A stretch of DNA of 33,430 nucleotides from the NCBI GenBank assembly GCA_041622835.1, contig JBFJYB010000001.1, forward strand, positions 1-33,430, in the 5' to 3' direction. This DNA comes from Acidimicrobiales bacterium (lineage in GTDB: Bacteria > Actinomycetota > Acidimicrobiia > Acidimicrobiales > JBFJYB01). Of this stretch, positions 1 to 33,430 are shown piece after piece. How positions within the stretch are numbered: the stretch's first letter is position 1; each line of letters begins with the position of its first letter. The notes beneath the pieces are model-generated. The model searched no databases, was not told where the DNA came from, and was given only the letters and a program-made list of their open reading frames with translations. The position numbers and the translations under genes were made by a program.

Positions 1-311
1 GCCACCATCAGCGCCGGCACGACCATGTAGAAGTGGAACGCCGGGAAGCCCGCGAACCAGTCCGGGCTCCACCCGCTCAGCCGGAGGTTGGGGAGGAGCG
101 TGTCCTTGAGGACGGCGGGACCCCACAGATGACCGGCGTTGTCGCCGCCGGTGGGAATGGTGTCGCGCACCAGCTCGGCCGGCTGGAGCTGAGCGACGAC
201 GAACCACACCGCGGTCGAGACCACGGCCAACGACACGACCGAGCCGAGCCCGGGTCGGCGGGGGCGCAGAGTGGCCCGCAGGGCCGGGGGGCGCGGATCG
301 GATCGCGGCAT
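1..311 (-). CDS. Polytopic membrane protein, N-terminal part only (gene runs off the left edge)
   Basis: This ORF is absent from the track because it has no stop in the window. Reading the minus strand from ATG (311..309) gives MPRSDPRPPALRATLRPRRPGLGSVVSLAVVSTAVWFVVAQLQPAELVRDTIPTGGDNAGHLWGPAVLKDTLLPNLRLSGWSPDWFAGFPAFHFYMVVPALMV. Third codon positions are almost all G/C, as in the secure genes. An Arg-rich N-terminus is followed by a hydrophobic helix. The GGD-x-x-H and SGWSPDWFAGFP patterns recall large actinobacterial envelope membrane proteins, but that family assignment is from memory and unverified. Confidence 0.6.
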   Translation of the reverse strand, partial: MPRSDPRPPALRATLRPRRPGLGSVVSLAVVSTAVWFVVAQLQPAELVRDTIPTGGDNAGHLWGPAVLKDTLLPNLRLSGWSPDWFAGFPAFHFYMVVPALMV

Positions 312-367
312 CGCCGCGCCATCGTTACAGCCCGGCGGCCCTCACGGGCGGCGTCGGTGGTGCCGGG

Positions 368-607
368 TCAGGCGTGGTCGCGGGGCGTGCCGGCGCCGCC
401 GACCGAGGCCAGGCGGTCGATGACCCCGTTCAGCTGGCTGGATCGGCCGTCGACGTGCCACACCCGCAGGTCGCAGTGTGAGCACGACACCATGGCGAAC
501 TCGCTTCCGTTCCTCTCCATGGAGATGCAGATGGTCTCGCCTCCGCACCGTCGACAGGTCGCGCTCACGATGGTCTCCCTCGGCTCCGCTCGTCGCCGGG
601 CCCTCAC
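368..607 (-). CDS. Small Cys4 zinc-ribbon protein (hypothetical)
   Basis: The 79-aa track ORF contains CRRC...(21 aa)...CSHC. The more likely start is GTG at 568, which is preceded by GAGGGAG 6 nt upstream on the minus strand and gives a ~66-aa product, VSATCRRCGGETICISMERNGSEFAMVSCSHCDLRVWHVDG... It sits 56 nt upstream of the membrane-protein gene on the same strand. Confidence 0.5.
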   Translation of the reverse strand: MRARRRAEPRETIVSATCRRCGGETICISMERNGSEFAMVSCSHCDLRVWHVDGRSSQLNGVIDRLASVGGAGTPRDHA

Positions 608-741
608 CCGACGTGCGATGCGGCCCAGTCGGACAACACTCTGCGTGGTTGAGCGGAAGCGCAGGGATGCCCAGCGATTCCTGCCGAATATGGGTCGCTC
701 GGCCCCCCATGGTCACGAGGCGTGAGACAATTGTCCTGCCC

Positions 742-1542
742 TCAAGCGGCCAGGAGGGCCACCACGGTCACCAGGTTGAAGCCCACGTGGGCCCAGATGG
801 CGGGGCCGAGCCGCCCGTAGCGGTGGACGAGCAGGGCCGCCACCACCCCGAAGGCGACCAGCGCCGGGAACTGGAGGATCTGGAGGTGCGCCAACCCGAA
901 GATGACGGCGGACGAGGCCGTGACCACGCTCGGGCCGAGTCGGGTGTCTGATTCGAGGGTCTTGAACACCAGACCCCGGAAGAAGAGCTCTTCGACGAGG
1001 GGCGCGCCCAGCAACACGACGACCACCAGCAGCGTCACGCCGACCGGTGAGGCGGCCTTGTCGGTCAGCGCCCTGGCCTCCTGGGACAGGTCGCGCTCCC
1101 CGAGCAGCCAGAACAGCGGGATGTAGAGCAACGGGACGACGACGATCTGGGTCGCCACGCCGGCCGCCATCCCCACGCCGACGTCGCGTCGCTCGAATCG
1201 CAGCCCGTACAGGTCGCGCAGGGTGGCGCCTTCGCGCCGGGCGACCACGAGCGGCGCTCCGAGCAGCCCGACCCACAGCGGGATCTGCAGGACGGCGATG
1301 AGCCACAGCGGGAACCCGGGCGCGGTCGCGCCGCCATCGTCGATCAGCCGCTGGCGGACGACGCGTCCCACGTAGGCACCGGGTCCGGTCGGCGCGTCGG
1401 CGTCGTAGTCGGTGGACGCCAGCGCCGCGCCGGCGACGATTGCGGTCAGGACGATCCCGATCCCCAGCCCGCCCACGATGGCGGCGACCCCGGTGCGGGT
1501 CGCGAGAGACCGGGCCGGCGACCCCGGATCGATGTTGGCCAC
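742..1542 (-). CDS. CPBP-family (CAAX/Abi) intramembrane metalloprotease
   Basis: The ORF 742..1638 carries the three CPBP motifs in order: EELFFRG (EExxxR), FGLAH (FxxxH) and HVGFN (HxxxN). Multiple hydrophobic helices are present. The start was placed at GTG 1542 (VANIDPG...). It is uncertain and could be further upstream, up to 1638. Confidence 0.8.
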   Translation of the reverse strand: MANIDPGSPARSLATRTGVAAIVGGLGIGIVLTAIVAGAALASTDYDADAPTGPGAYVGRVVRQRLIDDGGATAPGFPLWLIAVLQIPLWVGLLGAPLVVARREGATLRDLYGLRFERRDVGVGMAAGVATQIVVVPLLYIPLFWLLGERDLSQEARALTDKAASPVGVTLLVVVVLLGAPLVEELFFRGLVFKTLESDTRLGPSVVTASSAVIFGLAHLQILQFPALVAFGVVAALLVHRYGRLGPAIWAHVGFNLVTVVALLAA

Positions 1543-1640
1543 AGCCGGAGGGTAACGCCCACCCGTGGCCGGCCCGTCCCGGGCCGACCCGGCCGTCGCG
1601 CGCACCGTGAAACGGGGGTCGACCCGCCTAGCATGCATCC
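1543..1640. promoter_or_regulatory. Divergent intergenic region between the CPBP protease gene and ftsH (promoters expected)
   Basis: This rests only on geometry: two genes start back to back 98 nt apart. I could not call -10/-35 elements or a Shine-Dalgarno sequence for ftsH. Confidence 0.35.
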
Positions 1641-3608
1641 ATGGCCTCGTCGCCTCCGCCGCCCCCTCCGCCCCCGCCTCCCCCGACGCCGAAGTCGAAG
1701 GGCGGCCGGGTCGCCGGCGAGCAGGGATGGCCCCGCTGGCTGGCCTGGGCGATCTTCGCCGCCATCTTGGCCACGCTGTTCCTCCCCAGCCTCCTCAGCT
1801 CCAGCAGCGACGAGGAGATCACCTTCAACGCCTTCCTCCAGGCCGTGGCCGACGGCGAGGTGGCCGAGGTCAAGGTCAACAACAACAACGGCGAGATCGA
1901 GGGCGAGCTCACCGACGGGAGCTCGTTCTCCACCACCGGGCCCATCGAGCTGGCTGCGACCGATCGCGAGCTGATCGACGAGAAGGTCGAGCTGGTCGAG
2001 TTCTCGACGCCGACGTCGAGCTTCTGGGTCAGCATCTTGCCGCTGCTGTTGCCGGTGGCCCTGCTCATCGGGTTCTTCTGGTGGATGGCGAGGCGGCAGC
2101 AGTCGCAGATGGGCGGGATCATGTCCATCGGCCGCTCGAAGGCCAAGACCTACTCCACCGAGCGACCCGGCACCACCTTCGACGACGTGGCCGGCTACGC
2201 CGGGGTGAAGCAGGAGATCCGCGAGGTCGTCGACTTCCTGAAGAAGCCCGACAAGTTCGCCGAGGTCGGGGCCCGCATCCCGAAGGGCGTTCTGCTGGTG
2301 GGCCCGCCCGGAACCGGCAAGACCCTCATCGCCCGGGCGGTGGCCGGCGAGGCCGGGGTGCCGTTCCTGTCGGTGACCGGCTCGGACTTCATGGAGATGT
2401 TCGTCGGCGTCGGCGCCAGCCGGGTGCGCGACCTGTTCCAGTCGGCCCGCAAGCTGGGGCGGGCCATCATCTTCGTCGACGAGATCGACTCGATCGGCCG
2501 GAAGCGGGGAGCGGGTCTGGGCGGCGGCCACGACGAGCGCGAGCAGACCCTCAACCAGATGCTGTCCGAGATGGACGGGTTCGAGGCCACCGAAGGGATC
2601 GTGATGATGGCGGCCACCAACCGGCCCGACATCCTCGATCCTGCCCTGCTGCGGCCGGGCCGCTTCGACCGCCAGGTCGTCGTACCACTGCCCGAGCTGT
2701 CCGATCGGCGGGCCATCCTCGAGGTGCACGCCCGCAGCAAGCGCATGGCGCCCGACGTCGACCTCGACGTGCTGGCCCGGGGGACGCCCGGCATGAGCGG
2801 CGCCGACCTGGCCAACCTCGTCAACGAGGCCGCGCTCTACGCCGTGCGCAACGAGGACAACGCCATCAACATGCAGCACTTCGAGCAGGCCCGCGACCGC
2901 GTGATCATGGGCCAGAAGCGCGAGTCGATGGCGCTCTCCGACGAGGAGAAGGAAGCGATCGCCTACCACGAGAGCGGCCACGCCGTGTGCGCCGCGCTGC
3001 TGCCCACCGCCGACCCCCTCCACAAGGTGACGATCATCCCGAGCGGGATGGCCCTGGGCGTCACCATGCAGCTCCCCCAGGAGGAGCGCCACATCTACCG
3101 CAAGGACTACATCGAGGACTCGCTGGTCGTGCGGATGGGTGGCCGGATCGCCGAGGAGATCGTCTTCGACCAGATCTCCACGGGCGCCAACGACGACCTG
3201 GTCGGGGCCACCGAGCTGGCCAGGAAGATGGTGCGCGAATGGGGCATGAGCCCGCGGGTCGGTCCCATGGCCTGGGGCAGCCAGGGCGAGGTGTTCCTGG
3301 GCGACGACATCATGCACACCCGCGAGTACAGCGACGAGACCGCGCTGCTCATCGATCAGGAGGTCGGCGAGATCCTGCGGACCCAGGAGGAGCGCTGCCG
3401 CCATCTGCTGACGACCCATCGTCGTGCGCTCGACCTCGTGGCGCAGGAGCTGCTCGCCCAGGAGACCATCGACGGCGAAGACGTCGCCCGCCTCATCAAG
3501 GAGGCGGCCGACAGCGAGGCCCACGAGGCCGGCGAGCCGGTCGAGGCCGAGGACCGCTCCCTCCCCGGAGAGGCCGCGCTGGTGCCCGGCGACGACCCCG
3601 GGTCCTGA
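1641..3608 (+). CDS. ftsH: ATP-dependent zinc metalloprotease FtsH
   Basis: The 655-aa ORF has Walker A GPPGTGKT, Walker B IIFVDEID, the AAA second region of homology [19 protein letters not shown], and the zinc site HESGHA. Two TM segments ([13 protein letters not shown] and [21 protein letters not shown]) flank a short external domain. An in-frame TAG at 1629 makes ATG 1641 the first possible start. Confidence 0.97.
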
Positions 3609-3621
3609 GCCGGACCGGGCG

Positions 3622-4035
3622 TTGGAGCGCATAGCCGTCGCGGTCGCGGTGATCGTGGCGGCCGCGGTGATCGCCCTCGTGGTCCAGCGCCGCCGACCCG
3701 ACGCACCGAGCACCGGCAACTACGACGTCCCGGCCCAGCTCGATCGTCGCGAGTTCCTCGACCCGACCGCGCCGTGGCTTGCCGCCGTGTTCACGTCGGC
3801 GTCCTGCGAGTCCTGTGCGGCGGTGTGGGCGACGGTCTCGGGGCTGGCCGGTGGCGACGTCGCCGCCCAGGAGGTCGAGCTCGGCGCCCGCCCCGACCTG
3901 CACAGCCGGTACCGCATCGAGGCCGTGCCCACGACCGTGATCGCCGACGATCAGGGCGTGGTGCGCGCCTCGTTCCTCGGTCCCGTCGACCGCGACACGG
4001 TGGCCCGGTCTCTCGACGAGCTGGACGTGTCCTAG
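3622..4035 (+). CDS. Membrane-anchored thioredoxin-fold protein (CxxC = CESC)
   Basis: This is the frame of track ORF 3424..4035. The part before 3609 overlaps ftsH, so the start was placed at TTG 3622 (LERIAVAVAVIVAAAVIALVV, a TM anchor). The thioredoxin-like layout is ...AAVFTSASCESCAAVW...RYRIEAVPTTVIADDQGVV...LDEL. The start is approximate. Confidence 0.65.
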   Translation: MERIAVAVAVIVAAAVIALVVQRRRPDAPSTGNYDVPAQLDRREFLDPTAPWLAAVFTSASCESCAAVWATVSGLAGGDVAAQEVELGARPDLHSRYRIEAVPTTVIADDQGVVRASFLGPVDRDTVARSLDELDVS

Positions 4036-4048
4036 GCCCCGGGGCCGC

Positions 4049-5788
4049 TCAGCTGAAGCCGAGGAGCTCGGGGGTGACCAGCTCGCCCCCGACCGGGGTC
4101 GCCATGGCGGTGACGAGGCCGGCGACCCCGACCGGCGCCAGGGAGCGCTCGGCCACCACCGGGGCGGTGGCCTCGATCACGAGCAGGAAGACCCCCGGAT
4201 CGACCAGCTGGCCCAGGTCGGGGATCTCGAGCCGACGACGGGGAGCCAGCTCGATGTCCTGCAGCTCGGCCACCGGGGTGACGTCGGCACCGGTCACGAC
4301 CGACACGCTGACCCGGCTGATGGTGACGAACGACGGGTTGACCACCGCCACCTGCTCTCGGACGGTGTCGGAGACCTCGTTGAGCCCGACGACGAGCCGG
4401 GTCGACGCCAGCGGCGCGCCCATCGTCATGGCGACGCCACCGCGGACGGGCTCGGGTCCGGGCATCGCCGGGTCGGCGGGCTCGGCCGGGTCGGGTTCCT
4501 CGGTCTCGGGAGACAGCGAGCCGTCCAGCGGCTCGTCGGTTCCGGCGTCGGCCGGGTCGCCGGCCCCTCCCCCGCCGCCGTCAGGCTCGTCGGCCGGCTC
4601 GGCGGGCTCGGCGGGCGGGTCGCCGGCTCCTTCGGTTCCGGGTGCCACCGCGGTGCGCACCCGCTCGGCGACCACTGGCACGCCGTTGAACGACACCACC
4701 CCGACCCAGTGATCGACGCCGACCGGCACCCGCGCGCCGGTCGCCACGGTGACGGTGGTGGACTTCGGGTGGACCGGGGTGTCGTTCACGACGACCACGA
4801 CGCGCTGGCGGGGCGGGACGGTCAGCTCGAACGGCTCGACCTGGCCGTTCTGGTCGGGGTTGTCGAGGCGGACCTCGACGTCGACCTCGGCCGAGACCTC
4901 GTTCGGGTTGTACACCACATAGCTGTCGGTGACGCCGGGCGAGGTCTCGCCCAGCGGGAAGATCCACTGGAGCGCGGTCTGGGGTGCACCGGCCGAGACC
5001 GACAGCCCGGTGAGCCCGCGGCTTCCGTCCCACGTGACCAGGCGGTCGGCGACCAGCCGCCCGGCCTGGACCGCGACGGTCGTGGAGAGCTGGTCCCAGC
5101 GGCTGACGACCTCGGTCACGTCGACGGGCACCAGCGACCCGCCCGGGACCACCAGGTTGTCGAACCGTTGCGGTGCGCGACCCCCGTCGTCGGTCGCGAA
5201 GGTGATGTCGACGACCGCCTCGTCGGGGAACGGGTTGAACAGGGCCAGCACCTGGCGGGCATCGCGGCTGGTCGCGCCGCCAGGGAAGTACCAGTTCTCC
5301 GAGGCCGCCGTCGAGCAGGGCGCGCTGCCGGTCCCCGTCGGGCCGGACACGACGTGCTCGACCACGACCTCACTGCTGTCGAGCTCGAGCAGTGCCGCCG
5401 CATAGCCGGCACCGATCAGCTCGGCCAACACCAGCCGCTCGACGGCACCGGGGGCGACGCGTATCGCAGCGGTGACCGGCGGGACCGCCAGCACTGTCTC
5501 GTCGGCGGCGATCTGGGCGCCGTAGACGGTCATGGTGCCGCTCACGTCCCGATCGCCCGGGTTGGCCACCACGACCTCGTGATCGGCGAACCCCGCCGGG
5601 GCCACCGTCCCGCCCGCGCAGTACCAGGTCGAGCCCAGCGCGCCCCCGGGAGGGGCGGCCGGCATCGACGACGGGCTGGTCACGTCGAGGGTCGACTCCG
5701 CGCTCGGGCGTTCCCGCTGGTCGAGGATCACGAGCCCGGCCACGACCGCGGCGATCACGACGATGGCGGGCCACCGGGGAAACCTCAT
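4049..5788 (-). CDS. DUF5719-like secreted/anchored protein with repeated beta-sandwich-type modules
   Basis: The track ORF 4049..7696 is a composite. ATG at 5788 (MRFPRWPAIVVIAAVVAGLVIL, a signal anchor) overlaps the upstream gene's stop by 4 nt (ATGA). The recurring signature W-Y-(C/F)-x-G-G (STWYCAGGT, ENWYFPGGAT) followed by NP-rich strands is what I associate with DUF5719. A 70-aa acidic/Pro linker lies near the C-terminal module. Confidence 0.75.
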   Translation of the reverse strand: MRFPRWPAIVVIAAVVAGLVILDQRERPSAESTLDVTSPSSMPAAPPGGALGSTWYCAGGTVAPAGFADHEVVVANPGDRDVSGTMTVYGAQIAADETVLAVPPVTAAIRVAPGAVERLVLAELIGAGYAAALLELDSSEVVVEHVVSGPTGTGSAPCSTAASENWYFPGGATSRDARQVLALFNPFPDEAVVDITFATDDGGRAPQRFDNLVVPGGSLVPVDVTEVVSRWDQLSTTVAVQAGRLVADRLVTWDGSRGLTGLSVSAGAPQTALQWIFPLGETSPGVTDSYVVYNPNEVSAEVDVEVRLDNPDQNGQVEPFELTVPPRQRVVVVVNDTPVHPKSTTVTVATGARVPVGVDHWVGVVSFNGVPVVAERVRTAVAPGTEGAGDPPAEPAEPADEPDGGGGGAGDPADAGTDEPLDGSLSPETEEPDPAEPADPAMPGPEPVRGGVAMTMGAPLASTRLVVGLNEVSDTVREQVAVVNPSFVTISRVSVSVVTGADVTPVAELQDIELAPRRRLEIPDLGQLVDPGVFLLVIEATAPVVAERSLAPVGVAGLVTAMATPVGGELVTPELLGFS

Positions 5789-8700
5789 GCGAGCTCCTCC
5801 GATCGGAGGGCCTCGCTGGCGGCGCGGTCGACGGCGACCAGCCGCAGCAGGACCACGACGACCAGTCCCCACAGCACGGCCTGGCCGATCCGGCCGAGAC
5901 GCTGCGAAGAGGAGGTCTCGAATCGCAGGACCGCCTCGCCCGCGTCCGGCACGGCGAAGAGGTTGGCCCAGCCGAAGGCCTCGCTCCGCAGCGCCCGGGA
6001 GCCTCCGAGGTCGAGCCGCCAGCCCTCGTCGGACGGCGTCGAGAGGTAGAGGTCGGTCGACGCGGAGAGCGGCCCGCGCAGCTCGTCGAGACGCTCGCCG
6101 GTGAGCGGCATCGTCGCCCCGGTCAGGTCGATCCGGGCGGCGTCGTCGAACGACGAGGCGCCGCCGACCAGCCCCTGCTCGACCTGGGCGGCCAGCGGGG
6201 CCCACGACGAGTTGTGGTACACGACCAGGCCAGGGCTCAACTCCACCCGCTCCAGGTCGAGCTGCTCGGACAGCACGGCCAGCAGGCCGGCCGGCGCCGC
6301 CGACTCGAGGGTCCCGAACGGCGCCGGCGCGATCCGCTCGGGGAGCACCAGGTAGCGCACGCCGAACGGCGCGAGCAGCCGACCCAGCCGGCTGGTGCCT
6401 CGATCGAGCGCGATCTCGATGGCGTCGACGATCAGCTCCGCCGGTTCCTCCCGGGGACCGGGCCAGCGGTCGAGCAGCGTGCCCAGGCCGTCGGTGGTGA
6501 GCGCGAACCCGACGCCGTCCGCCAGCTCCCATGCGCCAGCCGGCAGCGTGTCGGGATCGCCGAGCCACAGCACCCGGAACGCGTCGTCCTCGACCGCTTC
6601 GTCCTGGATGAACCGCAGCGTCGTCGCGAAGTCCCGTTCGGCCGCCTCCCACCTCCCGTCGAAGGTCGACCCGAGGATCGGGACCACCGCGGCGGCCAGT
6701 GCGACCGCGGCCGTCACCGGGACGGCTTGCCGCCATCCGAACCGGTACCGCCTCAGGTCGACCTCGAAGGCGGCCATGCCCATGGCAACGGCCAACGCCA
6801 GCCCCGCAGCGGCCGGCGCCAGGAGCACCTCGGGACGGGGCAGCCCGACCGGGAGCAGGCCGGCCTCGCCGACCCACGCCAGCGCGACCGAGCCGAGGTA
6901 GAGCGACCAGCCCCGTATCGCCCAGGCGAAGCGCCCACCGGTCCCCAGCACCAGGGGCAGGACCGCGGCGATCGGCAGCGCCCAGCCCAGGGTGCCGCCG
7001 CCGATGGGCCCGGTGTCGAGGCGGAGCAGGTCGACGAGGCTCAGCTCGCCTCCGTTGCTGGAGCGGACCCCGAGCACCAGATCGGGATCGCCGCGCACCA
7101 GGTCGAGGCTCCACGGGAGGTTCAGGGCGAAGGCGACCACGATCGCACCGGTCGCGACGGCGATCGCCCGGCGGGCGCCGACCACCATCCCGCACAGTGC
7201 GGACCCCACCACCGCGGTGACGACGATCAGCACGACGACCGCCAGCGCCACCGGCGCCATGGCGGCGACGATGCCCAGCAGCAGGCCCAGGGCCAGTACC
7301 TCGCGGGCCGGAGACGGTGGCAGGACGCCCGGACCGCTGGGCCCGTCGAGCGGTCCGAACGGGGTCTGCCGCCAGGCCCGGGCGACCCCACCGAGAATCC
7401 ATGGAGCAGACCCGTAGACGACGAGGGCGGTCAGCGATCCGTTGGCGATGGCGTTGTAGGGGATCGGTGCCGCGAGGTACGCGATCACCGAGACGACCTG
7501 CGCCCGCCTCGACCCGAACGGCGCGACCAGCCGGTACGAGCCCAGCGCGCCGAGCGGGATGAGCCCGAGCACCAGCAGCGTCCGCAGCAGACCGGTGGCG
7601 CCGCCGAAGGGCCAGCTCAACAACCCGAGCAGCCACAGCCCGGTCGGCGCCGCCCCGGCCCGGCCAAGGCCCGTCGGTTGCCAACCGCTCCACCATCGAC
7701 CGAGGACGTCGCGGCCACGGTCGGGGAGGTCGGCCAGCTCCCCGATCGCCGGGATGCCGTCACTGATCAGATGCCGGCTGCCCAGCACCAGCACCACGAT
7801 GGCGGCCACCCACGTCCCGATGGTCGCCTGGGTCGATCCGGAGCGAAGCGCGGCCATCAGCGCCTCGCCGCGGCCCGACGTGGTCGAGTCGGCTCGCTGT
7901 CGGATGAAGTGGGTGACCGGAGCGAAGCCGCCGACCTGGTGGGTGCGGACGTCTCGGTCGGGTAGCTGGCGGAGGGCGCGGTTGCGACGCCGCTTCCGCA
8001 GGATCGACCCCGTCCTGGCCAGGTTCCACGGCCACGCCGACAGGCCGGCCCGCAGACGGTCGAGTCGCGCCGTGAACAGCGAGTAGACGGCATCGAGCAG
8101 GGTGAGGATCAGCGCCTGAGGGACGACCCTCAGGAGGTGGGCGGGTCCGTAGTTGCTGAGCATGGCCCGCAGCTCGTGGCGGCGCTGGAGCCGGAGCTGC
8201 TGCAGGTCGGGGCGCCGCTCGGCGAGGCTCTCACGGTGACGAACGACCGCCGACGGGACGACGAGGACACGTGCTCCGGCGAGGTGGGCCCGCCAGCCGA
8301 GGTCGACGTCCTCACCGCGGAAGGTCATGGCCGGATCGAATCCACCCAGCGCCCGGAACAGGTCGGTCCGGACCAGCGTGCAGGCCCCGGGGACGGCGAA
8401 CAGGTCCCTCACCGCGTCGTGCTGTTCCTGATCGAGCTCTCCCGGCTCGGCGACGGGCAGGGTCGCGCCCATCTTGTCGACGTCGATGCCGACCTGGCGC
8501 AGCCGCTCGGGCTCGTCCCAGTCGACGAGCTTGGGACCGGCGACACCGGCGTTGGACCGCACCGCCTCCTCGACCAGCAGGCGCACGGCATCGGCCCGCA
8601 GCGCGATGTCGTCGTGGCAGATCAACAAGAACGGCGAGTTGAGGTCGAGGTCGAGCAGCTCGTTGGCGGCCGGCCCGAACCCGTTCCGGGAGTCGACAGG

Positions 8701-8979
8701 ATGGACGCGGGCGTCGGGAACCACCGCTCGGACGCGGGTCGCGAGGCCGGGGTCGGCGGCGGTGTCGAGGACGACGAGCGACAGGCGGGGGTAGTCCTGG
8801 GCGTGGAAGGAGGCCAGCGTCTCCTCGAACCACGGTCCTGGCTCGTGGGCCACGACGACCGCGGTCACGGCCGGCGCTACCGGCCGCCGCTCGACGTCCC
8901 GGTCGCCCGACGAGGGGGTCGGAACGGCAGTCTCCACTGCTGCGGCAGAGTACCCGGCCGACCCCGTGATGTCCCACAC
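5785..8979 (-). CDS. Family 2 glycosyltransferase fused to a large polytopic membrane domain
   Basis: The ORF is 5785..9180. The N-terminal GT2 fold reads VVVAHEPGPWFEETLASFHAQDYPRLSLVVLD...FLLICHDD...FRGEDVDLGWR. It is followed by at least 10 hydrophobic helices, then a ~300-aa soluble region closed by a last TM helix (IGQAVLWGLVVVVLLRLV). The start was set at GTG 8979 because the Arg-rich stretch upstream looks non-coding. The start is uncertain by tens of nt. Confidence 0.85.
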   Translation of the reverse strand: MWDITGSAGYSAAAVETAVPTPSSGDRDVERRPVAPAVTAVVVAHEPGPWFEETLASFHAQDYPRLSLVVLDTAADPGLATRVRAVVPDARVHPVDSRNGFGPAANELLDLDLNSPFLLICHDDIALRADAVRLLVEEAVRSNAGVAGPKLVDWDEPERLRQVGIDVDKMGATLPVAEPGELDQEQHDAVRDLFAVPGACTLVRTDLFRALGGFDPAMTFRGEDVDLGWRAHLAGARVLVVPSAVVRHRESLAERRPDLQQLRLQRRHELRAMLSNYGPAHLLRVVPQALILTLLDAVYSLFTARLDRLRAGLSAWPWNLARTGSILRKRRRNRALRQLPDRDVRTHQVGGFAPVTHFIRQRADSTTSGRGEALMAALRSGSTQATIGTWVAAIVVLVLGSRHLISDGIPAIGELADLPDRGRDVLGRWWSGWQPTGLGRAGAAPTGLWLLGLLSWPFGGATGLLRTLLVLGLIPLGALGSYRLVAPFGSRRAQVVSVIAYLAAPIPYNAIANGSLTALVVYGSAPWILGGVARAWRQTPFGPLDGPSGPGVLPPSPAREVLALGLLLGIVAAMAPVALAVVVLIVVTAVVGSALCGMVVGARRAIAVATGAIVVAFALNLPWSLDLVRGDPDLVLGVRSSNGGELSLVDLLRLDTGPIGGGTLGWALPIAAVLPLVLGTGGRFAWAIRGWSLYLGSVALAWVGEAGLLPVGLPRPEVLLAPAAAGLALAVAMGMAAFEVDLRRYRFGWRQAVPVTAAVALAAAVVPILGSTFDGRWEAAERDFATTLRFIQDEAVEDDAFRVLWLGDPDTLPAGAWELADGVGFALTTDGLGTLLDRWPGPREEPAELIVDAIEIALDRGTSRLGRLLAPFGVRYLVLPERIAPAPFGTLESAAPAGLLAVLSEQLDLERVELSPGLVVYHNSSWAPLAAQVEQGLVGGASSFDDAARIDLTGATMPLTGERLDELRGPLSASTDLYLSTPSDEGWRLDLGGSRALRSEAFGWANLFAVPDAGEAVLRFETSSSQRLGRIGQAVLWGLVVVVLLRLVAVDRAASEALRSEELA

Positions 8980-9086
8980 CCCACCGCGGGCCGACACCGC
9001 TACCGTGGATCCGGCCCGTCGAGCCCGCCCCGGCGGAGGCCGCACCCACCCATGATCCCGGCTCCCACCCCCATGACCCCGGCCCC

Positions 9087-9344
9087 GTGACCGAGACCCG
9101 ACTCGGCGACCTGGTCCGCGACGGCGTCTACGTCGCGGTCGGCACCGGGGTCCTGGCCTACCAGCGGATCCAGGTGGCACGCCGCGACCTCGAGCGCCGC
9201 GTGGCCGACCTGGAGGACCGGGTCGACGACGCCCTCGACTCGGTCAGCGACCTGCTCCCCCGTCCCGCCCAGACCGTCCTGTCGACGGTTCGCCAGACCA
9301 CCAAGGACGGCGCCGCCCAGCTCCGGGCTCTCGTCGGCCGCTGA
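9087..9344 (+). CDS. Small hypothetical protein (85 aa, helical/coiled-coil-like)
   Basis: The ORF starts at GTG and shows a very strong G/C third-position bias throughout. Sequence: MTETRLGDLVRDGVYVAVGTGVLAYQRIQVARRDLERRVADLEDRVDD... It lies 16 nt upstream of the GT4 gene. I recognise no family. Confidence 0.55.
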   Translation: MTETRLGDLVRDGVYVAVGTGVLAYQRIQVARRDLERRVADLEDRVDDALDSVSDLLPRPAQTVLSTVRQTTKDGAAQLRALVGR

Positions 9345-9360
9345 GAAGCACAGGCGGACC

Positions 9361-10488
9361 ATGGGCTCCGACCGGCTGACGCTGGCGATCGACGCCACCC
9401 CGCTGCTCGGCCCGCGTACGGGCATCGGGACCTTCGTCGAGAACCTGCTCGGACACCTCGACCCGACCGACGTGGAGGTCACCGCCTTCTCGGTCACGTG
9501 GCGGGGGCGCCGGCTGCTCCACCGAGCGGCCCCGAAGGGGGTCCGGGTCGTCGCCCCACCGCTGCCGGCCCGGCCGCTGCGGACGCTGTGGGCCCGCCTC
9601 GGGGGTCCGCCGATCGAGTGGTTCGTCGGCGAGGCCGACGTCGTGCACGGCCCCAACTTCGTCGTGCCGCCGGCGAGGCGGGCCGCCACCGTGGTGTCGG
9701 TCGCCGATCTGACGCCCGTGCACTGGCCGGAGCTGTGCACCACGCCGGTGAGGCGCTACCCCGAGCTGATCCAACGAGCGATCGATCGAGGCGCCTTGGT
9801 CCACGCCATCTCCGACTTCGTGGCCGACGAGATCCGCGAGCACTTCGCCATCGAGCCGGACCGGGTCGCGACGGTGCACCTCGGTGTCGCCCGGCCGACC
9901 GGCACCGGCGGCGATCCGCCGCCGACCGACCGGCCCTATGTCGTGGCGACCGGAACCATCGAGCCGAGGAAGAACCTGCCGGTGCTGGTGGCCGCCTTCG
10001 ACCGGATCGCCGGTGCGATCGACCTCGACCTGGTGATCGCCGGGCCCGACGGCTGGGGTGTCGACGAGCTCGACGCCGCCATCTCGTCCAGCCCCCACCG
10101 CCGCCGCATCCACCGACTCCCCTGGATCGACGACGCCTCGCGCCAGCGGCTGGTCGCCGAGGCCGCGGTGCTCGCCTACCCGTCCCGCTACGAGGGCTTC
10201 GGGCTGCCACCGCTCGAGGCCATGGCCCTCGACACGCCGGTCGTCGCGGCCCGGGCCGGAGCGGTGCCCGAGAACGTCGGCGGCGCCGCGATCCAGGTCG
10301 AGCCGGGGGACGTCGACGGCCTCGCCGCGGCGCTGCACGACGTGCTCTCGGACGAGGCGCGGCGAGCCGAGCTGGTCGCCGCCGGCCGGCTTCGGGCCGC
10401 CGACTTCGACTGGGGCGACTGTGCCGCCGGGCTGACCGCCCTCTACCGCCGGGCCGCGTCCGACAGGGCACGCCCGCTGCGACCGTAG
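9361..10488 (+). CDS. GT4-family glycosyltransferase (GT-B, retaining type)
   Basis: The 375-aa ORF carries the C-terminal E-x7-E region PSRYEGFGLPPLEAMA. Its N-terminus, LTLAIDATPLLGPRTGIGTFVENLL, is typical of GT4 mannosyl/glycosyl transferases. Confidence 0.88.
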   Translation: MGSDRLTLAIDATPLLGPRTGIGTFVENLLGHLDPTDVEVTAFSVTWRGRRLLHRAAPKGVRVVAPPLPARPLRTLWARLGGPPIEWFVGEADVVHGPNFVVPPARRAATVVSVADLTPVHWPELCTTPVRRYPELIQRAIDRGALVHAISDFVADEIREHFAIEPDRVATVHLGVARPTGTGGDPPPTDRPYVVATGTIEPRKNLPVLVAAFDRIAGAIDLDLVIAGPDGWGVDELDAAISSSPHRRRIHRLPWIDDASRQRLVAEAAVLAYPSRYEGFGLPPLEAMALDTPVVAARAGAVPENVGGAAIQVEPGDVDGLAAALHDVLSDEARRAELVAAGRLRAADFDWGDCAAGLTALYRRAASDRARPLRP

Positions 10489-10526
10489 ACTCGTGCGATG
10501 AGCTACCACGCCGGGTGGGCCGACTG

Positions 10527-13394
<2,868 letters not shown>

Positions 13395-13398
<4 letters not shown>

Positions 13399-14093
13399 CG
13401 GCGCTCGAGATCCGCGCCGTCGACGGCCTGCCCGAGATCGAGGCGGGCGCCGACCTGGCCTCGATGATCGCATCGGCCGGCGAGCTCGTGGACGGCGACG
13501 TGGTCGTCGTCACCCAGAAGATCGTGTCGAAGGCCGAGGACGCCATCGCCGAGGTGGACCCCGACGACCCGCTGAGCCACAAGCCGCTCGTCGAGCGGGA
13601 GTCGGTGCGGATCCTGCGGCGACGGGGTGACCTGATCATCAGCGAGACCAAGCACGGGTTCGTGTGCGCCAACGCCGGCATCGACCTGTCGAACGTCGAG
13701 CGGGGTCACGCCGCGCTGCTCCCCGAGGACCCGGACCGCTCGGCCCGGCGCATCCGGGACGGCCTGCGGGCCAGGGCCGGCGTCGAGGTGGCGGTGATCG
13801 TCTCGGACACCTTCGGCCGACCGTGGCGCCGCGGCGTGACCGACGTGGCCATCGGCAGCGCCGGGATCCGGCCGGTGATCGACCTGCGCGGCACCGCCGA
13901 CGCCTTCGGCCGCGAGCTCCAGGTGACCGAGGTGGCGGTGGTCGACGAGATCGCCGCCGCCGCCGAGCTGGTCATGGGCAAGTCGGCCGGCATCCCGGTG
14001 GCCGTGGTGCGAGGCGTCGACCCGACCTGGCTGGGCGACGGCTCGGTGCGCGACGACCTGATCCGCAACCCCAGCGAGGATCTCTTTCGCTAG
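13395..14093 (+). CDS. cofE: Coenzyme F420-0:L-glutamate ligase (CofE-type, single domain)
   Basis: ATG at 13395 overlaps the cofD stop (ATGA). Motifs: LPEIEAGADLASMI...VVVVTQKIVSKAE...HGFVCANAGIDLSN...VIVSDTFGRPWRRG. At 232 aa it covers only the ligase domain. Confidence 0.88.
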
Positions 14094-14209
14094 GCGCAGC
14101 GATAATCCGCTGCGCCGCCTTCGGCATCTGGCGCCACCCGCAGCTGCGCCGACGACGCAGTCGTCGACGCCCCACCCGGAACCTCTAGGCGCAGCGATGA
14201 TCCGCAACC
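14091..14209. repeat. Short direct repeat in the cofE / His-rich-gene convergent intergenic region
   Basis: taggcgcagcgatAatccgc (14091..14110) and taggcgcagcgatGatccgc (14186..14205) match at 19 of 20 positions and lie 95 nt apart. The second copy continues as gatccgcaacc, which also occurs at the cofE 3' end (14060..14070). Confidence 0.6.
14093..14116 (+). terminator. Perfect 9-bp hairpin immediately after the cofE stop (possible intrinsic terminator, no U-tract)
   Basis: GGCGCAGCG-ataatc-CGCTGCGCC, with the stem starting at the last base of the TAG stop. It lies between convergent genes. No T-run follows, so its function as a terminator is inferred only. Confidence 0.45.
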
Positions 14210-14259
14210 AGCCGGGCGCCTCGGCGCTCGGCGGGCGAATGGCACTGTTCGCCGACTGA

Positions 14260-14931
14260 TCAGCCGCCGATGGGGGTGGGCTCGGTCAAGATGTCGGTGA
14301 CCTGCTCGATGTTGGGGATCGAGGGCGGGGGCGGGATCTCGGCGCCCAGCGGGGCCAGGGCGAAGGTGAACGCCTCGACGTTGCGGAGGAAGCGCTCGGA
14401 CTCGATGTCCTCGGTCACCACCTCGGGGGCGGTCGTCTCGGCCTCGAGTGCGTTGCTCCAGCGCAGCAGCTGGACCACCGCCGGCTCGCCGTCGCAGTCG
14501 ACGCCGGCCTCGAGCCGCTCGCCGGAGGCCAGCGTGATGGCTTCGGGCGACACGTCGATGCTGAGCTGGTCGAGGAACACCTCGAGGGTGGCGCCCTTGC
14601 CGGTGGCGTTGGCCGAGAACGGGTGGATGTGCATCAGGCCGTCGCCGTGGGTGTGGATGCCGAGCACGTCGGGGCCGACGTCGTTCTGCGGCGGCAGGTA
14701 GGACTGGGTGGTGCAGTCGTAGATGCCGTAGGCGGAGTGCCAGTGGTCGCTGAGCGTCGGCTCGGCGACCGCGTCGCGGGTGCTGCGGGCGAACGCCACC
14801 AGGGCGACCCCCAGCAACATGACGACGATGACCGCGGCAGGGAAGCCGATGGCCCGACGATCGGTCGTACGGCTGGTCGACCCGGCCCGAGCGGCGCGGG
14901 CGACCTTCTTCGCAGAGGATGCCTTACCCAT
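14260..14931 (-). CDS. Membrane-anchored extracytoplasmic His-rich protein (hypothetical)
   Basis: The 223-aa ORF has a basic N-terminus and a TM anchor (IGFPAAVIVVMLLGVALVAFA). The external domain carries HWH...C...HTHGDGLMHIHPF and ends in a Pro-rich tail. It lies 29 nt downstream of the GT4 gene on the same strand. Confidence 0.7.
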   Translation of the reverse strand: MGKASSAKKVARAARAGSTSRTTDRRAIGFPAAVIVVMLLGVALVAFARSTRDAVAEPTLSDHWHSAYGIYDCTTQSYLPPQNDVGPDVLGIHTHGDGLMHIHPFSANATGKGATLEVFLDQLSIDVSPEAITLASGERLEAGVDCDGEPAVVQLLRWSNALEAETTAPEVVTEDIESERFLRNVEAFTFALAPLGAEIPPPPSIPNIEQVTDILTEPTPIGG

Positions 14932-14960
14932 GCCCCCACGCTAACGGCGAGATCGGGGGA

Positions 14961-16211
14961 TCAGCGCTCACCCCGCCGACGGGCCTGCATCTCCTGGAAG
15001 AGCTCGACGTACGCGGCGGCGGCCGCGGTGGGCGTGAGCCACTTCTCGACGAACGTGCGGCCCGAGCGGCCCTGCTCGGCCAGGGTCTCCCTGTCGGCCA
15101 GCATCTCCCCGAGGGCCCGATCGAAGGCCCCCTGGTCGTCGGGGGCCACGCTGACGCCGGCGCCGGCGGTCTCGAGCACCCTCGACACCTCGGTACCGGG
15201 ATCGATCGACGCGAGGACCGGACGACCCGCGGCGAGGATCGAGTACAGCTTGGACGGGACGCTCGACGAGCCGAGGCCTCGGCGCAGGGGCACGACGTGC
15301 AGGTCGGCGGCCGCCAGCACCTCGGGCAGACGCTCGGCCGGCTGGTACCCGACGAACCGCACGTTCGGGAGGCCCTCGGCCCGGCGCTCGAGCTCGGCCC
15401 GGCCCGAGCCGCCACCGTTGACGACGAAGACGACGTCGTCGCGGTCGGTCATCCGGCGGGCCGCCTCGACCAGCAGCTCGACCGACTGCGAGAAGCCGAT
15501 GTTGCCGGCGTACATCACCACGGTCTCGTCGCCCAGCCCCAGCTCGCGCCGGTAGCCGTTGTCGCGCGGGCCGGGTCGGATCGCCTCGCAGTCGACGAAG
15601 TTCGGGATCACCCTGACCTCCGTGCCGTGGCCGGCTCCACTGGCCTCGAGCTTGGCGGTGACGTTGGCAGCCAGCTCCTGGCTGAGCACGGTCACGGCGT
15701 CGGCCCGCCGGTAGCACTGGCGCTCGACGGTGCGGGCCACACGGATGATCCGCTCGTTGGTGAGCGAGCCCACTGCGATGGCGACGTCGGGGAAGATGTC
15801 CTGCACGTTGAACACGAACGGCACGCGCCAGCGCCGGGCCGCGACCCAGCCGGCCTCGGCCAGCGACAACGGCGGCGACATCACCAGCACGCCGTCGGGG
15901 CGAGGTCCCCGCAGCGCCGCGACCGATGCCTCGATCGTGAAGGCGCCGAAGGCCAGGGCGCGGGCCGGCACGTTGCGCTTGTCGGTCGGGAACGGGTGGA
16001 GGCGGGTGATCTTGCCCCAGTCGACGGTCTCGGTCCGGGCCAGGCGACCCGACCACTCGGGCTCGACCCGGTTACGGAGGTACCACGGCAGCGAGGTGAC
16101 CACGTCGACCCGGTGACCGGCATCGGTGATGCCCCCGACGATCCCACCGAGCACCTCGCCCGTCGGCGCGACGTCGGGTGGGAAGTGGGGGCCGATCACG
16201 AGCAGGCGCAT
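14961..16211 (-). CDS. GT4-family glycosyltransferase (WcaI/WbuB-like)
   Basis: The real start is ATG 16211 (MRLLVIGPHFPPDVAPTGEVL...) inside track ORF 14961..16871. The protein is 416 aa. The N-terminal PHFPPD...G pattern and the C-terminal GT-B half (VPLRRGLGSSSVPSKLYSILAAGRPVLA) are typical of the WcaI/WbuB subgroup. Confidence 0.85.
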   Translation of the reverse strand: MRLLVIGPHFPPDVAPTGEVLGGIVGGITDAGHRVDVVTSLPWYLRNRVEPEWSGRLARTETVDWGKITRLHPFPTDKRNVPARALAFGAFTIEASVAALRGPRPDGVLVMSPPLSLAEAGWVAARRWRVPFVFNVQDIFPDVAIAVGSLTNERIIRVARTVERQCYRRADAVTVLSQELAANVTAKLEASGAGHGTEVRVIPNFVDCEAIRPGPRDNGYRRELGLGDETVVMYAGNIGFSQSVELLVEAARRMTDRDDVVFVVNGGGSGRAELERRAEGLPNVRFVGYQPAERLPEVLAAADLHVVPLRRGLGSSSVPSKLYSILAAGRPVLASIDPGTEVSRVLETAGAGVSVAPDDQGAFDRALGEMLADRETLAEQGRSGRTFVEKWLTPTAAAAAYVELFQEMQARRRGER

Positions 16212-16252
16212 CGGTCGGGATGCTATTGCCACCTCCGGAGAACGGGGCGGGG

Positions 16253-17221
16253 TCAGCGGCGGTCGGATTCCGCCAGCCACCCCAGGGTGCGGCCCACACC
16301 CTCCGGCATCGAGAACGGCAGGGGTCCGGTCAGCTCGTCGAGCTCGGCCGAGGGGAACGCCGAGGACGTGAGCATGTTCTCGAGGCGGAACCGGGTGAGC
16401 GGGGGCTCCGACCAGACGCCGAGGCGGGCGGCGACGTCGCCCACGGTCGCGGCGACCCGTAGCGCAGCGAGCGGGACCCGGCGAGGGGCACGACGCCCGG
16501 CTGCAGCGGCGATGGCGTCGGCGAGCTCGTCGATCGAGTACGGCGGCGTGTCGGCGAGGTAGTGCGTGCTCGACGCCTCTCCCTCGTCGAGCAGGGCGTC
16601 GATCTGGACGACAGTGTTGCCGACGAACCCGAACGCCTTGTCGACGCGGGTGCGGCCCGGGTGGACGTAGCGCCCGGCGAGGACGTGGTCGAAGAAGTCC
16701 CGGTACGGCGTTGCGAACCAGGGGCCCCAGATCGACGTCGGGCGCACGATCACCCACGAACACGCCGGCGCCCACCGCCTGACCAGCTCCTCCATCTGCT
16801 GCTTGCTGCGCCCGTAGGCGGTCGTCGGGCAGTAGTCGGTGTCGGAGGTCGGGATGTACCCGTTGCGGCACACGAGCAGGCTCGACGCGACGACGAGGCG
16901 CTCGACGCCGCCGTGGCCCTCGACCGCCGCCAGCAGGTTCTGGGTGCCCTCGGTGTTCACGGCGTAGTCGTCGGCTCCGCCACCGGTGAGATCGGTGCGA
17001 GCGGCGAGGTGCACGACATGGGTGGGGTCGGCGGCGGCGACGGCCGCCACGAGCTCGCCCCGATCCCCGACGTCACACGACCGCCAGCACGCGGCGTGGG
17101 TGGGGTCGCGAGGCGGGGCCACGTCCAGGTTCACGACCGGCTCGCCCCGAGCGACGTAGTGGGCGACCAGGTTGGTCCCGATGAAGCCCGACCCGCCGGT
17201 GACCAGCAGCCGCCGGCTCAC
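16253..17221 (-). CDS. NAD-dependent epimerase/dehydratase (extended SDR)
   Basis: GTG at 17221 overlaps the upstream stop (GTGA). Motifs are LLVTGGSGFIGTNLV (GxxGxxG) and YGRSK (YxxxK). The protein is 322 aa. Confidence 0.85.
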   Translation of the reverse strand: MSRRLLVTGGSGFIGTNLVAHYVARGEPVVNLDVAPPRDPTHAACWRSCDVGDRGELVAAVAAADPTHVVHLAARTDLTGGGADDYAVNTEGTQNLLAAVEGHGGVERLVVASSLLVCRNGYIPTSDTDYCPTTAYGRSKQQMEELVRRWAPACSWVIVRPTSIWGPWFATPYRDFFDHVLAGRYVHPGRTRVDKAFGFVGNTVVQIDALLDEGEASSTHYLADTPPYSIDELADAIAAAAGRRAPRRVPLAALRVAATVGDVAARLGVWSEPPLTRFRLENMLTSSAFPSAELDELTGPLPFSMPEGVGRTLGWLAESDRR

Positions 17222-18333
17222 CGTGACCGCCCCGCGGCCGAGGCCGCCGACCGCAGCACCGCAGCGGTCTGGTGTCCCGCCTCCTCCCACGAGAAGCGGG
17301 CCAGGTTGGCCCGCCCGGCCGCGGCGAGACGCTCGCGTTCGGCCGGGTCGGCGCCCAGCACCGCCATGGCCTCGACGAGCTGGTCGACGCGACGAGGGTG
17401 GAAGAAGCGGGCGCCGGAGCCGGCCACCTCGGGGAGCGGCCCGGCATCCGAGCAGATGAGCGGGGCATCCAGCAGCTGGGCTTCGAGCACCGGCAACCCG
17501 AAGCCCTCGTAGGTCGAGGCGTTCACGACCGCGACGGAGGACCGGTACCAGCCGGCCAGCTCGGCGTCACCCACCTCGCCGACATGGTGCACGTACCCGC
17601 CGGCGTCGTGGGCGGCGATCGCCTCGGCCAGCACGCCGTAGGGATCGGCCCCCACCACACGGAGCTCGGCGTCGACGCCGCGATCGCGGAGCTGGCCGAC
17701 GGCCTCGACGACGGTGGCCGCGTTCTTGTTCCTGGTCACCGAGGCCACCATCAAGAAGTAGGGCCGGCACGCGGGCGGCGGCACCGGCTCGACGTCGGCG
17801 AGCGCCGATCGGGCCCCCTGGTAGACGACCGTCGTCTTGCCGCGCGATGCGGGGATCAGCTCCTCGAGATCGCGCCGCGTGTTCTCGGAGACGGCGATCA
17901 CGGCCGCGCAGGCCGCGACCGATCTGGGGATGAAGGTGCGGTAGTAGGCCCGCCGCACCCGTGGGATGGCCTCGGGGCAGCGCTCGTAGTACAGGTCGTG
18001 GATCGTCACCACTCTCGCGACCGGGCCGCGCAGCGGCGAGACGTAGCCGGTGCTGAACAAGACGTCGACGCCATCGTCGGCGGCGTGCCGAGGGAGCCGG
18101 GCCTGCTCCCACAGGACTCGCCGACCGGCCGACGAGAAGCGGGGACAGGCTCTGACCGTGCACTGCGCCGCGATCTCCTCGGACGGCACGTAGCCGTCCT
18201 GCGCGTAGAGCACCAGGTCGACATCGTCCATCCTCATCAGCTGTTCGACGACCGACCACGTGTAGGTCGCGGTGCCGCTGCGTCGGCCCGGGTCGAGGAA
18301 GAGCGTGTTGACACCCACTCGGATCGGCGTCAC
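17218..18333 (-). CDS. GT4-family glycosyltransferase
   Basis: GTG at 18333 overlaps the upstream stop (GTGA). Motifs are IRVGVNTLFLDPGRRSGTATY and STYEGFGLPVLEAQ (E-x7-E). Confidence 0.88.
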   Translation of the reverse strand: MTPIRVGVNTLFLDPGRRSGTATYTWSVVEQLMRMDDVDLVLYAQDGYVPSEEIAAQCTVRACPRFSSAGRRVLWEQARLPRHAADDGVDVLFSTGYVSPLRGPVARVVTIHDLYYERCPEAIPRVRRAYYRTFIPRSVAACAAVIAVSENTRRDLEELIPASRGKTTVVYQGARSALADVEPVPPPACRPYFLMVASVTRNKNAATVVEAVGQLRDRGVDAELRVVGADPYGVLAEAIAAHDAGGYVHHVGEVGDAELAGWYRSSVAVVNASTYEGFGLPVLEAQLLDAPLICSDAGPLPEVAGSGARFFHPRRVDQLVEAMAVLGADPAERERLAAAGRANLARFSWEEAGHQTAAVLRSAASAAGRSR

Positions 18334-19487
18334 GCCCCGAGCTCCCGGTAGAGGTCGGCGATCAGCGCCGCGGTGCGCTCCCAGGTGTAGGTCGCCGCCC
18401 GCTCCTGTCCGGTCCGGCCCAGGGCCTTGGCCGCCGGCTCGTCCTCGAGCAGCCCGCCCAGGGCGTCGGCGATCTGGTCGATCGACTCCGGGTCGACCAG
18501 GAGGCCGGTCCGTCCCGCCACCTCGGCGGTGGCGGTGTCGGTCGACGTGACGACCGGCGCTCCCTGGTACATGGCTTCGAGGACCGGGAGTCCGAACCCC
18601 TCCGAGAGGCTCGGGTAGCAGAAGACGGCTGCACCCGCGTACAGGCTGCGCAGATCGTCGTCGGGGACGAACCCGAGCCGGTGCAGCTCGACCCGCGACC
18701 GCAGATCGTCGACCGGCTCACCCCACCCTTCGGGGCCGACCAGCACCAGCGCCACGCTGCGGGGCGCGAGCCGCTCGAAGGCACGGACGAGCCGGCGCAG
18801 GTTCTTACGCGGCTCCTCGGTCCCGACCCAGAGGACGTAGCGGTCGGGCAACCCGTACCGGTAGCGGACGCCGGTCACCTCGGCCGGGGTGGCAACCGGC
18901 CCGCCGACCCCCCACGGAACCACCCGGAGCCGGTCCTCGGCGATGCCGTTGGCCGAGCAGTCGTCGGCCGACGCCTGGGACGGGCACATCACCAGGTCGG
19001 CGTGCCGCCGGGTGAGCTCGAGCGAACGGGTGAAGAAGGACTGGCGCGTGGCATGGTCGGGGTGACGCAGGTAGGCGAGGTCGTGGACGGTCACCATCAG
19101 CGGCGCCCGCGACGCCGCGATGGCCGGGCTGGTCGCGTGGACGACGTCGACCTCGCCGGTCGCCCGCTCGACCACGGGCCGGCGCAATCGGTGCCACGCC
19201 TCGTACATCGCCGCGCGGGGCAGCGGCAGCGACCGAACCGGGATCGACGGGCGCCAGGGCTCGGGAGGCAGAGCTCGATGGCGAGCGGCGACGCCGACCA
19301 GCTCGAGGTCGTCGTGGGCCCCGAGCGCAGCCACCGACTCGAGCGCGGCCACCGCGGTCCCACCCGGCACCCGGTGCCAGCACTGCTCGAGGGTGATCGC
19401 GACACGGGTGACCGGGGGGCCGATCTCGTGACGGCTCGGCTCGTGGCGGCTCGACTCGACCCGGGGCATCGAGTCGGAGTCTGACAT
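18330..19487 (-). CDS. GT4-family glycosyltransferase
   Basis: The start was placed at ATG 19487, with ATG 19469 as an alternative, inside track ORF 18330..19745. Motifs are VAITLEQCWHRVPGGTA and PSLSEGFGLPVLEAMYQGAPVV. Confidence 0.85.
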   Translation of the reverse strand: MSDSDSMPRVESSRHEPSRHEIGPPVTRVAITLEQCWHRVPGGTAVAALESVAALGAHDDLELVGVAARHRALPPEPWRPSIPVRSLPLPRAAMYEAWHRLRRPVVERATGEVDVVHATSPAIAASRAPLMVTVHDLAYLRHPDHATRQSFFTRSLELTRRHADLVMCPSQASADDCSANGIAEDRLRVVPWGVGGPVATPAEVTGVRYRYGLPDRYVLWVGTEEPRKNLRRLVRAFERLAPRSVALVLVGPEGWGEPVDDLRSRVELHRLGFVPDDDLRSLYAGAAVFCYPSLSEGFGLPVLEAMYQGAPVVTSTDTATAEVAGRTGLLVDPESIDQIADALGGLLEDEPAAKALGRTGQERAATYTWERTAALIADLYRELGA

Positions 19488-19573
19488 GTCCGGTGCGAGC
19501 GCCGCCGCCACCCGACCCGCGCGCTGCGCACCGGGCGGGTTGTCGGGGTCGCGGAAGCTACGCTCGACACTCG
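19488..19573. promoter_or_regulatory. Divergent intergenic region between the GT operon and fcl (promoters expected)
   Basis: This rests on geometry only: there is an 86-nt gap between back-to-back starts at 19487 (-) and 19574 (+). No motif was called. Confidence 0.35.
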
Positions 19574-20533
19574 ATGTCGACCGATCTCGCCGACGCCCGG
19601 GTGCTCGTGACCGGGGGAACCGGGTTCCTGGGGCAGGCAGTCTGCCGCCAGCTCGTCGAGCGCGACGCCTCGGTGATCGCACCGTCGTCGGCCCAGTACG
19701 ACCTGCGGGACACCGCCCAGGCCGAGGCCGCGTTCTCCGACACATCGCCCGACGTCGTGATCCACCTGGCGGCGCGGGTCGGCGGGATCGGCGCCAACCT
19801 CGACCGGCCGGGCGATCTCTACCTCGACAACCTCCGGTTGGGTACCAACGTCATCGACGCCGCCCTCCACGCCGGAACCGGCAAGGTCGTCGTCGTCGGC
19901 ACGATCTGCTCCTACCCGAAGTACACCGAGGTCCCCTTCCGCGAGGACTCGCTGTGGACGGGGTACCCCGAGGAGACCAACGCCCCCTACGGCATCGCCA
20001 AGCTCGCCCAGCTGGTGCATCTCCAGGCCAACCGGAGCCAGTACGGCCAGGTCGGCATCTACCTCATGCCCACCAACCTCTACGGCCCCGGCGACAAGTT
20101 CAGCCCCACGGTCTCCCACGTGATCCCGGCGCTGATCAAGAAGTGCGTCGACGCGGTCGCGCTGGGCCTCGACGAGATCCAGGTGTGGGGCACCGGCAGC
20201 GCGAGCCGCGAGTTCCTGTACGTCGACGACGCGGCCCGCGGGATCGTCCTGGCTACCGAGCGCTACGACGGCGCCGAGCCGGTCAACCTCGGCACCAACA
20301 ACGAGCTACCCATCAAGGAGCTGGTCGGGCTCGTCGCCGAGGCCGCCGGCTACGAGGGCCGCATCCGCTGGGACGACTCGAAGCCCGACGGCCAGCCCCG
20401 CCGAGCGGTCGACCCGAGTCGCGCCCGGGAGCTGTTCGGGTTCGAGGCGACGACGTCGTTCGAGGAGGGGCTGCGGGCCACCGTCGCCTGGTACGTCGCC
20501 AACCGGGACCTGGCCGAGACCCGCGACCGCTGA
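19574..20533 (+). CDS. fcl: GDP-L-fucose synthase (GDP-4-keto-6-deoxy-D-mannose 3,5-epimerase/4-reductase)
   Basis: ATG at 19574 lies inside track ORF 19493..20533. Motifs: VLVTGGTGFLG, HLAARVGGIGANLDRPGDLYLDNLRLGTNVIDAA, GTICSYPKYTEVPFREDSLWTGYPEETNAPYGIAKLA, NLYGPGDKF, VWGTGSASREFLYVDD. This is the classical Fcl/WcaG pattern. Confidence 0.88.
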   Translation: MSTDLADARVLVTGGTGFLGQAVCRQLVERDASVIAPSSAQYDLRDTAQAEAAFSDTSPDVVIHLAARVGGIGANLDRPGDLYLDNLRLGTNVIDAALHAGTGKVVVVGTICSYPKYTEVPFREDSLWTGYPEETNAPYGIAKLAQLVHLQANRSQYGQVGIYLMPTNLYGPGDKFSPTVSHVIPALIKKCVDAVALGLDEIQVWGTGSASREFLYVDDAARGIVLATERYDGAEPVNLGTNNELPIKELVGLVAEAAGYEGRIRWDDSKPDGQPRRAVDPSRARELFGFEATTSFEEGLRATVAWYVANRDLAETRDR

Positions 20534-20576
20534 GCCTCCGCCGTAGCTGGGAAGGGCCGGGGTAGCCTGACCGGCG

Positions 20577-21296
20577 ATGTTGCGCGCCACTACCGACCTC
20601 TCACCCGACGAGCTGGCTCCGATGCTCGAGCAGTGGGGCCCGTGGCGGCTCGAGATCGAGTTCTCGAACGGGTTGAATACGACCGATTTCGGCGTCCAGG
20701 AGCCCTTCATCCCCGAGCCGCTCGGCAAGATCCTGCGGGTCGGGGCGGCGGTCGACCTCGAGGAGTTCCGGGGTGGGCGGGCCATCGACATCGGGTACAA
20801 CATCGGCTACAACACGATCTACCTGGCCGAGACCTACGACATGTCGGTGACCGGTGTCGACATCGGGACCCGCCACAAGGAGGTGGCCGAGTTCCTGCTC
20901 GGAGCGACGACCCTCGCCGACCAGGTCGAGTTCGTCGTGGGCGACGCGACCACGTTCACGACCCCCGAGCCGGTGGACCTGGTCCTGCACTTCGGGACGC
21001 TCTACCACCTGCCCAACCCGCTGCTGGCCGTCGAGACCACGGCCCGCAACCTCCGGCCGGGCGGCCTGCTGGCCCTCGAGACCCAGATCTACATCGGCGA
21101 GGACCAGACACTGTCGAAGTACATCAACGGGTTCATGGGCGACGACACCAACTTCTGGGCCCTCAGCCGCCAGACCCTCCGACGCGTGCTCACCCACTAC
21201 GGGTTCGTCGACATCGAGGTCCTGTTCGAGACCGAGCCCGACTACATCGGCCACGACATGGCCAGGATCATCCTGATCGCTCGCCGGGCCGCCTGA
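20577..21296 (+). CDS. Class I SAM-dependent methyltransferase (DUF1698/CmoB-like architecture)
   Basis: The ORF is 239 aa. An N-terminal beta segment (WRLEIEFSNGLNTTDFG) precedes motif I AIDIGYNIGYNTIYLA, then VTGVDI, FVVGDA, VLHFGTLYHLPNP and LRPGGLLALET. The substrate is unknown. The genomic context suggests sugar O-methylation. Confidence 0.75.
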   Translation: MLRATTDLSPDELAPMLEQWGPWRLEIEFSNGLNTTDFGVQEPFIPEPLGKILRVGAAVDLEEFRGGRAIDIGYNIGYNTIYLAETYDMSVTGVDIGTRHKEVAEFLLGATTLADQVEFVVGDATTFTTPEPVDLVLHFGTLYHLPNPLLAVETTARNLRPGGLLALETQIYIGEDQTLSKYINGFMGDDTNFWALSRQTLRRVLTHYGFVDIEVLFETEPDYIGHDMARIILIARRAA

Positions 21297-21320
21297 GCAC
21301 CGAGCTCCTCGACCGTCGGT

Positions 21321-22649
21321 TCACTCGGGCGTCGCCGTGCGGGGCTCGGCGAGGACGCCGTCCCAGTCGAGCCCGACGATCAGCTCCACCTCGCCGTCGA
21401 TCAGCTCGTCGACGGTCTCGATCTCGGCCTCGACCCCCAGCCAGCTCGCCAGCAGGCGCGCCGCGCTCCGACCTGGCTGGGTGGTGCGGATCACCGTGTC
21501 GGGTCGGCCGAAGGTGCCGGCGTCGCCGAACCCGACCACGTCGAAGCCGGCGGTGGCCAGCTCGTCGGCGACGGCCGCCCCCAGCCCCGAGGTCCCGGCC
21601 CCGTTGCTGACCAGCACCCGCACCGCCTCGGGTCGGGCGCCGCGGCCGGTGACGCCGCGGAAGACGTCGAACATGGCCGTGGCCTCGGGGCCTTCCTGGA
21701 GGCGCAGGACCTGCGAGCTGCCCAGCACGTCGTCGTAGACCGGCGGCACCATCAGCACGAGCGTGTCGGGCATGAAGGCCCGGAACCGATCACCCAGTCC
21801 GAGGATGTCGTTGGGCGTCAGCCGCTCGTCGACCACCAGGTGCTCGATCCCGACGTTGACCAGCTCGTTCCGCCGCCGGAAGTCACGCGCCCCCGTCGAC
21901 AGCGCCTGCTTCAGGACCGCGACCACGAACTCCTGCTGACGGTCGATCCTGGCCAGATCGGGCGTCACGTCGAGGTTCTGCCACTCACCGTCGACCCGCT
22001 GCTCCATGGCGCGCGACCGGACGTAGGCCAGCGCCTCGTCGGGGGTGAAGGTGTGCATCCCGGCCTGGTTGATCACCAGGCCGGTCCGGACGTCGCGGAC
22101 CGGGTTCTCGAGGAAGAGCGGCACGCCGCCCACCGTGTCGACCAGGTCGAGGAAGCCCTGGAAGTCGACCTGGAGGTAGTGGTTGACGGGGATGTCGAAG
22201 TTCTCCTCGATGGCCCGCACCAGCAGCTCGGGGCCCCCGATGGCGAGGGCGGCGTTGATTCGCTCCTCGTAGCGGGCATCGGGCAGCTCGACCACGAGGT
22301 CGCGGGGCAGCGACATGAGGTGCGCCTGGGTCGACGTGGGGTCGACCCGCAGCACCATCAGCGTGTCGGTGAGCTTGGTGTCGCCCCGGCCGATGACGAT
22401 GGCGCTGTCGGGGTCGAGGCCCTCGACCGAGTCGACGCCGATGAGAAGGAAGTTCAGTGGCTCGCCGGTCTGCACCTCCTCGCCGAGCACCGGGCCCAGG
22501 GCCACCCGGTTGAGCTTGTCCGCCTTGGACCCGGCAAAGTTCAAGGCGACGATCGCGAGCGCGCTCGACGCCGCCACGAGCACCCCGAGCAGGAGCAGGA
22601 ACCTTTGGGGCCAGGTGCGGCGCGACCGGAGTCGTCGGTGCGATGCCAT
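21321..22649 (-). CDS. LCP (LytR-CpsA-Psr) family glycopolymer-peptidoglycan ligase with LytR_C-type C-terminal domain
   Basis: ATG at 22649 (MASHRRLRSRRTWPQRFLLLLGVLVAASSALAIV, a TM anchor) lies inside track ORF 21321..22766. Motifs are NFLLIGVDS...DTLMVLRVDP...SLPRDL and a C-terminal VRVLVSNGAGTSGLGAAVADEL module. Confidence 0.88.
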   Translation of the reverse strand: MASHRRLRSRRTWPQRFLLLLGVLVAASSALAIVALNFAGSKADKLNRVALGPVLGEEVQTGEPLNFLLIGVDSVEGLDPDSAIVIGRGDTKLTDTLMVLRVDPTSTQAHLMSLPRDLVVELPDARYEERINAALAIGGPELLVRAIEENFDIPVNHYLQVDFQGFLDLVDTVGGVPLFLENPVRDVRTGLVINQAGMHTFTPDEALAYVRSRAMEQRVDGEWQNLDVTPDLARIDRQQEFVVAVLKQALSTGARDFRRRNELVNVGIEHLVVDERLTPNDILGLGDRFRAFMPDTLVLMVPPVYDDVLGSSQVLRLQEGPEATAMFDVFRGVTGRGARPEAVRVLVSNGAGTSGLGAAVADELATAGFDVVGFGDAGTFGRPDTVIRTTQPGRSAARLLASWLGVEAEIETVDELIDGEVELIVGLDWDGVLAEPRTATPE

Positions 22650-22711
22650 CGAGACGCCAACGCTACTGGGCTGTCCCCGCCGTTCGTGCCGCGGGCCGCG
22701 TCGACGGTCGC

Positions 22712-23557
22712 TCAGACCGACTCGGCGTCGCGCTCGAGCTCGACCAGCTCGAGGAAGGCGGCGCACAGCCGCGCTGCGACCGGACCGGGGGTGAAGGTCT
22801 GCTCGCCCAGGGCGGCGACCGGCACGACCCCGCGCGTCGTCGACGCTGCGACCACCTCGTCGGCGGCCTCGACCCGAGCGAGCGGGAAACGGCCGGTCCG
22901 GACCTCGATCCCCAGCATCCCGGCCACGTCGACGAGCGCCTCACGGGTTATCGAGCCCAACACTCCGAGGTCGAGCGACGGCAGCTCGAGCACCCCGTCG
23001 ACGATCCACCCGAGCGCGAAGGTCGGGCCCTCGAGGACCGTGCCGTCGGGTGAGACGAGCAGCGCGTCGTGGAAGCCGCCACGCTGGGCCTCGAGCGTGG
23101 CGGCCATGTTCGGCGCGTACGACGTGGTCTTGGCGCCGGTGAGCTCGGAGAAGTGCCCACCGGCGTGCCAGGGCGCAGATACCGGCAGGAAGCGGTAGGC
23201 GGGCGGGACGTCGTGGAGCTGCTCCCACAGGACGATGACTCGACCCGGGCTCTCGAAGAGCGGGTCGCGGCTGCCGGCGGTGACGATCACCCTCACGAAG
23301 CAGTCGCCGCCCGCACGGGCTTGCCGGCGGATCCACCCGCGGACCGCGTCCTCGTCGACCGGTGGCAGCTGGAGCTGGGCGAGGCTGCGCTGCAGGCGAG
23401 CGAGGTGCGGGTCCACCCGGAACGCCGAGCCGCCGTAGGACCGGAGCAGCTCGAAGGCTCCGTAGCCCCGCAGCAGGGCCCAGTCGAAGACCGAGATGAC
23501 CGCCTCGTCGTCACGGACGGGCTCACCGTCGACGAGCACTCGGGCGGCGGTGGTCAC
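22712..23557 (-). CDS. Fold-type IV PLP enzyme (class IV aminotransferase / aminodeoxychorismate-lyase-like)
   Basis: GTG at 23557 overlaps the upstream stop (GTGA). The protein is 281 aa. Motifs: SVFDWALLRGYGAFELLRSY, HLARLQRS, the candidate catalytic Lys in LTGAKTTSYAPNMAATLEAQRGGFHDALLV, then EGPTFALGWIV...LGSITRE. Specificity cannot be assigned. Confidence 0.8.
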   Translation of the reverse strand: MTTAARVLVDGEPVRDDEAVISVFDWALLRGYGAFELLRSYGGSAFRVDPHLARLQRSLAQLQLPPVDEDAVRGWIRRQARAGGDCFVRVIVTAGSRDPLFESPGRVIVLWEQLHDVPPAYRFLPVSAPWHAGGHFSELTGAKTTSYAPNMAATLEAQRGGFHDALLVSPDGTVLEGPTFALGWIVDGVLELPSLDLGVLGSITREALVDVAGMLGIEVRTGRFPLARVEAADEVVAASTTRGVVPVAALGEQTFTPGPVAARLCAAFLELVELERDAESV

Positions 23558-24408
23558 CGGACCGACGGGCCGGCCGCCTGAAGGCGGATCCGGGCCTCCT
23601 CGGCCCGCAGCATCTCGTAGATGTCGACGCAGGACGCCACGTGGTCCCGCCACCCCCCGGCCACCGGGAAGGACTCGACCGGTGGGGCGGGGTAGGGCTC
23701 TGGCTCGATCCCGGTGCTCTCGAGCACGGCGCGATACAGGTGACGATGGCGCCCGCCGAGGTTGTCGAGATCCAGGTCGGGCCGGGCCGGCCAGCTCAGC
23801 ATGGCCTGCTCGTAGCCCAGACCCAGCCGCTCGAGCGCCGCGGGGAACACCAGCTGAGGCTGATTTCGGAAGTCGGCGGCGTCGACGATGAAGTACGGGA
23901 TCTTCCGACGGCGACAGAGGTCGACCTGCGCCGCAAGCAGCTCCCACCCCGTCTCGACCAGCGGGAACCCCGGGTCCTCGCCGGCTTCGAGCTTCTTCGC
24001 CCGCCGCGACGCGATGCTGAGCCGGGGGTCGCGGATCAAGAAGGCGACCGGCCAGTCGGTCAGCCTGGTCAGGAGCTCGAAGTGGTCGCCCACCTGGTAC
24101 GGCATCTCCTTGACGACCAGGCCGGCGCGCTCGTGGGTCCAGTCGCCCTCGCCGAGATCGACGGGATCGGCGAGCTGCCCGCCGACGGCGTCGAGACCGG
24201 CGCCGTCGAAGTAGCAGATCTCGAAGGGCTCGTGGCTGTAGAACCGCACCGACGGCTCTCCCCACAGCACGCGGGCGAACGCGGTCGAGCTGCATCGGGG
24301 CGGCGAGACGATGACGCGGACGTCCGAGTAGCCGGCCAGCGCCCGGCGGATGGGCGCAGGGATCGCTCGCGGCCCACTGTGCTGGGTTCGGCGCGGAGGT
24401 CGAGACAT
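23554..24408 (-). CDS. Sulfotransferase-fold P-loop protein
   Basis: The ORF is 284 aa. A PAPS 5'-phosphosulfate-binding-type loop (VIVSPPRCSSTAFARVL) and a 3'-phosphate-type motif (FLIRDPRLSIASR) occur at the spacing expected for sulfotransferases. The gene is translationally coupled to the class IV aminotransferase gene. Confidence 0.7.
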   Translation of the reverse strand: MSRPPRRTQHSGPRAIPAPIRRALAGYSDVRVIVSPPRCSSTAFARVLWGEPSVRFYSHEPFEICYFDGAGLDAVGGQLADPVDLGEGDWTHERAGLVVKEMPYQVGDHFELLTRLTDWPVAFLIRDPRLSIASRRAKKLEAGEDPGFPLVETGWELLAAQVDLCRRRKIPYFIVDAADFRNQPQLVFPAALERLGLGYEQAMLSWPARPDLDLDNLGGRHRHLYRAVLESTGIEPEPYPAPPVESFPVAGGWRDHVASCVDIYEMLRAEEARIRLQAAGPSVR

Positions 24409-24520
24409 GTGGTGATCGCCCGCGTGCCAGCCCTTTGGCTACGAGGCGGGCGCCCGCATCGTAGCGTCCTGGCCACGCACGATCGGGCGACGCCGCGGTC
24501 GAAGGCCTCCCGGCTCGGCG

Positions 24521-25297
24521 TCAGGGCTCGGGGCGGAGATGGATGACGTCGCCGGCCGCCACCTCCACGTCTCCCTCGGAGGTGGCGATGACGAGATGTC
24601 CGGTGGGGCCGATCCCGGCGGCGGCGCCGATCACCGGACCGTCACCGATCTCGGCCCGTACCCGCCGTCCGAGGGTCGCCGACCGCTCGACGTAGCCGGC
24701 CCGCAGCTCCCCCACCCCACCGGCGCGAAGCCGCGAATACCACCCATCGAGCGCTCGCAGGTAGGCGACCAGCAGCTCGTGGCGGTCGACCGGTCGGCCG
24801 GCCTCGGCGGCGAGCGACGTGGCATCGAGATCGGGCGGATACCAGGTCAGGTTGCAGCCGACGCCGATCACCACTGCGGCGAGACGGTCGCCGTCGAGGA
24901 TCGAGTCCGCCAGGACACCCGCGAGCTTGACCGGCTTCCCGTCGCGCTCGACCACCAGGTCGTTCGGCCACTTGATCCTGGTGGCGACCCCCGCGACGGT
25001 CTCGCAGGCCTCGGCCAGCGCCAGTGCGGCAGCCGCCATCATCCAGTGCGCCACGGCCACCCCGATCTCGGGACGCACCAGCACCGACGCGAGCAGGGCC
25101 GAGCCCGGCGGTGCCTCCCACCGACGGTCGAGCCTCCCCCGCCCGGTCACCTGGTGGTCGGCGACGAGCACCGCTCCGTCGGGCGCGCCGCGGCGAGCGG
25201 CGGCGAGCAGATCGTCGTTGGTCGAGCCGGTCTCGGCCACCCACTCGACGCGACCGAAGCGCGTCCCGGCCAGCTCTCGGCTCACGCGGTCGGGCAT
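24521..25297 (-). CDS. birA: Biotin--[acetyl-CoA-carboxylase] ligase (group I, no N-terminal HTH)
   Basis: ATG at 25297 lies inside track ORF 24521..26806. Motifs are ETGSTNDDLLAAA, ADHQVTGRGRLDRRWEAPPGSALLASV and IKWPNDLV. The protein is 258 aa and starts directly with the catalytic domain. Confidence 0.9.
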   Translation of the reverse strand: MPDRVSRELAGTRFGRVEWVAETGSTNDDLLAAARRGAPDGAVLVADHQVTGRGRLDRRWEAPPGSALLASVLVRPEIGVAVAHWMMAAAALALAEACETVAGVATRIKWPNDLVVERDGKPVKLAGVLADSILDGDRLAAVVIGVGCNLTWYPPDLDATSLAAEAGRPVDRHELLVAYLRALDGWYSRLRAGGVGELRAGYVERSATLGRRVRAEIGDGPVIGAAAGIGPTGHLVIATSEGDVEVAAGDVIHLRPEP

Positions 25298-25369
25298 CGA
25301 CCACCACCTCCCCACGGCGGCACCTCGGCGCGTTGGCGTCCGACCCCCCGTTGTCTGCCACCATATGGC
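25298..25369. promoter_or_regulatory. Divergent intergenic region between birA and accA (promoters expected)
   Basis: This rests on geometry only: there is a 72-nt gap between back-to-back starts. No motif was called. Confidence 0.35.
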
Positions 25370-27109
25370 GTGCTCTCGAAGATCCTGATCGCCAACCGAG
25401 GCGAGATCGCGGTGCGGGTCATCCGCGCCTGCCGCGACCTCGGCATCCCGAGCGTGGCCGTCTACTCCGAGCTCGACGAGCACGCCCTGCACACCAAGCT
25501 CGCCGACGAGGCCTACGCACTGGGAGGGCAGACCGCCGCCGAGTCGTACCTCGACACCGATGCCATCCTCGACGCCATCGCCCGCAGTGGGGCCGACGGC
25601 GTGCACCCCGGATACGGCTTCTTCTCCGAGAACGCCGACTTCGCCAGGGCCATCACCGCCCGGGGGGTCACCTTCATCGGTCCGCCGCCGGAGGCGATCG
25701 AGATCATGGGCGACAAGCTCTCGTCCCGGGCCGCGGCCGAGCGGTCCGGCGTCTCCGGGGTCCCGGGCAGCGCCGACCTGGTCACCTCGCCGGACGAGGT
25801 GGCCGCGTTCGGCGCCGAGTTCGGGTACCCGCTGGCCATCAAGGCGGCCTACGGGGGCGGCGGTCGGGGAATGAAGGTGGTCGAGACCGAGGCGAGCATC
25901 GCCGCGTCGATGGAGTCGGCGAGGCGCGAGTCGCTGGCCTACTTCGGCCGCGACGAGCTGTACGTGGAGCGCTACCTCAGCAAGCCCCGTCACGTCGAGG
26001 TTCAGGTGCTGGCCGACACCCACGGGAACTGCGTGCACCTCGGGACGCGAGACTGCTCGGCCCAGCGACGGCACCAGAAGCTCATCGAGGAGGCGCCGGC
26101 ACCGGCCATCGCTCCCGACGTGCTGTCGGCGATGGGCCAAGCCGCCGTCGACGTCGCGACCGGGTGCGACTACGTCAACGCCGGCACCGTCGAGTTCCTC
26201 TACGAGAACGGCGAGTTCTACTACCTCGAGATGAACACCCGTCTCCAGGTGGAGCACCCGGTCACCGAGATGGTCACCGGCCTCGACCTCGTCGAGCAGC
26301 AGATCCGGGTCGCGTCGGGCGACGCCCTCGGCTTCGAGCAGGGTGACATCACCCTGCGCGGTCACGCCATCGAGGTCCGCATCAACGCCGAGGACCCGGC
26401 CGAGGGCGCGTTCTTGCCGTCTCCGGGGAAGATCACGGCCCTGACCATGCCCAACGGGTACGGCACGCGGTTCGACGCCGGGTACGAGAGCGGCGACGAG
26501 ATCAGCCAGTTCTACGACAACCTGCTCGGGAAGCTGATCTGCTGGGGCCCCGACCGCGATGCCGCCATCCGCCGGACCCGCCGAGCCCTCGACGAGCTGC
26601 GGGTCGAGGGGGTGGCGACGACCATCCCGGCCGACCAGGCGATCCTCGCCCATCCCGACTTCGCAGCCGTCGAGCACTCCACGAGGTGGGTCGAGGAGAT
26701 GCTCGACCTGACCGGCGTGGCGGCGAAGCCGCCGCCGCCGGTCGCCGACGACGAGGAGCGGATACGCCGTGAGATCGACGTCGAGGTCAACGGCAAGCGC
26801 TTCCACGTCGCCATGTGGGTGCCAGACCAGTCGAGCCAGCGGGCGGCGCGTCCTCGCCGCTCAGGGGTCGGCGCCGGGGCCCGCGGCGGTGGCGGCAGCG
26901 GCGACATCACCGTCCCCATGCAGGGAACGATCGTCAAGGTCCTGGTGGCGGTGGGCGACGAGGTCGAGGTCGGTCAGCCGGTGGTCGTGCTCGAGGCCAT
27001 GAAGATGGAGAACAACATCGGCGCCGACAAGGCCGGTCGGGTGAGCGAGGTGCGGGTGGCGCCGGGCGACACCGTGGGCGGCGGTGACGTCGTGGTCCGG
27101 ATCGAGTGA
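25370..27109 (+). CDS. accA: Acyl-CoA carboxylase alpha subunit (biotin carboxylase + biotin carboxyl carrier domain)
   Basis: GTG at 25370 (VLSKILIANRGEIAVRVIRACRDLGI) lies inside track ORF 24539..27109. The ATP-grasp region contains YPLAIKAAYGGGGRGMKVV, EMNTRLQVEHPVTE and a C-terminal biotinyl domain with VVLEAMKMEN. The protein is 579 aa. Confidence 0.95.
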   Translation: MLSKILIANRGEIAVRVIRACRDLGIPSVAVYSELDEHALHTKLADEAYALGGQTAAESYLDTDAILDAIARSGADGVHPGYGFFSENADFARAITARGVTFIGPPPEAIEIMGDKLSSRAAAERSGVSGVPGSADLVTSPDEVAAFGAEFGYPLAIKAAYGGGGRGMKVVETEASIAASMESARRESLAYFGRDELYVERYLSKPRHVEVQVLADTHGNCVHLGTRDCSAQRRHQKLIEEAPAPAIAPDVLSAMGQAAVDVATGCDYVNAGTVEFLYENGEFYYLEMNTRLQVEHPVTEMVTGLDLVEQQIRVASGDALGFEQGDITLRGHAIEVRINAEDPAEGAFLPSPGKITALTMPNGYGTRFDAGYESGDEISQFYDNLLGKLICWGPDRDAAIRRTRRALDELRVEGVATTIPADQAILAHPDFAAVEHSTRWVEEMLDLTGVAAKPPPPVADDEERIRREIDVEVNGKRFHVAMWVPDQSSQRAARPRRSGVGAGARGGGGSGDITVPMQGTIVKVLVAVGDEVEVGQPVVVLEAMKMENNIGADKAGRVSEVRVAPGDTVGGGDVVVRIE

Positions 27110-27122
27110 CGCGACCCGGTCG

Positions 27123-27632
27123 TCACGGCTGGCGCCAGTCCTCGCGGCCGGCGCCGACGTGCACGACGACGGTCCCCCCGACCCGGTCGGGGAGACCGCG
27201 CCTCGTGACCGGGTCGAGCACTGCGCTCAGGTAGATCGCCAGCGCCAAGAGCGGTCCGAAGAACTGTCCGAACACGAGCAGTGCGCTGGCCACGACGAGA
27301 CTGCGCCACAGCGCCCGCTCGACACGGGGGTTGGCGCCGGTGCGGAAGTCGGCGACCCGGATGCCGACCGCCAGCTTCCCGACGGTCTGGCCGCGCCATG
27401 CGACCATCGCCGTCTCGTAGGCGACGAAGGCGACGGTGATCACGATCGTCACCCACGCCGGCACCGTCACCTCGTCCCCCGAGCGCTCGGCGGTGGGGAT
27501 CCCGAGGGCCAGCCAGAGCGTCATCGGCACGATCAGGTAGTCGATGACGCGGGCGATCCCCCGCTGTGGCACCGAGGCCAGCACGTCGCCGGCCGGAGGA
27601 ACGCCATCGGCGGGGACCGGCTCCATCCTCAC
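27123..27632 (-). CDS. RDD-family membrane protein
   Basis: The sequence PQRGIARVIDYLIV, several TM helices and GLPDRVGGTVVV fit the RDD domain. The likely start is ATG 27626, with GGGAGG 5 nt upstream on the minus strand. GTG 27632 is the track start. Confidence 0.75.
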   Translation of the reverse strand: MRMEPVPADGVPPAGDVLASVPQRGIARVIDYLIVPMTLWLALGIPTAERSGDEVTVPAWVTIVITVAFVAYETAMVAWRGQTVGKLAVGIRVADFRTGANPRVERALWRSLVVASALLVFGQFFGPLLALAIYLSAVLDPVTRRGLPDRVGGTVVVHVGAGREDWRQP

Positions 27633-27690
27633 CTCCCGGACGCGGTTGTCGCCCGGGCGGGCCTGACGCAGGGAGCCGCCACCGCCGCGC

Positions 27691-29055
27691 TCACTCGGCG
27701 GCGTCGGTCAGGAGCTCCGCCAGCGTCGGGTGCACGAGCAGCGACTCGACCAGGTCGGTCACCGTCAGGCCGGCGTTCACCGCCAGCGCAATGACCGAGA
27801 TGAGCTCGGCGGCGTGGCGGCCGACGATCGAGCCGCCCAGGACCACGCCGGTGGCGGGATCGGAGACCAGCTTCACGAAGCCGCGAGGGTCGTCGTTGAT
27901 CAGCGCCTTGGCCGACACCGTGAACGGCACCTTGGTAACCCGGATCTTGCGACCGACGGCGAAGGCGTCGGCTTCGACCAGGCCGACGTCGGCGATCTCG
28001 GGCTCGGTGAAGATGGCCGATGCCGCCTTGTCGTAGTCGATGTGGCGGTGCGGCCGGTCGTGGTGGAGGCCCATGGCGTGCTCGGCGATCTTGCGGCCCT
28101 GCATGGCGGCGACCGACGAGAGGGGCAGCCGCCCCGAGAGGTCACCGGCCGCGTAGATGTGCGGGATCGAGGATCGGCAGTTGTGATCGACCTTGACATA
28201 GCCGTCCTCGGTGGCGACTCCCACCTGGTCGAGACCGAGGTTCTCGCTGTTCGGGACCGATCCGATGGCCAGCAGCGCATGCGACCCCGCGACGGTTCGA
28301 CCGTCGCTGCAGCGCACCCGCACCCCGCCGTCGAGCCGGTCGACCCCCTCCGCCCTCGCCCCCTTGAGCAGGTTCACGCCCCGGCGCAGGAAGTCGGCCT
28401 CGAGCGCCGCGGCCACCTCGGGGTCCTTCTGCGGGAGGACCTGCTGACGGCTCACGATCAAGGTGACGTCGGCGCCGAAGGACTTGAACATGTGCACGAA
28501 CTCGACCCCGGTGACGCCGGAGCCGATCACCACCAGGTGCTCGGGCATCTCCGGCGGCGGGTAGGCGTGGCGGGTCGTCAGCACACGCGTCGCGTCGACG
28601 TCGCACCAGTCGGGGATACGGGGGCGGCTGCCCGTGCTCAGCACGACGACGTCGGCCTCGAGCTCCCGCACGCCGTCGGCGGTGTCCACCACCACCTCGT
28701 TGGGGCCCTCCAGCCGGCCGGTCCCCTCGATGAGGTCGACCCCCTGGCTCATGAGGAGCTGGACGAGCGAGACGTGGAGCCGATCGACGATGCTGCCGAT
28801 GCGCTCGCGCAGCGCATCGACGTCGACGGCCGCGCTGAGCGACTGGAGGCCCATGCCCCGGGAGCGACTCAGGAACGACATCGCCCCGCCGGTCGCGATC
28901 ATGGCCTTGGACGGCACGCAATCCCACAGGTGGGCGGCGCCGCCGATGAGGTCGCGTTCGATCAAGGTGACCTCGGCGCCGTGGCGGGCCGCATGGGTGG
29001 CGCACTGGTTACCGGCCGGGCCTCCGCCGATTATCACCATCTTGGTGGAGGGCAT
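27691..29055 (-). CDS. lpdA: Pyridine nucleotide-disulfide oxidoreductase, LpdA-like (dihydrolipoamide-dehydrogenase fold, single active-site Cys)
   Basis: ATG at 29055, with ATG 29040 as an alternative, lies inside track ORF 27691..31155. Motifs are the FAD site VIIGGGPAG, GGAAHLWDCVPSK in place of the canonical GGxCxxxGCxPSK, the NAD site VVIGSGVTGVEF, and a C-terminal HPTLAE. Confidence 0.85.
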   Translation of the reverse strand: MPSTKMVIIGGGPAGNQCATHAARHGAEVTLIERDLIGGAAHLWDCVPSKAMIATGGAMSFLSRSRGMGLQSLSAAVDVDALRERIGSIVDRLHVSLVQLLMSQGVDLIEGTGRLEGPNEVVVDTADGVRELEADVVVLSTGSRPRIPDWCDVDATRVLTTRHAYPPPEMPEHLVVIGSGVTGVEFVHMFKSFGADVTLIVSRQQVLPQKDPEVAAALEADFLRRGVNLLKGARAEGVDRLDGGVRVRCSDGRTVAGSHALLAIGSVPNSENLGLDQVGVATEDGYVKVDHNCRSSIPHIYAAGDLSGRLPLSSVAAMQGRKIAEHAMGLHHDRPHRHIDYDKAASAIFTEPEIADVGLVEADAFAVGRKIRVTKVPFTVSAKALINDDPRGFVKLVSDPATGVVLGGSIVGRHAAELISVIALAVNAGLTVTDLVESLLVHPTLAELLTDAAE

Positions 29056-29163
29056 GGAGGTGCAGGGTAGTGCCGGCGGACGGCCCCACGTGGCTCCGGA
29101 CCGGGCTCCGAGCCGGGCCCCGACCCTGGGGCACGGGATGGAGGCGCTACGCTCCGCGCGGCG

Positions 29164-31170
29164 ATGTTGCGACCACTCACGCTCGTCGCCGTGGCCGCCG
29201 TCGGCGTCGCGGCGTACCCGCTCCCCGTAGTGGCCGAGCAGGTCGACGCACCGGCTGCCATCCAGCCCGAGACCGAGCCTCGGCTCAGCGCCGCGGCGCG
29301 GGCGACCGACGCTGACGGCGACGGGGTGACCGAGGCACTGGCTCGCCAGATCGGCCTCAGCACCGCCGGTGCGCCGGCCACCATCGGCGTGATCGCACTG
29401 CTCGGCGAGACCGGCACCGTCGCCGCAGCCCAGGAGGCGGTTCCGAGCTTGCGCGACGTGCGCGCCTTCGAGCCAGCCACCGCCTTCTCGGCTCGGGTGC
29501 CGGTGGCCGACGTCGAGCGGCTCAGCCAGGTGCCGGGGGTCGAGCTGGTCGAGTGGGACGCACCCGTCCACGCCGCGAACGACCTCGCGACCCGCTTCGG
29601 CGGGGTCGACGCCGTGGTCGACGGCCGCGGCTACACCGGCGACCGCGACGGCTCGGAGACCACGTACTCCCGCAACGACACGGTGGCCGCCGTCCTCGAC
29701 ACCGGGATCGACGTGTCTCACCCGGACCTCGACGGCGGGAAGGTCATCGCCTTCGTCGACTGCGTGGGCGGCTCGTGCACCCCCACGCCGGCCTTCGACG
29801 ACGACCCGACCGGGCACGGCACGCACGTCGCCGCCACCCTGGCCGGCACCGGTGACGGCACCGCCGCCTACCGCGGCGTGGCGCCGGGAGCGGCCCTCGT
29901 CGGCATCAAGGTCCTGAACGGTGCCGGCGACGGGATCGTCGGCGATCTCCGGCGCGGCATCGACTGGGCCGTCGCCAACCGCGGTGCCTACGGGATCAAG
30001 GTGTTGAACCTCTCGGTCCAAGGCGCGGACTGCCAGGCCAACGCGGCGCTCACCGATGCCATCGAGACCGCCTTCCGCAGGGGCCTCCTCGTGGTGGTCG
30101 CCGCCGGCAACCGTGGCCCGAACCCTTGCTCGGTCACCTACCCGGGTGACGTCGCCGAGGCGCTCACCGTCGGCTCGGTCAGAGATCCGGGTGAGGGGGG
30201 CTGGTCGATGGAGCTCACCTCCGGGCGGGGACCCACGGCGAGCGGGCGGACCAAACCCGACGTGGTGGCGCCCGGCGTGGCGATCCGGTCGGCCAAGCCG
30301 GGAGGCGGATACCACAACAAGTCCGGCACGAGCATGGCGACGCCCTACGTCGCCGGCCTGGCGCTGCTGCTCATCGACGCCCGGCCCGACGCGACGGCCG
30401 CCCAGCTGTTCGGGGCCATCGTCGACACGGCCTCGAACTTCGGGGGGCTGGCGACACCCAACGACACCTACGGGACCGGACGGGTGGACGCCGAAGCCGC
30501 GGTCGCCGCCATGGCGGTGGCCTTCGCCTTCGGCAAGGTCGACGACGTCGTGATCATCGGCGACTGGGACGGCGACGGCATCTCGACGCCTGGCATCCAG
30601 CGGGGCAACCTCTTCTATCTGCGGAACCGGAACTCGGGAGGCAAGGCCGACATCGTGTTCGCCTACGGCCGGACCGGTGACGTGCCGGTGGTCGGTGACT
30701 GGGACGGCGACGGCGTCGACACGATCGGTGTCCGGCGGGGAAACGTCTTCTACCTGCGGAACAAGAACACGACCGGTGACGCCGACATCGTCCTCGGGTA
30801 CGGCAAGGCCACCGACACCCCTGTGGTCGGCGACTGGGACGGCAACGGCACCGACACCTTCGGCGTCCGCCGCGACAACCGGTTCTACCTCCGCAACACG
30901 AACACGACCGGCGTCGCCAACATCGTCCTCGCCTACGGCAAGCCCGACGACACCGCCGTGGTCGGCGACTGGGACGGCAACGGCACCGACACCTTCGGCG
31001 TCCATCGCGACGGCCGGTTCCTGCTGCGCAACTCGAACACGTCGGGTCCGGCCCGGGTGGCCGTCGCCTTCGGCGAGGCTGACGACGTGCCGATCATCGG
31101 AGACTGGAACGGCGACAGAACCGACGATCTCGGCGTGCGCGACGGGCGAACCCACCGGCTGCTCCTCTGA
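29164..31170 (+). CDS. Secreted subtilisin-like (S8) serine protease with C-terminal FG-GAP-like repeat domain
   Basis: The ORF is 668 aa. It has a signal peptide (MLRPLTLVAVAAVGVAAYPLPVVAE) and a pro-region. The catalytic triad contexts are VLDTGID (Asp), HGTHVAATLAG (His) and GTSMATPYVAGLALL (Ser). The C-terminus carries 4.8 copies of a 45-aa GDWDG(D/N)G repeat. Confidence 0.9.
   Translation: MLRPLTLVAVAAVGVAAYPLPVVAEQVDAPAAIQPETEPRLSAAARATDADGDGVTEALARQIGLSTAGAPATIGVIALLGETGTVAAAQEAVPSLRDVRAFEPATAFSARVPVADVERLSQVPGVELVEWDAPVHAANDLATRFGGVDAVVDGRGYTGDRDGSETTYSRNDTVAAVLDTGIDVSHPDLDGGKVIAFVDCVGGSCTPTPAFDDDPTGHGTHVAATLAGTGDGTAAYRGVAPGAALVGIKVLNGAGDGIVGDLRRGIDWAVANRGAYGIKVLNLSVQGADCQANAALTDAIETAFRRGLLVVVAAGNRGPNPCSVTYPGDVAEALTVGSVRDPGEGGWSMELTSGRGPTASGRTKPDVVAPGVAIRSAKPGGGYHNKSGTSMATPYVAGLALLLIDARPDATAAQLFGAIVDTASNFGGLATPNDTYGTGRVDAEAAVAAMAVAFAFGKVDDVVIIGDWDGDGISTPGIQRGNLFYLRNRNSGGKADIVFAYGRTGDVPVVGDWDGDGVDTIGVRRGNVFYLRNKNTTGDADIVLGYGKATDTPVVGDWDGNGTDTFGVRRDNRFYLRNTNTTGVANIVLAYGKPDDTAVVGDWDGNGTDTFGVHRDGRFLLRNSNTSGPARVAVAFGEADDVPIIGDWNGDRTDDLGVRDGRTHRLLL
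30523..31167 (+). repeat. In-frame tandem repeat, period exactly 135 bp (45 aa), 4 full copies plus a 35-aa partial copy
   Basis: Copy starts are at 30523, 30658, 30793, 30928 and 31063. The consensus is (F/L)AYGKxxDxPVVGDWDG(D/N)GxDTxGVRRxNxFYLRNxNTTGxAxIV. The GDWDGDG motif is a Ca-binding-type FG-GAP/VCBS-like loop. Confidence 0.9.
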
Positions 31171-31250
31171 GCGTCGCTGTGCCTTCGACGGACCGTCGTA
31201 GCGACCGCAGTAGGCTCGTCTGACCCGAGAACCGACCTCACCCCCACCCC

Positions 31251-32024
31251 ATGGCCCGCTCCGTCATCGTCCACTACCACCTGTTCAAGAACGCAGGCTC
31301 CTCGGTCGAGACCATCCTGAAGGAGAACTTCGGGGCGGCATGGCTCAGCCACGACGGCCCCGATCCGGCCGGCGCCGTGTTCTCTCACGAGCTGGCCCGG
31401 CTCATCGGGGAGCACCCCGACGTGTCGGCCGTGTCGTCGCACCAGGTTCGCCCACCGGTGCCTGCGATCCCCGGGGTCGAGGTCCTGCCGGTCGTGTTCC
31501 TTCGCCACCCTCTCGACCGGGTGCAGTCCATCTACGACTTCGACCGCCGTCGCGGTCCGGTGACCCCCGCCGCAGAGCTCGCGGCCGAGCACGACTTCGC
31601 CGACTACGTCGACGTCCTGCTCGACCGGCCGGGCATCCTGGTTCGCAACTTCCAGGTCAGGGTGCTGACCGACGCCTGGGACTACGATCGCCGCCTGGCG
31701 GCCCGCCTGCCCCTGGCCCAGCACCTGGAGCGGGCGCTGGCCTTCGTCGACTCGCTCCCGGCCGTGGGGCTCGTCTGCCAGTGGGACCTATCCTGGAGCC
31801 AGCTGGCCCCCTGGATCCAGCGCTCCTTCCCGGATTTTCACGTGACGACATCCGCGCACTTCAACGCCGATCCCCATCGCCCCGAGGGCCTCCCCGAACG
31901 CCTGGACCGGCTGCGCGATCGCCTGGGCGACGCGCGGTACCAGCGGCTCGAGGACGCCAATACGGCCGACTTCGAACTGTACGAACGGGCCAGGGCGCGC
32001 CTGGGCGTCGTCGCCGAGGGCTGA
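31251..32024 (+). CDS. Sulfotransferase (family-2-like)
   Basis: The ORF is 257 aa. The N-terminal VIVHYHLFKNAGSSVETIL matches the H-x-P-K-x-G-(G/S)-(T/S) 5'-PSB loop of family 2 sulfotransferases. FLRHPLDRVQSIY matches their R-x-P-x-x-R-x-x-S 3'-PB motif. Confidence 0.75.
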   Translation: MARSVIVHYHLFKNAGSSVETILKENFGAAWLSHDGPDPAGAVFSHELARLIGEHPDVSAVSSHQVRPPVPAIPGVEVLPVVFLRHPLDRVQSIYDFDRRRGPVTPAAELAAEHDFADYVDVLLDRPGILVRNFQVRVLTDAWDYDRRLAARLPLAQHLERALAFVDSLPAVGLVCQWDLSWSQLAPWIQRSFPDFHVTTSAHFNADPHRPEGLPERLDRLRDRLGDARYQRLEDANTADFELYERARARLGVVAEG

Positions 32025-32031
32025 GGCGATC

Positions 32032-33430
32032 GTGGGCCTGCTCGTCGTCGGGATGCACCGCAGCGGCACGTCCGCGGTCGGGCGCGCCCTCGACGCGCTC
32101 GGGCTGTCCACCGGCCCACCCGACCAGCTCATCGGAGCCGACGCGACCAACCGCATGGGGCACTGGGAGGTGCGGCCGGTGACCGACCTCGACGACGAGG
32201 TGCTGGCCGCGATCGACAGCCACTGGGCCGCGCCCGCCCAGCTCGACCCCGACCGACTCCGTGAGCTGGCGCGCGGGCCGTTGGGCGAACGGGCCAGGGC
32301 CCTCGTAGCGGAGCTGCTCCCCGGACGAAGGTGGTTCCTGAAGGATCCCAGGCTGTCGGTGCTGCTGCCGTTTTGGTTCGAGGTCCTGGGCACCGACAAC
32401 GCGGTGCTCCACGTGGTCCGACATCCCGTCGAGGTGGCCGGATCGCTGGCGGCCCGCAACTCGATGGCTGCCGAGGTGGGCAGGGCTCTGTGGGAGCGCT
32501 ACACGCGCCAGGCGCTCATCGACGCGGCCGGCGCCGCATCTCACGTGGTCTCCTACGAGCGGCTCATCGAAGCGCCCGGGGCGACGACCGAGGCGCTGGC
32601 CCGCTTCCTCGAGGCCAACGATCTCCTCGACAGCGAGCCGCCGAGCGCGAGCCGGGTGATCTCCGGCGCCGAGCGCCACCACCACATCCACGCCGGCGCG
32701 GGCCGCGAGGTGCTCAGCTCCGAGCAGCGCCAGCTGCTCGACCTGGTGACCGCGGCCGCCGACGGCCCCGCTCCCACTCCGGACCTGGTGCCGGACGAGA
32801 CGCCAGGGCTCAGCTTCGGCTTCCGGGTCGGCGCCGACGTCGCCGGCCTCGCGCGGGTCGATCTGGCCCGGATCTCTCACGAGCTCGCCGAGGCGCGAAC
32901 CGCGGCCGACTCGACCCTGACCGCCCTCCACGCCGAGCTCGCCGAAGTCAGGCGCCACGCTCAATCGGAGCTCGAGGAGATCGACCGCCTCACGGTCGAG
33001 ACCCACCATCTGCGGGACGAGCTGTCGGTCGCGTATCGGACCTCAGCGGCGCGCACCGACCTCGAGGCAACGACCCGCGACCTACAACTTGCGCTGGCCG
33101 AGGCCGCCAGCACCGCGTCGCGCGTCGGCGCCCTCGAGGACGAGCTGCACCGCGTCGAGCAGCGTCTCCTCACCGAGATGGGGTCGAGCTCGTACCAGGC
33201 GATCGCGATGTACCGGCGCGTCGCGACCCAGCTGCTGCCCCCGCCCACCCGGCGAGGTCGCGCCTATCGCAGGACGCTGGGTGTGGCCCGGCGCGGCGCC
33301 GCCGGCGCCATCGGCCAGGCCCAGCGGATGCGCGCCAGGCGGGCGGCGCGCCAGGGACCGGACCCGGCGACCTGGCCCCCGGGCGTGGACATGCGGCCGA
33401 GCGACTCGCCCCTCGCGTCCATCGTCATCC
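32032..33430 (+). CDS. Multidomain protein: N-terminal sulfotransferase domain + long coiled coil; continues beyond the right edge
   Basis: This ORF is not in the track because it has no stop in the window. My translation from GTG 32032, 7 nt after the previous stop, is VGLLVVGMHRSGTSAVGRALDALGL... (5'-PSB loop GMHRSGTS), ...WFLKDPRLSVLLPFW..., VVRHPVEVAGSL (3'-PB type). Roughly 105 aa of heptad-like Ala/Glu/Leu/Arg-rich sequence follow (LTALHAELAEVRRHAQSELEEIDRLTVETHHLRDEL...ALEDELHRVEQRLLTE). The window ends at ...PLASIVI, which resembles the first strand of a GT2 domain; that last point is inference. Confidence 0.75.
   Translation, partial: MGLLVVGMHRSGTSAVGRALDALGLSTGPPDQLIGADATNRMGHWEVRPVTDLDDEVLAAIDSHWAAPAQLDPDRLRELARGPLGERARALVAELLPGRRWFLKDPRLSVLLPFWFEVLGTDNAVLHVVRHPVEVAGSLAARNSMAAEVGRALWERYTRQALIDAAGAASHVVSYERLIEAPGATTEALARFLEANDLLDSEPPSASRVISGAERHHHIHAGAGREVLSSEQRQLLDLVTAAADGPAPTPDLVPDETPGLSFGFRVGADVAGLARVDLARISHELAEARTAADSTLTALHAELAEVRRHAQSELEEIDRLTVETHHLRDELSVAYRTSAARTDLEATTRDLQLALAEAASTASRVGALEDELHRVEQRLLTEMGSSSYQAIAMYRRVATQLLPPPTRRGRAYRRTLGVARRGAAGAIGQAQRMRARRAARQGPDPATWPPGVDMRPSDSPLASIVI

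Follow-up and report, generated by a model that had tools for sequence, protein, structure and literature searches.

Organization of the gene pair

The 33,430-nucleotide stretch of DNA analysed here (the window) carries, on its minus strand, two overlapping genes coding for a glycosyltransferase fused to a large membrane module and for a protein of the DUF5719 family. Both open reading frames lie where they had originally been predicted, and the predicted ATGA coupling is evident from the sequence gcATGAgg, in which the TGA stop codon of the fusion gene overlaps the ATG start codon of the DUF5719 gene. The features of the pair are as follows:

5785–8979, minus strand: fusion gene, coding for a 1064-aa GT2::AftD-like protein, with a GTG start at 8979 (Pfam, homologues, AlphaFold model)
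8197–8874, minus strand: cytoplasmic GT-A (GT2) domain, residues 36–261 (Pfam PF13641, phylum alignment, Foldseek, motif scan)
7843–8196, minus strand: helical linker, residues 262–379, made up of six helices that lead from the GT-A domain to TM1 (DSSP assignment for the AlphaFold model)
6655–7842, minus strand: GT-C-like membrane core, residues 380–775, with 11 TM helices (model, Foldseek, hhalign, alignment)
5914–6654, minus strand: acidic extracytoplasmic alpha/beta domain, residues 776–1022 (model; aligns with the AftD-like soluble domain)
5788–5913, minus strand: C-terminal TM helix and cytoplasmic tail, residues 1023–1064 (model)
5785–5788, minus strand: ATGA stop/start overlap linking the two genes (sequence)
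4049–5788, minus strand: DUF5719 gene (579 aa), coding for an N-terminal signal-anchor and four ASRAH-type beta-sandwich modules (Pfam, model)

Both genes are considered real, because GC3 is 0.88 in the reading frame of the fusion gene, homology searches returned hundreds of full-length homologues of either protein, and the AlphaFold models reach a pLDDT of 89.4 (fusion) and 89.5 (DUF5719). For a near-identical strain, a database places the start of the fusion gene six codons earlier, at 8997, which would result in a protein of 1070 aa. Two other open reading frames of the window, 14968–16056 (minus strand) and 27730–29070 (plus strand), were rejected as wrong-frame artefacts.

The cytoplasmic glycosyltransferase domain

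The fusion protein begins with a cytoplasmic GT-A (GT2) domain, which is intact and belongs to the WbbL/GlfT type. Pfam model PF13641 (Glyco_tranf_2_3) matches residues 36–261 with an E value of 3e-12 and 47.5 bits (cut-off 27), in agreement with the predicted GT2 assignment, and the GT-A fold was confirmed by Foldseek with a probability of 1.00 against both ppGalNAc-T2 and GlfT2. The domain contains a DxD-type metal/nucleotide motif (HDD, residues 122–124) and a downstream catalytic acid (D224) within the motif GEDVDLGWR (222–230); H122, D123, D124 and D224 (the last within GEDVD) each reach at least 93% conservation in an alignment of 32 sequences from across the phylum.

A PF13641-type profile and the motifs HDD and EDxDLxWR are common to this domain and to the GT2 enzymes WbbL, GlfT1 and GlfT2 of actinobacterial cell-wall synthesis. 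Among bacterial proteins, GlfT2 matches the fold best (4fix, E 5e-9, 343 columns), the alignment taking in part of the helical region beyond the GT-A core. The WbbL/GlfT enzymes, however, are soluble or peripheral, whereas the protein described here carries a fused polytopic module. NCBIfam models gave weak matches to MftF, EpsD, PgaC/IcaA (21.9 bits, as compared to a cut-off of 422) and GlfT1; since the scores are far below every equivalog cut-off, donor and acceptor are not transferable by homology from the WbbL/GlfT enzymes. A PDB sequence search with the family profile retrieved GT-A domains only, and no match for the membrane part.

The AftD-like membrane module

As judged from the AlphaFold model, the membrane part of the fusion protein is a divergent AftD-like module of GT-C fold. 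Eleven TM helices (approximately residues 381–772) are followed by an outer soluble domain (776–1020) and one C-terminal TM helix from residue 1024, and short helices occur in the loops after TM1 (402–454) and TM7 (623–652) of the core. A protein of about 1060 aa with at least ten TM helices had been expected, which agrees with this topology; the expected external domain is likewise present, albeit with a length of about 245 rather than 300 aa. A GT-C fold, with an 11-TM core and an adjoining extracytoplasmic domain, is indicated by Foldseek, hhalign and the DSSP topology.

The 50 listed Foldseek hits for the fusion protein include a single membrane protein, AftD (6w98_A, E 1.9e-9, probability 1.00, 844 columns). 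When residues 370–1064 were compared by hhalign with eight genuine PF11847 domains of relatives, the probability was 94.1% (E 1.2e-7) over 445–535 colinear columns covering the TM core and the outer domain; the controls scored 1.5% (reversed target) and 0.1% (GT2 domain), and the separate parts gave weak values of 5.8% (TM part) and 25.7% (outer part). The Pfam AftD model PF11847 (GT-C_AftD) itself does not match the fusion protein at E ≤ 0.1, and in six-frame genome searches (E ≤ 0.01) it did not match the fusion genes of four genomes (G000, G062, G170 and G293), so that membership of GT-C_AftD was rejected.

The original prediction had assigned to the fusion protein the architecture of cellulose or hyaluronan synthases, with the GT2 domain polymerising, a fused TM channel extruding and the DUF5719 protein receiving the polymer. 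Such a role would fit the fusion of GT2 to a large polytopic domain and the coupled external partner, which the pair shares with BcsA, hyaluronan synthase and PgaC, and also the absence of Wzx, Wzy and ABC exporters from the 33-kb window. In those synthases, however, the GT-A domain is inserted between channel-forming TM helices, whereas the GT-A domain of the fusion protein, together with the linker, precedes all TM helices. The QxxRW (or Q/RxxRW) acceptor-binding motif was found by motif scan neither in the query nor in any of 60 aligned relatives, the TED motif of processive GT2 synthases is missing too, and the GT-A domain carries WbbL/GlfT-type motifs. Moreover, the TM domain is modelled with the GT-C-like fold of the enzyme AftD instead of the predicted channel, an outcome that the original prediction had itself named as refuting, and no synthase is among the 50 listed PDB hits. 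On the grounds of domain order, motifs and fold the synthase/exporter reading was rejected, and we regard it as highly improbable. Of the claim that the fusion protein is the only candidate exporter in the window, it still holds that no further polytopic transporter-like open reading frame was seen there.

The topology reported for AftD starts in the cytoplasm and runs through 11 TM helices and an outer domain to additional TM helices (bioRxiv 10.1101/2019.12.22.885152). It is paralleled by the fusion protein, and the fold of the membrane core and adjoining outer domain is common to both (6W98; PF11847). W36, Y111, R245 and R297 of AftD-like proteins correspond to W433, Y501, R653 and R689 of the fusion as shared structural residues. 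The two differ in length (about 1400 aa in AftD, about 1060 aa in the fusion) and in the N-terminal GT2 domain, which AftD lacks; moreover, AftD has three carbohydrate-binding modules and ends in a four-TM bundle that binds ACP, whereas the fusion lacks internal carbohydrate-binding modules and has just one TM helix after its outer domain.

Residues K39, D41, E251, K361 and D474 are essential in AftD (bioRxiv 10.1101/2019.12.22.885152). In an alignment of low confidence, K39 and D41 fall in a deletion of the fusion family, which also removes the DTK..D motif after TM1, E251 pairs with a conserved glycine (G637), and K361 with a variable hydrophobic position (711). D474 pairs, in the same low-confidence alignment, with residue 829, a position at which 39 of 60 class members and half (16/32) of the sequences sampled phylum-wide have an acidic residue. 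Thus four of the five essential residues appear to have no conserved counterpart in the fusion family, which casts doubt on catalysis by the outer module. No acidic residue conserved phylum-wide was found in the loop after TM1, so that catalysis at the outer face may not occur.

Conservation in the module falls mostly on Arg, Gly, Pro and Trp; the conserved residues are R402, W433, G439, Y501, P526, R653, R689, F747, G748 and R750 in the membrane core and R802, W805, D837, R875, Q906, D908 and W987 in the outer domain. Together with the missing acids, this composition would be compatible with a catalytically dead GT-C relic. Such a module would keep the GT-A domain in position and bring in the DUF5719 protein, whether as a scaffold in the membrane, as a receptor for the lipid carrier or as an aid to translocation, and all chemistry would be left to the GT-A domain. 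However, R402, W433, R653, R802, Q906 and D908, at the outer face and in the outer domain, show little or no variation across a very deep phylogeny, which is conservation beyond the needs of a passive anchor. Besides, GT-C-fold ligases such as WaaL are described as using Arg/His sites rather than acids. A dead relic is a serious, though rather unlikely, explanation.

The DUF5719 protein

The partner protein is modelled as a membrane-anchored tetrad of ASRT-like (ASRAH) beta-sandwiches, in line with the membrane-anchored, multi-module protein that had been expected. Its parts are:

5717–5773, minus strand: signal-anchor TM helix, residues 6–24, without lipobox (prediction and model)
5318–5632, minus strand: ASRAH module 1, residues 53–157, with WYCAGG and DHEVVVANP (model, alignment)
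4991–5296, minus strand: ASRAH module 2, residues 165–266, with WYFPGG and LALFNPFPD (Pfam, model)
4649–4969, minus strand: ASRAH module 3, residues 274–380, with WIFPLG and YVVYNPNE (model)
4439–4648, minus strand: disordered acidic Pro-rich linker, residues 381–450 (model)
4103–4438, minus strand: ASRAH module 4, residues 451–562, with VAVVNPSF (model)

The predicted DUF5719 assignment was corroborated by a match of PF18986 in two stretches (E 1.1e-15, 58.1 bits, cut-off 26.2), and all 120 listed homologues carry this domain. The four beta-sandwiches share 21–33% mutual identity. The repeated W-Y-x-x-G-G motif of the original prediction is found, as W-[YI]-x-x-[GL]-G, at the opening of modules 1–3, and an h-h-h-N-P motif occurs in all four. 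The strand-1 tryptophans are W55, W166 and W275 (modules 1–3), and an asparagine at the end of strand 2 of each module (N76, N185, N294 and N484) is invariant in 54 sequences. In Foldseek searches, single modules matched TM1070 (1nc7) with a probability of 1.00, TM-scores of 0.68–0.74 and an rmsd of 2.3–2.8 Å, as well as Anabaena ASRT (2ii7) and 2ii9 (probability 1.00 each), indicating an ASRT-type fold. Module 1 contains the invariant C57, and C158 lies just past its last strand. The linker (residues 381–450) shows a 3-aa indel relative to a near-identical database sequence.

The same family and gene pair were already described computationally by De Souza, Iyer and Aravind in 2009 (PMC2739507), who predicted from context a sugar-binding surface protein acting together with the adjacent glycosyltransferase, and who noted a fused form in Frankia CcI3. 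That description comprised ASRAH dyads, whereas the present model contains four modules, and it did not cover the membrane module of the glycosyltransferase (PMC2739507). It also proposed lipoprotein anchoring, which is not supported here: the signal-anchor lacks a lipobox, and the first invariant cysteine, C57, lies 33 residues past the TM helix within a beta-strand. Sugar binding is a predicted property of ASRAH-type modules. A literature search on DUF5719, SCO3031-3035, ASRAH and GT-A/GT-C fusions yielded no experimental study, consistent with the original statement that the pair has no assigned product. The locus is a typical representative of a catalogued family whose function is unsolved.

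Gene neighbourhood and distribution

The suggested co-conservation of the pair in Actinomycetota was borne out: the DUF5719 gene is located directly downstream of the fusion gene, on the same strand, in 67 of the 68 genomes with both positions listed. The pair occurs in about half of the Actinomycetota. DUF5719 was matched in 160 of 301 sampled genomes, and a profile of the membrane module retrieved approximately 2,250 clusters at 50% identity (E ≤ 1e-10). The pair was not found in C. glutamicum, the sole mycolate-group genome tested. The profile scan of genome contigs matched MAGs of Acidimicrobiia only, with no named model-organism orthologue among the matches.

Outside the Acidimicrobiia, whiB adjoins the pair, and tight linkage to whiB and to an inactive zincin was part of the 2009 description (PMC2739507). 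Laboratory species with the pair include Streptomyces coelicolor and S. venezuelae, where the two genes are flanked by whiB (SCO3034) and SCO3031, and Micrococcus luteus. By contrast, no whiB linkage was found in the window or in ten other genomes of Acidimicrobiia (0/11). In 23 of 27 other genomes, the next 10 kb downstream contain a gene of the PGM/PMM family in the same orientation, and genes for a GDP-mannose dehydratase, a reductase-type epimerase and a GT4 glycosyltransferase are located divergently upstream in 32–45 of 80 Acidimicrobiia loci and in the present window.

In Acidimicrobiia the cluster has a conserved third gene, which in the window adjoins the DUF5719 gene:

3622–4035, plus strand: membrane-anchored thioredoxin-fold CxxC protein of 137 aa, with a TTG start

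Inversion of this gene in the window places it behind ftsH and makes it converge on the DUF5719 gene. In 14 relatives the thioredoxin-fold domain comes after the arrangement M-E-R-TM-QRRRP, which according to the positive-inside rule would orient it towards the cytoplasm; the idea that this protein oxidises the two invariant cysteines of DUF5719 is weakened by this predicted orientation. In Acidimicrobiia the pair is uncoupled from whiB, with the thioredoxin-fold, GDP-deoxyhexose and phosphomannomutase neighbours being kept.

The linked phosphomannomutase and GDP-mannose genes might also point to a relay of the three-component type, in which a GtrB/Ppm1-like GT2 domain attaches one sugar to polyprenyl phosphate and the GT-C module fused to it uses the lipid-sugar outside to decorate a wall polymer or protein, following the GT2 plus GT-C logic of the GtrB/GtrC and CsbB/YfhO systems. 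However, GtrB, DPM and ArnC-type models did not match the GT2 domain (Pfam and NCBIfam, E ≤ 0.1), which has WbbL/GlfT-type motifs instead, and there is no conservation of the acidic residue that a GT-C enzyme using polyprenyl-phosphate-sugar donors would be expected to have. We consider such a relay improbable.

Proposed function

Our favoured interpretation, which we hold to be probable, is that the pair constitutes a two-faced envelope glycan-assembly unit that uses membrane-lipid-linked intermediates and does not extrude a polymer through a channel of its own. At the inner face, the GT-A domain would add one or more sugars from a nucleotide sugar to an acceptor linked to polyprenyl-(pyro)phosphate; because of the conserved neighbouring genes, the donor may be derived from GDP-mannose. 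At the outer face, the module rich in conserved arginines would bind the same lipid-linked glycan and process it or pass it on. The DUF5719 tetrad may provide in trans the carbohydrate-binding modules that AftD has in cis, and might hold the glycan acceptor or product.

A more specific and distinctly speculative version, which we rate as doubtful, assumes that the outer module is a GT-C-fold enzyme without the usual catalytic acids, having a putative arginine-lined site as in the O-antigen ligase WaaL or in Wzy polymerases. Its donor would be a polyprenyl-pyrophosphate-linked glycan, finished at the inner face by its own GT-A domain and transferred en bloc to an acceptor held by DUF5719; the pair would in that case form the central machinery for an envelope glycan that is ancestral in Actinomycetota and probably derived from mannose.

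The present window adds one more member to the family, and an Acidimicrobiia arrangement uncoupled from whiB, the division regulator gene next to which the pair is located outside this class. Few envelope gene pairs of Actinomycetota without a known product are as widely conserved as this one. Naming its glycan would close a gap in the biology of the actinobacterial cell wall, and would also test whether a GT-C fold can work without the canonical acids.

Gene organization and conservation

Since the G+C content of the window is 72%, many of its long ORFs are spurious; two minus-strand genes were singled out on the basis of third-position GC periodicity and homology:

5785–8979, minus strand: fusion gene, coding for a GT-A (GT2) domain, a membrane module and an outer domain (1064 aa from GTG 8979)
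4049–5788, minus strand: DUF5719 gene (579 aa)
5785–5788, minus strand: ATGA overlap, in which the TGA stop of the fusion gene shares bases with the ATG of the DUF5719 gene

The overlap bears out the predicted stop/start coupling, and the domain assignments likewise hold: PF13641 (GT2; fusion residues 36–261) and PF18986 (DUF5719; second protein) both exceed the curated Pfam cut-offs; fusion residues 262–1064 are without any Pfam match. The start of the fusion is uncertain by 18 nt, because its first 31 residues are disordered and unconserved; the near-identical database protein P0003 starts at 8997, six codons upstream of GTG 8979. The nearest relatives all belong to Acidimicrobiales MAGs and isolates, e.g. 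Aquihabitans and Ca. Microthrix; the source genome itself is a 2.58-Mb MAG in 400 contigs.

DUF5719 was matched in 160 of 301 Actinomycetota genomes, and the membrane module in 102 of 301 (single-sequence search). Co-conservation of the pair, as originally proposed, was confirmed: in 67 of the 68 genomes with both positions listed, DUF5719 lies directly downstream of the fusion on the same strand (median gap between matched stretches, 486 nt), the single exception being located at a contig end. Full-length fusions from 20 genomes of other families, among them large Streptomyces-like ones, show 26–37% identity across some 1000 residues. A membrane-module profile retrieved 3,368 representative proteins at E ≤0.001, of which 2,251 reached E ≤1e-10. 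DUF5719 was not found in the control genome of C. glutamicum.

The cytoplasmic GT-A domain

The motifs H122-D123-D124 and G-E-D224-V-D-L-G-W229-R230 reach 93% conservation or more in a phylum-wide alignment of 32 sequences. We take this HDD plus GEDVDLGWR-type set to be that of WbbL/GlfT-type GT2 enzymes (COG1216); GlfT and WbbL act on polyprenyl-PP-linked acceptors. Foldseek groups the domain with ppGalNAc-transferases and GlfT2 (4fix, 343 columns). NCBIfam gave sub-threshold matches only, to MftF, EpsD, PgaC/IcaA and GlfT1, and no GtrB-, DPM- or ArnC-type model of Pfam or NCBIfam matched the fusion. A QxxRW motif was found neither in the fusion nor in any of 60 aligned relatives.

The membrane module resembles AftD

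The AlphaFold model of the fusion, built from 60 sequences (pLDDT 89.4), has the following parts after the GT-A domain:

Between GT-A domain and TM1: helical linker of six helices
Residues 381–400: TM1
Residues 402–454: first outer loop, with short helices
Ending by residue 772: ten further TM helices
Residues 620–660: second outer loop, helix-bearing
Residues 776–1020: acidic alpha/beta domain (42 D/E versus 21 K/R)
C-terminal to the acidic domain: final TM helix

Among 50 listed Foldseek PDB matches, the sole membrane protein was the mycobacterial arabinofuranosyltransferase AftD (6w98_A, E 1.9e-9, probability 1.00, 844 columns; also 6wby); the remaining listed matches were soluble GT-A enzymes, and none was a cellulose, hyaluronan or chitin synthase. 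As an independent check, the family alignment of residues 370–1064 was compared by hhalign with PF11847 (AftD) domains from the genomes of eight relatives. It matched with 94.1% probability (E 1.2e-7); the 445 colinear columns of this match (535 with greedy extension) extend across TM core and outer domain alike. Controls were low (reversed target, 1.5%; GT2 domain, 0.1%), and the TM and outer parts taken separately reached 5.8% and 25.7%, respectively; judged from these profiles, the module and AftD-like domains are thus genuinely but distantly related. The Pfam AftD model matched neither the fusion nor its orthologues.

In AftD, K39, D41, E251, K361 and D474 are essential (bioRxiv 10.1101/2019.12.22.885152). 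The essential residues correspond, at a constant offset of 21–24, to invariant K18, E229, R339 and D450 in Acidimicrobiia AftD-like proteins. When aligned with the fusion family, K39 and D41 (DTK..D motif) fall within a deletion, E251 aligns with a conserved glycine (G637), and K361 with a variable hydrophobic site. Opposite D474, 39 of 60 class members and 16 of 32 phylum-wide sequences carry an acidic residue, the window's fusion having T829-D830. In the first outer loop, 55 of 60 Acidimicrobiia relatives have D or E at the position of E414, but other classes have G, A or V; no phylum-wide conserved acid was found in the TM region. Conserved across the phylum are R402, W433, G439, Y501, P526, R653, R689, F747, G748, R750, R802, R875, Q906 and D908. 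Given the fold and the hhalign match on the one hand, and essential AftD residues without conserved counterparts on the other, the module has an AftD-like GT-C fold, yet fails the AftD catalytic-residue test.

These results bear on the original prediction, which had read the pair as a synthase/exporter resembling BcsA or HAS. Four independent features count against it, namely the domain order of the fusion, its motifs (no QxxRW), the AftD-like GT-C fold of its membrane module and the WbbL/GlfT type of its GT-A domain. A GT-C-like membrane domain was the very outcome that the prediction had set against itself, and by this criterion the synthase/exporter reading is refuted.

The DUF5719 partner consists of ASRAH domains

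The AlphaFold model of the DUF5719 protein (pLDDT 89.5) comprises:

Residues 6–24: signal-anchor helix
Residues 53–157, 165–266 and 274–380: three successive beta-sandwiches
4439–4648, minus strand: acidic Pro-rich linker, disordered
Residues 451–562: fourth beta-sandwich

Single modules, which are 21–33% identical to each other, match Thermotoga TM1070 (1nc7; probability 1.00, TM-score 0.68–0.74, rmsd 2.3 Å) and also superpose on Anabaena ASRT (2ii7). Modules 1–3 begin strand 1 with the signature Trp of the superfamily, and all four end strand 2 with its signature Asn. The predicted W-Y-x-x-G-G repeat modules are thus real, and fold and signature residues identify them as ASRAH domains, ASRT-like beta-sandwiches described, with predicted sugar binding, by De Souza, Iyer and Aravind in 2009 (PMC2739507). 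That study described a conserved gene neighbourhood in which the surface protein accompanies a glycosyltransferase, whiB and an inactive zincin, and noted a fused form in Frankia CcI3. It predicted a lipoprotein, whereas the protein studied here has a signal-anchor helix; lipoprotein anchoring does not fit, the first invariant Cys (C57) being located in a strand, 33 residues past the anchor. The second, C158, comes right after the final strand of module 1, and a C57–C158 disulfide is possible.

Compared to the 99%-identical database sequence P0123, the linker shows an indel of 3 aa in a PAE repeat, together with a few substitutions; this low-complexity spacer thus varies in length between strains. 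Several Actinomycetota families show an expansion, with 7–17 DUF5719/ASRAH-type matches per genome, in ORFs of 500–2000 aa (sampled genomes G016, G031, G061, G090, G104, G131 and G215, among others). A GT2::GT-C fusion was not detected in these genomes, indicating that the module is also present in other surface proteins.

Among the matches listed, ASRAH as a protein-domain term occurs only in the 2009 paper, the others being unrelated; in the literature searched, neither DUF5719 nor an experimental characterization of the pair was found. SCO3031 (DUF1025) has been linked to whiB SCO3034 (PMC4255298); no functional mention of the genes in between was found in the literature searched.

Neighbouring genes

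A whiB gene is located immediately upstream of the pair in 13 of 17 non-Acidimicrobiia genomes, and in none of 11 Acidimicrobiia, the window included. In 23 of 27 other genomes, a PGM/PMM-family (phosphomannomutase-like) gene is located downstream of the pair on the same strand, no more than 10 kb away; this linkage (3–10 kb) occurs in both groups, including Acidimicrobiia lacking the whiB linkage. Here, the gene is out of view because the contig extends just 4 kb past DUF5719.

A membrane-anchored CxxC thioredoxin-fold gene adjoins DUF5719 in 57 of 80 Acidimicrobiia loci, on the same strand in 50 and inverted in seven, which include the closest relative of the window:

3622–4035, plus strand: thioredoxin-fold CxxC gene (TTG start), inverted, after ftsH

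It lies between the stops of ftsH and DUF5719, its start 13 nt from the former and its end 14 nt from the latter, a single-gene inversion with adjacency kept. The M-E-R-TM-QRRRP pattern suggests that the thioredoxin-fold domain faces the cytoplasm. The ftsH product carries eleven successive prolines at its N-terminus (1641–1700, plus strand). A small ORF (342–716, minus strand) with two CxxC pairs (CRRCGG...CSHCD) resembling a zinc ribbon lacks both a Pfam match and homologues in 80 related loci, and its status as a gene is uncertain.

Divergent upstream genes (GT4, Rmd/Fcl-like reductase, GDP-mannose 4,6-dehydratase, cofD, cofE) occur in 23–45 of 80 loci. In the window, positions 9361–22766 form a glycan locus with four GT4 genes, a GDP-mannose 4,6-dehydratase, three further SDR epimerase/reductases, a methyltransferase and an LCP ligase, the latter 12 kb from the pair. 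Neither a priming transferase nor a flippase was seen within the window.

Possible function of the pair

The architecture of the fusion and its partner leads us to propose that the pair works by way of a lipid carrier, with chemistry or handling on each face of the membrane. The GT-A domain is intact, and the outer face of the fused GT-C-fold module is strongly conserved; catalysis by the outer module is in doubt, since the canonical acids are missing. The DUF5719 tetrad, with its predicted sugar binding, might take in trans the role of the built-in carbohydrate-binding modules of AftD. Beyond the fold assignments, we infer this mechanism entirely. The genes form a real, widely conserved and already catalogued pair, of which that in the window is an ordinary member; the family as a whole is a worthwhile target for experiments.

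Follow-up and report, generated by a model that had tools for sequence, protein, structure and literature searches.

A Putative Sulfotransferase Gene Overlapping a Class IV PLP Enzyme Gene: A Lineage-Restricted Neighborhood in Acidimicrobiia

Organization of the Locus

The stretch of DNA analyzed here, hereafter the window (33,430 nt of contig JBFJYB010000001.1 from an Acidimicrobiales bacterium), carries a gene encoding a sulfotransferase-fold protein (ST), the stop codon of which overlaps the start codon of a gene encoding a fold-type IV (class IV) PLP enzyme (AT). Downstream of AT lies a gene for an LCP-family glycopolymer ligase, and a birA-like gene is found upstream of ST (table 1). A first-pass annotation, made from the sequence alone, had already reported the GTGA start/stop overlap at 23557-23554 and an LCP gene at 62 nt from the pair on the same strand; the coordinates of the former are confirmed, and the LCP gene begins exactly at that distance from the AT stop codon. 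The birA-like call relies on PF03099/PF02237 matches in four near-identical contigs (L001, L002, L152, and L153) and also in a related locus, L155. It serves as context only, as does the LCP gene.

Table 1. Features of the ST-AT Locus (Positions in the Window)
Feature	Coordinates	Strand	Details
birA-like biotin-protein ligase gene	24521..25297	-	112 nt upstream of ST; context only
ST gene, sulfotransferase-fold	23554..24408	-	ATG 24408, TGA 23556-23554; 284 aa
GTGA overlap	23554..23557	-	AT start GTG / ST stop TGA; direct sequence reading
AT gene, fold-type IV (class IV) PLP enzyme	22712..23557	-	GTG 23557-23555, TGA 22714-22712; 281 aa
AT-LCP spacer	22650..22711	-	62 nt, AT stop to LCP start
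LCP-family glycopolymer ligase gene	21321..22649	-	ATG 22649; 442 aa; PF03816 + PF13399; TIGR00350 121 bits

The exact start of AT was considered in the light of its relatives. At two related loci, L151 and L009, the AT start codon directly precedes the motif RVL[IV]DG. The corresponding codon in the window is GCC, so that AT must start either at the overlapping GTG or at a GTG located 18 nt downstream; a Shine-Dalgarno sequence is absent at both candidates. Under either start, ST and AT are at most 14 nt apart, which is compatible with translational coupling. L155 displays an ATGA overlap that is the counterpart of the GTGA of the window, and the two genes are separated by 21 nt in L151 and by about 50 nt in L009. 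Overlaps of 4 nt are common in this genome, as at least three other gene pairs of the same contig show one (GT4/GT4, GT4/epimerase, and cofE/cofD), and the ST/AT overlap is therefore a sign of an operon but is uninformative on stoichiometry. A scan of positions 21200-25400 for promoters and terminators gave nothing informative, and the AT-LCP spacer contains no promoter-like or terminator-like site.

The Sulfotransferase-Fold Protein

ST matches the Pfam family Sulfotransfer_5 (PF19798) with 34.4 bits (cut-off 23.2) and an E-value of 2e-8, over model positions 6-207 of 226, which bears out the fold assigned to it at first reading; it matches no NCBIfam family. The protein contains the motifs SPPRCSST, HEPFE, KEMPYQ, RDPRLSIASR, and DNLGGRHRHLY, and 11 of its residues (S35, P36, P37, R38, C39, S41, T42, R126, P128, S134, and R135) are invariant across 26 homologues. 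In the AlphaFold model (mean pLDDT 91.3), the S35-PPRCSST-42 loop, of the 5'-phosphosulfate-binding type, follows strand 30-34 and leads into helix 41-49, and the R126...S134 motif, of the 3'-phosphate type, is found at strand 121-125 and helix 128-141. The P-loop fold, the PRxxST-type 5'-phosphosulfate loop, and the R...S 3'-phosphate motif are all features shared with PAPS-dependent sulfotransferases. A Foldseek search of the PDB with this model returned sulfotransferases as each of its best 16 matches (probability 1.0), among which are the nearest solved folds: the "activating" domains CurM-ST (4gbm) and OLS-ST (4gox), the tyrosylprotein sulfotransferases TPST1/2 (3ap1 and 5wrj), and Stf0 (1tex). 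The likeness is one of fold, with an identity of only 11-19% and a TM score of 0.35-0.50 to any solved sulfotransferase structure, and a PDB search with the ST sequence gave zero matches even at an E-value of 10. Unlike the solved enzymes, ST also has invariant motifs of its own (HEPFE, KEMPYQ, and DNLGG.H.HLY). Motifs and model together point to a PAPS-type sulfotransferase, which would use PAPS as its donor; the 33-kb window contains no genes for PAPS synthesis. The mean column identity reaches 61% over the 26 aligned homologues, which come from several phyla, and the family is strongly conserved with a patchy bacterial distribution.

The Class IV PLP Enzyme

The class IV assignment of AT, also proposed at first reading, is confirmed by a match of 150.9 bits to PF01063. 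Four residues, K143, E176, R30, and R89, are invariant among 29 homologues. The first two align to the catalytic (Schiff-base) Lys and to the pyridine-N Glu of the branched-chain aminotransferase (BCAT) 5mqz, and the other two to R51 and K117 of CpuTA1 (positions from PMC5131300), AT thus having an Arg at the position of R51 and a basic residue at that of K117. AT falls under all NCBIfam equivalog cut-offs for BCAT, ADCL, and DAAT, the best score being that of ADCL NF005888 (112 bits, cut-off 273), with BCAT PRK08320 at 103 (363), DAAT PRK06680 at 92 (320), and ilvE_I at 88 (246). When the family profile was compared with the PDB, archaeal and thermophile BCATs scored 159-147 bits, CpuTA1 133, and Rv0812 95, while CpuTA1 and the A. 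fulgidus BCAT tied as top matches of the structure model. Assignments of AT as a BCAT, a DAAT, or an ADCL were tried and rejected, because sequence, profile, and structure each tie between these classes.

CpuTA1 (5k3w) and Mycobacterium tuberculosis Rv0812 (6q1q) are class IV enzymes from actinobacteria, which act as D-amino-acid/(R)-amine transaminases and ADC lyases. They resemble AT in their fold and in the catalytic Lys and Glu, and they rank first or close to first among its structural matches; AT is also, as Rv0812 is, a conserved, single-copy-looking gene of an actinobacterial lineage. Their identity to AT is only 25-28%. Further, neither the Tyr95 and Gly38 signature of BCATs nor the Asn of "EGxxxN" is present in AT. 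As judged from sequence and model, AT is a predicted transaminase conserved in its lineage, of a CpuTA1/Rv0812/BCAT-like grade.

Distribution of ST and AT

The two genes mostly occur apart. ST loci were sampled in 60 species-level genomes, which together span more than 10 phyla (40-57% identity; 52 of the loci extend 900 nt or more downstream), and AT adjoins ST in a single one, the Acidimicrobiia locus L009, whereas no class IV gene is adjacent in the other 59; in two further long contigs, the surroundings of ST are unrelated. Conversely, among 80 metagenomic loci of AT orthologues (45-56% identity), 50 of which have upstream room for a full ST gene, neither ST nor an LCP gene was found (0/80 for each). 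Directly upstream, the AT orthologue has nadE in 32 of 57 loci; the gene directly downstream is pckA in 15 of 62. The usual place of AT in Acidimicrobiia is nadE-AT-pckA, independent of ST, and the class possesses a conserved class IV enzyme beside nadE. Even the four closest AT orthologues checked outside the window lineage (60-63% identity) are found as nadE-AT or AT-pckA, without ST, and no residue separates ST-linked from unlinked ATs, apart from position 38, where the exchange (L versus I/V) is conservative. These searches of genomes were pattern-seeded and cover the less divergent members of the families.

Verified ST-AT pairs are restricted to four lineages of Acidimicrobiia, in two different flanking contexts, and within this class each verified ST gene (four lineages) lies directly upstream of AT. 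The gene order is nadE-ST-AT in L009, x-ST-AT-pckA in L151, and birA-ST-AT-LCP in both the window species and L155; nadE and pckA are both absent from the 33 kb of the window. Identities among the four lineages are 53-74% for ST and 55-80% for AT. The adjacency is conserved beyond this genome in these lineages but not elsewhere (1/60 ST loci, 0/80 AT loci). AT behaves as a housekeeping orthologue that does without a partner insofar as it occurs in ST-less nadE-AT-pckA arrangements, but it does not reach the IlvE, PabC, or Dat equivalog cut-offs. A dedicated partner role for AT does not fit an orthologue group that is overwhelmingly devoid of ST and has a conserved nadE-AT-pckA context. In the AT tree, ST-linked sequences fall on both sides of an ST-free clade, the trees being neighbor-joining trees without support values. 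The 537-nt nadE-AT gap of L147/L148 contains no ST remnant detectable by tblastn at E < 1. A candidate fifth adjacency, between an ST (P0012) and an AT (P0143) both carried by 1724-nt Logan contigs, was not counted, as about one to two such coincidences of equal length are expected by chance.

A Proposed Accessory Gene before a Core Transaminase Gene

The account toward which we lean, and which we hold to be somewhat probable, is that an accessory PAPS-type sulfotransferase gene was inserted before a core transaminase gene and is co-expressed with it, ST and AT thereby forming an operon. ST would have been inserted between nadE and AT in an ancestor within the Acidimicrobiia and later lost in some of its descendants. 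In the lineage of the window, the ST-AT block would have been relocated as a unit between birA and a cluster of LCP and cell-wall glycan genes, and at this site the frames of ST and AT may have come to overlap. The genes would then be co-transcribed and probably translationally coupled, AT would retain a job independent of ST, and the pair would be no general "Rosetta stone" couple. Because the pairing appears as a lineage-restricted operon neighborhood around a core transaminase, it should not be used for annotating either family. A counterpoint to this accessory role is that all verified ST genes of Acidimicrobiia stand directly before AT and that the pair was kept through a rearrangement that parted AT from both nadE and pckA, and survival of this kind is the outcome that would be expected of selection for co-expression.

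A metabolic hand-over between ST and AT is possible, if clearly less than probable, and is required by no result. In its more specific form, which we regard as rather unlikely, the two proteins would catalyze a two-step pathway, in which AT makes or consumes the amino group carried by a small metabolite of amino-acid type (such as an amine or a D-amino acid), and this metabolite is sulfated at N or O by ST with PAPS, overlapping translation serving to match the levels of the two enzymes. The persistence of the adjacency in four lineages and two contexts, at the degree of divergence given above, argues for such a pathway, as does the ST-AT spacing, which tightens from gaps of 21-50 nt to an overlap of 4 nt; the ST family is also recurrently found beside, or fused with, enzymes acting on amino groups (see below), and the CpuTA1-type R30 and R89 of AT would fit D- or R-selective substrates. 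However, ST-less AT orthologues are the rule and bear no distinguishing residue, the ST gene has no class IV neighbor in all but one of the sampled genomes, and no fusion between ST and a class IV enzyme was found in the searches described below. Moreover, one ancestral insertion followed by vertical inheritance explains all four adjacencies without selection.

Neighbors of the ST Family

The only recurrent neighbors of the ST family are fold-type II PLP enzymes, with SbnB as the partner of SbnA. Enzymes of this type (SbnA/SbnB or ThrC-like) are found beside ST in 24 of the 60 genomes, an SbnA-like gene being an immediate neighbor in 21/60 and an SbnB-like gene in 15/60. Representatives of both score above the respective NCBIfam equivalog thresholds, with 407 bits (cut-off 350) and 376 bits (cut-off 327). 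The other PLP-enzyme neighbors are ThrC-like (cysteate-synthase-like) and, in one case, TrpB2-like, and a Pfam census of the genes directly flanking ST family members yielded PALP and OCD, the rest being scattered.

In the staphyloferrin B pathway of Staphylococcus, SbnA and SbnB make up the module for L-2,3-diaminopropionate, and the serine kinase SbnI provides O-phosphoserine. More generally, characterized relatives of SbnA/SbnB, of ThrC-/cysteate-synthase-like enzymes, and of TrpB2 use O-phospho-amino acids as substrates. On a speculative reading of the neighbors of ST and of the fusions described below, with SbnB-like and N-hydroxylase domains, ST family members could make O-sulfo-L-serine or O-sulfo-homoserine; the former is the sulfate analogue of O-phosphoserine, and ST would then fill the role that SbnI has in Staphylococcus. 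Differences from the staphyloferrin B system are that the window itself has neither sbnA nor sbnB and that no siderophore synthetase or NRPS was found near ST-SbnA/SbnB in the cassettes examined. A literature search for sulfotransferases associated with SbnA/SbnB, or for O-sulfoserine as a biosynthetic intermediate, retrieved nothing relevant.

Since the ST family is found elsewhere in the company of PLP enzymes that handle amino acids, a PLP transaminase is not an implausible working partner for it. One may speculate, although we consider it improbable, that the family, with the window ST as a typical member, consists of amino-acid-directed "activating" or N-sulfating sulfotransferases acting together with PLP enzymes, with O-sulfo-L-serine, O-sulfo-homoserine, or a sulfated L-2,3-diaminopropionate as the product, and that AT is the lineage-specific PLP partner in Acidimicrobiia. 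Should the O-sulfo-amino-acid or the sulfated diaminopropionate version be true, a sulfated amino-acid metabolite, unrecognized until now, would be widespread among bacteria of sediments and the sea. For the family as a whole, the link to SbnA/SbnB and ThrC-like PLP enzymes is a stronger lead than the ST-AT pair, and it offers a concrete and testable entry into sulfated amino-acid metabolism.

The Fusion Question and the LCP Neighbor

The first-pass annotation had viewed ST-AT as the split form of a plant "BCAT-like" fusion, encoding a pathway that combines sulfo- or phospho-transfer with transamination or elimination and is possibly linked to the envelope through LCP. Had this held, it would have given a hint on the function of the plant fusion protein and revealed a new envelope-linked pathway; we now consider it very unlikely. 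The plant "branched-chain-amino-acid aminotransferase-like" proteins At3g05190 and At5g27410, if they are indeed such fusions, would contain the same two superfamilies as ST-AT. In addition, both domain types are present in the window and would be co-expressed, one subfamily of PF19798 at large has motifs ("IRNP...ESR / [IV][IV]D[ST]T[DE].RL.PE") similar to those given for plants in the first-pass annotation, and a eukaryote-like transcript (P0268) encodes a close ST homologue.

Against it, no protein combining PF19798 and PF01063 was found among the top 120 ST homologues, the top 120 AT homologues, the 79 matches to a profile of the "IRNP" subfamily, or the 90 full-length sequences among the best 150 of the 960 matches obtained when 1.84 billion representatives were searched with a profile. 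At3g05190 and At5g27410 are not among these best 150 of 960 matches, and PF01063 was absent in every case when the domains of approximately 400 family members were inspected. The fusions actually found join ST to OCD/SbnB-like, NUDIX, or Lys/Orn N-monooxygenase (N-hydroxylase) domains, the SbnB-ST fusions being fragmentary. In a census of 42 plant genomes made with the PF19798 model, the Arabidopsis list includes neither At5g27410 nor At3g05190 (PMC12506393), and at least one PF19798-only entry, CteSOT58, stands in the supplementary table (PMC12506393). The adjacency is moreover missing outside one class in the loci sampled, and AT, being a core orthologue, is found without its partner; overall, two of the three kinds of results that the first-pass annotation had named as counting against its model were obtained. 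The proposed link to the envelope does not extend further than two close lineages, the window species and one relative with 73-80% identity (L155): only there does an LCP gene come after the pair. In L151, AT is followed by pckA.

Least probable of all, and hardly credible in our view, is that ST sulfates a cell-wall glycopolymer attached by the neighboring LCP enzyme, with AT as a bystander: the window ST does lie upstream of the LCP gene, which adjoins a large glycan cluster (three GT4, two epimerases, and a methyltransferase and, further upstream, a GT2, another GT4, and a GDP-mannose dehydratase), but in the 59 other genomes the ST family is never recurrently found beside glycosyltransferase or LCP genes, in L009 and L151 the setting of the pair is that of nadE and pckA, and the enzymes that ST matches best in fold act on small molecules, ACP-tethered substrates, or peptides and not on polysaccharides.

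Organization of the ST-AT Gene Pair

The contig has a G+C content of 72%, and the genes of the window are matched at about 99% by MAGs GCA_041610655.1, GCA_041615395.1, and others. The first-pass annotation had described a sulfotransferase-fold gene (ST) overlapping a class IV PLP enzyme gene (AT), 62 nt upstream of a gene for an LCP-family glycopolymer ligase (LCP), and its coordinates, overlap, and gap were all borne out on the minus strand (see table). The tetranucleotide GTGA, read directly from the sequence, is common to the end of ST and the start of AT. In relatives, AT starts at the codon preceding RVL[IV]DG; the equivalent codon is GCC in the window, which leaves two candidate starts, the overlapping GTG and another GTG 18 nt downstream, neither of which is preceded by a Shine-Dalgarno sequence. 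The overlap had also been taken to suggest stoichiometric co-expression. Because overlaps of 4 nt are common along the contig (GT4/GT4, GT4/epimerase, and cofE/cofD), it marks an operon and says nothing special about stoichiometry.

Features of the window around the ST-AT pair and in the neighboring glycan cluster
Feature	Coordinates	Strand	Remarks
ST	ATG 24408 to TGA 23556-23554	minus	284 aa; PF19798 (Sulfotransfer_5), 34.4 bits against a cut-off of 23.2
AT	GTG 23557-23555 to TGA 22714-22712	minus	281 aa; PF01063 (Aminotran_4), 150.9 bits
LCP	21321-22649 (ATG at 22649)	minus	starts 62 nt past the AT stop; PF03816 and PF13399
GT2-like protein	5785-9180	minus	1131 aa
GT4	9361-10488
GDP-mannose 4,6-dehydratase	11201-12466
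cofD	12169-13398		F420 gene, breaks into the glycan cluster
cofE	about 13493-14191		F420 gene, breaks into the glycan cluster
Three GT4 and one epimerase	about 14961-19487	minus
Second epimerase	about 19574-20533
Methyltransferase	20577-21296

Conservation of the Adjacency

Both locus scans started from exact peptide patterns and so cover the conserved core of the two families; neighbor counts rest on tblastn and Pfam matches, because ORF calling in high-G+C DNA gives spurious ORFs. From the ST side, with one genome per GTDB species, we obtained 60 loci encoding ST relatives of 40-57% identity (Anaerolineales, Acidobacteriota, Rhodothermales, Bacteroidota, Planctomycetota, Gemmatimonadota, Myxococcota, Patescibacteria, Streptomyces, Solirubrobacterales, and others). 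At least 900 nt were available downstream of ST in 52 of them, and an AT homologue was found within the flanks of a single one, locus L009 of an Acidimicrobiia MAG. From the AT side, a scan of metagenomes with the family's own motifs gave 80 orthologue loci (45-56% identity), none of which contained an ST or LCP gene, with upstream room for a whole ST gene in 50. Conservation of the adjacency was the central test set by the first-pass annotation; apart from L009, the pairing is missing at these loci.

In the same metagenome scan, nadE lay directly upstream of AT in 32 of 57 informative loci and pckA directly downstream in 15 of 62. The AT orthologues P0126, P0127, P0129, and P0130 (60-63% identity) are likewise encoded in the order nadE-AT(-pckA-x-x-GGDEF/HD-mgtE), without ST. 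The ST-linked arrangements are nadE-ST-AT in L009 (AT 64% identical), x-ST-AT-pckA in L151 (AT 55%), and birA-ST-AT-LCP in L155 (ST 73%, AT 80%), the last order being that of all MAGs of the window species; nadE and pckA are absent throughout the 33 kb of the window. In a neighbor-joining tree of AT without support values, an ST-free clade of P0126, P0127, P0129, and P0130 is flanked by ST-linked sequences, L151 on one side and the group of L009, L155, P0122, and the window on the other. The Acidimicrobiia sequences form one loose group in the ST tree, also without support values, and no column of the AT alignment splits ST-linked from ST-free proteins, except L versus I/V at position 38.

We lean, by a modest preference, toward ST being an accessory PAPS-type sulfotransferase inserted before a core class IV enzyme, with which it shares a transcript and possibly translational coupling, AT functioning independently of ST and the pair constituting no general functional couple. 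The simplest history, which relies on trees without support values, would be that ST entered once between nadE and AT, was lost again in some descendants, and moved a single time together with AT as a block. A serious rival, to which we give distinctly less credence, is a genuine two-step ST-AT pathway confined to these Acidimicrobiia: ST and AT stayed together when a rearrangement separated AT from nadE, a link that is well conserved otherwise, and amino-acid PLP enzymes are habitual neighbors of the ST family.

The nadE-AT junction varies among relatives. It measures 29 nt in L149/L150, and L147/L148 have a 537-nt interval without any called gene (4465-5000), in which no ST remnant was detectable. 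One MAG, GCA_041577655.1 (L150 and L158), contains two different nadE-AT loci encoding P0129 and P0127, which reflects either a duplication or a bin of mixed strains.

ST Is a Predicted Sulfotransferase

There is no NCBIfam family for ST, and no sequence-level relative was found in the PDB even at an E-value of 10. Its homologues form 376 clusters among the scored candidates; the top 120 are all single-domain proteins of 246-315 aa, nearly all 50-61% identical to ST. Across 26 aligned family members, mean column identity is 61% and invariant residues include SPPRC-ST, Y-HEPFE, KEMP-Q, R126-P128, S134-R135, and DNL-G-H-HLY. In the AlphaFold model (mean pLDDT 91.3, pTM 0.89), SPPRCSST falls between strand 30-34 and helix 41-49, and R126 and S134 lie at the junction of strand 121-125 and helix 128-141. 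PAPS-dependent sulfotransferases have their 5'-phosphosulfate and 3'-phosphate binding motifs placed in such a strand/helix arrangement, which the modeled ST reproduces. Foldseek gives only sulfotransferases among the best 16 PDB matches (probability 1.0, but TM-scores of only 0.35-0.50), namely the activating sulfotransferase domains of CurM and OLS, TPSTs, Stf0, and NDST1. Because of this motif placement and these fold matches, we accept ST as a predicted PAPS-type sulfotransferase, distant from every characterized one.

A divergent subfamily (P0321, P0333, P0337, P0338, P0341, P0346, P0348, and others; alignment A5), with named examples in Patescibacteria and other candidate phyla, is 390-530 aa long and has an insertion of about 50-110 aa; its motifs are [SA]PPR[ST]xST, IRNPLL..ESR, and D[ST]T[DE].RL.PE, and in some members the C-terminus is extended by a long conserved region without Pfam match. 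At the N-terminus of the close homologue P0268 (355 aa; family-profile score 245 bits) is a stretch, FFFFFFFKQKTAYEMLRSLVGSEMCIRDRVSTQSTG, that looks like an adaptor or other artefact translated from the assembly of a eukaryotic transcriptome; this suggests a stand-alone form in some microbial eukaryotes. In the giant protein P0309 (5048 aa), one stretch of 30 residues in the ST profile (positions 141-170) is matched 54 times, probably because the protein is repetitive and resembles the profile by chance or in composition.

ST Genes Accompany SbnA/SbnB/ThrC-Like Enzymes

Clustering of all ORFs from the 60 ST loci revealed one recurrent neighborhood only, with a CysK/SbnA-like fold-type II PLP enzyme in 21 loci, an OCD-family SbnB-like dehydrogenase in 15, a ThrC-like PLP enzyme in 9, and at least one of the three in 24. 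Representatives exceed NCBIfam equivalog cut-offs (SbnA, TIGR03945, 407 bits vs. 350; SbnB, TIGR03944, 376 vs. 327; ThrC-like, PRK08197, 311 vs. 303). Two further loci agree with this picture: L157 has the order ST-SbnB-ThrC-like-SbnA-like, and in L156 (3434-5828) a TrpB2-like PLP enzyme (NF009057/PRK12391, 737 bits) lies directly upstream, at 203 nt, of an ST homologue that groups with the Acidimicrobiia sequences in the tree.

SbnA uses O-phospho-L-serine, which in Staphylococcus is supplied by the dedicated serine kinase SbnI; O-phosphoserine use is reported for TrpB2 enzymes, and threonine and cysteate synthases act on O-phospho-amino acids. Relatives of its PLP-enzyme neighbors use such substrates, and this context raises the speculative possibility that an O-activated (O-sulfated) hydroxy-amino acid is provided by ST, or that ST sulfates diaminopropionate instead. 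A literature search for sulfotransferases with SbnA/SbnB, or for O-sulfoserine as an intermediate, found nothing relevant. The window contains neither sbnA nor sbnB, and the idea thus has no direct bearing on it.

Compact cassettes of the ST - SbnA-like - SbnB - ThrC-like type occur in L010, L014 (5965-10145), L023, L027 (5971-10317), L033, L040, L049, and L157, in Bacteroidota, Rhodothermales, Opitutales, and Xanthomonadaceae MAGs; their flanks are variable, and no siderophore synthetase or NRPS was found near them. An sbnA-sbnB-ST trio is present in uncultured Actinomycetes, Conexibacter, and Solirubrobacterales (L055, L057-L061, L064, and L066; for example L061:1836-6756 and L066:1322-6798). 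It is preceded by a LeuRS-like class I aminoacyl-tRNA synthetase paralogue of 714-748 aa, which could be a resistance gene or serve an aminoacyl-tRNA-dependent step, and in several of these loci is followed, on the other strand, by a GCS2 glutamate-cysteine-ligase-like gene.

AT Is a Predicted Class IV Transaminase or Lyase

The closest named AT homologues come from Acidimicrobiia MAGs. The catalytic K143, aligned with the Schiff-base lysine of BCAT 5mqz, and the conserved E176 are invariant in 29 homologues. AT falls below every NCBIfam equivalog cut-off, its best match being actinobacterial ADC lyase (112 bits, cut-off 273), then BCAT (103, cut-off 363). Against the PDB, the family profile scores 159-147 bits with archaeal BCATs, 133 with CpuTA1, 113 with DAAT, and 95 with Rv0812, and the structure model gives a tie between CpuTA1 and Archaeoglobus fulgidus BCAT, with Rv0812 at TM 0.8; neither single sequence, family profile, nor model separates the subclasses. 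The invariant R30 and R89 align with CpuTA1 R51 and K117, residues that the authors of that structure proposed to bind the carboxylate and so to account for the D/R preference of the enzyme (PMC5131300). The canonical BCAT signature Tyr95/Gly38 is not conserved. CpuTA1 was also the molecular-replacement model for Rv0812, a bifunctional ADC-lyase/D-amino-acid transaminase of Mycobacterium tuberculosis (PMC8105722). We read AT as an intact class IV transaminase/lyase of CpuTA1/Rv0812/BCAT-like grade.

Plant Fusion, Envelope Link, and Other Fusions

The pair had been proposed to be the split form of a plant sulfotransferase-like/class IV fusion, possibly tied to envelope assembly, a model we now regard as improbable. 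Homologue searches considered the best 120-150 matches of each family, and proteins combining PF19798 and PF01063 were absent from the top 120 ST matches, the top 120 AT matches, the best 150 of 960 matches of an exhaustive profile search over 1.84 billion representatives (Pfam scan of the 90 full-length sequences among them), and the 79 matches to a profile built from the divergent IRNP...ESR subfamily, which has motifs similar to those that the first-pass annotation gave for the plant proteins. Indirect evidence comes from a census of 42 plant genomes (PF19798 model at E 1e-3, with InterPro verification): its Arabidopsis list includes neither At5g27410 nor At3g05190, and its supplement has at least one PF19798-only entry, CteSOT58 (PMC12506393).

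The envelope link relied on LCP, which in the window adjoins a cell-wall glycan cluster (5785-21296). LCP follows the ST-AT pair only in the window species and L155, pckA being the next gene past AT in L151, and a Pfam census of the 60 genomes showed no recurrent glycosyltransferase or LCP among the immediate neighbors of ST; the proposed link finds no support in these observations. That ST sulfates a wall polymer, as its position beside this cluster might suggest, is likewise improbable.

Fusions of ST with other domains do occur. OCD/SbnB-like fusions are limited to two fragmentary proteins, P0379 and P0359, which could be read-through gene calls; a Lys/Orn N-monooxygenase is fused to ST in one protein (P0285, 720 aa), and a NUDIX hydrolase in several (P0326, P0335, P0380, and P0397; 542-627 aa).

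Follow-up and report, generated by a model that had tools for sequence, protein, structure and literature searches.

Tandem sulfotransferase genes, one fused to a long helix and the start of a glycosyltransferase, at the head of a probable glycan-sulfating cassette in an Acidimicrobiales bacterium

The window analysed here is a stretch of 33,430 nucleotides from an Acidimicrobiales bacterium, and it closes on two tandem genes for sulfotransferase-like proteins, here called gene 1 and gene 2 (Table 1). An earlier reading made from the sequence alone had placed these genes 7 nt apart and recognized PAPS-binding signatures in each. Both the coordinates and the motifs were confirmed, and the motif residues form invariant columns in family alignments. 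A GAGG at 32023-32026 overlaps the stop codon of gene 1 and lies 5 nt 5' of the GTG start of gene 2. A scan of 30900-32200 found no promoter-like and no terminator-like sites, and because the spacer carries neither consensus the two genes probably form one operon. In L001, a metagenome-assembled genome of a related member of the Acidimicrobiia, the counterpart genes overlap by 4 nt.

Table 1. Coordinates of the gene pair, its motifs and domains, and other genes of interest in the window
Feature	Position	Strand	Description
SDR reductase/epimerase and GDP-mannose 4,6-dehydratase (Gmd)	10500..12466	+	GDP_Man_Dehyd E=3.7e-137
LCP ligase gene	21321..22766	-	LytR_cpsA_psr + LytR_C; Pfam E=1.7e-35
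Class IV aminotransferase gene	22712..23557	-	Pfam Aminotran_4 E=6.6e-44
Third sulfotransferase gene	23554..24408	-	284 aa; Sulfotransfer_5 PF19798, 34.4 bits vs cut-off 23.2
Gene 1	31251..32024	+	ATG 31251 to TGA 32024; free-standing 257-aa sulfotransferase, divergent Sulfotransfer_2 member
HLFKNAGSS, aa 10-18 of gene 1	31278..31304	+	5'-phosphosulfate-binding (PSB) loop; K13 is the conserved PSB lysine
RHPLDRVQS, aa 85-93 of gene 1	31503..31529	+	3'-phosphate-binding (PB) motif (PxxRxxS); R85, P87, R90, S93 invariant
Spacer	32025..32031	+	7 nt between gene 1 and gene 2; sequence reading
Gene 2	32032..33430	+	GTG start, first 466 codons; Sulfotransfer_3 domain, long helix, GT2 start; cut by contig end
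Sulfotransfer_3 catalytic domain, aa 1-260 of gene 2	32032..32811	+	PF13469 E=1.5e-9, 38.9 bits vs cut-off 27
GMHRSGTS, aa 7-14 of gene 2	32050-32073	+	RxG-type PSB loop
RHPVEVAGS, aa 130-138 of gene 2	32419-32445	+	3'-PB Arg…Ser motif
Putative coiled-coil spacer, aa 266-383 of gene 2	32827..33180	+	One unbroken 118-residue helix; AF2 DSSP
First residues of GT2 domain (…SPLASIVI)	33415..33430	+	Alignment to L001 and L003 homologs

Profile searches place gene 1 among sulfotransferases through its family and not on its own. The protein itself had no Pfam match at E<=1, falling below every threshold, and no NCBIfam match, whereas 20 of 39 aligned homologs matched PF03567 (Sulfotransfer_2) with a best E=3.6e-9; gene 1 therefore belongs to a divergent subfamily at the edge of that model. 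In PF03567 enzymes the PSB loop is defined by a conserved lysine and the PB consensus is PxxRxxS (PMC11625862), and gene 1 has both. Across the 39-sequence family alignment (A1) the columns H8, H10, K13, A15, G16, R85, P87, R90 and S93 are invariant. The seven best Foldseek matches to its AF2 model (pLDDT 93.7) were HS 2-OST and 6-OST structures, (HS, heparan sulfate) with probability 1.0 and TM about 0.5, and the family profile also matched HS 6-OST 5t03 (E=0.006). The model thus bears out the suspected sulfotransferase fold and points to one resembling the carbohydrate O-sulfotransferases. The HS 2-O- and 6-O-sulfotransferases (PDB 4ndz, 3f5f, 5t03, 5t05) share the PSB lysine loop and PxxRxxS motif with gene 1 and act on polysaccharides, but identity is only 14-17%, and gene 1 encodes a bacterial, cytoplasmic protein without a membrane anchor. 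The invariant S63-H64 may be put forward as a candidate for its catalytic base. Relatives of gene 1 are also present in Pleurocapsa.

The N-terminal domain of gene 2 exceeds the threshold of its Pfam family, and most of it was modeled by AF2 at pLDDT above 90. Its top Foldseek matches are TPST1/2, the sulfotransferase domains of CurM and OLS, 3-OST, StaL and Stf0. In the gene 2 alignment (A2) G7, S11-S14, R130 and S138 are invariant and R10 is at least 90% conserved; the domain also has an invariant E46 and a KDPR motif (aa 104-107). The rhizobial enzyme NodH, compared by family and description, is likewise a Sulfotransfer_3 protein with an RxG-type PSB loop. Mycobacterial Stf0-Stf3 come from the same phylum and have the same PAPS-dependent fold, but Stf0 ranks only 22nd in the Foldseek list and is not the closest match, and these enzymes, which make sulfolipid-1, sulfated glycopeptidolipid and sulfomenaquinone, act on trehalose, lipids or menaquinone and lack a polymerase fusion.

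It is very improbable that the two proteins have kept a sulfotransferase fold without being active PAPS-dependent sulfotransferases, serving instead as binding modules or using another nucleotide donor. Neither family varies in its 5'-PSB and 3'-PB residues, and the top structural matches, all with probability 1.0, are PAPS-dependent sulfotransferases. A census of 79 species-representative loci found by gene 1 additionally placed an APS kinase gene within 10 kb in 11 of them, which we estimate to be some 30-fold more than chance would give for a gene present in one copy, although none of the 11 is an Acidimicrobiia locus. The contrary signs are the missing profile match of gene 1 itself, Foldseek TM-scores for both genes of only about 0.45-0.5, the presence of P-loop kinases lower in the gene 2 list, and a window that, as already noted in the sequence-only reading, holds no PAPS-synthesis gene (a tblastn search for APS kinase gave no match).

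Gene 2 is no simple stand-alone sulfotransferase: it is a truncated multidomain protein. The helix that follows the catalytic domain is poor in Pro and Gly, has a heptad-like pattern in a scan, and would span ~17 nm if straight. Residues 284-379 have weak matches to coiled-coil families (YabA, SMC, golgin), and the modeled helix probably forms a coiled coil. At the contig end, SPLASIVI lines up with 'DVSVVIPVHGN' in the homolog from L001 and 'VPVASIVIPVYG' in that from L003, the start of Pfam Glycos_transf_2, and in the L001 ortholog (40% identical) the GT2 domain begins at the same point. Full-length relatives of 1093-1327 aa continue with GT2 and GT4 modules. These include proteins of 1114 aa in L003 (Sulfotransfer_3, coil, GT2, GT4), of 1093 aa, and of 1327 aa in the cultured Litorimonas sp. 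WD9-15. Judging from these orthologs, gene 2 would also have a GT4 module; no GT4 domain and no Wzm/Wzt ABC transporter lies within the window. Since only the first 466 codons of gene 2 lie in the window, the GT4 module, the transporter and the PAPS supply are extrapolated from relatives that are 40-54% identical.

Comparison of the neighbourhood across genomes revealed that the pair forms a cassette conserved across several phyla. A scan of one representative genome per bacterial or archaeal species found a sulfotransferase pair tied to a polymerase at no fewer than 585 loci; the groups matched include Acidimicrobiia, Proteobacteria and Cyanobacteria. Cultured carriers include Litorimonas sp. 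WD9-15, Thiorhodococcus mannitoliphagus, Ideonella spp., Thioalkalivibrio sulfidiphilus and Halioxenophilus aromaticivorans. In the 79-locus census a GT2 polymerase module was found in 49 species-level loci, a GT4 module in 46, a Sulfotransfer_3 (ST3) domain in 18 and Wzt in 13. APS kinase, Wzm/Wzt and GDP-6-deoxyhexose genes occur in the polysaccharide loci of the relatives. The gene order in L003-L005 is GT2, Wzm, Wzt, Sulfotransfer_2 (ST2), ST3/GT2/GT4, DUF6077 and Bac_transf, and L095 combines Wzm/Wzt and Bac_transf with a protein of ST3-GT2 type. In L091 the order is APS kinase, Wzm, a Wzt bearing the carbohydrate-binding module Wzt_C, two genes for methyltransferases, two for ST2 and GT2/GT4/MT. 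The two sulfotransferase domains share a single ORF, 546 or 555 aa long, in L069 (Polynucleobacter) and L032 (Thiorhodococcus), and the fused ORF of L069 matched gene 2 at E=7e-23 and gene 1 at E=5e-45 in BLASTP. These fusions suggest that the two sulfotransferases are functionally linked. The role in glycan biosynthesis first proposed for the tandem pair is thus upheld by the glycosyltransferase fused to gene 2 and by the polysaccharide loci in which relatives reside.

We propose, with a probability of about 0.6, that the two genes, as its first two cistrons, open a cassette for polysaccharide assembly in the cytoplasm and that this cassette sulfates the glycan it builds. A sulfated surface glycan is thus a probable product of the organism. 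We infer PAPS to be the donor and a glycan the acceptor. Gene 1 would act as a soluble PAPS-dependent carbohydrate O-sulfotransferase. In gene 2 a PAPS-dependent Sulfotransfer_3 domain would be held by a helix of ~118 residues away from a two-module glycosyltransferase polymerase, which would elongate a lipid-linked glycan, probably rich in 6-deoxyhexose, at the cytoplasmic face of the membrane. Both sulfotransferase activities would target one polymer. The domain at the end of the helix would most plausibly act on the non-reducing end of a chain that has grown to sufficient length, giving a sulfate cap comparable to those of Klebsiella WbbB and ORF6(O7), which add Kdo or methyl-phosphate, and gene 1 would place a second sulfate at the non-reducing end or on internal residues. 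Export would take place through a Wzm/Wzt ABC transporter encoded past the contig end, and in this monoderm host an LCP ligase could then attach the polymer to the wall.

In K. pneumoniae, WbbB of O12 and ORF6 of O7 are single-polypeptide terminators with a coiled-coil ruler and two polymerase GT modules, and they function in ABC-transporter-dependent O-antigen assembly (PMC11231755). Relatives of gene 2 resemble them in domain order, with a modifying domain at the N terminus followed by a long coiled coil and by two GT modules at the C terminus, in the Wzm/Wzt and initiating phosphoglycosyl transferase of their loci, and in a spacer length that varies between orthologs. They differ in that a sulfotransferase takes the place of the GT99 Kdo transferase or methyltransferase-kinase as modifying domain, in their GT2+GT4 polymerase, in the lack of a carbohydrate-binding module on the Wzt of the nearest complete relatives, and in that the Acidimicrobiia host is a monoderm. 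WbdD of E. coli O9a and K. pneumoniae O3, a stand-alone kinase-methyltransferase with a coiled-coil ruler, is mirrored in format by two stand-alone ST3 proteins with long coiled coils, P0147 (616 aa) and P0145 (788 aa; L093, among GT4/GT2 polymerases), which would have sulfate chemistry instead of methyl-phosphate and share no sequence similarity with it. In its fullest form the proposal makes sulfate a new cap chemistry, with ST3 at the tip of the coiled-coil ruler of a GT2+GT4 polymerase and helped by a Sulfotransfer_2 partner, and makes the Acidimicrobiia product the first sulfated, length-controlled wall glycopolymer of monoderm Actinomycetota, exported without a cap-reading carbohydrate-binding module; we offer this as speculation and regard it as quite unlikely. 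Mann, Kimber and Whitfield reportedly predicted 'new chemistries' for terminators in a census of 2019 (Glycobiology 29:822), and sulfotransferase terminators may already be included in it.

The sulfate may also serve as decoration and not as a cap. If both enzymes sulfated internal residues of every repeat unit, the product would be a polyanionic glycan resembling teichoic acid or a glycosaminoglycan, and the helix would serve only for oligomerisation or docking; we consider this possible but unlikely. The mark of cap-dependent export, the carbohydrate-binding module Wzt_C, is absent from the Wzt beside the closest complete cassettes (244 aa in L003, 248 aa in L095) and occurs only in L091/L009 and L013, loci that have ST2 but no ST3-coil fusion. 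Since ST3 in L069 and L032 is fused directly to ST2 and apart from the polymerase, sulfotransferase function there appears independent of ruler geometry, as decoration would allow. Two distinct sulfotransferases would suit several sulfation positions, and the sulfated repeat unit of synechan is the product of a Synechocystis cluster, xss, with two sulfotransferase genes (PMC8205485), although that cluster uses a Wzx/Wzy pathway, lacks a sulfotransferase-polymerase fusion and makes the exopolysaccharide of a diderm. The long coiled coil between catalytic domain and polymerase GTs argues for capping instead, being the hallmark of terminators in characterised ABC-transporter-dependent systems (PMC11231755). 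So does the behavior of the spacer, which ranges widely (434 to 1011 aa from ST3 to GT2 among orthologs) and expands by in-frame repeats, such as the 54-nt repeat present in 3.8 copies in the L001 coil, and so does L091, where a homologous polymerase is fused to a methyltransferase domain and the Wzt carries Wzt_C.

The sequence-only reading had also placed the pair at the edge of a glycan locus that lies upstream. That locus is real and contains five complete glycosyltransferase genes, Gmd, an Fcl-like SDR, a methyltransferase and the LCP gene, but the pair is not simply its edge. In the interval of ~8.5 kb from the LCP gene to the pair there are six genes, Aminotran_4, Sulfotransfer_5, BPL, AccA, RDD and Lpd, and after them S8, directly 5' of gene 1; the order of the five-gene housekeeping block from BPL to S8 is kept in L001. 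More probably, the pair opens a cassette of its own that runs beyond the contig end. The S8 protease, of a secreted type, is found immediately upstream of the pair in the window, L001 and L002. The SDR and Gmd could supply GDP-6-deoxyhexose to the cassette; in Litorimonas (L080) Gmd and SDR genes lie directly 3' of the homologous cassette.

The third sulfotransferase gene, grouped with the pair in the earlier reading, does encode a member of a sulfotransferase family, but the proposed link to glycans was not borne out. Its stop codon is overlapped by the GTG start of the aminotransferase gene (GTGA), pointing to translational coupling, and this gene pair is absent from syntenic L001. The protein has 472 homologs, of which those listed are mostly 50-60% identical. 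No glycan genes were found beside the homologs in three other genomes examined, and two of the three contexts are near sulfate or anion transporters. This gene probably falls outside the glycan module.

In monoderms, it is typically LCP enzymes that join polyprenol-carried, ABC-transporter-dependent polymers to peptidoglycan. The LCP gene of the window is syntenic with one in L001 (41% identity), and its product may reasonably be regarded as a candidate ligase for joining the polymer to the wall. There is nonetheless a real possibility, though short of an even chance, that the product is not linked to peptidoglycan but is an exopolysaccharide, secreted or capsular, or else a glycan anchored to lipid or carried by the S-layer or another surface protein, in which case the LCP gene 8.5 kb upstream would be unrelated. 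The housekeeping genes between LCP gene and pair in both the window and L001 fit such a product, as does the adjoining secreted-type protease. The same cassette is additionally shared with many diderm bacteria, where its product would be O antigen or capsule.

Precedents for bacterial glycan sulfation include the PAPS-dependent enzymes NodH, LpsS and KpsS, the last of which sulfates a fucosyl residue of capsular polysaccharide (PMC11625862), but all three are stand-alone proteins without a coiled coil or fused glycosyltransferase. Sulfotransferase genes in ABC-type polysaccharide clusters have already been noted for cyanobacteria, so the combination seen here is less unprecedented than first stated (PMC8205485). 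For Actinomycetota, the searchable literature yielded no description of a wall glycopolymer bearing sulfate.

Animals and algae are well-known sources of sulfated polysaccharides, which are considered rare in bacteria. With a sulfotransferase pair tied to a polymerase at so many loci, glycan sulfation among environmental bacteria may far exceed the few structures described. Should the coil-end sulfotransferase prove to be a terminator, the molecular-ruler model of how chain length is controlled would gain a new chemistry. For the Actinomycetota, the cassette points to an anionic wall polymer with sulfate instead of phosphate, which could matter where phosphate is scarce, and the several cultured carriers make the idea directly testable.

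Alignment with its orthologs shows that gene 2, the second member of the sulfotransferase pair at the 3' end of the window, encodes only part of a far larger enzyme. The contig stops 466 codons into the gene, whose last residues, SPLASIVI, align with the start of the GT2 domain in the orthologs. The syntenic ortholog in L001, a locus from an Acidimicrobiia MAG, is 40% identical and extends further, into a clear GT2 domain, until it too is cut by the end of its contig. Complete relatives of 1093 aa, 1114 aa (loci L003 and L005) and 1327 aa (L080, Litorimonas sp. WD9-15) are laid out as Sulfotransfer_3, linker or coil, GT2 and GT4; the closest relative with full context (L007) was left out of this comparison because its gene 2 ortholog is apparently frameshifted. 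In the AlphaFold model of gene 2, residues 266-383 form a single unbroken helix after the sulfotransferase domain, a stretch that a simple scan found to be free of Pro and Gly with a heptad-like pattern, and that gave weak coiled-coil family matches only. Two other relatives of gene 2 (P0125 and P0137, 652-665 aa) have cupin-8/JmjC-type hydroxylase domains (PF13621, PF08007) together with an N-terminus that resembles Sulfotransfer_3.

Gene 2 starts 7 nt 3' of gene 1, with a GAGG upstream of it that overlaps the gene 1 stop codon, and the homologs of the two genes in L001, the closest relative, overlap by 4 nt. No promoter-like or terminator-like sequence lies between them by a consensus scan of the surrounding region, a result that says nothing in an actinobacterium of high GC (window GC 72%). 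The two genes are most likely co-transcribed.

The N-terminus of gene 2 matches Pfam Sulfotransfer_3 at 38.9 bits (curated cut-off 27). In an alignment of 39 sequences, G7, S11, G12, T13 and S14 of the 5'-phosphosulfate-binding (PSB) loop GMHRSGTS are invariant, as are N40, E46, K104/P106/R107 (KDPR), W115, and R130 and S138 of the 3'-phosphate-binding motif RHPVEVAGS. Residues 1-260 are modeled as a confident globular domain (pLDDT mostly >90) and its best matches in structure are PAPS-dependent sulfotransferases without exception, namely TPST1/2, the sulfotransferase domains of CurM and olefin synthase, 3-OST, StaL and Stf0. We take the invariant Glu that follows the PSB loop, together with the mid-domain Lys, to fit the Glu-base/Lys arrangement of the TPST2 clade. 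Gene 1 has no Pfam or NCBIfam match of its own, NCBIfam offered nothing useful for any of the three window sulfotransferases, and single-sequence searches of genes 1 and 2 against PDB sequences gave spurious matches only. Among its 177 homologs, Sulfotransfer_2 is matched by 20 of 39 aligned members, and the family profile weakly matches heparan sulfate 6-O-sulfotransferase (E=0.006). The very confident AlphaFold model (pLDDT 93.7) has heparan sulfate 2-O- and 6-O-sulfotransferases as its top structural matches (probability 1.0). Its invariant residues, K13 in the PSB loop and P87, R90 and S93 in PxxRxxS, are the features that define PF03567, a PSB lysine and PxxRxxS (reviewed in PMC11625862). 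The third gene, proposed together with the pair in the sequence-only reading, exists and matches Pfam Sulfotransfer_5 above the cut-off, and the four PAPS-binding motifs read in genes 1 and 2 are all where they had been placed. Neither a non-sulfotransferase P-loop family nor a loss of PAPS residues was found, so the assignment of all three genes as sulfotransferases stands.

When one genome was scanned per species, at least 585 loci encoded a relative of gene 1; the best 79 come from Acidimicrobiia, Alpha-, Beta- and Gammaproteobacteria, Cyanobacteria and others. No more than 10 kb away from their gene 1 homologs, a GT2 polymerase module occurs at 49 of the 79 loci (and at 35 of the 49 loci with full flanks), a GT4 polymerase module at 46, a Sulfotransfer_3 domain at 18, Wzt at 13 and APS kinase at 11. 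By our own estimate rather than a computed control, chance would place an APS kinase that near a random gene at far fewer than 1% of loci, and of the indirect evidence that PAPS may be the donor for the cassette sulfotransferases this enrichment is the strongest. Both domains are joined in single ORFs, Sulfotransfer_3 first and Sulfotransfer_2 second, in Polynucleobacter (L069, 9122-10762, 546 aa) and Thiorhodococcus (L032, 3229-4896, 555 aa), an order opposite to that of the genes in the window; the same spacing recurs at about nine species-level loci. The Polynucleobacter ORF matches gene 2 at E=7e-23 and gene 1 at E=5e-45 in BLASTP. Such fusion argues that genes 1 and 2 would work on the same substrate. 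As examples, L003-L005 carry GT2, Wzm, Wzt, Sulfotransfer_2, Sulfotransfer_3/GT2/GT4, DUF6077, Bac_transf, GT2 and a second ABC pair; L095 carries a Sulfotransfer_3-GT2 protein, Wzm/Wzt and Bac_transf; and L080 carries Sulfotransfer_2, the 1327-aa protein, Gmd and an SDR. Our main reading, to which we give a probability of about 0.6, is that the cassette encodes a glycan polymerase with one built-in and one partner sulfotransferase. The window stops just where it matters most, and what we say beyond the folds and architecture of genes 1 and 2 we infer.

The genes of the window, which is a complete contig of 33,430 bp, were called from a frame-specific GC3 plot and Pfam scans and are listed in the table.

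Genes called in the window, with coordinates and strand
Feature	Position	Strand	Remarks
CAAX protease	742-1638	-	
FtsH	1641-3608	+	
DUF5719	4049-~5780	-	
GT2	5785-9180	-	1131 aa
GT4	9361-10488	+	
SDR	10500-11486	+	
Gmd	~11498-12466	+	
CofD, CofE	to 14093	+	
Unknown ORF	14260-14931	-	223 aa
GT4	14961-~16250	-	
SDR	16253-17290	-	
GT4	17218-18333	-	
GT4	18330-19745	-	
Fcl-like	19493-20533	+	
Methyltransferase	20577-21296	+	
LCP	21321-22766	-	
Aminotran_4	22712-23557	-	GTG start
Sulfotransfer_5	23554-24408	-	third sulfotransferase
BPL	24530-~25300	-	biotin protein ligase
AccA	25370-27109	+	start near 25370
RDD	27123-27632	-	
Lpd	27691-~29100	-	
S8 protease	29164-31170	+	
Gene 1 (Sulfotransfer_2-like)	31251-32024	+	ATG to TGA, 257 aa
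Gene 2 (Sulfotransfer_3)	32032-33430	+	GTG start, cut by contig end

The pair had been placed at the edge of an LCP/glycosyltransferase locus, and its being the mere end of that upstream locus was rejected as the simplest reading, since the genes in between form a housekeeping block with synteny in L001. There the order is that of the window (LCP, BPL, AccA, RDD, Lpd, S8, Sulfotransfer_2, Sulfotransfer_3/GT), with 76% identity in AccA and 78% in Lpd, and this shared order sets the pair apart from the LCP/glycosyltransferase region by conserved housekeeping genes. Probably the pair is the start of a second glycan cassette, the rest of which would lie past the end of the contig. Genes for the GDP-6-deoxyhexose precursor lie upstream of the pair in the window and beside the cassette in Litorimonas, and a functional link between them and the cassette is plausible. 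DUF5719 and GT2 on the minus strand (4049-9180), with FtsH, Gmd, CofD/CofE (fbiA/fbiB-like), LCP and AccA, recall a conserved actinobacterial cell-envelope core region, which we tentatively liken to the mycobacterial whiB2-fbiAB-rmlD-lcp1-accA3 region. With CofE on one side and a GT4 gene on the other, the ORF at 14260-14931 shows a very strong coding signal (GC3 0.95) and has no Pfam or NCBIfam match. Long spurious ORFs are typical of 72% GC DNA; the longest AccA ORF (24539-27109, plus strand, 856 aa) carries a false N-terminal extension of ~273 aa, over which the biotin protein ligase is encoded on the opposite strand.

The third sulfotransferase had also been drawn into the glycan system, in which we do not count it because its homologs lie away from glycan genes in three other genomes; in two of these, sulfate or anion transporters are nearby. 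L001 lacks both this gene and Aminotran_4, which in the window are inserted between LCP and BPL. The Aminotran_4 start codon overlaps the Sulfotransfer_5 stop codon (GTGA), which suggests that the two may be translationally coupled. That they form a conserved fused unit was not supported, with no fusion among the 120 best of 472 Sulfotransfer_5 homologs. These homologs are abundant and highly conserved, those listed being mostly 50-60% identical.

Both enzyme folds are known families, and sulfotransferase genes have already been noted in ABC-type polysaccharide clusters in cyanobacteria (PMC8205485). The terminator, ruler and polymerase design is also well characterised. The open literature searched describes no sulfotransferase in terminator position fused to a GT2 and GT4 polymerase, a point that the 2019 terminator census of Mann, Kimber and Whitfield may pre-empt; nor did the searches find a description of obligate pairing of such a fusion with a Sulfotransfer_2 partner, or a report of a sulfated wall glycopolymer in Actinomycetota or of Acidimicrobiia sulfotransferases.

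In characterised ABC-transporter-dependent O-antigen systems, a coiled-coil molecular ruler carries a chain terminator at its far end (PMC11231755). Terminator, coil and two polymerase GT modules form one polypeptide in WbbB of Klebsiella pneumoniae O12 and in ORF6 of O7, WbdD of Escherichia coli O9a is a separate coiled-coil terminator protein, and capped chains alone are exported, by way of a module of Wzt that binds carbohydrate (PMC11231755). The WbbB layout recurs in gene 2 and its orthologs, where a sulfotransferase takes the terminator position, and that of WbdD recurs in stand-alone proteins with a Sulfotransfer_3 domain and a long coiled coil (P0147 of Tepidamorphus gemmatus, and P0145 in L093). 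The neighbours of the L093 protein (788 aa) are four or five very large multidomain GT4+GT2 proteins in a row, Gmd and a Sulfotransfer_1 gene, and no Wzm/Wzt was found within 10 kb. The distance from Sulfotransfer_3 to GT2 ranges from 434 to 1011 aa among the orthologs, and in the coil of the L001 ortholog a 54-nt (18-aa) unit is repeated in frame and in tandem (11637-11869, 3.8 copies, 83% matches); this repeat is absent from gene 2 in the window, which points to a spacer length evolving by repeat expansion.

The Sulfotransfer_3 domain of gene 2 would then add a sulfate cap at a set chain length, an idea favoured by these WbbB- and WbdD-like layouts, the variable spacer, the L001 repeat and the proteobacterial locus L091, and one that we nonetheless hold tentatively and consider rather doubtful. 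Its main rival is that sulfate decorates internal residues. Two observations speak against the cap: the transporters beside the closest complete cassettes have no carbohydrate-binding module, and Sulfotransfer_3 is fused in some genomes to Sulfotransfer_2 and not to a spacer. On the favourable side, the L091 homolog of the polymerase includes a methyltransferase domain, and the Wzt of this locus has a Wzt_C carbohydrate-binding module. That locus (also L009; 4832-13904) further holds APS kinase, Wzm, two methyltransferases, two tandem Sulfotransfer_2 paralogs that are 52% identical, and GDP-sugar genes beside the 1013-aa GT2/GT4/methyltransferase protein. L091 is a good candidate for an experimentally tractable O antigen that would be both capped and sulfated.
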